Source: Mobula birostris
Lineage: Eukaryota
Assembly (NCBI RefSeq): GCF_030028105.1
Contig: NC_092375.1
Coordinates: 44,243,130 to 44,307,129, forward strand
DNA: 64,000 nucleotides
Reading direction: 5' to 3'
The first letter of the stretch is position 1. The number at the start of each line of letters is the position of its first letter. Both the position numbers and the translations under genes were made by a program. The notes beneath the pieces were generated by a model. The model was given only the letters and a program-made list of their open reading frames with translations, did no database searches and was not told where the DNA came from. Of this stretch, positions 1-64,000 are shown in pieces.

Positions 1-669
1 GGTCACTTATCTGAGGTATGTGGTAGGACAGGGGCAGCTGGCACTGATGCAGGCTAAGGTGCAGGCTATCTCTGAAGTTCCCATCCCGACGGACAAGAGA
101 GCCCTGAGAAGGTTCTTGGGGATGGTGGGGTATTATCGGAAGTTTTGCAAAAACTTTGCGGATATTACCCTCCCTCTTACTAAGCTCTTGCCGAAGAATG
201 CGAAGTTTGTGTGGAATGACCTTTGTCAACAAGCCTTCGAGAGTCTGAAAGCGATTCTGTGTCACTACCCTGTACTGAATGCGCCTGACTTTTCAAAACC
301 CTTCTCCCTAGCAACAGATGCTAGCGACAAAGCCGCAGGGGCGGTGCTGTTGCAGACAGACAAAAAGGAAATTGAACACCCAGTGGCTTATTTTTCTAAG
401 AAGTTTAATGTCCATCAGAGAAATTATTCCACTGTGGAGAAGGAATTACTGGCAATCATACTAGCATTACAACATTTTGAGGTTTATTTGTCTGGCACAG
501 AAACCACTGATAATTTACACTGATCACAATCCATTAGCGTTTTTGGCCACAATGAAGGATAAAAACAAACGCTTATTAAGTTGGAGCCTGGTATTACAGG
601 AATTTGATATTAAGATAAAACATAAAAGGAACTGACAATGTGATTGCTGATTGTCTATCAAGGTGTTAA
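1..669 (+). mobile_element. Ty3/Gypsy pol 3' end (RT C-terminus plus RNase H, frameshifted near 500); the ORF stops right after RNase H
   Basis: ORF 20-523 has RRFLGMVGYYRKF, FSLATDASD, VAYFSKKF and YSTVEKELLAI. It continues in shifted frames as IYTDHNPLAFL...LQEFDI...NVIADCLSRC with TAA at 667-669. Confidence 0.9.
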
Positions 670-788
670 AACTTGGTTCTCTGTATTAGCTGAATAGCTG
701 ATGACTACCTGTATATTAGGGTGCATCTTATAATGTGCATTCATGCCCATAATTTTTACCCCAGTAAAAATCCTTTTAAGGGTGGTGG

Positions 789-1582
789 TGTCATGTGTGA
801 CGCCAAGCAGAGCTACCGGACAGATGATGCTAATGAGAGAGATAACGGAAGACAATGGAGAAACATTAAAAATGCTAATAAGAGAGAGATTAACATGAAA
901 GAAACACAATTCAGATATTGACAGACCATTTGCTTTGAACCTGAACTGTTTGAAGTTTGATGCACAGGTGATACCCCAGCAGGGGGACAAAAAGAGCAGG
1001 TTTGCTAAGGCACGACACGCCACGAGACCCTGGAAAGAACAGTGTGCCCCCACAAGTAGGTGGGAGTTTGGAGGACCAGTTCGCGGGAATTGGTCAGAGG
1101 CTCACAGGGTGTAAAGGTACGATCGGTGGGAACCTGGGGTGTGTGTCTGCCCCTGCCTGGGTGCTGGGTTCACCGCGGAAGAACGATAGTGTCCGGAATG
1201 GAGGGGTCACAGTCGGTGACCACAGCGGGATCAGAAGACATCAAAAGTTCTGCCTGAAACCAACTGCATCTCTCTCTCTCCCCCCGCAACGGTACAACAA
1301 CAGCGATTACTTCGAACTGCATTCAACTGAACTGAACTCTGTTTCACTTAAGACTGATCATTTTACCCCTAGACTGCGATAGAGCTTGGTTGATTCCTAT
1401 TACCCTATTTCTGTGTATATGTGTGTATTATCATTGCTAACCTGTTACATTTATATCCTTGCGATTAGTGTACTGTATTATTTATGTCTTTAATAAAACT
1501 TTATTAGTTCCTAGTAATCACAGACTCCCAACAAGCGTTCCATTTCTGCTGGTTTGGCCACCCAGTTACGGGGTACGTAACA
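789..1582 (+). mobile_element. 3' LTR of the Gypsy element
   Basis: Purine-rich tract AAGGGTGGTGG immediately before TGTCAT at 789. Ends GTAACA at 1582 (TG...CA). AATAAA near 1492. Confidence 0.75.
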
Positions 1583-1768
1583 ATAGTAAGTATATTCAGT
1601 GGAACAATAGCAATAAGCTTTCACTGAAAATAAACTTCCCAACATTACAGAATAATGGACTTAAATAGTAGAGAGGGAATGACATGCAGAAGGAGGTTGA
1701 AGGGCTCGCAGGACCTAGAAGTGAACAGGAAACACGTGGAGCAATAAGCCCATCAAGAAGGGTGTATG

Positions 1769-2086
1769 AGGGCCGGCTGGTGGCGCAATGACATCGGCGT
1801 CAGACCCAAGAGCAGAGGTTTCCGGGTTCAAAACCAGTCGGGCCTGCTCCCGAGTATGCTTTCCATCCGTGCCGGGTTGAGTGTCGAGATCGCAACTCGA
1901 CCTCGTAAAGATAAAGGGAAAATACTGCGAAATGGCTGTGTGAGGAGTGGCGCGCCACACGGTCTCGCACTCTCTCTCGCTCTATGCCTTGTAAAAAGCC
2001 ATGAAAAAGACATCATCACGGACGCACACAGATGCACAGACTCGCACACACGCAGGCACACGACAAAAAAAAATAAAGAAAGTTAA
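1769..2086 (+). mobile_element. tRNA-derived SINE with A-rich tail
   Basis: A box TGGCGCAATG (1781-1790), B box GGTTCAAAACC (1825-1835), 14-bp TSD AAGAAGGGTGTATG at 1755-1768 and 2087-2100. Confidence 0.85.
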
Positions 2087-2112
2087 AAGAAGGGTGTATG
2101 CAGGATGGTATA

Positions 2113-2246
2113 GTCAACATTTCAGGCCAAAACCCTTCAGCAGGACAGAAGGGTTCTGCTGAAGGGTTTCGGCCTGAAACGTCGACTGTACTCTTTTCCT
2201 AGATGCTACTCGGACTGCTGAGTTGCTCCAGCATTTTGTGTGTGTA
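2113..2246. mobile_element. Penelope-like element terminal remnant, inverted pair
   Basis: GTCAACATTTCAGGCCAAAACCCTTCAGCAG is the reverse complement of the adjacent CTGCTGAAGGGTTTCGGCCTGAAACGTCGAC. It is followed by the GATGCT...CTGCTGAGTTGCTCCAGCATTTTGTGTGT tail seen in many copies in the window. Confidence 0.7.
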
Positions 2247-2619
2247 GATCAGGATTTTTTAAACACTGACGTATGGAATGAAATCTGTTGTTTTGCAGCA
2301 GCAGCACAATGCAAGGAATAAGATTTAATATAAATACACGGTGTAAAAGACAAATTACAAGGTAGTGTTCATGGACTGTTCAGAGACCTGACAGTAGTAG
2401 TGGAAAGAGGGCACATTCTGAAGGGTGAAGGTCTTTAATAATGGGTGCCACATTCTTGAGGCATCACCTACTGAAGACGTCCTTGATGGCAGGGTAGGTT
2501 GTGACTGTGATGGAACTTCCTGAGTCTGCAACCCTCTGCACACTTTTGCAGTCCTTTGAACTGGAGACTCCATACCAGGCTGTGTTGCAACCATTCAGAA
2601 TGCTCTCTACTGACAGGAG

Positions 2620-3010
2620 AAGGGGCAAAGGTGGGTTACTGGCATCTTAAAACCAGTCGTTTCAGGCAGATGTGGCTTGTCAGCCGTGGTTGGCAGCTCA
2701 TCTAGAAGAAAAACTCTGATCTCGAATCTCCGCTGTCTTGCGGCTCTACCCACTTATGGGGAAGGCTTCGGGAGTAGACCCAGAGAGAAAAATCCAGACC
2801 TGGAGTTCCTAAGGCAGCCCTACTAGTTAAATACTGACTGGCAACTCGTGTGATGCTGTGGGTACCAAGCTGAATCAGTCTCTGCCATTCCTTTGGGTTC
2901 ATCCAATGCATGGAGAAGGGGAGCTTGCAACATGGGCAACAGCTTGCTCTCCATATCGTACGGCCCAGGCCTGCGTATCTACTTCAGCTAGGACGCAATG
3001 TCCATGGTCA
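2620..3010 (+). mobile_element. probable RTE-clade 5' region fragment
   Basis: Resembles RTE leader sequence from memory (GGTTGGCAGCTCATCTAG...GGGGAAGGCTTCGGGAGTA). No protein motif confirms it. Confidence 0.35.
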
Positions 3011-6000
3011 ACTCTGACAGACAGAGGCCTCAGTCACCAAATCACCTCAATCTCCTAATGAAGTAGAGCTGCTGGAATGCCTTCTTTGTGATTGTTGGAC
3101 CCAGGATATATCCTCCAAAATGTTGAAGCCCAGTAACTTGATGCGGCTCACTCTTTCCACCACTGACCCTCAGTGAGGACTAGTGTGTGTTCTCCCAACT
3201 TCTCCTTACTGAAATACACAATCAAACCCTTGGTCCTGTTGATTCTATGTGCAAGATTGTTGTTGTTACAGCACTCAATGGGCTGATTAATTTCACTCCT
3301 ATACGTCTCCTCATCACCATCTGAGATTCTGCTAACAACAGTGGCGTCATCAATTTATTGATAGTGTTTGAGCTGTGCCTAGCCACACAGTCATGAGTGT
3401 AGGGAAAGTAGAGCTTTGCACGTGCCTGGGTTGATTGTCAGTGAGCATTTATTATAACCTGCAGTGACTGTGGTCTCCCAATAAGGAAGTCGAGGGAGGT
3501 AGTGAGGCCCAGGTTTTGAAGCTCATTGATTAGTATTGGGGAGATGATGGTGTTGAACGCTGAGGCATAATCAATAAGCAACAGCCTGATGTATGTTTTG
3601 CTGTTGTCTAGCTGCTCTGAAGTCAAGTGCAGCGCTAGTGAGACTGTGTCCATTATACAGTACATCTTGTTGTGGCTGCAAGCAAATTGCAGCAGGTCAG
3701 ACAAGAGTCAATTCCAACCATGACCAACTCCCAAAGTATTTCATCACAAAATCGATGTGAGAGCTACCAGGCAAAGGTCATTTGGGTAGCTCACCTTGTT
3801 CTTCCTGGGCTCTGGTGTGCTTGATGCCCTTTTTAAAGCAGGTGGGAATCTCCGACTACAGCAGTGAGTGGCTGAGGATATCTGAAGTTGTTCGAATATT
3901 CCGGACATCCGGTCAGCACAGATTTTCAGTTCCCTGCATTTCGCCCTCTTGAAGGAAGTTCTAACATCAGGCTCTGAGACAGAGAACACAGTTGGCAGAG
4001 GCTGTGGCGATTCATATTTTGATAGTGTTATTCTATTTACAAAACATGCATAAAGGTTGTAGAGGAGTGAAGCATCATTGCCATTTATGCAGTTAGGTTT
4101 CGCCTTATAGGAAGTAATAGCATGCAAACCCTGCCATGGCTGCTGAATCTCTGTTTCTATAACTTCACAGAGTTGCCTTCTTGCTCTCACTATGGCCTTC
4201 AGTGGGCCATACCTGTACATCTCGTAGGGTCTGGATCACTGGCCTTGAGCACCACAGATCTGGCTCTGAGTAGACTGTGAATCTTCTGGCTCATCCAAAG
4301 CATCGGGTTTTAATGCTCAGTCTGTTATTGAAGGCATACACTCATCCACACAGGTCTTGATATCATATTCATACAGATCCAAAGTAATTGTATTATCAAA
4401 GTATGTATACGTTACCATATACTACCTTGAGATTAACTTTCTTGCAAGCCTTTACAGGAAAAACAGAAACACAATAGAATTTTATGAAGAACTATGCATG
4501 AACAAAGAATGACATACCAATGTGCAGAAGGCAAGCTATGCAAATATCATAATACTGAGAATGTGAGTTGTAAAGGCTCCTTGTAAGTAAGTCTATAGAT
4601 CGTAGAGTCAGTTCAGACTAGTAGTGAATGAAGTTATTCACACCAGTTCGGGAGCCTGATGGTTGAAGGGTAATAACTGTTCTGAACCTGATGGTGTGTG
4701 ACCCAAGACATCTATACCTCCTGCCTGATGGTAGCAGTGAGGAGAGGGTATGGCCTGAATGGCGGGGGTCCTTTGGTGATGACTGCTACTCTCTTATGAT
4801 AGTGCACAATGTAAATGTACTCAGTGGTGGGGAGGGCGTTGCCTGTGATTGACTGGGCTGTATCCACCATTGTTCCATTCCTGCTCATTAGTGTTTTCAT
4901 TCCAGGTCATGATGCAACCAGTTAGGAAACTCTCCACCGTGTATCTATCGAAGTTTGTCAAAGTTTTTGGTGACAAGTCGAATATACGCAAACTTCTAAA
5001 ACAATCTAGAGATGTTCTCATGCCTTCTTTGTGATGACAGTTAGGTGCTGGTCCCAGGACAGATCCTCTGATATGTTAAACACAAAATACTCTGCAGATG
5101 CTGGGGTCAAAGCAACATGCACAACACGCTGGAGGAACTCAGCAGGTCGGGCAGCATCCGTGGAAACGATCAGTCAACGTTTTGGGCCAGAACCCTTTGT
5201 CAAGCTACCGACCCTTTATCTCTCTTCCCCTGTTGACGATTGGCTCATACAGGACCTCCAGCTTCTTCCTCCCAGAGTCAATAATCAACTTCTTGGTCTT
5301 GCTGGCGTTGAGTGAGAAGTTATTGTGGCACCACTCAACCAGATTTTCAATTTCCCTCCCATACGCCAATTCGTGACCACCTTTGATTCAGCCAACAACA
5401 GTGGTGCTGTCACCAAATTCAAATATGGCAGCCAAAGATGAATCCCTGAATATGGTCCAGTCCACCAATTCAAACCAGTCATGTAAATGCTCCTCCACCT
5501 CCCTTGACCATCCTCACCACCAGTGCTGCAGTCTCAGTCTCTGCTTAAATGCTGAGAGTAGAAGTACAGCCAGGTGATCAGACTTGCCACAAAGTGTGAG
5601 CACAGTAAATGCTCTCGACACTGCTGCAACAGCGACTGAATGTGTTGGCTCCACTGGTCCCATCGGTGGCATGCTGGTGGTAGTTTGTCAGAGAATTCTT
5701 CAAGCTGGTCTGATTGAAGTACCCATGGTGATAAAGAAGGCATCTGGGTGCGCTGTCTTGTGACTGCTGATCACGGTCCTCAGTTCCTCTAGTGCCAACT
5801 TGACATCAACCAGGAGAGGAATGTACGTCGTTACCAGAATGACGGAGGAGATACAATGGACAACAGGTTGGAGGGGCAGGACTGAAACAGAACTGCCACG
5901 CTTGTGCATCACGATGAATTAATCATGATGCAAATGGCTTTAACTCAAGCTGCTGTCCAGTCCATCCAGTAGATGGTGAAGCCCTCTGTGTCTGGAGTGC

Positions 6001-6170
6001 TGGGGATGAGCTATGGCTCTGTGAAGCAGAGTACACAATCGTTCCTAACTCTCTCTGCTAATGCAATCTTGTTCTGAGGTCTTCAATTTTATCTTCCAGG
6101 GACAGTACATTAGACGGGAGGATGATAGGAAGGAGGAAAGTGGATCTTTGGGGCCTGCATTTCGGTCCTG
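3010..6170 (-). mobile_element. decayed Rex1/Babar-like LINE fragments (several pieces)
   Basis: Minus-strand peptides DTVSLALH...IRLLLIDYASAFNTI (RT), HPDAFFI and LPSNVLSLEDKIEDLRTRL (AP endonuclease start), and KTLTNFDRYTVESFLTGCI (C-terminus), with many stops. Confidence 0.65.
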
Positions 6171-6211
6171 CCCGGCTGCCACATTTCCTGAGACAATGGA
6201 GAGGTTCGTTG

Positions 6212-7316
6212 ATGTGGATAGAGAATTGGTTGGCAGACAGGAAGCAAAGAGTGGGAATAAACGGGACCTTTTCAGAATGGCAGGCAGTGACTAGTGGGGT
6301 ACCGCAAGGCTCAGTGCTGGGACTCCAGTTGTTTACAATATATATTAATGACTTAGACAAGGGAATTAAATGCAGCATCTCCAAGTTTGCGGATGACACG
6401 AAGCTGGGCAGCAGTGTTAGCTGTGAGGAGGATGCTAAGAGGATGCAGGGTGACTTGGATAGGTTGGGTGAGTGGGCAAATTCATGGCAGATGCAATTTA
6501 ATGTGGATAAATGTGAGGTTATCCACTTTGGTGGCAAAAACAAAAAAATTGATTATTATCTGAATGGTGGCCGATTAGGAAAAGGGGAGGTGCAATGAGA
6601 CCTGGGTGTCATTATACACCAGTCATTGAAAGTGGGCATGCAGGTACAGCAGGCGGTGAAAAAGGCGAATGGTATGCTGGCATTCATAGCAAGAGGATTC
6701 AAATACAGGAGCAGGGAGGTACTACCGCAGTTGTACAAGGCCTTGGTGAGACCACGCCTGGAGTATTGTGTGCAATTTTGGTCCCCTAATCTGAGGAAAG
6801 ACATTCTTGCCATAGAGGGAGTACAAAGAAGGTTCACCAGATTGATTCCTGGGATGGCAGGACTTTCATATGATGAAAGACTGGATTGGCTAGGCTTATA
6901 CTCGTTGGAATTTAGAAGATTGAGGGGGGATCTTAATGAAACGTATAAAATCCTAAAGGGACTGGACAGGCTAGATGCAGGAAGATTGTACCCGATGTTG
7001 GGGAAGTCCAGAACGAGGGGTCACGGTTTGAGGATAAAGGGGAAGCCTTTTAGGACCGAGATTAGGAAAAACTTCTTCACACAGAGAGTGGTGAATCTGT
7101 GGAATTCTCTGCCACAGGAAACAGTTGAGGCCAGTTCATTGGCTATATTTAAGAGGGAGTTAGATATGGCCCTTGTAGTTAAAAGGATCAGGGGTATGGA
7201 GAGAAGGCAGGTACAGGGTTCTGAGTCGGATGATCAGTTATGATCATACTGAATGGCGGTGCAGGCTCGAAGGGCCGAATGGCCTACTCCTGCACCTATT
7301 TTCTATGTTTCTATGT
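6212..7316 (+). mobile_element. 5'-truncated HER1-like CR1 LINE, young
   Basis: GVPQGSVLG...SKFADDTKLG RT motifs and 3' UTR GATCAGTTATGATCATACTGAATGGCGG ending (TTTCTATG)n. Almost identical to 42980-44312. Confidence 0.9.
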
Positions 7317-8644
7317 TGAGCTTCCAGCTGCTGCATTCACTCCCTGGGTGGTCTGCAGACATGAACCTGCCAGATCTGAAATTCACTAGTTCTTTAAAAT
7401 GACTCCAAACAATGGTACTCACTGCAGTCTCTGAGGCTGCAGATTTCAGCTGTGGTAAAGTGGGAATACTTGACGACTCCCTTAGGAGCTGCACACAAAA
7501 AGTCACCACTCTTTGGAGTCCCGCCGAAGGGTTTCGGCCTGATACATCGACTATACTTCTTTTCATAGATGCTGCCTGGCCTGCTGAGTTCTCCAGCATT
7601 TTGTGTGTGGTGCACCATTTTTCAGACCCTTCTTAGCAATATTAAAAAGCTTTTAACTTCTTCCAAGATTGGCCTTTAGGCAAGCTTTCAGTACAGTAAC
7701 ATAAAGACAGTCAGTGATCAGAGATGTTTGAGAAGTACATACTGGCACTATGGAATAAATCCGGAAACTTTTTTCTTCACATAGCACTACAACTCTAATA
7801 AAGAACCACCAATAAATGATAAGAACAAACTGCTGGAGATATTCAGGTCTGGATTTAGCTGTGTGGGGGCGGTTGGGGGGGGGGTTTAAAACCAGACACA
7901 ATAAAATAAACATTTTCCAGCAAACATTTGAACCATGACCTTATCATAACCAAAAACCTGCTTTGTAACAGGGGCACTCCTGCTGCAGCCAGTGAAACCT
8001 GCTAGATTATGTCATTGTCTTATCGAGACTACAATTGATTGAAATGTCACATTGATGTCTACATTGCCTCCAGCAATACAGATATGATAAGAACATAAAA
8101 TGTGGAAACAAGAGGCCATTTGGCTCTTTATACTTGTTCTGCCATTCAATGAGATCGTGGGTGATCTTTTACCTCAATGTTACTAACCTGCACCAACGCA
8201 ATATTCCTCGATTTCCTTACTATCCAAATATCACCCTATCTTGATAACTGAGCCTCCACAACCAGAAAGTTTCACATTTTGGTGAATAAATTTCTTTTCA
8301 TCCTTGTCTTGAATGTGAAACCTCTTATTTTGAGACTGTGACCCCCAACCCCACCCCCCCCCCAGCTCTAAACACTCCAATCAGGGAACATCAACAATAT
8401 CTCCTCTGCCAAATCACCTTCAGAACCTGGTCAGACCACATTTGCAGCACTGTAAGCAGTTTTGGGGCCCCATATCTAGGAAAGGATGTGCTGGCATTGG
8501 AAAGGATTGAGAAGATGTTTACAAGAATTATCCTAGGAATGAAAGAGATAACATATGAAAAGCATTTGATGGTTCTGGACCTGTACTCACTGGAGTTTAG
8601 GAGAATGGGCAGGTGGGGGGAAACTCACTGAAATCTAACAAATA

Positions 8645-9135
8645 TTGAAAGCAAACAACAGGAATTCTGCAGATGCTGGAAATTCAAGCAACACACATCA
8701 AAGTTGCTGGTGAACGCAGCAGGCCAGGCAGCATCTGTAGGAAGAGGTGCAGTCGACGTTTCAGGCCGAGACCCTTCGTCAGGACTAACTGAAGGAAGAG
8801 TGAGTAAGGGATTTGAAAGTTGGAGGGGGAGGGGGAGATCCAAAATGATAGGAGAAGACAGGAGGGGGAGGGATAGAGCCAAGAGCTGGACAGGTGATAG
8901 GCAAAAGGGGATACGAGAGGATCATGGGACAGGAGGTCCGGGAAGAAAGACAAGGGGGGGGACCCAGAGGATGGGCAAGAGGTATATTCAGAGGGACAGA
9001 GGGAGAAAAAGGAGAGTGAGAGAAAGAATGTGTGCATAAAAATGAGTAACAGATGGGGTACGAGGGGGAGGTGGGGCCTTAGCGGAAGTTAGAGAAGTCG
9101 ATGTTCATGCCATCAGGTTGGAGGCTACCCAGACT
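8645..9135 (-). mobile_element. Penelope-like element 3' end/pLTR
   Basis: Reverse strand reads AGTCCTGACGAAGGGTCTCGGCCTGAAACGTCGACT followed by the ...GATGCTGCCTGGCCTGCTGCGTTCACCAGC tail. Confidence 0.8.
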
Positions 9136-9678
9136 ATAAGGTGTTGTTCCTCCAACCTGAGTGTGGCTTCATCTTTACAGTAGAGGAGGCCGTGGATGGA
9201 CATGTCAGAATGGGAATGGGATTGAAAGGGCTGGATAGAGTGGGTGTGGAGAGGATGTTTCCAAAGAGGGAGTCTAGGATCACAGGCACAGCCTCAGAAT
9301 AGAAAGAAGTCCCTTTAGAACGGAGATGAGGAGGAATTTAGCTAGATGGAGGTGAATCAGAGGAATTTATTGTCACAGGCGGCTGTGTCTAAGTTCGTGA
9401 TTAGTAAGGGCACCAAAGATTACGGGGAGAAGGCAGGAGAATGTGGTTGAGAGGGAAGATAGATCAGCCATGATTAAATGTGGAGCATTCTCGATGGGCC
9501 AGATGGCCTAATTTTGCTTCTATGTCTTATTGCTTTCTCTAAACTCAACATTATATAAATGTAGTCTGTATAATCTCTTCTGATATGATCAATCCATTAT
9601 CATTATCATCAAAAAAAAACAGCTGACAGATTTTAAAGTGATACAAGTGCTGTTAAATACTCTGTCCTTGTCTCTTAC

Positions 9679-10415
9679 CTTCACCCTGAAGGATGCACTT
9701 GGTGGGATCAATGGTTTTTGTGGTAATGATCCCAAACACCTCAAATCCATCACACTGGCCAGCTCTCTCTTGCGAATGGAACTGAATCCAGTCATCCTCT
9801 CCGGGCGGAGTGCTGTAACTAATCTCATTCAGTTGCTTCAACCTGTTGACTACTACACACTTGGTTAACAAGATTTCCTCAGGAGAGCCATTCGTCAACA
9901 AGCTCTCTGTAAAGTCTACCCCAGTCTTGACATCTGCCAGGATTTGTTCCAACTGAATCTGATGTAGATTGAGCGAGTTCTCCTTCTGCATTTTCAGTTC
10001 TTCCAGCTCTTTCAAAAGCCTGTTCCGATGTTTCTCCAGTGCCTTGATGTAGTCCTCTGTAAAACTATTAATTTCTTCTGTTATCTTGCTCAACTGCTCT
10101 TCTAGAATCAGTCTAGAGTTGTGAATTTTTTGTATGTTCTCCTGTAGAGTACCAATACGTGGCTGTGTTTTTTTCAGAAGCTGCTTGATTGACTTGCCGT
10201 GTTGGTTAATGACATTGGCGATAAAGTCACAGTTGTGGTCTTGATGACCCACAATACAACAGTCTCTGCAGACCAGACAATCGCACGTCTCACAAAACAA
10301 CCTCAGTTCCTCTGAAGGATGAGCAGAGCACATGATGGATTGTACAATTCTCCCAGTTCCACCTTGCAGGTCCTTCAGTGCCACCAAGTTATGACTAGCA
10401 GTCGCTCTCTGCCTC
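9679..10415 (-). CDS. TRIM45: TRIM45 coding exon 2 (B-box 2, coiled coil, start of filamin-type Ig-like repeat)
   Basis: CSAHPSEELRLFCETCDCLVCRDC...QLEQILADVKTGVDFTESLLTNGS...TKTIDPTKCILQGE closely parallels vertebrate TRIM45. Acceptor TTCTTTCCACAG, donor GTAAGA, 737 bp, phase 2 in and phase 1 out. Confidence 0.93.
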
Positions 10416-11400
10416 CTGTGGAAAGAATTAGTTTTAAAACACTTCTTGACCAACTAACTACATTTTTAATAAGATTGATATCATCTTAAAATTACAATAG
10501 TTCATCAGATGGAAATAATTGAAAACTTTCAAATAACGATGAGCCAGAGTACAGGAAGGAGATAAGGAGCCTGTTACATAGAGTCATAACAATCTTCCCC
10601 TCAATGACAACAAAAGACCTGGGCACTGATTTCGCTAATAATCTGTACTGGTCTAAACACGTAGACAGCAGGGCCAAGTGCCTCTATTTCCTTCTGAGGC
10701 TAAATAATCTGACATAACCACTTTGACCCTCACTAATTTGTAGAGATGCACTTTAGAAAGCATCCTATCAGGATGCGCCACAGTTTAACATGACAGCTGC
10801 TCTCCTTTAGACTGCAAGAAACTGGAGACACAACTCAGCAAATCACAGAAACCAACTTCCGGCCCAGGGATTTATCTGCACTTCTCACTGCCTCAGTAAA
10901 GCAGTCAAAGGCCCCAACCCACACTGCACATCCTCCCTTCTCCCCCTCCCAACAGTCAGAAGATACAAAGCAGCGCCACCAGGCTCAAGGACGGCTTCCA
11001 TCCCGTTGTTAATAAGACTATTGAATGGTCCCCAAGTTATGATAAGATGGATTCATATCCTCCTTACCTCATAACCCACTTCGTTATAACCTTATTGTCC
11101 CATCTGCTGTTCACTGTAACATTATATTCTGCATTCTTTTCTTGTTTCCTCTGACCACCTCGATGCATGTCATGCAAAATAGGTTTTTCATAGTTCCTCA
11201 GTATCAAGCCAATTTACCAAACAGGTTGCTTCCTATCATTTAACTGGATGGTACCCAAACATTAAACTTTATGATGAAGAGACATCCATTCCAATACCTT
11301 TCCTCTAAGTTTATAAACTATTCTGTCTATACAAAAAACTATTGGAAGATGAATGCTAGGTGAGTGAACATAATGCAAACACCAATTCAAATAGGCTTAC

Positions 11401-11840
11401 CTGTGAGCTTTAGAGCAAAAATCGCAGAGGACTGCGGAGCAAACTTGACACCTTCTTTCAGCATCTCCGTCATTACAAAGGTCACAGACTAACTTGTGGT
11501 TGAGTCTCTTCAAACGTTCTAGTAAAACCTCGTTTTGGATCAGGTGGTTAGTGGTCAGCCCTTGCATTCCTGCCGTGGGCACATACACCTCGAAATCGCA
11601 GGCTGGGCACAGGATGCAAACCCTAGATCCTGACCTGACCTCTCTCCCTGTCTGCGGAACACAGAACTGCTCCAGGCCACTTAAGCAGTCCAAGCAGAAG
11701 GTGTGCAGGCAAGGCAGGAGCTTGGGATTCGAGTAAAAGCTTCTACAAACCAAACATTTTGTCCTGCAACTCCTTGGAGATTCTGAACTCAAGGGCGGTG
11801 CAACAGCCTTGCTCTCCAATTCTTTCTGTCTCACTGACAT
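11401..11840 (-). CDS. TRIM45: TRIM45 coding exon 1 (RING plus B-box 1)
   Basis: ATG at 11840 with A at -3. CLVC...PKLLPCLHTFCLDCL...ILCPAC and LVCDLCNDGDAERRCQVC...CDFCSKAHR. Donor GTAAGC at 11400; 440 bp, phase 2, matching exon 2. An acceptor TTTTTGTAG at 11862 implies an upstream 5' UTR exon. Confidence 0.93.
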
Positions 11841-12299
11841 TTTCACGGAGGTTTTTCAAATCTACAAAAATCAAAATTCAAGTTGCTAAGATCTCAGCAC
11901 ACCAAAAACGCAACGTTAAACTATAATAATCACTACAATTAATCGTTTAGATCTTATTTCTTCACTTGGCCTACTTCAGATCAGAATCAGTGTTATTAAT
12001 TGACCCAGATTCACGAAAGTGTTTCGGCTTTGAAACGAACCATCTGCTTCCCTCTACAATACCCAATGAAGAATATTAGAATTCTAGAATTTACTCCGTC
12101 CAGAAAAATCTAATTCACTTTTTCTTGTAGATTCTGCTGTGGGCAATTATAAGAATCAAATGTAGCCGAATAAGTACAACGTCTATAAATCACTATTGTT
12201 GAAAGTTAAAATAGTAGACAGAGATCTGTTATGGTATAACCTACTCCATCAAAATATACCCGCCGTTCTTCCCAACACTAAAATGTAAATCACATTCCC

Positions 12300-12800
12300 T
12301 TGTCTGCGTACGTTCCCAACATTCACTCCACCACATCCCTCAAACCCGGTAACTTCCCGTGACTTTTCCGACTGGATTTTCTCGCTGTGTATTGTTCAGC
12401 TGCCTGGGATATAGTCGAATGACAGAGTGAACACCGAGAGCCGCCCGCCTGCACTGAAGTTTCTCAATCCAAGAGGTTTCTCACAAAAATATCGCAAACT
12501 ATTCCAAACTCGTAACATTCAAACGTGATTGACGGCCCAACAGACCAACTAGCAACGCGCATATGCAGTTACAGGCACCAATCAGAAATAGGGAGCGGGA
12601 GAAAGATTTATCGCCTGGAGGTTTTTTTGTTCGCTCTGCAATGAAAGGTTCCTCCCAACTACGGCGCAAGTCGGTGCTGCCATTGTAGGTCTGGAGGACC
12701 AGTGTCCGGGGTCGCAGAACTGAATCAACTCCGTTAACAAAACATCGTTGTTAGCGGAAACCCGAAACACAGAAAAAAATCAGAACTGCAAAACAAAAAT
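12300..12800. promoter_or_regulatory. putative TRIM45 promoter (CpG-enriched)
   Basis: Non-repetitive and locally CpG-rich, just upstream of TRIM45. CCAATCAG near 12578, NRF1-like GCGCATATGC near 12557, YY1-like CAATGGCAGC on the minus strand near 12680. Confidence 0.5.
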
Positions 12801-13299
12801 AGGAAATGCAATTAAGTCCAATAATTGAACCGTATATCAGTTGGGAGCTCCCACCCAGTCTAGTCAACTGCACAGAGAGATAACACCTGAAAACTTGGAC
12901 GCATCATGCTCCTTCGGTTACCAGGGACGGAATTGTGTGCTGTTCGAGGTACTTGACTTTGGGTCAAAATGATGGTTCGGGATTGTTTGTAGATTCCGTA
13001 GAATCCTACAAACAGTAAAGTTAAATGTCAGACAGCAAAAGTCGCCTGGGTCCATCCAGAGCTGTGCCCCCCGTGTATCTTATGACAAGGCTATTTTTGT
13101 CTTCATGGCGGCACAGAAGTCTCAGGTGGCAGAGATCTGGTCGCTTCCTCGATAAATGCCGTAGACAAGTTCGTATGAAAAGTCTAGTAGCAGCTTGTTC
13201 CTGTTAGGGTGAGAGGTGCACATACCAATTTCAAAGAACTCTGGCTGACAAAAGATTTTGAGACTCTGTCAAGGAAGAAGAATGAAGTATACATCACGT

Positions 13300-14220
13300 T
13301 TAGGCAGCTGGGTACGAATATATCCCTTGATGAATAGAAAAGTGTAAAACCAGATTTAAGAGAGAAGTTATTAAGGCAAAAAGAGTGTATGAGATAGATT
13401 TAGCAGGCAGGATTAAAGATAATCCGAATACGTCTTTTACTTAAATTAACAGTAAAAGAGTGACTGGTGTGAGACTCTGTATTCTTAAAGACCATCATGG
13501 CTGCCTATGTGTGGAGCTCTAGAAGATGGCTGAGAACTTTAATATCTGTTTCTCCTTGGTGTTTACTAAGGAGGATATCATTGATGCCAAATGAATTAAG
13601 GTAATAAATAGTATTTAGATCATTTGCATATTATAAGGAAGGCAGTATTTGCAGCCTTGAAGAGCATTAATGTGGAGAAATCCCCAGAGCCTAACTAATT
13701 GCACTCACAAACCTTATGGAAGGCCAGGGAAGAAATCATGAAGGCCTTTGTGGAGATATTTGCTGTGGAGATAATGGCAAAGTTCCAAAAGAGTAGAGTG
13801 AATGGTTCAAGAATAGTGGCAAGGACAGTCCAGGGCATTAAAGGCTGGAGAGCCTGATTAAGTTGTGGGGAAACTACTGGAGGAAAATCTGAGGGACAAC
13901 ATAACTTGGATAGTGAAGACCTGACCAAGAGAAGTTAGCATAGCTTTGTGCAGTTTTGGGAGTTGGTGGTCATATCTGAGGGAACTTTGAAGTTTTTTGA
14001 AGAGGTAACTAAAGGGAAAGGTGAAGATATGACCATGGATATTGTCTACATGGACTTTAGTAAGATCCCTCTGGGCAGGTGGATTTGGAAGGTTAGGTTG
14101 AATGGGATCCATTTAGAGCTAGCCAGATGGATTCAGAATTTGCTCATTGATAGAAAGCAGACAGTGATAGTCAAAGGTGGATTCTAGTGGGTTGCCTCAG
14201 GAGACCTCGGTGATTCATTG
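13300..14220 (+). mobile_element. heavily decayed CR1 ORF2 fragment
   Basis: DIVYMDFSK...WIQNLL remnants. Confidence 0.6.
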
Positions 14221-14789
14221 TTTATAGGTCAATAGGTACATTTAATGTCAGAGAAATATATACAATATACACACTGAAATTCTTTTTATTTGCAAACATC
14301 CACGAAAACAGAGGAGTGTCCCAAAGAATGAATAATTAAAATGTTAGAACCGCAAAGCTCCTCAGCTCCCCCCTACCATGCACAAGCAACAGCAAGGCAA
14401 TGATTCCACCCCCCCCCCACCATCACCACCAGCAAAAAGTATCAGCGCCCTCCACCAAGCACCTAAGCATGCAGCAAAGCATCAATAAAGACACAGGTTT
14501 GCAGTACCCCAAAGACTACTCATTCACCCAGTTATTTGACATACCACAGGCTCTCTTTCTCCCTAACAAAGGAAAAAGAGGTGTCCCCATTTCACAGCGA
14601 GAGGGGAGACTTAACAAACAACTCACTGATTTACAATGTTAGAAGTCTGTTGTGTCACTTGTTCCGAGCTCTGCGCCCAGAGAGTCGGTCCCAGAAAGGC
14701 ACAGCTCTTTGAACACACAACCCTCATTATGTAAATGATTTGAATATAAACATACATACATTATTAGCAAATTTGCTGATATATTACAT

Positions 14790-15790
14790 TAGATCCATTT
14801 CTGACACCCCTCTGCCCATTCTCAATCTCTCTGTCTCCATCTCTAGAGACAAACTGTCTATCGATATCTTTTATAAATCTAGCAACGCCCACAGCTATTT
14901 TGACTATACTTCTTCCCACCATGCCTCCTGTAAAAAAAAAATTCCCTTTTATCAGTTCCTTCTTTTCTGCTGTATCTGCTCCTAGGATGAGTCTCTCCTT
15001 TCCAGAACATCAAAGATGTCCTCCTTCTTCAAAGAATGTGGTTTCCCTTCCTTCACCATTGATGCTGCCCTCACAAACATCTCCTCTACTAACAGGACAT
15101 TTGCCCTCACCCCATCTTCCTGCTGCCTTAACAAAGATAGAGCTGCTGTTGTCTTCACCTACCATCCCATGAGCCTCAGCATACAACACATCATTCTCCA
15201 CAACTTCCACCATTTTCAATGGGATCCTACTACCTCCCACTGACCCTCTGCTTTCTGCAGGGATTGCTCCCTTTATGGTTCCCTTGACCATTTATTCCTC
15301 TCCACTAATCTGCCTCCGGACACTATTCCCTGCAAGAAAAAGAAGTAGCACCTCCCCATTCACCTCCTCCCTCTCTCCATTCAGGGCCCCAAATGGTTTT
15401 TCTGGGTGAGGCAACACTTCAGCAGTGAATCTGTTGAAGTGGTCAACTGTATCCATTGCTCCCAATATGGCCTCCTCTACAATGATGAGAACCAACGTAG
15501 GTTAGAGAACCACTTTCTTGAGCACTGTCACTCCATTCATAACGAGCAAGGTTTCTCGGTAATTAATCATTTTAATTCCAGTCCCCATTCCCATTCCAAT
15601 ATGTTGACTAATACCTCCTCCACTGCCACAATAAGGTCAGTCTCAGGTTGGATGAGCAGCAGGTCATATTCCATCTGGTTAGCTCTATCTCGAAGGCATA
15701 AACTTCAATTTTTCTAACTTATTGTAATTTTTTCCGGACCAGCTTGCCTCCACTCACCACTCTGCCTCCCCTTTTACCTCTTCCTGTCTC
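14790..15790 (+). mobile_element. Penelope-like element RT C-terminus plus GIY-YIG endonuclease, decayed
   Basis: LSVSISRDKLSIDIFYKSSNAHSYFDYTSSH and QHFSSESVEVVNCIHCSQYGLLY...HFLEH. Confidence 0.8.
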
Positions 15791-15829
15791 CTCACTTGCC
15801 TATCATCTTCCCCTGGTGCCACTCATAAG

Positions 15830-16450
15830 ACCATAAGACATAGGAGCAGGATAAGGCCATTCAGCCCATCGAGTCAACTCTGCCATTCATCATCATCATG
15901 CTGGTCCTTTTTTCCCCTCCTCAGCCCCACTTCCTGGCCTTCTCCCCGTAACCTTTGATCTAATCCTATCGAGAACCTATCAATCTCTGCCTTAAATACA
16001 CCCAACGACCACAGCTGCCACTGGTAACACATTCCACAAATTCACCACCCTCTGGCTGAAGAAGTGTCTCCACATCTCTGTTTTAATTGGACATCCTTTC
16101 TCCTAGACCCTCCCCCCCCCCACCTTGGGAAACATCCTTTCCACATCTACTCTACCTCGGCCTTTCAGCATTCAAAAGGCTTCAATGAGATCCCCCCTCA
16201 TCCTTCTAAATTCCAGCGAGTACAGACCCAGAGCTATCAAACGTTCCTCATGTGTTAACCCTTACATTCCCAGAATCATCCATGTGAACCTCCTGTGAAA
16301 CCTCTCCAACGCCAGCACATCTTTTCTTAGATGAGGGGCCCAAAACTGCTCACAATACTCAAGGTGAGGCTTCACCAGTGCCTTATAAAGCCTCAGCATC
16401 ATGTCCCTGCTCTTGTACTCTGGACCTCTTGAAATTAATGCTAACATTGC
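15830..16450 (-). mobile_element. CR1 3' fragment
   Basis: [32 protein letters not shown] and a (TCTTATGG)-type tail near 15830. Confidence 0.75.
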
Positions 16451-17104
16451 ATTTGCCTTCCCTCATCACTGACCCTCTCTTATACCACTGTAATTTCCTT
16501 TACTCCACTGAAATACCCTATGTCAGACTTTACTTTCTCCCATCAAACCAAGTTGAGCTTAATCATATTGTGATCACTGTCTCCTGAGGGTTCTTTTACC
16601 TCAAGCTTGCTAGTTGCCTCTGGTTCATTACATTACATTATAGTTGATCCCCTTGTAGGCTCAATGACAAACTGCTCTAAGAAGCCATCTCTTCAGCGTT
16701 CAAGAAACTCACTCTCTTGAGATCCACTCCCGACCTGATTTTCCCAATTGACCATCATCCTTCCCTTTCTCCCTTGGTCCACTCTCATCTCCTATTGGAT
16801 TCCTTCTTCTCCAGCCCTTTACCTTTGCCACCTATCACCTCCCAGCTTCTTACTTCATCTCCCCCTTCCCCAATAACCGGGCTTCACCTATCACTTTCTT
16901 GCTTTTAATCCTTCCCCTTTCTCCACCACCTTATTCTGAATTATTTTCCCTTCCTTTCCAGTTCTGATAAAGGCTCTCGACCCAAAACATCGATCATTTT
17001 CATTTCCACAGGTGCTGCTTGACCTGCTGAGTTTTTCCAGCATTTTGTAGGTGCTACTTTGGATTCCTAGCATCTGCAGAATCTCTTGTGTTTCTACTAC
17101 ATTA

Positions 17105-20100
17105 GCATTATTGTTGAGACTGAGGAGGCTGGTGTAGGGGGCAGGGCTTCAGATTCTTGGATAATTGGGATCTTTTCTGGGGGAAGTATGACCTGTTCAA
17201 AAAGGACAGGTTACACCTGAACCCAAAGGGGACCAATATCCTGGCGGGAAAGTTTAATAGAGCTGTTAGGGAGGGTTTAAACTAATTTGGCAGGGGAATG
17301 GGAACCGGAATGATAGAGCGGAGGAAGGGGAAAACAGAAATAAATCTAAGATAGTGAGCAGTAAAGATGTCAGGAAAGACAGGCAGGTGATGGGGCAAAT
17401 TTGTAGCCATTGGGATGAGTTGCAGTGCAATAAAGTTGCAGTGAAATCAAAGCAAAAAGTATCAAATACTGGTCTTAAGGTGTTGTACTTAAATGCACGC
17501 AGCATAAGGAATAAGGTGGATGATCTTGTTGTACAGCTACAGATTGGCAGGTATGATATTGTGGCCATCACTGTGATCTGGCTAAAGGATGCTTGTCTCT
17601 GGGAGCTGAACGTCCAAGGATACACGGTGTATCGGAAGGATAGGCAGGTAGGCAGAGGGGGAGGCGTGGCTTTATTGGTAAGAAATGATATTAAATCATT
17701 AGAAAGAGGTGATATAGGATCGGAAGGTGCAGAATCTTTATGGGTTGACTAAGAAATCGCAGGGGTAAAAGGACCCTGATGGCAGTTATTTATAGGCCAC
17801 CAAACAGCTGCAGGGATGTGGACTACAAATTACAACTGGAAATAGAAAAGGCTTGTCAGAAGGGCAGTGTTATGATAATTGTGGGGGATTTTAACATGCG
17901 AGTAGATTGGGAAGATCAAGTCAGCACTGGATCTCAAGAGAGAGAATTTGTTGAATGTCTGCGAGATGGCTTTTTAGAACAGCTTGTTGTTGAGCCTACT
18001 AGGGGATCGGCTGTACTGGATTGGGTATTGTGTAATGAACTGGAGGTGAGTGGAGAGATTGAGGTGAAGGAACCCTTAGGAGGCAGTGATCATAACATGA
18101 TTGAGTTCACTGTGAAATTAGAAAAAGAGAAGCCGAAATCTGATGTGTCGGTATTTCAGTGGAGTAAAGGAAATTACAGTGGCATGAGAGAGGAACTGGC
18201 CAAAGTTGACTGGAAAGAGACACTGGCGGGAAAGACAGCAGAGCAGCAGTGGCTGGAGTTTATGCGAGAAATGAGGAATGTGCAAGACAGTATATTCCAA
18301 AAAAGAAGAAATTTTCGAGTGGAAAAAGGATGCAACCGTGGTTGACAAGAGAAGTCAAAGCCAAAGTTAAAGCAAAAGAGAGGGCATACAAGGAAGCAAA
18401 AATTAGTGGGAAGAGAGGATTGGGAAGTTTTTAAAACCTTACAAGAGGAAACCAAGAAGGTCATTAAGAGAGAAAAGATTAACTATGAAAGGAAGCTAGC
18501 AAATAATATCGAAGAGGATACTAAAAGCTTTTTCAAGTATATAAAGAGTAAAAGACAGGTGAGAGTAGATATAGGACCTATAGAAAATGATGCTGGAGAA
18601 ATTGTAATGGGAGATGAGGAGATGGCAGAGGAACTGAACAAGTATTTTGCATCAGTCTTCACTGAGGAAGACAGCAGTATACCGGACACTCAAGGGTGGC
18701 AGGGAAGAGAAGTGTGCGCAGTCACAATTACGACAGAGAAAATACTCAGGAAGCTGAATAGGCTAAAGGTAGATAAATCTCCTGGACCAGATGGAATGCA
18801 CCCTCGTGTTCTGAAGGAAGTAGCTGTGGAGATTGCGGAGGCATTAGAGATGATCTTTCAAAAGTCGATAGATTCTGGCATGGTTCCGGAGGACTGGAAG
18901 ATCGCAAATGTCACTCCGCTATTTAAGAAGGGGGCAAGGAAGCAAAAAGGAAATTATAGACCTGTTAGCTTGACATCTGTGGTTGGGAAGTTGTTGGAGT
19001 CGATTGTCAAGGATGAGGTTACAGAGTACCTGGAGGCATATGACAAGATAGGCAGAACTCAGCATGGATTCCTTAAAGAAAAATCCTGCCTGACAAACCT
19101 ATTACAATTTTTTGAGGAAATTACCAGTAGGCTAGACAAGGGAGATGCAGTGGATGTTGTATATTTGGATTTTCAGAAGGCCTTTGACAAGGTGCCACAC
19201 ATGAGGCTACTTAACAAGATAAGAGCCCATGGAATTATGGGAAAGTTACATACATGGATAGAGCATTGGCTGATTGGCAGGAAACAGAGTGGGAATAAAG
19301 GGATCCTATTCTGGTTGGCTGCCGGTTACCAGTGGTGTTCCGCAGGAATCAGTGTTGGGGCCGCTTCTTTTTACATTGTACATCAACGATTTAGATTATG
19401 GAATAGATGGCTTTGTGGCTAAGTTTGCTGACGATACGAAGATAGGTGGAGGGGCTGGTAGTGCTGAGGAAACGGAGAGTCTGCAGAGAGACTTGGATAG
19501 ATTGGAAGAATGGGCAGAGAAGTGGTAAATGAAGTACAATGTTGGAAAGTGTATGGTTATGCACTTTGGCAGAAAAAATAAACGGGCAGACTATTATTTA
19601 AATGGAGAAAGAATTCAAAGTTCTGAGATGCAATGGGACTTGCGAGTCCTCGTACAGGATACCCTTAAAGTTAACCTCCAGGTTGAGTCAGTAGTGAAGA
19701 AGGCGAATGCAATGTTGGCATTCATTTCTAGAGGAATAGTGTATAAGAGCAGGGATGTGATGTTGAGGCTCTATAAGGCACTGGTGAGACCTCACTTGGA
19801 GTACTGTGGGCAGTTTTGGTCTACTTATTTAAGAAAGGATGTGCTGACGTTGGAGAGGGTACAGAGAAGATTCACTAGAATGATTCCGGGAATGAGATGG
19901 TTAACATATAAGGAACGTTTGTCCGCTCTTGGGCTGTATTCCTTGGAGTTTAGAAGAATGAGGGGAGACCTCATAGAAACAGTTTGAATGTTAAAAGGTA
20001 TGGACAGAGTGGATGTGGCAAAGTTGTTTCCCATGATGGGGGAGTCTAGTACGAGAGGGCATGACTTAAGGATTGAAGGGCGCCCTTTCAGAACAGAAAT

Positions 20101-20360
20101 GCGAAGAAATTTTTTTAGTCAGAGGGTGGTGAATCTATGGAATTTGTTGCCACGAGCAGCAGTGGAGGCCAAGTCATTGGGTGTATTTAAGGCAGAGATT
20201 GATAGGTATCTGAGTAGCCAGGGCATCAAAGGTTATGGTGAGAAGGCAGGGGAGTGGGACTAAATAGGAGAAAATGGATCAGCTCATGATAAAATGGCGG
20301 AACAGACTCAATGGGCCGAATGGCCTACTTCTGCTCCTTTGTCTTATGGTCTTATGGCCT
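17105..20360 (+). mobile_element. long CR1 LINE (ORF1 esterase 3' end plus near-complete ORF2 with stops and frameshifts)
   Basis: GFRFLDNWDLFWGK (ORF1), LYLNARSIRNK and IVGDFN (AP endonuclease), DFQKAFDKVPH and FADD (RT), tail (TTATGGTC)n. Confidence 0.92.
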
Positions 20361-20619
20361 TATGGCTACAATAAGTAGCCAGGAGGTCTTTATCAGTTAG
20401 GAAAATAGTCTAAGGAATGGCAAATAGATTTCAACTGAGGTAAATATGAGGCCACATATTTTGGACAGTCAAAAGCTGAGTAAGACTTATACAGTGAATA
20501 GCAGGACATGGACGAGTGTTGTGGAACAGAGGGAACTGAAAGTAAAAGAGTACAGTTTACTGAAAGTGGCTGCACAAGTAGAGTAGCAAAGAGGGTCTTT
20601 ATATATTTATTTATTTAGA

Positions 20620-22291
20620 GATACCATGAAGCCATAAAACTAAGCAGCAAATCTAGACCATTCATCCCATCGACTTTGCTAAGCCATTTCCATTATGCCT
20701 GATTTACCATCCCTCTCAACACCATTTTCCTGTCTTCTCCCCATAATCTTTGATGTCTTTAATAATCAAGAACCTAGCAGCCTCCAATTTAAATACACTC
20801 AATAACTTGGCCTCCACAGCCATATGTAGCAATGAACTCCAAAGACTCACTACCCTCTCACTAACAAAATCCCTTCTCATCTCTGTTCTAAAGAGGCTTT
20901 TCCCTCCAGTCCTAGACTCTCCCACAACAAGGAAACATCCTCTCCCCATCCAGTCTATCTGGGCCATTCAATATTCAATGAGATCCCCCCTCATTCTTCC
21001 AAACTCAGGTGAGTGTCGTCCCAGAGCCTTTCATTCCCAGACACATTCTTGTGAACCTACTCCAATGCCAACATCAACTTTCTTAAATAAAGGGCCCAAA
21101 GTTGCTGACAATACTCCAAGTGAGGTCTGACCAATGCCTTATATAGCCTCAGCATTACATCCTTGATCTTATATTCTAGTCCTCTTGAAATGAATGCTAA
21201 CATTGCGTTTGCTTCCCTTTCCACAAACTCAGTCTGCAAGTTAACTTTTAGGGAATCCTGCATGGGACTCCCAAGTCACTTTACATCTCTGATTTCCCAA
21301 TTTTCTTCCAGTTTATAAAGTAGTCTGTGCCTTTATTCTTTCCACCAAAGTGCATGACCATACACTCCCCTACATTATATTCCATCTGCTACTTCTTTGC
21401 ACATTCTCCAAATCTGTTAAAGTCCTTCTGCAGACTCCCTGCTTCCTCAACGCAACCTGTTCCTCCACCTATCTATGTATCATTCACAACCTTGGCCACA
21501 AAGCAATCAATTCTGTTATCCAAGTCATTGACATATAATGTGAAACGAAGCAGTCCCAACACTGACCCCTGCGGAACACCATGAGTCACTGGCAGCCAAA
21601 CAGAAAAGGCCCTTTTATTTCTATTCTTTGCCTCCTGCCAGTCAGCCAATCTTCTATCCATGCTGATGTCTTCATCTTGTTTAGCATCCTCATATGTGGC
21701 ACCTTGTCAACAGCCTTCTAAAAATCCAAGTAAAAAATATCTACAGACTCTCCTTTGTCTATCCTGCCTGTTGTTTCCTCAAAGACTTTCAACAGATGTT
21801 GTCAGGTAGGATTTCACCTTCAGGTATCTGTACTGACTTGGCCTGCTTTGTTATGTGTCTCCAAGTACCCCGAAACTTCATCCTTAATAATGGACTCCAA
21901 CATTTTCCCATCCAATGAAGTCAGGCTAAATGGCCTATAATTTCCTTTCCTGTGCCTCCCTCCCTTCTTAAGGAGTGGAGGGGCATACAGTATCTAAATT
22001 TCCAGTCCTCCAGAACCATTCCAGAATCTAGAGATCCATGAAAGATCATTACTGATGTCTCCACAATCTCTTCAGCTACTTCTTTCAGGACCCCGGGGTG
22101 TATTCCTTCTGGCCCAGGTGACTTATTTACCTTCTGACCTTTCAGCTTCCCAAGCACCTTCTTCTTGGTAATAGAAACTAAACTCACTTGTGACCCCGAT
22201 ACTCTTGAATTTCTGGCAACTGCTGTTGTCTTCCACAGTGAAGACTAATGTAAGATATTTAATTAGTTCATCTGCCATTTCCTTGTCCCCC
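20620..22291 (-). mobile_element. decayed CR1 ORF2, right-hand part continues at 27628-28700
   Basis: GVPQGSVLG and LYVNDLD. The host sequence resumes ATATCCACTC at 27628 after nested insertions, and ORF1 GRAVVIGDSIVG lies near 28330. Confidence 0.75.
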
Positions 22292-22444
22292 TGTCATGGT
22301 CCAGTCCGTGAAATCCGTATTCCGATTTACAGTCTGGTCCATCGATTCCTTATTCTGGGTTTTCCTGTTTTCCCTTGTTCCATTGGTTGCCTAAATTGAG
22401 GCACTTGATTCTCGTTTTGGGCTGGCACATAACTACCTCTCAAA

Positions 22445-25400
22445 CCACGGATTCCCTGCTAAGTTGTGTGAAATGTGGAGAGGATTGTGATATTAAAGCA
22501 TGTAAGGCAGTGGCACCTAAATGCAGTATCTGTGGAGGGGACCATGTAGCGGTGTTCAGAGGATGTGGGTATTTTATCAAGGTAAAGCAGACGCAGGATG
22601 TTAGTAACTAACAAAAAATATCATATGCTGAGGCAGTAAAGAAAGTTGATAGAGAGCAAAGGATAAGTAAAGAAAAGATTGGAACGATGGGGAGTCAGCA
22701 CATTCTGTGTTCTTCAACTATGGTTCCTTCCGACATGGTGTTGATGACTAAAGAGTCTTTTTTGGCATTTGTTGTTGATGTACTGGTCGGGGCTAAAACT
22801 ACAACCAAGAGGTCGGATGTGATAAAAGTAGTTGTTGAAGCTGTAGAGAGATTCCCTGGTATGAAACAGGTTTTACCGGAAAAATTACATGAGTATATGA
22901 CAGACAAATAATCACTGAATACTTCCCAGCTGTCGGGGTCAGAGAGTACGGAGGAGCTTTATGTGGATGAAAATGCCAATAATTAGTATTTGGATGTTTT
23001 TAATATTACAATGGAATGCAAGAAGTTTAATTGCAAATGGTCAAGAATTAAAAAGATTTGTTGGAACTTTTAAAGACAAGCTTGATTTGATCTGTATACA
23101 GGAGACATGGTTAAAGCCTCATCCAGGGATCACAAAATCTAAATATGATAGTTTGAGAGCTGACAGAACAGGTAAATCTGGTGGAGGGTGTGCAACTTTC
23201 ATAAAAACAGGACTTCAGTTTAGAAGACTTGATTTTAAATCTCACCTTGAAATGATGGCTGTGGAGGTTTGGCGCTCTCGTGGTCAAACAACTTTGATTA
23301 ACGCTTATAATCCATGTAATATCATGATGTTATCAGATTGTGATGAAATTATGAATAAGGTAAGATCCCCAGTAATCTGGGTTGGAGATTTCAATGCCCA
23401 TAATCCTATATGGGGTAGTGAAAGTAAAGATAGTAATGGAGCGGTAGTAGAGGAGTTTCTAGGCAAATTCAACGTGGTATTTCTAAATGACGGAAGGCCA
23501 ACAAGTTTTAATATTATAAATAATACTTGTAGTCACTTAGACTTATCAATCTCTTCCTCAAACTTAGCCAGGATCAGGGAATGGGATGTTATGGACAGAT
23601 ACACACTAGGAAGTGATCACTATCCTATATTATGTAGATTTGGTAGAAATTTGATAGTAGAAGTTGAGGAGAGGGCTGCTAGGTATAATTTTTCTTTGGC
23701 CCATTGGAGGAGAAAGTTGTGGATATCATAGAAGAGATTGATAGCGAGGGCTCCATAGACGATTGGAATGAATCCCTCTGTTCTATACTTCATAAAGTTG
23801 CTCAGTTGACTATTCCACTACGGAATGTTCCTAAGGCTCGAGCATTCGTTCCATGGTGGAATAAAAATTGTGATATATAAACCCATATAAACTATCTAAC
23901 AATTACAGCACGGATACAGGCCATCCCGGCCCTTCTAGTCCGTGCCGAACTCTTACACACACCTAGTCCCACCGACCTGCACTCAGCCCATAACCCTCCA
24001 TTCCTTTCCTGTCCATATAGCTATCCAATTTAACTTTAAATGACAACATCAAACCTGCCTCAACCACTTCTGCCGGAAGCTAGTTCCACACAGCTACCAC
24101 TCTCTGAGAAAAGAAGTTCCCCCTCAAGTTACCCCTAAACTTTTGCCCTTTACTCTCAACTTATGTCCTCTTGTTGGAATCTCCCCCACTCTCAATGGAA
24201 AAAGCCTATCCATGTCAACTCTATCTATCCCCCTCAAGTCCCCCCTCAACCTTCTACGTTCCAAAGAATAAAGACCCAACTTGTTCAACCTTTCTCTGTA
24301 ACTTAGGTGATGAAACCCAGTTAACGTTCTGGTAAATCTTCTATGTACTCTCTCTATTTTGTTGACATGTTTCCTACAACTCGGTGACCAAAATTGTACA
24401 CAATACTCCAAATTTGGCCTCACCAATGCCTTGCACAATTTCAACATTACATCCCAACTCCTATACTCAACACTCTAATTTATAAAGGCCAGCATTCCAA
24501 AAGCTTTCTTCACCACCCTATCTACATGAGATTCCACCTTCAGGGAACTATGCACCATTATTCCTAGATCCCTCTGTTCTACTGCATTCTTCAATGCCCT
24601 ACCATTTACCATGTATGTCCTATTTCGATTAGTCCTACCAAAACGTAGCACCTCACATTTATCAGCATTAAACTCCATCTGCCATCTTTTAGCCCATTCT
24701 TCTAACTGGCCTAAATCTCTCTGCAAGCTTTGAAAGCCTATTTCATTATCCACAACTCCACCTATCTTAGTATCATCTGCATACTTACTCATCCAATTTA
24801 CCACCCCATCATCCAGATCATTAATGTATATGACAAATAACATTGGACCCAGTACAGATCCGTGAGGCACACCATTAGTCACTGGCCTCCAATCTGACAA
24901 ACAGTTATCCACCACTACTCTCTGGTGTCTCCCATCCAGCCACTGCTGAATCCGTTTTACTACTTCAATACTTATACCTAACGATTGAACCTTCCTAACC
25001 AACCTTCTGTGTGGGACCTTGTCACAGGCCTTACTGCAGTCCATATAGTCAACATCCACCGCTTTACCCTTGTCAACTTTCCTAGTAACCTCTTCAAAAA
25101 ATTCAATAAGATTTGTCAAACATGACCTTTCCCGCACAAATCCATGTTGACTGTTCCTAATCTGACCCCGTCTACCTAGATAATTATATATACCATTTCT
25201 AAGAATACTCTCCAGCAATTTACCCACCACTGACGTCAAACTCACAGGCCGATAATTGCTAGGCTTACTATTAGGCCCCATTTTAAACAATGGAGCAATA
25301 CGAGCAATACGCCAATCCTCCAGTACCATCCCCGTTTCTAATGACATTTGAAATATTTCTGTCAGAGCCCCTGCTATTTCCACACTAACTTCCCTCAAGG

Positions 25401-26612
25401 TCCTAGGGAATATCCTGTTAGGACCCGGAGACTTATACTTTAGTATTCCTTAAAAGCTCCAGTACTTCCTCTTATTTAATCATCATAGTTTCCATAAATT
25501 CCCTACCTGTTTCCCCTGTCTTACACAGTTCAATATCCTTCTCCTTAGTGAATACCGAAGAAAAGAGATTGTTCAGAATCTCCCCCATCCCTTTTGGCTC
25601 CACACATAGCTGTCCACTCTGATTCTCTAAGGGACCAATTTTATCCCTCACTATCCTTTTGCTATTAATATAACGGTAGAAACCCTTGGGATTTATTTTC
25701 ACCTTACTTGCCAAAGCAACCTCGTACCTTCTTCTAGCTTTTCTAATTTCTTTCTTAAGATTCTTTAAGAAATAGCAGTAAGAAACAGAAATAGAGCTTA
25801 CAGGAAATTAAGAAAGTACCCAGTGTTAGATAATGTTATGAAATATAAAAAGGAAAGAGCAGTAGCAAGGAGAGTAATTAAAAATGCAAAGGGGGATAGT
25901 TGGAGAAGATTTTGTGGAACCCTGGGCCCTGAGACACCTATAAAGCAGCCATGGACAATCAATCACAGAATGTCAGGGTTATATAGAAACCCATCTATCC
26001 CAGCTTTGCTGGAAGGAGATGTTGAAGCTGTAACAAATAAGGAAAAGGCTGATATGTTTGTAGAGGTGTTCCAAGCGTTACACAGTTCTGGAGAGCCAGG
26101 TGATTTGAGAAAGGGAATTATGTTAAAGGAAAGTTGGAAATTGGACAGGAGTTTGGATGATAATAGCTCCATAAACTTGTTTTACTACCTTCAGGAATTG
26201 CAGGAAGCAGTCCAATCAGGTTCAAACACTTCTCCTGGTAGGGATGGACTGTGTTATGAATTGTTTAAGCATTTAGATGATTCTGTATTAATAGAAATGC
26301 TAGCTTTGTTTAATTCAGTGTGGAAAGAAGGAAAATTGCCAGTAGAATGGAAGCATGCGGTGGTAGTTCCAGTTTTAAAGCCAGGTGAAGACGCGTCTAA
26401 TCCTAGTTTGTATCAGCCTATAGCTTTAACATCAGTGCTTTGTAAAACTATGGAATGAATGATCCCTAACAGACTTGTTTATTTTTTAGAAAATAAGGGA
26501 CATTTTGCTGCCTATCAAAATGGTTTTAGAACTGGAAGATCAACAATGGAATCTGTTGCTCTTTTAGATCATGATATTAAACAAGCGTTTCAAAATAGAG
26601 AGGTAATGGTAA
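22445..26612 (+). mobile_element. Nimb/I-group LINE (ORF1 zinc knuckles, AP endonuclease, RT N-terminus), interrupted by a CR1
   Basis: CVKCGEDC...CSICGGDH (ORF1); ILQWNARSL, IQETWL, VGDFNAHN and GSDHYPI (AP endonuclease); PWWNKNCD joins AVRNRNRAYRKL across the CR1; YQPIALTSVLCKTME (RT). Confidence 0.8.
23875..25771 (-). mobile_element. CR1 LINE inserted into the Nimb/I element
   Basis: ORF 24475-25398 has RT motifs GVPHGSVLG and YADD; tail (CATATAAA)n near 23875. Confidence 0.88.
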
Positions 26613-26614
26613 TG

Positions 26615-27627
26615 ATACGAACTAGGCTTGGGTTCTTCGAGGCAAGGACATGACGAGGCTTGGGTTCTTCGAGGCGAGGACATGACGAGGCTTGGGTTCG
26701 GACTCCAAGCCAGAGACTGGACAAGGACCCAGAACCTTGGTCTTGACTCGGGCTCGGACTCCGGAACTAGGCGAAGACATGACGTGGTTTTGGGAGATAG
26801 GACTAGGCAAGGCTACAGGACAGATCGAGAGACTCCTGGGCAGGACAAGGCAACTCCAGGACAGGACGACAGGAAACTCGGAACCTTGGACTTGGGGCGA
26901 CAGGAATGCAGAACACAGAGCCTTTGGTCTTGGGGAGTGCGGAAACACGGAGCCTTGGTCTTGGGGAGTGCGGGAACACGGAGCCTTGGACTTGGGGAGC
27001 GCATGAACACAGGGATAGGGAACACAGAGCCAGGACCCCTCCTTAGGAACAGGACGTAGGGCCAGGACTCATACACAGAATACTGAACATGACGAGATTG
27101 TTTGCAGCACTAGGTAGCAGCAAATGGCCAGACCTACCTAGCGAAGGCATGGACACAGAGACAGTTCCAACTCAACGATAGACAGTTCCTTATCTTGACA
27201 CAGCAAGGCTCTGGTCTCACTCCAGTGTTGAACTCGACAAGGTTGTGGGCAAGGCTCCAGACACAGGTTGCAGGCAAGGCTCCAGAAGGAAGGGGAAGGG
27301 AAGGGAAGGGAACAGTCCAGCCTCAGGGTAACAACAAAGACGGCCTGGCTTACCTAATGGAGTCAAGGACAGGAAGGGACAGATCCAACTGCAGGGTAAC
27401 AGCAAAGACGGCCTGACTTACCCCACAGAGGCGAGGACAGGATACTGACAAGACAAACCAGCAACCACACTCGAACCCAGGGCCACTTATATTCCCAACC
27501 CAACATGAGCATCAGGTGCCTATGATTGAGCCCAACTGAAACAAGGGACAGCCGGAAAACCCAGAGTCCGGAGTCCAGGGACCAGACCGTAAACTGGAAG
27601 GCGGATTTCACAGACTGGACCGTGACA
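26615..27627 (-). mobile_element. Gypsy-type solo LTR-like element (family also at 22292, 40344 and 52957)
   Basis: Reverse strand starts TGTCACGGTCCAGTC, matching the TGTCATGGTCCGGTCC starts of the other copies; internal short tandem repeats. Confidence 0.7.
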
Positions 27628-30147
27628 ATATCCACTCCCGTCTCATTTTTTTACTCTTTACATATCTGAAAATCTTTAACATCCTCTTTTGTATGATTGG
27701 CTAGCTTACCTTCATATTTCATCTTTTCTCTCCTTATGGCTTTTTTGTTGCCATCTGTTGGTTTTTAAAAGCTTCACAATCCACTAACTTCCCACTAAAT
27801 TTTGCTCTATTATATGCCCTCTCTTTTTGTTTTTATGCTGTCTTTGACTTTGCTTGTCAGCCATGCTCAGCTCATCCTCTCTTCACAACACTATTTCATC
27901 TTTGGGATGTATCTGTCCTGTGCTTTCCACATTGCTCCCAGAAACTCTATTCATTGTTGTTCTGCTGTCATCCCTTCTGGTGTCCCCTTACAATCAACTG
28001 TGGCCTGCTCCTTTCTCATGCCTCTGTAATTCCCTTTACTCCACTGTCATACTGACACATTTGATTTTATCGTCTCCTTCTGCAGATTGAATTCTCTCAT
28101 TTATGATCACTGCTTCCTAAGGGTTTCTTTACCTTAAGCTCCCTCATCAAATCTGGTTTATTACACAACAGCTAATTGTGAATTGCCTTTTCACCTATGG
28201 GCTCAACCACAAGTTGCTCTAAAAAGCAATCTCATAGGCATTCTACAAATTCCCTTTCTTGGGATCTGGCACCAACATGTAGCCACAGAATCACTTTTCC
28301 TTTCCCCTACTATTGAGTCTCCTATCACTACTGCTCTGCCCAACTTTACCCTTCCCCGCTGAGCCTCAGAGCTGGCCACAGTGCCACCGGCCTCACTGTT
28401 GCCGCTGTACCCTGATAGGTCACTCCTAGTCCCAGCGGTATCCAAAGGGGTTTACTTGTCATTGAGGGGAGGTGGGAATGGCCACAGGGGAAACCCTGCA
28501 CTGACTAATTTCTCCCTTTGCTTCTGGTGGTCTCCCATCTACTATCTGAAGCCTGTACACCTGCGTACATCCAGCTCTAATTCCATTTCCTTGACCTTGT
28601 CAGTCAGCAGCTGAAGTTGAATGCACTTCCTGCAGATGTAGTGACCAGCAAGAGTGCCAGGTACCCTGAAAGCCCACATCTCTCAGCAGCAGCATTCCAC
28701 TGCTTAAACTACTATCCTGCCTACACTTGTTATACCTCTGACTTTTCATACTTAAGCTCTAGCCTGTGCCTGTTCTCACCTAAGCCTGTTGAGCCAAAGT
28801 CTAACACTGTTCAGTCACACAATGGTCACTCAGCTTACCCCCCACTTCTCTTTTTTGGCCCCTGCCGAGTGCCTAAAGGATTGCGATGATAGCATCTCTC
28901 CAAATAGTTCCAAATGTTCCCAAGCTCCTTTTAAACCTTACATAGCCGAACCAACGAACGATTCACACAATGATTGCAGCCTGTCGAAAATACCAAAAGA
29001 TCTCAAGCTCCTCGCCAACAGCCTCTCGCTTGGCCTCTGGAATTCCAAGAGTCAAGTTTATTTATGATGTCTACATTGAAATATACAGTGAAATGCATCA
29101 TTTCGGTTAACAACCAACACACCTGAGAGCGTGCTGGAAGCAGTCCACACTTGTTGCCACATATTCCGGTATAAAATAGCATGCCCACAATGTTGTCAGT
29201 TTGATTGCCTGCTCCACTCACCAACCTGCGCTAAAAGTTCACAGGTTTCTGTTTGCTACTAATCTTTGTTCTAAAATAGCATCACAGTTAACTGCCTCAG
29301 ACCTGCATATTTGAAATGGCTAAGTAAATTTGTCCACCACAGCTGAAGTTTGTATTCAACCACGTTTATTTTGTGTTAGGGCTTGCCTGCTCCAGCCTGT
29401 CACCTTTTATGGCATAGCCTGTTTTGTTTTCCATTTATTGGTAAAAAAAAATTATCTTGGAAACAATTTTACCAAAATTCAGATGTTTAAATCAAGGAAT
29501 TTTTAAAGGCAATATATGAATGTTTTATATATTTTGGCTCAGTTACCCTTTCTCATAAACCAACTTGTATTTCCCGTTTAGTTTAGTCATGCTGAATTTG
29601 CTGAATTACAAGTTCATATTTCACTGGTCACTTATCCTTCAGTCTGATTAATTAACAAGATAACGGGAGGTCCAGGTGGGGAGCTCTTTGCCTTTGGCTG
29701 ACAGAAAGAGATCCGTCCAACCGTTTTGGATGTGGCAAATTCATTAATGTGACGTGGCGAAATTCATAGTAAGCTAAACGTCAAGCCTTATCCGTAACAT
29801 TGAACATAAAATTGAACTGAGCTGCATGTGTCGATTGTAGAAAAGGTTACATATATGTGAGAGGCAATTTGGGTCAGGAAACGGTCTCGAATCACCTGGC
29901 TCTGAGTCTCTGGTGGACGAACATACTTGATGACCCAGATATTTAATTATTTTTTCATTGTGTTACTTTCCTTGCACTTGTCTGCTTTCTCTGTAACTGT
30001 GACACTGTTCTGCATTCTGTTTTCCTTTTAACTATCTCAGCGTAATTATGCAGGGAAGAATCTGGCTGGCTGGCACACAGTACAAAACCTTTTCGATGTA
30101 TTTCAGTACGCGTGGCAATAATATACCCAAAGCAACAAGTTGTTTTG

Positions 30148-30280
30148 CTGGCGAAGGGTCTCGGCCGGAAACGTCGACTGTACCTCTTCCTAGAGATGCT
30201 GCCTGGCCTGCTGTGTTCACCAGCAACTTTGATGTGTGTTGCATGAATTTCCAGCATCTGCAGAATTCCTCATGTTTAAG
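30148..30280 (+). mobile_element. Penelope-like terminal fragment
   Basis: CTGGCGAAGGGTCTCGGCCGGAAACGTCGACTG plus the conserved tail. Confidence 0.75.
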
Positions 30281-30643
30281 TTGTATTGCCGGTGGCATTC
30301 GCTGTCTGTTAGGTGCTAAGGCAGTGGAATTTTGTGCACTTTCGCTGTTGTTTCGTGGTCCACTTCCCAGGACAGGGGAAATAAAAGCATTCCGATCCAA
30401 ATATGATGTAGGCAAGGTAATTACGAAGCCACTTTCTAGGTAAAACAAAGGAAGCTTACTGCTGATACTGATTTTATATATGTTTTGAAACACTACATTA
30501 AGCGAACTGTTCCTTATTGCCAATGGAATAAAAGGAAGTTCTGGTTCCTTCTCATGGACAGTTCACGCCTTCACCGCTGCTGTCTTCTACTCCCGTTTTC
30601 CTTCCATAATTTGCAGTCTTGTTGCTGATGGCGGTCATCGCAG

Positions 30644-30924
30644 GGCTCGCTGTCAGTCTAAAAATTGTCAAGTCCCCTACGGTTTTGACCCTTCTTCGAG
30701 GGCAAACAGCTCGAATCATTTGCCCCCTGCGAATTGAGGAGGAGCCGGAGGATCGGGCGGGAATCGTCTCGGTCGCCAGACGGTTCTGGGATTGGCAGCT
30801 GGAACTTCTTGAAGACAGGCACTCAGCAGCCTGAGGGCTCGCTGGTCATTCAGGATTTTTCACAGAGGGTGGTGGGCACATGGCTTCGCCACGTCTAGGT
30901 TGGGTTTTCCTTTTGTGACCCGAG
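30644..30924 (+). pseudogene. decayed paralog of the VJ exon (copy A)
   Basis: Acceptor CATCGCAG then GLAVSLKIVKSPTVLTLLRGQTARIICPL, against GPAVALKVNQTPSALTLLRGQTARIGCSL in the intact copy. After a frameshift comes EGSLVIQD; the F and G strands are decayed. Flanking introns are homologous to those of the intact copy. Confidence 0.8.
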
Positions 30925-31109
30925 GTAATTAGATAAACCAACACCCAAACAAACCCCTGTACGGGGAAGATTTAAAAAAGTGCTGCTGATACAACAGCTC
31001 CACGACTTCGGTGGGCGGCAGGGTCGGTCATGCAGATTTCCAAAAGTTCACTGAAAGAGAGGCGGTTAAAATGCAACACTCCGACCGCTTTTGCAACGCC
31101 AACAAGATC

Positions 31110-31770
31110 TCTGAGGACCTAAGCTGGCCCAACATATTGATGTAGTTATAAACAAGGCAAGTAGGCGGCTATACTTTATTAGGAGTTTGAAGAGATTTGG
31201 CATGTTAACAAATACACTCAAAAATTTCTATAGTTGTATCGTGGAGAGCATTCTGACAGGTTGCGTCACTGTCTGGTATGGAGGGGCTACTGCAAAGGAC
31301 CGAAAGAAGCTGCAGAGGGTTGTAAATCTAGTCAGCTCCATCTTGGGTACTAGCCTACAAAGTACCCAGGACATCTTCAGAGAGCAGTGTCTCAGAAAGG
31401 CAGCGCCCATTATTAAGGACCTCCAGCACCCAGGGCATGCCCTTTTCTCACTGTTACCATCAGGTAGGAGGTACAGAAGCCTGAAGGCACACACTCAGCG
31501 ATTCAGGAACAGCTTCTTCCCCTCAGCCATCCGATTTCTAAATGGTCATTGAATCTTTGGATGGTACCTCACTTCTTTTAATATACAGTATTTCTGTTTT
31601 TGCACGTGTTTTTTTTTAAAAATCTATTCAATATACATATACTGTAATTGATTTACTTGTTTATATATATATATTTTTATTTTTAGATTATGTATTGCAT
31701 TGAACTGCTGCTGCTAAGTTAACAAATTTCACGTCACATGCCGGTGATAATAAACCTGATTCTGATTCTG
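31110..31770 (+). mobile_element. Rex1/Babar-like LINE 3' end
   Basis: KNFYSCIVESILTGCVTVWYG...RFRNSFFPSAIRFLN; AATAAA plus (CTGATT)n tail. Confidence 0.8.
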
Positions 31771-32219
31771 AAATCTGTTAAATACCAGCGGGATTGGTAA
31801 TGGGGAATCGGAACCGTGAAACGTCCTTGTTGGGACACACTGCCAGTGTAATTTGCATCTTGTGACTAAAGTGTGCGTGGTCGAAAGGAGCTGAAAAATA
31901 GAACTAGAAAGTGCTGGAAACTCTCAGCAGGTCAGGTCGCAAATGCGGAGAGAGAAGCAGTTAAAGTTTCATATTGCAAACCCTTCGTCAGAACACTGAC
32001 CTGAAACTTTAAGTCTGTTTCTCTGCTGTTTCAGATTTTAATTCCAGATCTCCGGTAACTGCCTTTATTTATTTTCACTCGCTGTAAAACTTCGAATTCA
32101 TTCCTTTCCCAGGCTGTATTTTATTTCTCTTCCTGCCGGTATACATTTTGAGACACAAACTAATCAATTCAGTTTACATCGTTTCCTTTGTATCCGTGCA
32201 CTGTCTTCAGTTGTGTCCA

Positions 32220-32650
32220 CACGTGGATGTGGAGAGCATATTTCCTAAGTGTCGGGGTATCCAGACTAGAGGGCACAGCCTCAAAATTGAGGAGCAACCC
32301 TTTAGAACAGTGGTAAGGAGGAATTCTTTTAACCAGAGAGTAGTAAATCTATGGAATGCTCTGCCACAGACTGCGGTGGAGGTCAAGTCCATGCGTATAT
32401 TTAAAGCAGAGGGGGAGGGGGAAAGTCGACTCAGACCATGAGAGGCCTGTGTCGGGCATTTTCATGCCTTACAAGGCGCAGATTGGAAGTTGATCATTTC
32501 CTGATCGGCCAGGGCATCAAAGGATGTGACAAGAAGGCAGGTGTATGGGGTTGAGTGGGATCTGGGATCAGCCATGATGGAATGGTGGAGCAGACTCAAT
32601 GGGCTGAATGGCCTAATTCTGATCCTATGTCTTATGGTCTTATGGATCTA
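32220..32650 (+). mobile_element. CR1 3' fragment truncating paralog A just before the expected C1 exon
   Basis: TRGHSLKIEEQPFRT...RVVNLWNALP; tail TCTTATGGTCTTATGG. Confidence 0.75.
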
Positions 32651-33391
32651 ATTACTGAAATGGCAGCTGAGGAGCACTTTGGGTCCTGTGGTACTTTAAT
32701 GTCCATTTCTCCTCTGTGTTTACTAAGAAGAATATCATGGATTCCAGGGAAATGAATTTAAAAAGTAATGAATCTTGGATCATTTGCTTATTATGAGGAA
32801 GGAGGTATTTGTAGTCTTCAAGTGCATTAAGGTGGGCCTGAATAAGGGCATCCCCAGACCTTATGGGAGCCCCAGTGAAGATATCACAAAACCCCTGTTT
32901 GCTTTGTTGTTAGCTATTGTCAAAGTTCCAGAAGACTGGGGGGTAGAGGGTTCAAGAATGGTAACGAAGATTGTCCAGGGAACTACACACTGGTGAGCTT
33001 GATTAAACTGTATGGAAGTTATTGGAGTGTCTTCTGTAGGTCAAGTTCCACAATCACTTTTGTAGATAGTCATGACCTGACCAGGAATGGTCAGCATGGA
33101 TTTGTGCATGGGAGGAAATAACTGAGGAAGCTTTGGAGTTTTTCCCCAAAGAGGTAACTAAGGGAATAGATGAAGGTAGGATAATGAATGTTGTCTATAC
33201 ATTTACATGACAAGGTCCTGCATGGCAGGATGATGTCGGAGGTTAGGTTGCATAATATTCATGGAGAGGTAGTGAGGTGGATTCAGAATTGGTTTGATGA
33301 TAGGAAGCAGATGGTGTTAGTTGAAGGACCTTTGTTATTCATTATTTATGTAAATGATATAAATGTACATGCATGATCAATAAGTTTGCTG

Positions 33392-34926
33392 GTTTATCCA
33401 TTGACATACGGGCCCGATGCACTACCTTGAACTGTATCAAGGAATGGTGGGCACAAATTCATGAGTTATTAACAAAATGAAAAATTTTGCTCCAATGATT
33501 GTCTGAAAATGACTCTTGAAATTCTAATTCCCAAGCACGTTTAATTTTATCGTAAGATATCATTCGAAAATTCAATAACCATTTATAAATTATAGCTATC
33601 AACCCTTTTTGAAGTGGTTTAAGCTGAAAGAGAGCATCTGTCATTAGGTGGATAAGCAGAAGGGTAATTTGGCAGCAAACCACATAAAAAAATTCCTAAT
33701 TTGTAAATAGCTAAAAAAGTCAGATAAAAATTAGATAAGTCATATTTATTCACTAACTGAGAAAAAGACATTAAACAATCCCCTAAAAACAAATCTGACA
33801 AAGTTATTATTCCCTTGGTTTTCCAAATAAAAAAGGCTTTATCCAAAATTGATTGTTTAAAAGAAAGTGAAATGGATATTACTAGAAAGAACAAAATTAT
33901 TTAACTCAAAAAATCTACAAAACTGAAACCAAATTCTTAATGTATGTTTAATAATGGGATTAAAGTCTTGTCTACTAAACTTAGAAAACAAAAAGGGAAG
34001 AGGAGCTCCCAGTAAAGAGGCCAAAGAAGAACCCCTTCACCGAGTTTTCCTCCAAACCCAAACACGAAGGACATTCATGTATGTCTGAGTAATGAATCCA
34101 AAAGGTAATATATCGAATATTAATTGCCCAATAATACATTCTAGCACATATTTTTTCCAACATCAGTCCTATCTGTGACAGATGTAATATTGAGGTGGCC
34201 ACTTCAACTCATATGTTTTGGTCTTGCATAAAGCTAGATAATTTTTGGAGAGATGATTTTAAAATGCTATCAAAAGTCTTGGATCTGGACCTACAACCTA
34301 ATTTATTTACAGCAATCTTTGGGATTATCCCATCGGAAGCAGGAAATATTCCTGTTTCCGCTCAATGTATGATAGCCTTTTCAACTTTATTGGCTAGGAG
34401 TGCCATTTTATTGAAATGGAAGGATTCTAATATCCCTACTGTCTTTTATTGGCTTTCCTCCATTATGTCTTATTTAAGTTCAGAGAAAATAAGAAGTTGG
34501 ATATTTGATACATCCTTCAAATTTGAGCAAATCTGGTGACCTTTTATTCAATATTTTCATTTGATTTGATTTTTTACTCTTCCAGTTATTTATTTTTCAA
34601 AGTTCTAGATTTGATCAGAAAGTCTTTCCTTTTTTTTTGGTCATATTCTCAGAATGGACTGCCCAGTCACCTTTTCCCCCCTCCTTTTTTCATATAGTAT
34701 AGTGTCTTTTTTCTTTTAAAATTGAAGTTTTTTTCTCTTTATGAACTAATAAGAGGAGAATTAGCTGTCTTTTATTATATACTACATAGCTTAACACTAT
34801 GTATGATTTTGATAATGTTTATTTCACTTTCTGTTTGTATTGTTATTGATATATGTATTTGAGATAATTCTCCTCTTGTTCATTTGTATATATGGTCTTT
34901 TTAAATCAATAAAGATTGATTTAAAA
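33392..34926. mobile_element. L1-clade LINE 3' end with 5' inversion
   Basis: 33392-34140 is on the minus strand (YYWAINIR...IQFKVVHRARMSMDK) and 34141-34926 on the plus strand (LAHIFSNISPICDRC...HMFWSC, AATAAA, poly-A). TSD AAGTTTGCTG at 33382-33391 and 34927-34936. Confidence 0.85.
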
Positions 34927-35369
34927 AAGTTTGCTGATATATTAACTTGGGGGTCTTGTTGACATTGAAGTTCATTACAATGAATAGCAAAGAGATCTTG
35001 ATTAGTTAGGGAGATAGGCTGAGGAATGGCAAATAGATTTCAACTTAGTGTGAGGTGATGCATTTTGAACAGTCAAAGTAGAGTAGGATTTATACAGTGA
35101 ATGGCAGGGCACGGACGAGTGTTGTGGAACAGAGGGACCTGAAAGTACAAGAATACAGTTTGCAGGAAGTGGCTGCACAACTGTAGCAAAGAGGGTGTTT
35201 AGCATGCTGGACTTTGTCATTCGGGGCAGTCAATTTGGGAGTGGATACACTATATTGCATTTATACAAGACATTGGTGAAGCTGCACTTGGAGAATTGTG
35301 TATAATTTGCATCACCCTGTTATATGAAATATATTATCAAGCTGGAGAGGGTGTAGAGGCATCCTGAAC

Positions 35370-35685
35370 AGAACACTTTTGTTGTTGTTCCACTTGGCTC
35401 CAGCATTGCAGAAATGAAATCATTCTGAGGCAGATGTGGTAAAGTTAAAGTTTTTACAAAACAAGTTTCTAAGTAAAAAACATAACAACTATGTGTGATC
35501 AATATTTATGTCAAATTGCTGGTATTAATTTTATATATATTTTGAAATACTACATTAAGTGAATTGCTCTTTATTTTCAATGGAATAAACCTTTATGCAG
35601 ATTAAAACAGGTATTCTATCTCCTCCTGTGTAATTCACACATTCACCCTGTTGACTTCCATTCCAGTTTTCTTTCCATAATTTCA
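35370..35685 (+). pseudogene. remnant of the upstream/leader/first-intron region of another Ig-gene paralog
   Basis: Aligns by eye with 30340-30615 (TTTTGAAATACTACATTAAG...CAATGGAATAAA...TTCCATAATTT). It keeps the GTAATTCAC donor seen at 41999 and is cut by a LINE tail (AAGTTCAAAG) before the V exon. Confidence 0.6.
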
Positions 35686-36209
35686 AAGTTCAAAGTAAAT
35701 CTATTATCTAATTATATATGTGTCACCTTATAGTACCCTGAGGTTCAATTTCCTGCAGGCATTCACAGTAAATACAAAGAAATAGAATCAATGAAAAACT
35801 GCACACAATAAAAATGGACAAACAATCAATGTGGAAAGGATGACAAATCAATCAAATAAAACAAAATAATAATAAATAAACAAGTAATAACGCTGAGGGA
35901 ATTTAAAGTTGATGACCCGCTTCACCTCTGATTCCCTGATGAGCACTGGCTCATATACATCCATTTTCCTACTCCTATAATGAATAATCAGCTCTTTGGT
36001 TTTGCTGACATTGAGTGAGGGGTTGCTGTTGTTGTGGCACCACTCAACCAGATTTCCAATCTCCCTCCTATATGCTGATTCATCACCACCTTTGATTTGG
36101 CCAACAACAGCGGTGTCTTCAGCAAGCTTAAATACGGCATTGGAGCTGTACTTAGCCTCAATGATTAATTTTGAGGGGATGATAGTATTGATGCCAAACT
36201 GTAGTCAAT

Positions 36210-38550
36210 GAAGGGCATCCTGATTTCACTGTCTAGATGTCCCTGCACCTCCCGGTTCTACCTCCTACCCAAGATCCACCAACCTGACTGTCCAGGTAGA
36301 CCCATTGTTTCTGCCTGCTCCTGCCCCACAGAATGCCTGTCTACATACTTTGACTGTTTTATCCCCCTTGTTTCAGTCCCTTCCTACCTACACCCGTGAC
36401 ACTTCACATGCTCTCAATCTTTTCAGTGACTTTTAAGTTTCCTGGTCCCAATCTTCTCATTTTCACGATGGATGTTTAATCCCTATACACTTCTATCCAT
36501 CAGGAGGGCCTTAAAGCTCTTTCTGGACACCAGACCCAACCAGTTCCCCTCCAACACCACTCCAGACATCCCACCCTGCAAAAACTCATTTCAGGGAGGT
36601 AGCACCACCAATTTGCGGGAGACTCCTGGAACTTCCAGGAGAGGTGGGATGTCTGCAATAGAGTAGCTCCTTAGCAGCTAGCCAGCTAGTTTAAATAACG
36701 TTAGCTATGCTAATGAATGAATGACACCTGTTAAACTCACCTCAGCATGTCTTTTACAGTCTTAACCCACCACGAGCAATAGAAAAGTCACTGTTGCAAA
36801 CAGTGCAGCGAGCAACACTGTCGTTACTTTTGACCCCTATTAGGCAGGGCGCTGCTCTCTCTCACGCACGCGCTTTCTCTCTCTCTCTCTCTCGTGGTCG
36901 CTCTTGTGCTCGCTCTCTCGGTTACTCTCATGCTTTCTCTCGTGGTTGCTCTTGTGTGCTCTCTCACTCGCAAAAAAATTGATTTCCAGGACATTGTATA
37001 TAATTTACAGGCATCAGGGAGCCACTATTAATATGCGAGAGACTCCCAGAACTTCTGGGAGAGTTGGGATGTCTGCCACTCTCGGCTGTCTGGTGGAACT
37101 GGCACTCACCCTCAACCATTTCTCCTTTGGCTCCTCCCACTTCTTTCAAACTCAAGGTGTAGCCATGGGCACTTGCATGGATCCCAGCTATGCCTGCCTT
37201 TTTGACAGCTATGTGGAACAGTCTATGTTCCAAGCCTACACCAGCAGTGCTCCCAACTCTTCCTATGCTACAATGACAACTGCACTGGTGCAGCTTCCTG
37301 CACCCAAGCTGAGCTTGTCAATTTCCTTAACTTTGCCTCTAACTTCCACCCTCTTGCTGCTGTCTGGACTATACCTCTTTCCAACCTGCCATTCCCCTTT
37401 TTCAGTTCTTCCTTCTCTGCATCAGAGTGAGGCTTTTCATTCCAGAACTAATGAGAAGTCCTCTTCCTCCAAGAGAAAGGCTTTCCTTCCTCCACCATCA
37501 ACACTGCCCTCACAGGCATCTTCCATTTTGCACACATCTGCCCTCAACCCATCCTCCCTCCACCACACCAGGGATAGTGTTCCTCTTGTCCTCACCTACC
37601 ACCCCACCAGCCTCCGCGTCCAGCACATAATTCTCCGAAACTTCTGCAATCACCAACAGGATCCCACCACCAAGCACATCTTTACCTCCCCTCTACTTTC
37701 TACAGGGATCACTCTCTATGTGACTCTCTTGTCCACTCATCCCTACTCACTGATCTCCCTCCTGGCACTTATCCTTGCAAGCAGAACAAGTGCTACACCT
37801 GCCCTTACAACTCCTCCCACGCTATCATTCAGGGCCCAAACAGTCCTTCCAAGTGAGGCAACCCTTCACCTGAGAGTCTGTTGGAGTCATTTGCTGTATC
37901 TGGTGCTCCTGGTGTGGCCTCCTGTATATCAGTGAGACCTGACGTAGATTGGGAGGCTGTTTCGTTGAGCATCTTTACTCTGTTTGCCATAAAAAGCAAG
38001 ATTTCCTGGTGGTCACCCATTTCAATTCTACTTCCCATTTCCATTCTGACATGTCAGTCCATGGCCTCCTCCACTGCCAGCATGAGGCCACATGCAGGTT
38101 GGAGGAGAAACACCTTGTATTCCGTCTGGGTAGCCTCCAAACCAATGGCATGAACATTGATTTCTCAAACCTCCTGTAATTGCCCCTCCCCTTCACCATT
38201 CCCCATTCCTGACTTCCTCTCACACCTTCTCTTATTGCTTTCCCATCACCTCCCCCTTCCCTATCTTCCATGGCCTTCTGTCCTCTCCAATCAGATTCTT
38301 CCTTCTCCAGCCCTTTCTCTCTTTCCCCAGTCAATTTCCCAGCTCTTTACTTCACCCCCTCACCCTCTCCCAGTTTCACCTATCACCTACCACCCAATAC
38401 TTCTTCCCCCTTCCACCACCACCTTCTTATAATGACTTCTCCCCTTTCCTTTACAGTCCTGATGAAGGGTCTCAGCCCAAAACATTGACTGTTTACTTTC
38501 TTCCATATATGCTGCCTGGCCTGCTGAGTTGCTCCAGTGTTTTGTTCCAG
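36210..38550 (+). mobile_element. Penelope-like element (RT, GIY-YIG, terminus), decayed
   Basis: [46 protein letters not shown] and VEHL...VVTHFNS; terminus CAGTCCTGATGAAGGG near 38455. Confidence 0.85.
36563..37075. mobile_element. MITE with CAGACATCCCA terminal inverted repeats
   Basis: Starts CAGACATCCCA and ends TGGGATGTCTG; flanked by CCACTC on both sides (36557-36562 and 37076-37081); interrupts the Penelope element. Confidence 0.75.
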
Positions 38551-39179
38551 TTTCTGTGGAAGGGAATAAACAATAATGTTTTAGGATACACTATGAGCCC
38601 TGCAGTACGGAGTACTCTGGTGGTCCACCCACCTTACCCTGTCTTAGTCTTTATGCTGCACTCTTGACTATGGGTGGGATGTAGTTTAGCTAGAAAAGGT
38701 GCGGAGATTCACAGCATGTTATTGGGATTGGTGGGCCTGGATAATAAGGAAAGACTGGATAGACTGCGGCATTTTTCCCTTTGTAGAGCAGCGGGCTGTG
38801 GGTTGACCTCGTAGAAGTATTTAAAATTACAATGGAAAGGTGAAAGATCCGTCAGTCGTTTCTTTCCACAGTAGGGGAGTCTAAAACTAGGGGGCATAGA
38901 TTTAAGGTGAGTGGGGGAAGATTTACAGGAGAATGCAGGAGGTGGCTTTGGCTTGTTTCAACATGAGCAGATTTTTCACACAGGATGTGGTGGATATACG
39001 GTGCTAGATGAAGTAGTAAAGATGAGTATAATTACAATTTTTTTAGAAGACAATTCTACGAATATATAGTGAGGAAAGGTTTAGCATGAAGCAGGCCAAA
39101 TACAGGCAAATGGGACTAGCTCAGGTAGGCAGCTGGTCGGCATGGACGAGCTAGGCCCAACAGCCTGTTTTTATGCTGT

Positions 39180-39790
39180 AAGACTGACTCTGGGGCGGTG
39201 TCGGGAGGAAGGGCGTGAAAATGAATGGAGCTGAAGATGATGGGGTCACTTTCAGAGAAAAGGCAGGTGCTGGGTCACTGTGTGAGACCAGCTGCACAGA
39301 GGTGTGACCTTGAGCAGAACTTGAAAGTAATTTGACTGTTGCTTGCATGACTGAGGTTCACTGACACCCCGTCCACCTATTCAGGAGCCTGTGTACCATG
39401 CTTACAAGCAATGTGAGAGGTTGCAGCCCCACTTTGAGTTTCTCAAGGGGCTGCTGCTGAGTTCTGGTGGGCTTGATCCTGGGCCTGGCCAAGATGGCCA
39501 TTCACAAGTTTAGGCGGCGGAAAGTGGAGGGCGCTGCCCGAGTCGACTGCCTGCCCCTTGTCCAAAGGATAAGTTCGTGCCTGGTTGTCCTTGGAGAAGG
39601 AACACTCAGTCGCAATGGATACAGTGGGGGGATTTCCGGGAGCAGTGACCCCCTCCGGGGGTATAGACTGTTTCATAGACGGTAGTAACCATATTTTAAT
39701 CTGAGTATATGTTCTGTCTTGTAGGCATTGGATGTCCATACCTTGCATATATGTGATATAAATAAACTTGTATAGGTTTGTAAAAAAAAC
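39180..39790 (+). mobile_element. Tx1/L1-like LINE 3' end
   Basis: LILGLAKMAIHKFRRRKVEG...CLPL...LEKEH-like C-terminus; AATAAA and A-run at 39760-39790. Confidence 0.6.
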
Positions 39791-39844
39791 AGCCATGCAT
39801 TCAGTTAAACTTCCAGTCAGTCTGTTGCCGATGTGACACATTAA

Positions 39845-41873
39845 GGCTACGTCCACACTAGACCGGATAAATCTGTAACCGAAGCTTTTTCCCTTCGTTT
39901 TGACCCTCCTTCCACACTGAAATGGCGTTTTCCTACCCCGAAAATGAAGATTTTCTACAACGCCCTCCAGAGTGTATAAATTTGAAAATGCCAATTGTGC
40001 AGAGCAGTGTGGACGGGGTAAACAGATATTTTAAAAAATGCTGTCACGACGTGCCGGAACAGATAGTGGTGGCAGTGCGGCATTTCATTGCTTTCTTGAA
40101 TGCAACTCCCCACACGACCTAACAATTTCAGAACAGACAGCAACGAGACTGAAGCCAGAAGAGTTAGAAATGTACTCACCAAATACTTTGACCCATAGCT
40201 TACTGAATAAATAAGTATACTCACTTTGCCCTGTTTTCTGTCCTTGCTTGTATGAAGGCGGTTTACCTATTTATGCAAGTACTTCTCCGACAATAGATGT
40301 GTAACAGCCTAATGTAACATTGTATGGAAATACAAGATAACACTGTCATAGGGAGCATGTGGGAGTGGACCCAAATGCAAGACACAGACACTGACGTACT
40401 AGGAACAGGACTAGGACTAGAGTTAAGCAAGCAAGGGAAGTGAGGAAGAAAGGGCGCTGGACATTGACACAGGCCCTGGATGAGAATAGGATGCAGGGCC
40501 TGGGCTTGGACATGGACAAGAAACACAGAACCCAGACAAGGAAATAGGAGCAAGGAGCCTGGACTAGTGAGACAGAACTCTGGAACCAGAGCCTGGACAA
40601 GGACCCAGAACCTGGGTCTTGCTTGGGACTCGGAACATGGGTCTTGCTTGGGACTCGGAACCGGAACCCGGGTCTAGGCTAGGACTCAGGACTCAGATCT
40701 TGGCAAGGACAGGGCGTTGCTACAGAACAGGACGTGGAACCCCAGCACAGGACGAGGGAACCCCAGCACCAAGCTGGGCAAGGCACGTGGACAGAATGAG
40801 AACACGAAGCCTTGACTTGGTCAACGGAGGACAGGAGCGCACAGCCTCGGTTGAGGGAGGACAGGAACATGGAACACAGAGCCAGGACCCCTCTTTGGAA
40901 ACAGGATGTAGGGCCGGGACTCATACGCAGAACACAGAGATAGATCTCTACTCAAGGTAGCGGCAGACGGCCAGACCTACCCAGCAGAGGTGAGGGCACA
41001 AAGAGACAATTCGCAACACTAGGTAGTAGCAGACAGCCGGACCTACCTAATGAAGGCGTGGACACAGAGACAGTTCAAAACAACGATAGAAGTTCCTTAT
41101 CTTGCTCCAGCAGTTGAACTTGACAGCAGTGCAGGCGAAGGTTGCAGGTGAGGGTTACAGGCGAGGCAGGGCTTCAGCAGAGACAGGGCAAGGCAAGGCA
41201 AGGCTTCAGACACTGGTTGCAGGGCGAGGTTTCAGGAGGAAGAGGCCAAGAAGGGATTCAGACGGGGGTGAGGGGAGGGTTTGACGGGAACAATCCAGCA
41301 ACCAAGCCCTCGTCTCCCGAGGTCTTTATGTTTCTGCCCAAACGAGAATCAGGTGTCTTAATTAGAGCAACTAACAGAAACAATGGAAAACAGGACAACC
41401 TGGAATATGTATCGACGGACCGGACCGGACCGTGAACTGGAATGCGGACTCACGGACCGGACCATGACACAGACATGTTTTATACATTTAACAAGGTGCT
41501 TTATTAATGCAACAGAGTTAGTGAGTTTTTCAATGTTCGTCGTCAGCCGGGTCATACTGTCCGTGAACTCCCTGTCCTTTGCCTCCATATGCTCCAGTAT
41601 TTGTTGTTTTTTAGTTTTAAGTCCTCCTGCGCGAGAGCCAACAGCAATTCCTTTTAAGTTTTTCTAGTCTTTAACTGGTCAAACGCGCACCAAGTATACC
41701 GTTTCCTCTTCGCTTGGTTTCTGTGTGTCCTGCACATGCCCAGTAGGAGGAGATTCGCCCAAATATCCGTCTAATGTGGACGGAGATTATTGAAAAACAA
41801 TTGGTGTGGATGCCTACTGTTTTTACGCGAAACCGACGTTTTCAAAATTATCCGGTCTAGTGAGGACGTAGCC
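39845..41873 (-). mobile_element. PIF/Harbinger DNA transposon (non-autonomous, accessory-protein remnant)
   Basis: 26-bp TIRs GGCTACGTCCACACTAGACCGGATAA and TTATCCGGTCTAGTGAGGACGTAGCC (1 mismatch), TAA TSD on both sides. Minus-strand coiled-coil-like remnant MEAKDREFTDSMTRLTTNIEKL. Confidence 0.88.
40344..41469 (-). mobile_element. solo LTR-like element nested in the Harbinger
   Basis: TGTCAT...ATGACA termini; homologous to 52957-54331 and 26615-27627. Confidence 0.75.
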
Positions 41874-41949
41874 TAAGCTAAAACTGCCACAAACTCGCAG
41901 CGATTTATCAGAGCTGGGTGATTCCTGTCCCGACGCTTCCTTACCCAAC

Positions 41950-41998
41950 ATGTCACTACTCGGAAACTTACTGTACACGCTCTGGCTGTTTCTTCCGG
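41950..41998 (+). CDS. leader (signal peptide) exon of the non-rearranging VJ-C1-TM Ig-superfamily gene
   Basis: ATG...MSLLGNLLYTLWLFLP G, 49 bp, phase-1 donor GTAATT, followed by a 93-bp intron: the usual Ig/TCR-type leader arrangement. Confidence 0.8.
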
Positions 41999-42091
41999 GT
42001 AATTCACGCGCTCTCTCCGTTTGACATTTATTCTCGTTGCCTTCTCATAATTTTGAATCTTTTTGCTAATTGTGGTGATTTTCTGTTCTAG

Positions 42092-42424
42092 GGCCCGCTG
42101 TTGCTCTGAAAGTGAACCAGACACCTTCAGCTCTGACCCTTCTCCGAGGACAGACAGCTCGGATCGGCTGTTCCCTGTTATCCGGGGACGAGCGGGTGGA
42201 TTCGGTGAGATATTTTTGGACGCGGACACCAGACAAACCTGTACACGGGTCCAATAATTTCTTGAAAAATGGCGCTCGGATCTCTGTATCTGTGAAGGAA
42301 GGCGGGCTGGTCATTCGGGAGGTGACTGTGGATGACTCTGACACCTACCATTGCTCAGCGCTGAGAATGGGTTCGGGCCCCTGGAAAACATATTTTGGAA
42401 TCGGAACAGAAGTAACCATCCGAG
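42092..42424 (+). CDS. germline-joined VJ (V-set Ig) exon
   Basis: Acceptor TTCTGTTCTAG; 333-bp open exon, phase 1/1. B-strand Cys (RIGC), C-strand Trp (YFW), D-x-x-x-Y-x-C (DSDTYHC) and J-like FGIGTEVTIR all lie in one exon; donor GTACAG. Confidence 0.9.
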
Positions 42425-42979
42425 GTACAGTACGTATGAAATGAAACCAGTAAACACTGGAAATACTCAGCAGACTGGGCAAAGTGTGAAGCGAGGGAAC
42501 TGGAGCCAAAGTCTCAGACCAATGGCCGAGCTGCAAAACGAGGCTTCAGGTTCCTTTCTCCAAACGCGCCCTGACCTGCTGAAGGAATCTTGTCTTCGCG
42601 GCGTTTGGTTTGTGTTTTGCTTCTGACCCAAAGTAACCGGATTAAGCAACACCGAAACAATCTCCCGCATGGGGAAGAGAAGACAAGTCGCTGAATACAT
42701 CAGCGCCACTTCCCAAAAATTCAGTGGTAGAGAGGTGGTTAAAAGGACCGACAAGAAATCGGTTAAACACTAGGGGGATTGGTAATGGCGAATCGGAACC
42801 GCGAAACGTCCTTGTTGGGACACACTGCCAGTATATTGTGTATCTTGTGACCAATGTGTGCCTGGTCGAACGGAGCTGAAAAATAAAACTAGAAAGTGCT
42901 GGAAACACTCAGCAGGTCAGGTCGCAAGTGCGGAGAGAGAAACAGAGTTAACGTTTGGTATTGAAGACCTTTCGTCAGA

Positions 42980-44312
42980 ACAGCACATTTGGAAAGCGGT
43001 GAAATGATCGGACAAAGTCAGCATGGATTTGTGAAAGGAAAATCATGTCTGACGAATCTCATAGAATTTTTTGAGGATGTAACTAGTAGAGTGGATAGGG
43101 GAGAACCAGTGGATGTGGTATATTTGGATTTTCAGAAGGCTTTTGACAAGGTCCCACACAGGAGATTAGTGTGCAAACTTAAAGCACACGGTATTGGGGG
43201 TAAGGTATTGGTGTGGGTGGAGAGTTGGTTAGCAGACAGGAAGCAAAGAGTGGGAATAAACGGGACCTTTTCAGAATGGCAGGCGGTGACTAGTGGGGTA
43301 CCGCAAGGCTCAGTGCTGGGACCCCAGTTGTTTACAATATATATTAATGACTTGGATGAGGGAATTAAATGCAGCATCTCCAAGTTTGCGGATGACACGA
43401 AGCTGGGTGGCAGTGTTAGCTGTGAGGAGGATGCTAAGAGGATGCAAGGTGACTTGGATAGGTTGGGTGAGTGGGCAAATTCATGGCAGATGCAATTTAA
43501 TGTGGATAAATGTGAAGTTATCCACTTTGGTGGCAAAAATAGGAAGACAGATTATTATCTGAATGGTGGCCGATTAGGAAAAGGGGAGGTGCAACGAGAC
43601 CTGGGTGTCATTATACACCAGTCATTGAAAGTGGGCATGCAGGTACAGCAGGCGGTGAAAAAAGCGAATGGTATGCTGGCATTTATAGCAAGAGGATTCG
43701 AGTACAGGAGCAGGGAGGTACTACTGCAGTTGTACAAGGCCTTGGTGAGACCACACCTGGAGTATTGTGTGCAGTTTTGGTCCCCTAATCTGAGGAAAGA
43801 CATCCTTGCCATAGAGGGAGTACAAAGAAGGTTCACCAGATTGATTCCTGGGATGGCAGGACTTTCATATGAAGAAAGACTGGATGAACTGGGCTTGTAC
43901 TCGTTGGAATTTAGAAGATTGAGGGGGGATCTGATTGAAACATATAAGATCCTAAAGGGATTGGACAGGCTAGATGCAGGAAGATTGTTCCCGATGTTGG
44001 GGAAGTCCAGAACGAGGGGTCAGAGTTTGAGAATAGAGGGGAAGCCTTTTAGGACCGAGATTAGGAAAAACTTCTTCACACAGAGAGTGGTGAATCTGTG
44101 GAATTCTCTGCCACATGAAACAGTTGAGGCCAGTTCATTGGCTATATTTAAGAGGGAGTTAGATATGGCCCTTGTGGCTACGGGGGTCAGGGGGTATGGA
44201 GGGAAGGCTGGGGCGGGGTTCTGAGTTGGATGATCAGCCATGATCATAATAAATGGCGGTGCAGGCTCGAAGGGCCGAATGGCCTACTCCTGCACCTATT
44301 TTCTATGTTTCT
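42980..44312 (+). mobile_element. 5'-truncated HER1-like CR1 with an uninterrupted 411-codon RT/C-terminal ORF, in the V-C1 intron
   Basis: ORF 42989-44224 has DFQKAFDKVPH, GVPQGSVLG and FADD; tail TTTCTATGTTTCTA. Confidence 0.92.
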
Positions 44313-44368
44313 AACTCTTCTACTCTCCGACCTGACCTGCTGAATATTTGTTGGTTCTCTATACCTAG

Positions 44369-44499
44369 GTCTGAAGGCTGGCTGGTTATTCGCGAAGTAA
44401 CTGCGGATGACTCTGACACTTAGCATTGCTCCGTTTTGTGAATGGATTCGAACTCCTGGAAAACATAGTTTGGGAGCGGAACAGAAGTAAACATCCAAG
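44369..44499 (+). pseudogene. truncated duplicate of the 3' half of the VJ exon (copy C)
   Basis: EGWLVIREVTADDSDT*HCSVL*MDSNSWKT*FGSGTEVNIQ G with donor GTAAGT and three in-frame stops; the downstream intron repeats 42425 onward. Confidence 0.85.
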
Positions 44500-45133
44500 G
44501 TAAGTATGAAATGAAACCAGTAAAGGATGGGAATGCTCAGCAGGCGAGGCAAGCGAGGGAACTGGAGCCAACGTCTCAGACCAATGGCCGAGCTGGAAGA
44601 AGATTCTTTTCTCCAAACGCGCCCTGACCTGCTGAAGGAATCCTTTGCTTCTGAACCGTGAAACGTCCAACAAGGAGCGCACTAGCAGCGTAATTGTAAC
44701 TGTAACTGGCCGGGGTGTGCCTGGAAGAAAGAAACGGAAAGGTAAAACCAGGACATGATGGAAACACTCGGGGCCCGTTGCTGATGAGAAACAAACGTTT
44801 GGTATTGAAGAACCTTCGTCAGAACTCTTCGACCTGAGACCTTACGTCTGTTTCTCTTCCCAAAGTTGCGACCTTACCTGTTGGATATTTCCAGTGGTTA
44901 CTGTTTTTAATTTTAGATTTTCACTTGCTGTAATATTTCGAATTCGATCCGTTCCCGGGCTGTATTTTGTTTCTCTTCCTGACGGTGTGCATTTCGAGAC
45001 TCAAAATAATCAACTCGATTCACATTGTTACCTTTGTATCGTGCACCGTCTTCAGTTCCGTCCACTCTTGCTGTCTGTATCCATTTGGGTTACAGTAAAA
45101 TTCACCATGTGTTAATTCTCCCATTCTGTGCAG

Positions 45134-45413
45134 CGAAGCCTGACGTCTCCCTCTCTCTGGATCCCAAGAACGAAGCTGCTGGGATTCAGACTCTGATTTG
45201 TGTGGCGGCGGGATTTTTCCCGAAAGATCTGAGTATTTCTTGGGCTGTAACGGGAGATGTCTCGTATGAAACAAAGGCGGATCCGCTGAGGGTAAACGAG
45301 CCTGAGCTTCCGGCTGCTGGTGAACGACTCCCGGTGGGAGTCAGTTCGGGTCGCCACCTGCCTGGTTCGACACGGTACAGGGAGTGTGAAGACAAGTTTC
45401 ATTTTCAAGCGAG
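45134..45413 (+). CDS. C1-set Ig constant exon, frameshifted as given
   Basis: Acceptor CCCATTCTGTGCAG. AKPDVSL...LICVAAGFFPKDLSISW (C1 signature), then after a shift near 45297 SLSFRLLVNDSRWESVRVATCLVRH...FKR G with donor GTAGGT. Length 280 bp is not 3n. Confidence 0.85.
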
Positions 45414-46639
45414 GTAGGTGGTTTACACAGGGAGTAAATCTCACAACCTGCTTCTCCCAATTATGGGTGAAAGTGGAAGTAAATTTTGTAAATTTATACA
45501 AACCATGGGGTGAACGCAATTCGTCAATCTGAAAAGTAAAAGTTTGGGTAACGCCCTCAATATCTACAGTCTTTTATTGCAAAATCATTTATTTCAATAT
45601 ACTGAATTGATTAAAAAAACTGGCGCTGTAATGTTATGGTAAAACAGGCAGAAGATACAGACAGGTTAAATAGAATAATTACAAGAGCGCAGGGTTCCAG
45701 TTAGGTAGATTATCGGACGAAGACAAGATCATTTTTATTAGAAAATGGAAGGCCAACGATATGAAAAAAATGTTAACGATTAATTAAGAATTGTCCACTC
45801 ATAAAGCAATGAAAGGAGTTAGGACGGTTGCAGTAAGTCCGGACTCGGAGTTGCTAGAGCTGACTTGGAGGCAATTACATGCGGCAGAACCAAGGCAGGG
45901 CGAAGTCGAGGAAGGATCCGAGGCGAGCTTCGATCGATTTAAGAGCCGAACTGAATCGGAAAGGTCGTGCACCGACTGAATCGAGCTGGCGTAGCCTAAG
46001 AGCATATCGAAGTGGCAGAGAGCGAGGAACGATCCGCGATTTGTACGATTTAAGCGTCGGGCCAGTTTGAATTAGTTTGTGTGTGGGGGTTGGAAGCGAG
46101 GGGCGGGTCACCTCGGCTCAATACTCCGCGGGGTTTGCTGGTATCTGCGTGGCACGGAGGCGGTGGCCTGCAGTTCAGTGGTCTTCTGGATCGTCTGCAA
46201 TGATGCCTGGCTTTGTAAAGTTCAGTTCTCGGTGGTGTTCCCTTGCCTTTATTTATTGCATTATTTTTTTCTCTCTCCCTGTACACGAGATGTTTTACGG
46301 TCTTACTTTGTTTCTAATGGGTTCTGTTGGGGTTCTCTGCCTGTAAGGAGACGATTCTTAAGCTTGTATAAAGTATACATACTTTGAACTTTGAACAGGT
46401 ATACCACTTTAGATACAGTTGGCGTGGTTGACCGAGCAGAGGAAAGCCACCGTGGAAAACGACAGTCAGTGGGTGTAAAAATAGGATGATTTGGCAGGCA
46501 AAGGCGTGGCTGAGGACCTGGTGCAGGGGACAGGGGTTCAGATTCATGGATCATTGGGATCTCTTCTGTGGAAGGTACAAACTGTACCCGAGGGGCTCCG
46601 ATATCCTTGGGGGCAGGTTTGCTAGATTTGTTCGGGAGG

Positions 46640-46895
46640 TAGAAAAAGATCTAGTGTTATCACTGTATATATAACAAAGCTCTCGCTCTAAGTAAGAACT
46701 GGAATTCGATTGTAAACAAGGTGGGGGAGCTGAAACCTGATTGGATGAAGACTTACCAGTCCGGAGGGTCGGGCAACGGGGGTTTAAATACCACTGCACT
46801 CGACATGGCCAGGCATCATCCCTGAAGAAGATGGCGGAGTTTGACATTGAAACGTTAGTTATAATCGATACCCGGCTGGAAGTCCGAGAAGAGTT
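46640..46895 (+). mobile_element. second Penelope-like family terminal insertion
   Basis: 15-bp TSD GATTTGTTCGGGAGG (46625-46639 and 46896-46910); same terminus as 59030-59220. Confidence 0.75.
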
Positions 46896-48496
46896 GATTT
46901 GTTCGGGAGGGTTTAAACTAATTTGGCAGGGTGATGGGAACAGGAGTGATAGTTGTGAGGATGAGGCAATTGGCTTACAAACAAAAGCAATGTGTAATGA
47001 GACTCCTAGAAAGGAGGGGCTGATGAAATGGCAAAACTGCAGTCAACAGGATGAGTTGCAATGTAAAAGGGGAAAAAATTGAAAAGGATGAATACAGTGC
47101 TGAAGTTGTAATATTTGAATGAGCGTAGTAAACGGAATAAGGTAGGTAGGTGCACTGGTAGCACAGTTACAGATTGGCAGGTTTGATGTTGTAGGCATGA
47201 CTGAATCATGGCTGAAAGCAGATTATAACTGGAAGGTTAATGTCCAAGGATACACATTGTATCAAAACGACAGACAGGAGGGCAGAGGAGGCGGCATAGC
47301 TCCACTGGTAAAAACTTAAATCATTAGAAAGAGATGACGTTTGGATGAAAGGTATTGAATCGTTGTGGGTAGAGCTAAGCCACTGCACGGGTAAAAATAC
47401 CCTGATGGGAGTTATATACACACCCCCAAATGGTACTAAGAATGCGGTCTGCCAATTATAATGGGAGCTAGGAAATGCATGTCAAAAAAGCAATGTTATA
47501 TTTGTCATGGGCGATTTCAATATATAGGTAGATTGGGAAAATCAAGTTGGTGCTGGATTCCAGGAGAGTGAATTTCCAGAGCGCCTACAAGCTGTTTTTT
47601 TTTTTAGAGCAGCTCAGCTAATGGTTGAGGCCACCAGGGATCAGCTATTCTGGATTGGGTGTTGTGCAGTGAACCAGAATTGATTTGAGAGCTGAAGGTA
47701 AAAGAACCCTGAGTGGCAAGTGATCATAATATGATTGAATTCACCCTGAATTTGAGAAGGAGAAGCTAAAGTCAGCTGTATCAGTATTACAGTGGAGTAA
47801 GAGGAATTACAGAGGCATGAGAGAGGAGTTGGCCAGAATTGATTGGAAAAGAACACTGGCAGGGATGATGACATAGCAGCAATGTCTGGAATTTCTGGAA
47901 GCAATTCAGCAGGCACAGGATAAGTACATCCCAAAGAGGAAGGCCTATTCCAAAGGCAAGGTGACACAACCAGGGCAAACAAGAGAAGTCAAAGCCAACA
48001 TAAAAGCCAAAGACAGGGAATATAATAGAGCAAAAATTAGTAGGACGTTAGAGGACTGGGAAGCTTTTAAAAACCAACAGAAGGCAATTTCAAACATCAC
48101 TAAGAAGGAAAAAATGGAATACAAAAATAAGCTGGCCAATAATATTAAAGTTTCTTGAGATACATAAACTGTAAAAGACAAGTGTGAATAGATATTAGAC
48201 CACTGGAAAATGATGCTATTGAGGTAGTAATGGGGGACAAGTAAATAGCAGACAAAGTATTTTGCATCTGTCTTCACTGTGGAAGACACCAGCAGTATGG
48301 TGGAAGTTCCAGAGCGTCAGGGGCCAGAAGTGTGTTGATTTGCCATTTATAAGGAGAAGGTTATTGGGAAACTGAAAGGTGTGAAATAAGTCACCTGGAC
48401 CAGATGGTGTACACTCTAGGGTTCTAAAAAAGGAGGCAGAAGAGATTGTGGAAGCATTAGTAATGATCTTTTAAGAATCACTAGTTTCTGGAATGG

Positions 48497-48713
48497 CCGG
48501 CTGGTGGCAGAGTGGCATCAGCACCGGACTGCGGAGTGAAGGCTCCCAAGTTTGAATCCAGCCAGTTCCCTTGCACGCTTTCCATCCGTGCTGGGTTGAG
48601 CATCAAGCTAGCGACTGGGCCTCGTAAAAATAAGAAAGCCTGCTAGAAAAAATGCCGTCATGACGGCGTCCTGATGACTCCACTCGGAGTTAAGGGCTTT
48701 CTTCTTCTTCTTC
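48497..48713 (+). mobile_element. tRNA-derived SINE with (TTC)n tail
   Basis: A box TGGCAGAGTGG, B box GTTTGAATCC, 14-bp TSD AGTTTCTGGAATGG (48483-48496 and 48714-48727). Confidence 0.85.
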
Positions 48714-48744
48714 AGTTTCTGGAATGGTTCCAGAAGACTGAAAA

Positions 48745-49225
48745 AGGTGCAAATAGAAACATAGAAAACCTACAGCACAGTACAGGCCCTTCTGCCCACG
48801 AAGCTATGCCAAACATGTCCCTACCTTAGAAATTACCTAGGGTTACCCATAGCCCTCTATTTTTCTGAGCTCCATGTACCTATCCAGGAGTCTCTTAAAA
48901 GACCCTATCGTATCTGCTTCCACCACCACTGCTGGCAGCCCATTTGACACACTCATCACTCTCTGCATAAAAAACTTACCCCTGACATCACCTCTGTACC
49001 TACATCCAAGCACCTTAAAACTGTGCTCTCTTGTGCTAGCCATTTTAGCCCTGGGAAAAATCCTCTGACTATCCACATAATCAATACCTCTCATCATCTT
49101 ATACACCTCCATCAGGTCACCTCTCATCCTCCGCCACTCCAAGGAGAAAAGGTCGAGTTCATTCAGCCTATTCTCATAAGGCATGCTCCCCAACCCAGGC
49201 AACATCCTTGTAAGTCTCCTCTGCA
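48745..49225 (-). mobile_element. CR1 3' fragment
   Basis: ERVQRRLTRMLPGL...KFFMQRV; (TTTCTAT) tail; similar to the plus-strand copy at 59600-60345. Confidence 0.8.
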
Positions 49226-49462
49226 CCCTTTCTATGAGAGATGGCACTATGGCAAACTAGGAAACTTGACAATACTCCAACAATCTTTTTGAAAAATGAG
49301 ATCTAGCACATACTAACTTACTGCTGTGCTGTGTGGCTTGCAGAGTAAAGACCACTTATTACTTACTAGGTTTGTAAACAGTCAACTATTAGCCTCAAAA
49401 ACAGGAACAGCACTGACACAGAAGCCTAGATATTTACAAAGTCAGATGCTTGTTTTTCAAAA

Positions 49463-51940
49463 TTAAAGCCTAGTTCTTCTGGATTTCTTCGCAGCAGAGT
49501 CCTTGATCACAAAATAATCTGCAGATGCTGGGGTCAAAGCAACACTCACAACACGCTGGAGGAACTCAGCAGGTCGGGTGAACCTACCAGCCTTCTCCTT
49601 CCCACCCTCCCCCCACCTTCTTTATAGGGCCTCTGCCCCTTCCCCCTACAGTCCTGACGAAGGGTTCCGGCCCGAAACGTCGACCGATCTTTTCCAGGGA
49701 TGCTGCCCGACCTGCTGAGTTCCTCCAGCGTGTTGTGAGTGTTGCAGAGTCCTTGATCAGATGACTAAAATCCAGTTTCCAAACAAGATTACTTTCCAGT
49801 GACATCAAAGTAAGATGATTTAGCCTGTCCTGTCCCATTGTGGATCTGAGCCTATTCTTCACTAGCTTGAGCTTGGAGAAAGATCGCTCACCTCTTGCAT
49901 TTGTGACAGGGAGAGTCAGGTAAAGCCTCAAAGCAATGCTTACATTAGGGAAGATGACCCGCAAGTTGTATTTTTTTTCTCTGAGGAAGCATAAAAGCTC
50001 TTGCAGATGAAATATCTTTGCCACTTACAAATTCCCTGAAATGGATAATCTCCTCCACAAAGTCTAACTGCAGGTCAGCTAAATATCTGCTTTGGAGATA
50101 GATGCTCCCTTGTGCAGATCTTGTACAGAGAGAGAAGGGATATTGTTTAGGATGCCAAATGTATTGTTAAAGTCATTATATGATGCAAATCTGCAATCAA
50201 TTTTTGCAAGTAATCTATCCATCACGACCAAAAAAAAGTAGCTGAGAATTTTTCTCTGGCTGGCAAGCCAACATCAGGTGTTGTGGATTCATCCAGAAAG
50301 GTTTTAAGTTTTCTTTGTCATTGGGTGTCTTCTTTGTACACTTGTGAGACTGTTGGAGACATAGTTTTAGCTTGGGTCTCAAAAGTACCAAATTGATCAT
50401 GCAATCTTGCTATGCATCCCCGTAGTGATCTCACCAAATCCACAGCATTACACAGGTCTAGATTTACAGCTTGCAATGCAACACTTGCACTTTCAAAGCG
50501 CTGAAGAATGCAATGCCACAATTTGCTCAGAAAAGCTATCTCAAGCTTGTCCAATTTTTTGATAATGAACTTGCTTCATTTCTAGTTGCCACATTCTGAT
50601 TAATGTCATCTGCAATGCTCTTTAACGAATCTTGAATATTGGCATGATTTCTGCACAATGCCTGTGTGGCTTCTGCATGTGCAGCCCATCTAGTATTAGA
50701 GACAGACTTCAGAGTTTCAGTGCGCTTGTTCACATTAGGCTGAAGTCCTGCGGTCACCACCTTCCACCTAGAAGTTGACTTGGAGCAGAAGTTGAACACA
50801 TTCTGCACGAAGCTGAAAAAAATCAGCTGTTTCAACACAACAGTTGACACTGTTGATTCCAACAAGATTCAGTGTGTGTGCTGCACATGGAACCCACTCA
50901 GCAAGTGGATTGATTTCCTTGATGCGGGATTGTAAGCCTTTGTATGCACCGGACATATATGCAGCTGTCATAAGCACAGCCCCCTGCAGTTGCTTATGTC
51001 AATATTCACCTCTCCTAAAACTTTGAGCAGAGACTCTCAATGAGTAGAAATCGTAAGAATCGCTCCTGAATGTTTCCATCAGTTGACACATAACGTAAAA
51101 TGAATGTGAGCTGATCTACGTGTGCAACATCTGTGCTTGAATCGATGCTAATAGAAAAGTATTTGGCTATTTTGACTTCACTTGACGATCCCTGACAGAA
51201 CTCGATTGCTCTTGAGCTCAATAAACTCCTCACATGTTTTAGGTGAGGGATATGAAGGGGTGCCTGATCCTGCATTTCCAAATTTCTGTATGTGCGCCTT
51301 CAAAAACGGGTCAAGCTCACTTATTACCTCTAGAATGCCCATCATGTGGTTGCTGTTATCAGGCCTGACAAATATGTCACTGGAGCCTCGGATAGCCAGT
51401 CTCCTCTCGACCAAAAACTTCACAACCGCCACCACTCTTCTCAATACATCGGTCCAGTAGATACACTTTGACTCGAACTGTTTTTGCAGTTCTGTATCAA
51501 TTCTCCCGCTGTCAAACGCTAGTGTAACATAGGTCAGTATCGTTTTCCTGCGGTGTTTGCTATTTTCATGCTGTCCTATGTGCTCAGCGGCACGTTTCCA
51601 GTTGCTAAATCCAGTTTCAAAGATAGACTTGACAGTTCCCATCACTGAAGATGCAGTGTGCAAAACAAAACACACAGCCGGTGGGAGGGGAATATAAGAG
51701 CCATTGACTTGATACGTACTGGCCTTTTACGAGCTTGTGTTTGAAGTGAAATTTGGAGAAAAAATTTCTCTGCTGTTTGTATACTCGTTCTGAAGTTTTG
51801 ATATCCACATCCTTATTCTGGCAGGACTTTGGCACTTTCTTAGCCCAGTACGCTCGGACTGAATCATCTAACGTTTCCTTTCCCCAGTGAGCAGGATCAG
51901 TGCTGTAAGGATCCTCAGTAGTGGTAACGTTAACATCCTC
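49463..51940 (-). mobile_element. decayed hAT transposase (ZnF_TTF / DUF4371 / hAT dimerization type)
   Basis: Successive minus-strand fragments QWLLYSP..GCVFCF, GFSNWKRAAEHIGQHENS, YFSISIDSSTDVAHVDQL, WVPCAAHTLNL, TRWAAH and FPNVSIALRLYLTLPVTNARGERSFSKLK, with the final stop at 49463. TIRs not identified. Confidence 0.85.
49510..49743. mobile_element. Penelope-like insertion with an inverted terminal copy
   Basis: 16-bp TSD GCAGAGTCCTTGATCA (49494-49509 and 49744-49759); 49510-49578 is the reverse complement of the 3' tail. Confidence 0.88.
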
Positions 51941-52956
51941 CTTCCTCGCCTCCCACAGTAGCCTAGGGTACATCTCATCTGGTCCCGGTGACACATCCAA
52001 TTTGATGCTTTCCAAAAGCTCCAGCATATCCTGTTTCTTAATACCTACATGCTCAAGCTTTTCAGTCCACTTTAAGTCATCCCTACAATCGCCAAGGTCC
52101 TTTTCCATAGTGAATACTGAAGCAAATTACTTATTAAGTACCTCTGCTATCTCCTCTGGTTCCATTTACACTTTTCCACTGTCACACTTGATTGGTCCTA
52201 TTCTCTCATGTCTTATCCTCTTGCTCTTCATGTACTTGTAGAATGCCTTGGAATTTTCCTTAATCATGTCCACCAAGGCTTCTCATGGCCCCTCCTGGCT
52301 CTCCTAATTTCTTTCTTAAACTCCTTCCTGCTAGCCTTATAAACTTCTAGATCTCTATCATTACCTAGTTTGTTGAACCTCTTGTAGGTTCTTCTCTTGT
52401 ACACTTGCCACAAAAGGAGAGGGGCAGAAGAAGGGAAATCCTAGGCTAGTTACCAGTCTGACATTAGTGGTTGGGTGGCAGTTGGTGTCAATTATTAAGG
52501 GTGTGGTTTCAGGGCACTTGGAAGCACATGATAAAATAGGGTGTAGCCAGAATGGTTTCCTCATGGGAAAATCTTGCCTACCCATCTCTTGAAATTCTTT
52601 GAAGAAATAACAAGCAGAATAGACAAAAGAAGAATAGGTTGATGTTGTGTACTTCGATTTTCAGAAGGCTTTTGACGACGTGACACACATGAGGTTGCTT
52701 AACAAATTAAGAGCCCATGGTAGTACAGGAAAGATGGACTAGCATCAATTAAGCAGTGGCTCATTGGCAGGAAGCAAAAAATGGGAATAAGGGAACCTTT
52801 TCTGATCGGTGGCCAGCGACTAGAGGTGTTCTGAGAGGGAGTGTGTGTTTTGGGACTGATTCTTTTGACATTATATGTCAATGACTTGGATGACAGAACG
52901 GATGGTTTTGTTGCAAAGTTCATTGGTGATTACAAAGATACAGTAGATGGAGGGAC

Positions 52957-54331
52957 TGTCATGGTCCGGTCCGTAAGGTCCGCATTCCGGTTCACGGTCT
53001 GGTCCATCGACCCTTGCTTCAGGTTTTCCTGTCTACCCTGTTTCTTTTCTTGTTGAGCTCTAATTGAGGCAGCTGATGCTTGTTGGGGCTGGCTGCATAA
53101 ATACCTTCAGAGACCAGGGCGTGGCTGCTGGATTGTTCTTGTCCTTACTCCTTGTATCCCTTCCCCTGCCTTCTGTTTCCTGGCCTGAAGCCCTGCCTTG
53201 TCTTGCCGGTAACTCTCGCCTCACCTGAAGTTTTGTCTTGCCTTGCATTGCCTGAAGCCTTGCCTTGTCTTGCTGTCTTGTCCTGGAGTCACCCCGTACC
53301 TAGCTCCCTTCCTGTCCCTTGCCTCCGCCAGGTAAGTCAGGCTGTCTTGCCATTACCCTGCGGTTGGTTCTGTCCCTTCCTGTTCCTAGCCTCTGTCAGG
53401 TAAGTCAGGCCGTATTGCTGTTACCTACAGTGGGTTCTGTCCCTTCCTAACCCTTGCCTCCGTCGGGTAAGCTAGGCCGTCTTGCCGTTACCTGCGGTTG
53501 GTTCCGTCCCTTCCCTCCATCGGGTGGAGTTCCACGCCCTGCCCAGGAGTTCCGCACCCTGCCCAGGAGTTCCATGCCCTGCCCAGGAGGAGCCTCCAGT
53601 CTCCTGCCAAGCCTCGCCTGAAGTCTCTAGCCTCTAGCCTCAAGCCTGAAGACTCCAGCCTCTTGCCTCCTGCCAAGCCTCGCCTGAAGTCTCTAGCCTC
53701 TAGCCTCAAGCCTGAAGACTCCAGCCTCTTGCCTCCTGCCAAGCCTCGCCTGAAGTCTCTAGCCTGTAGCCTCAAGCCTAAAGACTCCCGCCTCCTGCCT
53801 CCTGCCAAGCCTCGCTTCAAGCCTCTAGCCTCAAGCCTGAAGACTCCAGCCTCCTGCCAAGCCTCGCCTCGTCTCTAGCCTCTAGCCTCAAGCCTGAAGA
53901 CTCTAGCCTCCTGCCTCCTGCCAAGCCTTGCCTCTAGTCTCTAGCCTGTAGCCTGAAGACTCCAGCCTTCTGCCTCCTGCCAAGCCTCACCTCAAGTCTC
54001 TAGCCTCTAGCCTCCTGCCTCCTGCCAAGCCTCGCCTCTAGTCTCTAGCCTCAAGCCTGAAGACTCCAGCCTCATCCTGCCTGCCAGCCAAGCCTCGTCC
54101 TTGCCTAGTTCTGGGGTCCGAGCCAGAGACAAGACCCAGGTACTGGGTCCTTGTCCAGTCTCTGGCTCGGGGTCCAAGCCCGGGCTCCTAGCTCTCTTGT
54201 CCAGTCCTGTTCTGGGTTCCTGGTTTTCGTGTCCACGTCCTTGCCCTCACCCTGTATCCTTCTCCTGTCCCTAGTTCTTCAGTGTCTGTGTCTTGCACTT
54301 AGGTCTGTTCCTAGCCACCTCCTTATGATGA
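52957..54331 (+). mobile_element. solo LTR-like element inserted in a CR1
   Basis: Starts TGTCATGGTCCGG and ends TATGATGA (degenerate ATGACA); GGAC on both flanks (52953-52956 and 54332-54335). Confidence 0.75.
53604..54080 (+). repeat. about 66-bp minisatellite within the LTR
   Basis: Unit CCTGCCAAGCCTCGCCTGAAGTCTCTAGCCTCTAGCCTCAAGCCTGAAGACTCCAGCCTCTTGCCT, about 7 copies, progressively degenerate. Confidence 0.9.
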
Positions 54332-57300
54332 GGACTGAACCAAGGATGTAATGTTGAGTCTTTATAAAGCAATGGTGAGGCCTCATTTGGAGTATTGTGA
54401 GCAGTTTTGGGCCCCTTATAAGACCTCAAGACATAGGGGCAGAATTAGGCCTTTCAGCCCATCAAGTCTGCTCCACCATTGCATCATAGCTGATCGCGGA
54501 TCTCACTCAATCCCACACACCTGCCTTCTTGCTATATTCTTTGATGCCCTGGCTGACTAGGAAATGATCAGCTTCTGCCTTAAATATACAAATGGACTTG
54601 GCTTCCACTGCAGTCTGTGGCCGAGCAGTCCACAGATTTACTACTCCCTGGCTAAAAGAATTTCTCCTTTCCTCTTTCTAAAGGCTCAACCCTTAATTTT
54701 GAGGCTGTACCCTCTAATTGAGGATACCCCACCATAGAAAGCATCCTCTCCACATCCACCCTATCTGGTCCTTTCAACATTTGGTGAGTTTTAATGAGAT
54801 TCCCCTGCATTCTTCTAATTTTCGGTGAGTACAGACCCAAAGTTGCCAAATGCTCCGCCTTATCAAATGCCTTCTGAAAATCCAAGTAAATGACATCCAC
54901 TGCCTCTTCCTTGTCCACCCTGCTTGCTACTCCCTTGAATAACTCTAACAGATTTGTCAAGTAAGATTACCCTTCACAGAAACCATGCTGAATTTGACTT
55001 ATTTTATCATTAGTCTCCAAGTACCCTGAAACTTCATCCTTATTAGTAGACTCCAGCACTTTTCCAACCACTGAAGTTAGGCTAACTGACCTATAATTTC
55101 CTTTTTTTTTGCCTTCCTCCCTTCTTAAGAGTGAAATAACATTTGCAATCTTCTGGGACCATCCAGAATCAGGCGATTCTTGGAAGATCATGACAAATGG
55201 ATCTATTATCAACCTCTCTCAGGAAGGATGTGCTGACACTGGAGTGGGTTCATAGGAGTTCATCATAGGAAAATGATTCCAGGATTGAAGGGCTTGTTGA
55301 AAGGGCTGCAGAGAGTGGATGTGGAGAGGATGTTTCTAATGGTAGGAGAGTCTAGGACCAGAGGACCAGAAACCGCAGCCTCAGAATAGAGGCTTTCATA
55401 ATGGAGATGAAGAGGAATTTCTTTAGTTAGAGTGGTAAATCTGTGGAATTTGTTGTCACAGGTGGCTGTGGAGGCCAAGTCATTTCATATATTTAAGGCA
55501 GAGTTTGATAGATTCTTGATCGGTTGGGGCAGGAACGGAGATGGAGAAAAGGCAGGGGATTGGGGCTGAGAGGGAAAATGGATCAGCCATGATGAACTTG
55601 ATGGGCCAAATGACTCAATTATACTCCTTTGGTCAGTCAGGTCTTTGGCACTGTGGCTGAGAAGGGAAGGGAGGAAAAGAGTGAGCTGTAATGATAGTAG
55701 TTTCATTGGTTTGGGGAACAGACAGATGGTTCTGTGGATGAGATTGAGATTCCTGCACTGTGTGGTGCCACAACAACAACCACTCACTGAATTTCACAAG
55801 ACCAAAGAGCTGATTATTGACTACAGGTGGGTGAAACTGGAAGTCCATAAGCCAGTCCTCTTTAGGAGATCAGAGGTGGAGAGTGTCAGCAGCTTTAAAT
55901 TCCTCCGTGTTACCATTTCAAAGAATCTGTTCTGGGTCCTGCATGTAAGCAATAAACAAATTTGCGATGACAACAAAATTGGGGGTGTAGTCGATAGTGA
56001 GGAAGGCTATTAAAGCTTGGAATGGGAACTGGACCAGATGACAAAAATTGGCTGAAAACTGGCAGTGTGAGGTGGTGCAGTTTGGTAGGACAAACCTGGC
56101 TTGGATTTACACGGTAGAGCACTGAGGAGTGTGGTAGAACAGAGAGGTATAGTGGAATATAAATCCATAATTCTGAGAAAGTAGCATCACAGATAGAGCT
56201 GTTAAGAAAGGTTTTGGCACATTGGCCTTCATACTCCAGTATTGAGTACAGGAATTGGGAACGATATGAAGTTGTGTATGACGTTGGTAAGGCCTAATTT
56301 GGAGTACCGTGTGCATTTCTGGTCACCTGTCAATAAGAATGAAGGAGTGCCGAGAAAATTTACAACAATGGTGCCAGGACTTGAGGACTTGAGTTATAGG
56401 GAAAGGTTGAATAGGTTAGGATTTTCGTCCATAGAGCACAGAAGACTGAGGGGAGATTTGATTGAGGTATACAAAATTCTGAGCGGTAGGTGCAAGCAGG
56501 CTTTCTCCACTGAGAATGGGTGAGACCAGAACTAGAGGTCATGGGTTAAGATGAAAGGTGAAATGTTTAAAGGGAACATAAGGGGTTATTTCTTCACTCA
56601 GAGGGTCGTGAGAGCGTGGTATGAGCTGCCAGCAGAAATTGTGGATGCAGGTTTGATTTTAACGTTTAAGAGAAATTTGATAGGTGCATGGAGAGAAGTT
56701 ACCATTGGAAAATTAATGTATGCTTGAATTTATTTTCCTACTATCAGTGTTCTTTAAACCATCTGCACAGCAGACTTCAGCTTAATATATATGCTACTGT
56801 GGATTATATTCTATAAAGGAAAATTACTGTATTTCCAGCAAGATTAGTCTTGGGGTACTTAAATTGTATTTAACCAAATATAATTTGTCATAAATATCCA
56901 TGTAGATCATACTGTCACTTTGCTAGAGTGCTATTATAGTCTTATCAGTGTATATTTGGAATATAATGAAACATAATATTTAGTTAAAACAATTAAAACC
57001 AGAATTTAACTTGTGAAAAAATGTAAGTTGCCACACAGTTTACATGTGGTCTACTTGTGGTCAAGTAACTGCAATACAGCTGTAGTTTGAGATGAAACAT
57101 TTGATTTGTAGTGGAAGATCTAAATTGCACAATTAAAGTGAATATATGGGTGCAGTTGTAAATCAGAGTATGCATGAGCACTGAGTAACTAATGATGCAC
57201 CATGGAAATATTTGCAGAAACTTGGTCATGGAGGGACATCAGATCATTGTTAGACTTTTTAAAATGCATTTGATTTCACATGATCTCTAGCCACTGTTAA

Positions 57301-58080
57301 TTCCCTCCCCCATGAGAGCAGCTAATAATGATATTGAATGAATTGATGCTAATTGTTTAGAATGATCATTTCCTTTTTTTAAAAACTGAATCTATTTTGG
57401 ACTTTGCAATCCACAAGTTATTCCTTCAGGTTTACTTAGAATAAGTATACACTACAAGAAATTCAAATACATCATTAATATTTAATCTGAAATGTTCCTT
57501 CCCCAAATGACAAATATTTTCAGCATTTAAAATGTTCAAAATCTGGGATGTTTTACTTTTCAATTACTATTGAAAGACACTACTAAACTCTAGAACATTC
57601 AGATATTATGACATTTCCAATGCTTGTTTCATACTGTGCTGCATGAATTATACTGAACCACATTTAGCACATTTCATTAATAAACAAAATGTAATTTGCA
57701 TCAGATGAACTGATTAATTTTAATTCCAACATCTGGTTTTGATATTGTGTTTTACTTTTGAAAAAACCTCACAGTTCCTATCAATGCTTTTTAAGATTAG
57801 AGAGAACCCTAGAAGCAATGCAAGTATGGGTCAAAAATATGTGATTGTCATACACATGCAAAAATAGGTCAGTGACAATCCAATTTATTTTAAGATGCTC
57901 AGATCAGAAAACAAAACTGCAAAAAAACAAAGAAGCCATCTATGCCAGGTCTTTTGTCTCTCAGTTATTCTATTAGAAAAATGGCCAGATTTTTAAAAAA
58001 TGCAGCAGCAAGAATTTCAGTTTGCATTAAAGGTTGTTAGATTATTGAAGGAGAATGATGATAATCTGTCTACTCTATTT

Positions 58081-58352
58081 GCAGATGACCATCTTATCCC
58101 GTTTATCCTACGTGCTGTCATCATCACCGTGGGAACTAGTTTATTATTGCTGGTAGTGATTGTGTTCAGTTTTGTTGGTAAGTTGCAATGAATGAAATTC
58201 TTTAGAAACTGTATTAGCAGATGACCATCTTATCCCGTTTATCCTACGTGCTGTCATCATCACCGTGGGAACTAGTTTATTATTGCTGGTAGTGATTGTG
58301 TTCAGTTTTGTTGGTAAGTTGCAATGAATGAAATTCTTTAGAAACTGTATTA
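58081..58352 (+). repeat. perfect 2 x 136-bp tandem duplication containing the whole TM exon
   Basis: 58081-58216 and 58217-58352 are identical by eye; the second exon copy is at 58221-58313. Confidence 0.95.
58085..58177 (+). CDS. transmembrane exon of the VJ-C1 gene (Arg in the TM segment)
   Basis: Acceptor CTCTATTTGCAG; 93 bp, phase 1/1; (D)DHLIPFILRAVIITVGTSLLLLVVIVFSFV; donor GTAAGT. Read-through gives GKLQ-stop. Assignment to the upstream gene rests on strand, phase and order. Confidence 0.72.
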
Positions 58353-58574
58353 GGGATTATTCTGGAGTTATGAAATTATATGAATATAGCAGTTTAATTC
58401 AAGCAAGAAACAGTCCGCAGTTCTTAATGTAAACAAACCTGTAATTAAAAGGACGGTTTCGCAAACAAACAATATGTTTGGCTGCTGAAAGATATGGCTT
58501 ACAAAGTGAAGTGACCATGAGTTCTGGTTTGCATCAGCCAAACACAAAACAATGGGAAATAAACTCTTCTTGGG

Positions 58575-59220
58575 CTTCCAGCCAGGTACAAGTATCAATT
58601 TTAGCCGATGTTTCAATGACAAACTCTGCCATCTTCATCAGGGATGGCAGAGGGCCTAGGCATGCCTAGGCATGTCCAGTCTGGTGGTATTTATACCCCC
58701 GCGGTCTGTCCCTCCTGATTGGTTAGACCTCATCCAATCAGGTTTCTGCTGTCCCACCTTGTTTACAATCAAATTCCAGTTCTTACTTATCAAGACCTTC
58801 GTCTTTGATAAAATTCTTTTTCTCTAGTTTTATTTCAATTACTTCCTTCACCAGGAGGTCCCCAAAGCCATTTGTGCAGCACAGCAGTTTTGTGCCATCG
58901 GAGTCAATTCCATGGCTGTTGTGAATGCAATGTCTTGCTACCACTGATTTCTTTGTGTAACCCAAACAGATACAACTTCTATGCTCTTTGATTTGGGTTT
59001 CCACCGTGCGTCTCATCACATTGAAATTAGATTAGTAAGAACTGGAACTTAACTGTAAACGAGGTGGGACAGCAGAAACCTGATTGGATGAGAACTAACT
59101 AATCAGGAAGGACGGACTGTGGGGGTATGTATACCACTGAACTGGACATGCCTAGGCATCATCACTGATGAAGATGGCAGAGTTTGTCATCAAAATGTTG
59201 GTTAAAGTCAACCTGAGAAG
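58575..59220. mobile_element. Penelope-like element (family 2): inverted termini around a GIY-YIG fragment
   Basis: Minus-strand RRTVETQIKEH...SVVARHC...EVIEI...NFIKDEG; CTGATGAAGATGGCAGAGTTTGTCAT occurs in opposite orientations near 58620 and 59165. Confidence 0.8.
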
Positions 59221-59599
59221 AGTTTATTTGTCATGTATGCAGGGAAACCACTCAATTCTTTTTCATAAAACCATGGGGTTATGCTAATTGGTCTGCATCA
59301 AACCAGACAACACTGGTTAAGCTACTTACACCGTGGTGACTGAGCTGAAGGGAGCTTGCAGAGCAGACTGAATTTGTCACTGAGTGCATCAAACATAGGC
59401 ACAGAGACATCTGATCAATCCGTATTTGGTGTATTTCCTTACTTAAAGCCCTCACAGCTTAATTTTGGGTGCCTGGCATCTCTCTCGCCAGAAGTTTTTA
59501 CACTTTACTTTGTCCCAACCAACTCTGGCCTTTTACCTCTTCTCGTCTATCACCTCCCCCTGGGCCCCTACTCCTCCCCTTCCCCTCCAGCCTTTACCA

Positions 59600-60345
59600 T
59601 TCAGAATATAGTATTAATGGTAAGACTCTTGGCAGTGTGGAGGGTCAGAGGGATCTTGGGGTCAGAGTCCATAGGACACTCAAGTTGCTGTGAAGGTTGA
59701 CTCTGTGGTTAAGAAGGCATACAGTGCATTGGCCTTCATCAACCATGGGACTGACCTTAGGAGCCGAGAGGTAATGTTGCAGCTATATAGGACCCTGGTC
59801 AGACCCCACTTGGAGTACTGCGCTCAGTTTTGGTTGCCGCGCTATAGGAAGGATGTGGAAAGCATAGAAGGGGTGCAGAGGTAATTTACTAGGATGTTGC
59901 TTGGATTGGGGAGCATGCGTTATGAGAATAGGCTGAATGAACTCGGTCTTTTCTTGGAGCGGTGGAGGATGAGAGGTGACCTGATAGAGGTGTATAAGGT
60001 GATGAGAAGCATTGATCATGTGGATAGTCAAGAGGCTTTTTCCCAGGGCTGAAATGGCTAGCACGAGAGGGCAGTTTTAAGGTGCTTGGAAGTAGGTACA
60101 GAGGAGACGTTAGGGGCAAGATTTTCTATGCAGAGAGTGGTGACTGCGTGGAATGGGCTGCCAGTGACGGTGGTGGAGGCAGATACGATAGGATCTATTA
60201 AGAAACTCCTGGACAGGTACATGGAGCTCAGAAAAATAGAGGGCTTTTGGTAACCCTAGGTAATTTCTACAGTAAGAACATGTTCAGTACAGCTTTGTGG
60301 GCCAAAGGGCCTGTGTTGTGCTGTAGGCTTTCTATGTTTCTAAGT
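59600..60345 (+). mobile_element. CR1 3' fragment
   Basis: [19 protein letters not shown]; tail TTTCTATGTTTCTA. Confidence 0.85.
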
Positions 60346-62328
60346 TTCCTACCTACCTGGTTTCACCTATCCTCCTTTCCCACCCCCACCTTTTCATTCT
60401 GGCATCTGCCCCCTTCCTTTCCAGTCCTGAAGAAGGGTCTTGGCCCAAAATGCTGACACTATTAATTTCCCTAGATGCTGCCTGACCTGCTGAGTTCCTC
60501 CAGCATTTTGTGTGTTGTTTTGCATTTTCAGGACCTACAGAATTTCTGTTTCCGGCATTTGAACATGAGAATATGCTTTCACTGTAGATATGTAACTCAA
60601 ACTTAAAATAATGAAGTAAATGATGTCATTGTAACTATTGAAATTGGATTGAGTATCTATTGTTATTATTGATCTGAAGGGCATAAAAATGTTATGTACT
60701 TTGAATATGAGAGACTCTGCTGAGGGTCTCCAGGAGAATGCAAGCTTGTGAAGAATAAAGACCTTTATATCACCAGCTTCATTGTCTCTCTGGTCACTCA
60801 GATCACAAGTTACAATAAAGATTTATACTCCATCTTAAATCAGTGAACCTTAATTTTGAGAGTGTGACTCCTGTTTCTAGACATCCCAGTCAGGGGAAAT
60901 GTATTGAAATACTTACAAAGTTCAATGAATAAATGAGCCCCCCTCTCAGTAAACCCACCCAGCTTAATCTCTCCCTTGAACAGATGAAGGATCAGTTTAG
61001 TACATCCTTTTTTGTGTAATGGTGTTCCATTTCGTTTTTCAAGATGAGCTATGGATTGTAGAGTTGTTTTCAATTACTTGTCTCATTTTAAATTTTTTTA
61101 TATTTGTTTACATAATTAAATGTTGAGCTTTATTATTGCAATCCACAAAAGTTATCCCAAAAGCTTTATTTTGATAAATGTAGACTACATTCATCTATAA
61201 ATGTAGGTAAATGTCAACAGGCAGGAAATGCATCAATGTGGAATAAGCAGCATTACTGACCACTAAGGCAAAGCCTTTTGGCAAAATAAAAATTACATCC
61301 AACTAATTCAACAAATTACATGGTAATTACTGAATAGGACAATATTTTTAAATGTAATCCTACGATTACATTTAAAAATATCCTAGATATACTGTACTGT
61401 ATACTTATGCAGAGTTTTCTTCTGGAATATTATAGTTCGCCAAATGCGATATCATGGGTAGCCAAAGTTTTTACCCAGTTTGGTACTTATGATTCTGTGG
61501 GAGTACTGGCAAGATTTGCAAGATCTCAGAACTTGTTGAAGAATGAATTTAAACCAGAGATCTAACAGTGCATTGTAACTGTAGAATTCACTAATCCAAG
61601 TGTAAACTGTTGGTTATAAACTGGTACTCTAAATGTAAATGGGCTCACTTTCATCTGAGTAGCCAAAGCAAAGGAAGTGCAATGGCACATTGGTTTACAC
61701 AAGAGAAATTAAAATTACTTTTCCCACATGGAATCCTGGAGAATGGAGATGACATTAAATGAGGGAATGTTCTCTCAATGCAAGAAATGCATTGATTTAA
61801 GTTTCATCTGTCACCCAAGAAGCTGGAACTGTCACATTGTACTAAATTTTTGACAATGTCAATTTAATCACTAACCTAAGTGCAATTTGAGCTGCGTTTT
61901 ATTTCTTATCATTATATTAACAATGCATGAGTAGGCACTTCATTTGAACGCAAAAGTAAATAGCTTGGCTGCTTGAATCTTAAAGGATGCTAAGAACATA
62001 AAAACAATTTTTCTAATTTTAGTATTTTGCAGGTAATAGCCAATATAACATTGATGATGAATTTGTTGCTGTATCTTATGTTTATCAAGACAACATCTAA
62101 CCAAATGTGGGATGGGGATTAACCTTCGAGGCAATTGTACAGTATATACCAAATGTAAATAACTTTAGTATATGAAGCTTTTGTATGTTGTCATAATTAT
62201 GTAACAGCATTCAGGTGTTTTGATATGTTTCAGAAATCCTGTAGCATTTTCTGAGAACCTTTTTAAGAGTTTACTTTGACAGTTATGTTAGATTTTGAAA
62301 AAATATCTTTTTTTCCATTTAGATCGAC

Positions 62329-62473
62329 TCAGACACCAAACAGGATGCGGAGATCAGCAAGAGTAAGCTTGGTAAATGTTTCTCCAGTCCCTGACAGCAC
62401 TTTCTTTGCCAGCTCCTTTTTCTTTTCCTGAAGTTCGAAGATTTTGTCTTCAATAGTTCCTTCACACACAAAC
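62329..62473 (-). CDS. TTF2: TTF2 (transcription termination factor 2, SNF2 helicase) last coding exon
   Basis: Acceptor TTCTTTCCCCTGTAG then (R)[50 protein letters not shown], matching the vertebrate TTF2 C-terminus as recalled (FVCEGTVEEKILQLQEKKK...[13 protein letters not shown]). This frame is missing from the ORF track. Confidence 0.9.
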
Positions 62474-62571
62474 CTACAGGGGAAAGAATAACATTAATCT
62501 GCAATCAGAAATCTACAAAATTTCTCTTTTAAAGTATTTTGGTAGCAATGTCATTATTAGTTAGGGGTGAC

Positions 62572-62835
62572 ATGGTATTGTAACAGTGCCGTCTGTAAGG
62601 AGTTTGCACGTTCCGCCTGTGACTGTGTGGGTTTCCTTAGGGTGCTTCCGTTTCCTTCCACATTCCAAAGATGTATGAGTTACAGTTAGTAAGTTGTGGG
62701 CATACCATGTTGGCACTGGAACCATAGCAACACTTGAAAGCTGTCCTGCATACAACTTAGACTGTGTTGATCACTGACACAAATAACATATTTCACCGTA
62801 TGTTTCGATGTACATGTCACAAATAAAGCTTTTCT
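62572..62835 (+). mobile_element. V-SINE (HE1-like central domain) fragment
   Basis: GGAGTTTGCACGTT...GTGGGTTTCC...GGTGCTTCCGTTTCCTTCCACATTCCAAAGA is the V-domain motif; the same tail occurs on the minus strand at about 29060-29215. Confidence 0.7.
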
Positions 62836-64000
62836 TTAATCTTTACTTGAGGCGGTGAAAACAAATTCAGTTACAGTAGCTAGTCAGGTGTATTTGAAGC
62901 CTGTTCAAACATATACGGACCCAGATAAAATGCCATATTTTCAGCAGTAATGTTATGAGTTTGACCTGAAACACTTGTTTTTCCCCTGTAATAGATGATA
63001 CCACAATCTAGTAAGTATTCTGTACGTGAACTCAACATTTTCAATAAAGTAAATGGACAGAATAAACCATTTCTATAAGGGCACATCAAAAATGTCCAAT
63101 GTGCCTTGTTTCTGTTCTGCCAACTAGTCAATGAAATTGTTTGTCATCTGTATCCATGACTAATATCCTTGGCTATAGTAAAAAATAATCCTAATATCTA
63201 ACATTGTTTCATATTTCAACCACTGTTTATACAAATGGGTATCTCCTGTAATTTTAATGCTAAGTCTGTGACCTGAAATGTTAAATTGTTTCTATTTCCA
63301 GATGCTGCCAGACCTGTTGAGTGCTTCCACAGTTTTGTTTCCAGAATTTTCAGTTTCAGATGCCTGGTTGTAATTTTAAGGTTCCTCCCCACCTTGTCCT
63401 GGTCATCTGCATCAGTCGGAGGTTTGCTTAGCCTATCAATTATTTAACATTTTAACAAACCTCCCCCCCTCCCCCCCCACACCCCAACCAATTTGCTCCT
63501 TAAGTTCTTGCACCCAGGAAGCACAAGCCTAGTTTATGCGCTTCTTGCAGAGCTCTAACATTCCAGTGAATTTACACTGCATTCCTAACAAAATGTTATT
63601 AATAGCAAGTGTGCCTACAGTGATATATTTAGAACATTTTTAGTTTCTGGATGTACAGACAATTATCCTGCAAGTACTGGATTAAATTTGTAGCTGATTA
63701 CAGTTTAGTGATATGTAATATTTCTAACTTCACTGTTCAAGTTATCATTTAACTTTCTTTTTTACCCTAAAATATTTTTGTACTTGGCTACACTGAAATT
63801 CATTACAATTTTGTTTGATTTTTTTGTTTGGTCTTTGTAACCTTACCTTCCACATGCATATATGGAGCTTTACTGCATTACCAATAAATATAAATGGACA
63901 AACTGTTGTGATCCAGTGCTTGTTACTTACTTCTATTTCGCCATTGTTTAATGCCCAGTTAATCTCCGAAACTGCTTAATAATTTCCTCTTACTTCCATA

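Follow-up and report, generated by a model that had tools for sequence, protein, structure and literature searches.

Organization of the receptor locus

The window (the whole stretch of Mobula birostris DNA analysed, 64,000 nucleotides) contains a receptor gene on the plus strand that is flanked by a TRIM45-like gene and by TTF2. The gene comprises five exons—encoding a leader, a single-exon VJ domain, a C1-set domain, an arginine-bearing transmembrane (TM) segment, and a 14-codon tail—separated by introns that are of the GT-AG type and of phase 1 throughout. The following features were assigned:

9653–11846, minus strand: exons of the TRIM45-like gene (RING, B-box, coiled coil), from open reading frames and Pfam RING and B-box matches
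30577–30870, plus strand: decayed paralogous V exon with a frameshift and stops, 11 kb upstream, from tblastn and translation
41950–41998, plus strand: exon 1, split leader (MSLLGNLLYTLWLFLP-G) with a GT donor; start identical in P0059 and in the M. hypostoma orthologue P0049
42092–42424, plus strand: exon 2, germline-joined VJ domain, 333 nt, phase 1-1, intact; Pfam V-set, 34 bits
42254–42328, plus strand: gene-conversion tract within the V exon; 15 of 16 informative sites agree with the animal's own inhibitory paralogue (L007) and not with M. hypostoma (L004)
42979–44313, plus strand: LINE in intron 2 with a reverse transcriptase reading frame of 411 aa, from the open reading frame and a break in colinearity; absent from M. 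hypostoma
44358–44546, plus strand: relic V exon in intron 2, 3′ half with three stops, from tblastn; colinear with M. hypostoma L004
45134–45413, plus strand: exon 3, C1-set domain, 280 nt where 294 are expected; Pfam C1-set match confined to its first half
58072–58353, plus strand: 136-bp tandem duplication copying the TM exon (second copy 58221–58313), 98% identity; single-copy in M. hypostoma
58085–58177, plus strand: exon 4, connecting peptide and TM with the conserved Arg (DDHLIPFILRAVIITVG...); homologous to the TM of P0049, P0050, and P0048
62323–62366, plus strand: exon 5, 14-residue cytoplasmic tail and TAA; identical to the P0049 tail
62329–62478, minus strand: TTF2, final coding exon, which overlaps the receptor gene in a tail-to-tail arrangement

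A preliminary description of this DNA had placed leader, VJ, C1, and TM peptides on the plus strand, and all four are found where it put them; its exon boundaries were approximately right but off by 1–2 nt (the exon coordinates above are the corrected set), and its count of four exons was too low. With the fifth exon, which overlaps the TTF2 stop region in antisense, the gene extends about 4 kb further than had been assumed. No additional Ig exon was detected by tblastn between 45.4 and 58 kb, leaving the gene with one C1 exon. The J-like strand YFGIGTEVTIR is, as had been proposed, encoded together with V in exon 2, and a scan for recombination signal sequences (RSS) over 41000–46500 returned a single weak heptamer/nonamer match (1+3 mismatches) in an intron and none at the VJ exon, in agreement with the earlier observation. 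The VJ exon is 82%, 71%, 52%, and 50% identical to its orthologues, and a search of 1.8 billion proteins with the V exon yielded matches in Hypanus, Pristis, Scyliorhinus, and Narcine at E values from 4e-50 to 1e-19, well outside what chance would give.

The LINE is a high-copy repeat, since its contig depth amounts to 1e5–1e6; its insertion and the duplication of the TM exon are both specific to M. birostris. In Pristis, a comparable relic V and C lie upstream of the active gene.

The order TRIM45, receptor gene, TTF2 recurs in the window, in Pristis (L001), in M. hypostoma (L004), and in Hemiscyllium (L005), which answers the synteny check suggested in the preliminary description. The Pristis orthologue adjoins a TRIM45-type neighbour with a filamin domain, and the TTF2 neighbour in M. 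hypostoma and Hemiscyllium carries GRF zinc ribbon, SNF2, and helicase C domains. The position beside TRIM45 and TTF2 is constant from sharks to rays.

A deletion in the C1 exon

Aligned with five orthologous or paralogous C1 exons, to which it is 78–90% identical at the nucleotide level, exon 3 is missing 14 nt at about 45298–45301. Because of this loss the M. birostris gene is, on its sequence, a transcribed pseudogene. An exon of 280 nt cannot be in phase 1 at both its ends: the canonical splice sites and uniform phase reported earlier hold for the introns, but the C1 exon conceals a frame break, and the chain that had been assembled as an intact gene is interrupted. The reading frame of the first half of the exon (up to ...DPLRVNE) is not that of the second half (SLSFRLLVNDSRWESVRVATCLVRH...), and the shifted frame leads to a premature TGA at 58086–58088, two codons into the TM exon. 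Exons 4 and 5 correspond to the activating-type TM and tail of P0049, P0050, and P0048 but are out of frame in M. birostris, such that no reading frame is open across all receptor exons. At the protein level, the deletion would take out the D–E loop of the C1 domain and the beginning of strand E, and would leave strands E to G, including the second cysteine, out of frame. The existing RefSeq model for the locus, "signal-regulatory protein beta-1-like" (P0059, 221 aa), is the frameshifted product and terminates at the premature TGA in exon 4.

An error of assembly or sequencing, with the gene in truth intact, could conceivably account for the frameshift, given a single source assembly and the frequency of indels among assembly errors, yet we regard this as highly improbable. 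The difference spans 14 nt of non-repetitive sequence and is no homopolymer slip; read-derived DNA contigs match the assembly exactly over 44613–45600; and an RNA contig from a different sample (45135–45365) carries the same deletion, aligning to the genome there without any gap or mismatch. Moreover, the same exon has accumulated eight substitutions unique to the M. birostris copy, several of them at conserved residues; of the six that lie beyond the deletion, five are nonsynonymous when read in the original frame, and one falls on an invariant serine. The M. birostris data consist of one assembly (GCA_030028105.1, to which the window is identical) and one further RNA sample, possibly from the same individual, and Logan contigs lose minor variants, so that heterozygosity could go unseen; it may be that the deletion marks a polymorphic null allele and is not fixed.

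The V exon carries no unique substitution at all. This, together with continuing transcription, indicates that inactivation was recent or that some product is still in use. RNA depth is 13–22 over the exons, with introns mostly empty; one RNA contig covers 42167–42422 and departs from the genome at the exon 2 donor. Splice joins are seen indirectly, as contigs that stop at exon borders, no joint being listed. The sole product that the transcript could yield is predicted to be a protein of 221 aa devoid of a TM segment, and the transcript itself is a predicted target of nonsense-mediated decay (NMD), which is expected under the 50–55 nt rule from a stop located 89 nt before the last exon junction. 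A useful product might nevertheless persist, either as a V-only Arg-TM receptor generated by skipping of the C1 exon—all introns being of phase 1, joining of exon 2 to exon 4 keeps the frame—or as a soluble V-domain decoy of 221 aa. The phase-1 symmetry of every exon, transcription of the locus, and a V exon that is intact, free of unique substitutions, and recently converted from a functional paralogue speak for this possibility. We consider it improbable all the same, since the RNA contigs seen include exon 3 with no exon-skipping joint reported, half a C1 domain lacking its second cysteine should misfold, and NMD is expected from the position of the stop.

An elasmobranch family of probable paired receptors

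Members of this VJ-C1 receptor family were found in 13 elasmobranch species. At family level, and in sharks as well as rays, they bear out the non-rearranging architecture—single-exon VJ, C1-set domain, charged TM—that had been read from the M. birostris sequence. Intact activating orthologues are present in M. hypostoma, Hemitrygon, and Pristis; P0049, P0050, and P0048 combine an Arg-TM with a short tail, and Hemiscyllium possesses an unannotated Arg-TM exon of compatible phase. The activating TM has a conserved arginine near its outer face, followed by a 14-residue tail or by a stop inside the TM exon. In each species examined, the same chromosome also encodes an inhibitory partner whose ectodomain is nearly identical, whose TM is uncharged, and which has ITIM/ITSM-like tyrosines. 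The long tail of the inhibitory form displays the motifs LxYASV, TEYAVL, and TxYASL, and the tyrosine motifs are conserved in P0047, P0003, P0054, P0055, P0057, P0053, and P0062. In the stingray Hypanus and the manta Mobula the inhibitory genes have two C1 domains as near-identical tandem copies, the second of which is evidently a recent duplicate.

The ectodomains of activating and inhibitory members are 99.5% identical in Pristis and 96.2% identical in Hemiscyllium, and in a tree they group by species and not by receptor type, which points to gene conversion. The conversion tract in the M. birostris V exon is a case at hand: its flanks show the reverse pattern, siding with the M. hypostoma orthologue. 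Given an ITIM/ITSM-like partner and gene-converted, near-identical ectodomains, the family is, as judged from motifs and alignments, a SIRP-like paired inhibitory/activating system and not an Ig or TCR orphon. These two features also align the family with SIRP-type innate regulatory receptors and not with the single-chain pre-RAG receptor ancestor whose architecture the preliminary description had invoked.

Relationship to SIRP

RefSeq labels family members as SIRP-like (SIRP beta-1-like or PTPNS1-like) and some as "Ig kappa-like" or "TCR beta-like". With mammalian SIRP alpha and SIRP beta-1 the family shares C1-set sequence preceded by a V domain that carries a J-like GxG strand, an inhibitory member with several ITIM-type tyrosines, and an activating member with near-identical ectodomain, basic TM residue, and minimal tail; the pairing of ITIM and basic-TM members with similar ectodomains is found here at the level of motif and sequence. 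True orthology to tetrapod SIRP alpha/beta would account for these RefSeq names, for the common design of V(J)-C1 ectodomain, ITIM partner, and activating partner, and for Foldseek matches to SIRPA and SIRPB1 (E 5e-11) whose identity of 24–25% is the highest in the list. The V-C1 junction GTE..I/V-R-AKPD, which may resemble the SIRP d1/d2 junction, would fit as well. Nevertheless, orthology appears rather unlikely. Human SIRPs reside at 20p13 and human TRIM45 and TTF2 at 1p13/1p12, whereas in elasmobranchs the receptor genes neighbour TRIM45 and TTF2. SIRP alpha, beta, and gamma have a V followed by two C1-set domains, an arrangement that is not seen in the manta-type receptor with its one C1, and the family's arginine sits near the outer end of the TM in place of the mid-TM lysine of SIRP. 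By fold, TCR beta, CD80, and CD200 score equally well or better, SIRPA and SIRPB1 being among many V-C1 matches of equal quality. The V profile is nearer to Ig, TCR, and VNAR V domains than to SIRP d1: SIRP is not among its best 60 PDB profile matches, which are led by IgL V, TCR V alpha/delta, VNAR, and CD8 beta.

Relationship to Ig, TCR, and UrIg

The best Foldseek matches in PDB and Swiss-Prot are TCR beta and Ig chains (E about 1e-12, identity 20–25%), with which the family shares the two-domain V(J)-C1 fold and the J motif FGxGTxVxI. Such matches, which extend to TCR V alpha, IgL V, VNAR, and Fab chains, could suggest—as could the "Ig kappa-like" and "TCR beta-like" labels—descent from a rearranging IgL or TCR locus, as a germline-joined orphon or a relic, an outcome that the preliminary description had named as contradicting its own reading. 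This origin is extremely doubtful and was not borne out. VJ is fused in the germline of every species, the V/J split and rearrangement of TCR and Ig genes are lacking, and no RSS was found in the window scan; the genes lie outside Ig and TCR loci, at a position beside TRIM45 and TTF2 that does not change from sharks to rays; and they have an ITIM-bearing twin, a TM arginine without TCR-type motifs, and no membrane-proximal interchain cysteine. Furthermore, the nearest non-family matches in an exhaustive search with V were assorted uncharacterised IgSF proteins, with neither Ig nor TCR among them. Overall, TCR beta, Ig, UrIg2, SIRP, and B7 stand at roughly equal distances from the family by sequence and fold.

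UrIg and UrIg2 are non-rearranging VJ-C genes of elasmobranchs with 3 to 11 C domains, linkage to either the MHC or the Ig/TCR complex, expression mainly in liver and gill, Fc-like dimers, and no ITIM/Arg-TM pairing (PMC12227049). Like the present family, they have C1-set domains, a split leader, and V and J in one exon; among single PDB domains, the C1 of UrIg2 gives the best match to the family C1 profile (48.6 bits). The manta family differs in its one C1, its TRIM45/TTF2 linkage, and its organization as paired receptors. Membership in UrIg/UrIg2 was considered and rejected on account of the single C1 (at least three C domains being required) and of the TRIM45/TTF2 linkage. The UrIg2 paper (PMC12227049) does not mention the TRIM45/TTF2-linked family, nor was a paper on such a family found in the literature covered, which did not include the PRARP/VJC1 paper (Ohta et al. 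2019); PRARP figures in passing literature mentions as an MHC-linked VJ gene.

Teleost NITRs, KIR, LILR/PIR, CEACAM, CD300, and Siglec-5/14 likewise consist of inhibitory and activating twins with ectodomains homogenized by gene conversion, the activating member often being lost or null. These receptors, however, are without a canonical C1-set domain, NITRs having V or V-I and KIR/LILR having C2/I-set domains.

Proposed mechanism and implications

We favour, as a probable interpretation, that the locus represents the activating partner in a pair of non-rearranging IgSF receptors shared across elasmobranchs, the M. birostris copy being transcribed but a pseudogene. In each member of the pair, a split leader would precede a VJ domain encoded by a single exon, one C1-set domain, and a TM segment. 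In species with intact genes, both receptors may bind one common putative ligand via the V domain. By their motifs and by analogy to SIRP, KIR, and PIR, the inhibitory form would recruit SH2 phosphatases and the Arg-TM form would signal via an ITAM adaptor with an Asp residue, akin to FcR-gamma or DAP12, while recurrent gene conversion would hold both ectodomains alike.

The manta copy itself is of lesser weight, as a clean and recent loss of an activating partner; such losses are known from KIR, Siglec-14, and SIRPB1. For annotation, it follows that the 221-aa RefSeq "protein" at this locus is a frameshifted pseudogene product. The family matters more broadly, since non-rearranging genes that combine a J-bearing V with a true C1 are rare and central to the debate over the target of the RAG transposon, and it constitutes a conserved and syntenically fixed case of such genes in the oldest jawed vertebrates. 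It differs from UrIg and UrIg2 in forming an inhibitory/activating pair with concerted ectodomain evolution, which ties the antigen-receptor module to SIRP-style innate regulation. Tentatively, the TRIM45/TTF2-linked family may represent a third, undescribed elasmobranch lineage of non-rearranging VJ-C1 genes beside UrIg and UrIg2, located within the chromosome-1-type MHC paralogon, where B7-family genes are its neighbours. If so, the antigen-receptor-type V(J)-C1 module would have served as a paired inhibitory/activating innate receptor before sharks and rays diverged, and the family would be the cartilaginous-fish root of the SIRP family that has long been sought, or else a branch that left the antigen-receptor precursor independently.

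Structure and Decay of the Window Gene

The receptor gene of the window is divided into five exons (E1 to E5), all of them read directly from the DNA.

Features of the receptor locus and its neighbors (window positions)
41950-41998, +, E1, split leader
42092-42424, +, E2, VJ exon of 333 nt; Pfam V-set
45134-45413, +, E3, C1 exon of 280 nt; Pfam C1-set, first half only
58085-58177, +, E4, connecting peptide and TM, 93 nt
62323-62366, +, E5, 14-residue tail and TAA
58072-58353, 136-bp tandem duplication including E4; second exon copy at 58221-58313
9.6-11.8 kb, −, RING/B-box ORFs (TRIM45-like)
from 62329, −, TTF2 C-terminus

All introns of this gene are of phase 1 and GT-AG, as the preliminary description had stated, and a heptamer/nonamer scan around the V exon was negative, in agreement with the absence of RSS noted there. 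That description counted four exons and missed the terminal tail exon; it located the TM exon correctly and overlooked its tandem duplication. Every peptide it quoted is found on the forward strand, including those of the C1 domain, where TCLVRH and CVAAGFFPKDLSISW nevertheless lie in different frames of one exon. The length of E3 is not divisible by three, and the spliced coding sequence is in frame across V and the first half of C1 and out of frame thereafter, with a TGA at 58086-58088, two codons into E4. What had been taken for an unbroken gene is a broken copy.

Alignment of the C1 exon with those of Mobula hypostoma, Hypanus (two copies), and Pristis (two genes) places a 14-nt gap in the window sequence only, at about 45298-45301, where an ED(L/K/H)TY segment is lost. 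An assembly error as the source of the frameshift is rejected on the basis of DNA contigs, RNA contigs, and the kind of indel. Contigs of M. birostris DNA reads show zero differences from the assembly across 44613-45600, and across 45135-45365 an RNA contig of a different sample has neither gap nor mismatch; the 14-nt deletion is therefore real and transcribed. Contig depth at exons is about 13-22, intron bins are mostly empty, and the V-exon RNA contig diverges from the genome at the donor site. The window C1 exon also carries eight substitutions absent from both orthologue and paralogue, one C1 substitution alters a Ser invariant across the family, and of the six that follow the deletion, five change an amino acid in the original frame. 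The 221-aa RefSeq model of M. birostris (P0059) equals the product of the shifted frame, and its locus (GCA_030028105.1, chromosome CM057561.1) corresponds base for base to window 39950-60088. As the premature stop lies 89 nt 5′ of the last exon junction, nonsense-mediated decay of the transcript is expected under the 50-55 nt rule. In the window, the activating partner of a receptor pair is represented by a pseudogene that is both annotated and transcribed.

The M. hypostoma locus is colinear with the window and 96-97% identical; relative to it, the window shows two gains, a LINE in intron 2 (42979-44313) and the duplicated TM exon. This LINE is sense-oriented (+) with a 411-aa reverse-transcriptase ORF, and its family is very high-copy and transcribed (depth 1e5-1e6 in all runs). 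Intron 2 also holds, in a region colinear with M. hypostoma, a relic 3′ half of a V exon (44358-44546, +) with three in-frame stops, whose sequence (SEGWLVIREVT...) is nearer to the ancestral activating-type V than the present E2 is. A further V exon, paralogous and decayed by a frameshift and stops, is found 11 kb upstream of the receptor gene (30577-30870, +), and comparable V and C relics precede the active gene in Pristis (L001, 16880-17870). Over the intronic stretch 44467-44847, RNA run X9 of M. birostris yields a contig depth of about 8-34 and M. hypostoma RNA yields none; this RNA could come from a repeat, from a misplaced paralogue, or from an exon missing in the annotation.

A Family of Activating-Type and Inhibitory-Type Receptors

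Orthologues at E 4e-50 to 1e-19 came up when the V exon served as query in an exhaustive HMMER search. Those of Hypanus, Pristis, and Scyliorhinus are named "signal-regulatory protein beta-1-like" or similar in RefSeq, and that of Narcine is labeled just "uncharacterized protein". Further searches added members from M. hypostoma, M. birostris, Hemitrygon, Heterodontus, Heptranchias, Hemiscyllium, Stegostoma, Mustelus, and Cetorhinus, some of them under Ig-kappa-like or TCR-beta-like labels. The family splits into two classes. Activating-type members (M. hypostoma P0049, Hemitrygon P0050, Pristis P0048) continue 3′ of C1 with DD(H/Y)LIPFI-R-... and a TM helix bearing an invariant Arg close to its outer end, and terminate in a 14-residue tail or at a stop within the TM exon; E4 and E5 of the window match this TM and tail. 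Inhibitory-type members, which include Pristis P0047, Hypanus P0046, M. birostris P0062, and catshark P0003, continue with GF(S/P)K-YYF..., an uncharged TM, and a tail of ~120 residues with the conserved motifs LxYASV, TEYA(V/I)L, and TxYASL. By tblastn, no orthologue-type uncharged TM and ITIM exons are present in the window; they belong to a paralogue ~325 kb from the window gene. The preliminary description did not notice this inhibitory twin, on which the biology turns. The inhibitory genes of Hypanus sabinus (L003) and M. birostris (L007) have a V-C1-C1 layout with two near-identical tandem C1 exons, a recent duplication that is not seen in sawfish or sharks.

In the window, Pristis, M. 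hypostoma, and Hemiscyllium, the activating gene is flanked on one side by a TRIM45-like gene and on the other by the 3′ end of TTF2, so that the linkage proposed as a check on the gene held in all four loci examined, from a shark as well as rays. The inhibitory gene resides on the same chromosome, at a distance of ~70 kb in Pristis and ~325 kb in M. birostris. In Hemiscyllium ocellatum, the RefSeq model (P0056) is truncated and uses another short terminal exon. Between C1 and TTF2 of this locus (L005, 19090-19180), an unannotated terminal exon of compatible phase with C1 reads ...AVRYIIILVGLSLL... up to a stop (exon product GSRFTAVRYIIILVGLSLLVMVMIYVQIFC, then the stop codon); the Arg-TM form is therefore older than the split between sharks and rays. 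E5 (62323-62366, +) overlaps a TTF2 exon (62329-62478, −) by 38 nt in antisense, at the last 12 codons and the stop of TTF2, and this coding overlap may be the reason why the tail is identical to that of M. hypostoma P0049.

The ectodomains cluster by species and not by receptor type. Activating and inhibitory ectodomains are 99.5% identical in Pristis and 96.2% in Hemiscyllium, and the activating ectodomain of Hemitrygon groups with the inhibitory one of Hypanus. Within the window V exon, 15 of the 16 informative sites in 42254-42328 agree with the inhibitory paralogue of M. birostris, and on either side of this tract the agreement is with the orthologue of M. hypostoma. At the sequence level, the species-wise ectodomains and the V-exon tract bear the signature of paired receptors kept matched by gene conversion.

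Relation to Known Families

The best sequence matches of the V domain are shark VNAR, TCR V alpha/delta, IgL V, and CD8 beta; outside the family, an exhaustive search returned only assorted uncharacterised IgSF proteins for V, and profile and C1-region searches returned nothing beyond the family except a few unnamed shark IgSF proteins. A synteny check of the nearest frog and skate V matches found no neighboring genes within the stretch covered. The C1 domain is a canonical C1-set (Pfam 42-55 bits for the single C1 of P0049 and P0003; the 87 bits of P0062 are a sum over its two C1 domains). Its best single-domain PDB matches are UrIg2 C1 (48.6 bits) and IgG CH3 (46 bits), in a profile ranking where multi-domain heavy chains take the lead and no nearest family stands out. 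The intact M. hypostoma protein was modelled with AF2 at moderate confidence only (pLDDT 71.7). Compared by Foldseek, the model matches TCR beta and Fab chains among PDB entries and TCR beta, CD80, CD200, SIRP alpha/beta-1, B7-H6, PD-L1, butyrophilins, Ig kappa, and TAPBPL in Swiss-Prot (E 1e-13 to 1e-9; SIRP alpha/beta-1 at 24-25% identity). As judged from this model, the fold comparison is a broad tie across IgSF families with no clear winner.

That the gene is an Ig/TCR orphon is ruled out by fixed synteny, the absence of RSS, and the ITIM twin, and the original reading of a non-rearranging gene holds for the family. Identity with UrIg/UrIg2 is likewise ruled out, since the receptor here has a single C domain, differs in its linkage, and is organised as a pair. 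Tblastn with four orthologues detected no further C-domain exons between E3 and the TM exon, and a UrIg-like multi-C layout is rejected; these 12.7 kb contain only LINE and transposase-like ORFs. A run of ORFs in intron 3 (49584-52108, −) may be what is left of a DNA-transposon transposase. An uncharacterised 414-aa protein of the skate Amblyraja radiata (P0045, locus L010), with a VJ domain (GEGTRLTV) and a C1-set of 76 bits, is encoded by a VJ-C1 gene distinct from the TRIM45/TTF2-linked family.

By a motif-level analogy, the receptors would work in a SIRP-alpha/beta-like manner, with orthology to SIRP unproven. The family differs from SIRP in having one C1 domain, a TM Arg rather than the SIRP Lys, and another genomic neighborhood. 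No description of the TRIM45/TTF2-linked family was found in the searchable literature, a search that did not cover the papers defining PRARP/VJ-C1. The gene family first glimpsed in the window is real and rather interesting: it adds a new, or in any case uncharacterised, member to the known class of SIRP-like paired receptors that have a VJ-C1 module of antigen-receptor type as their building block.
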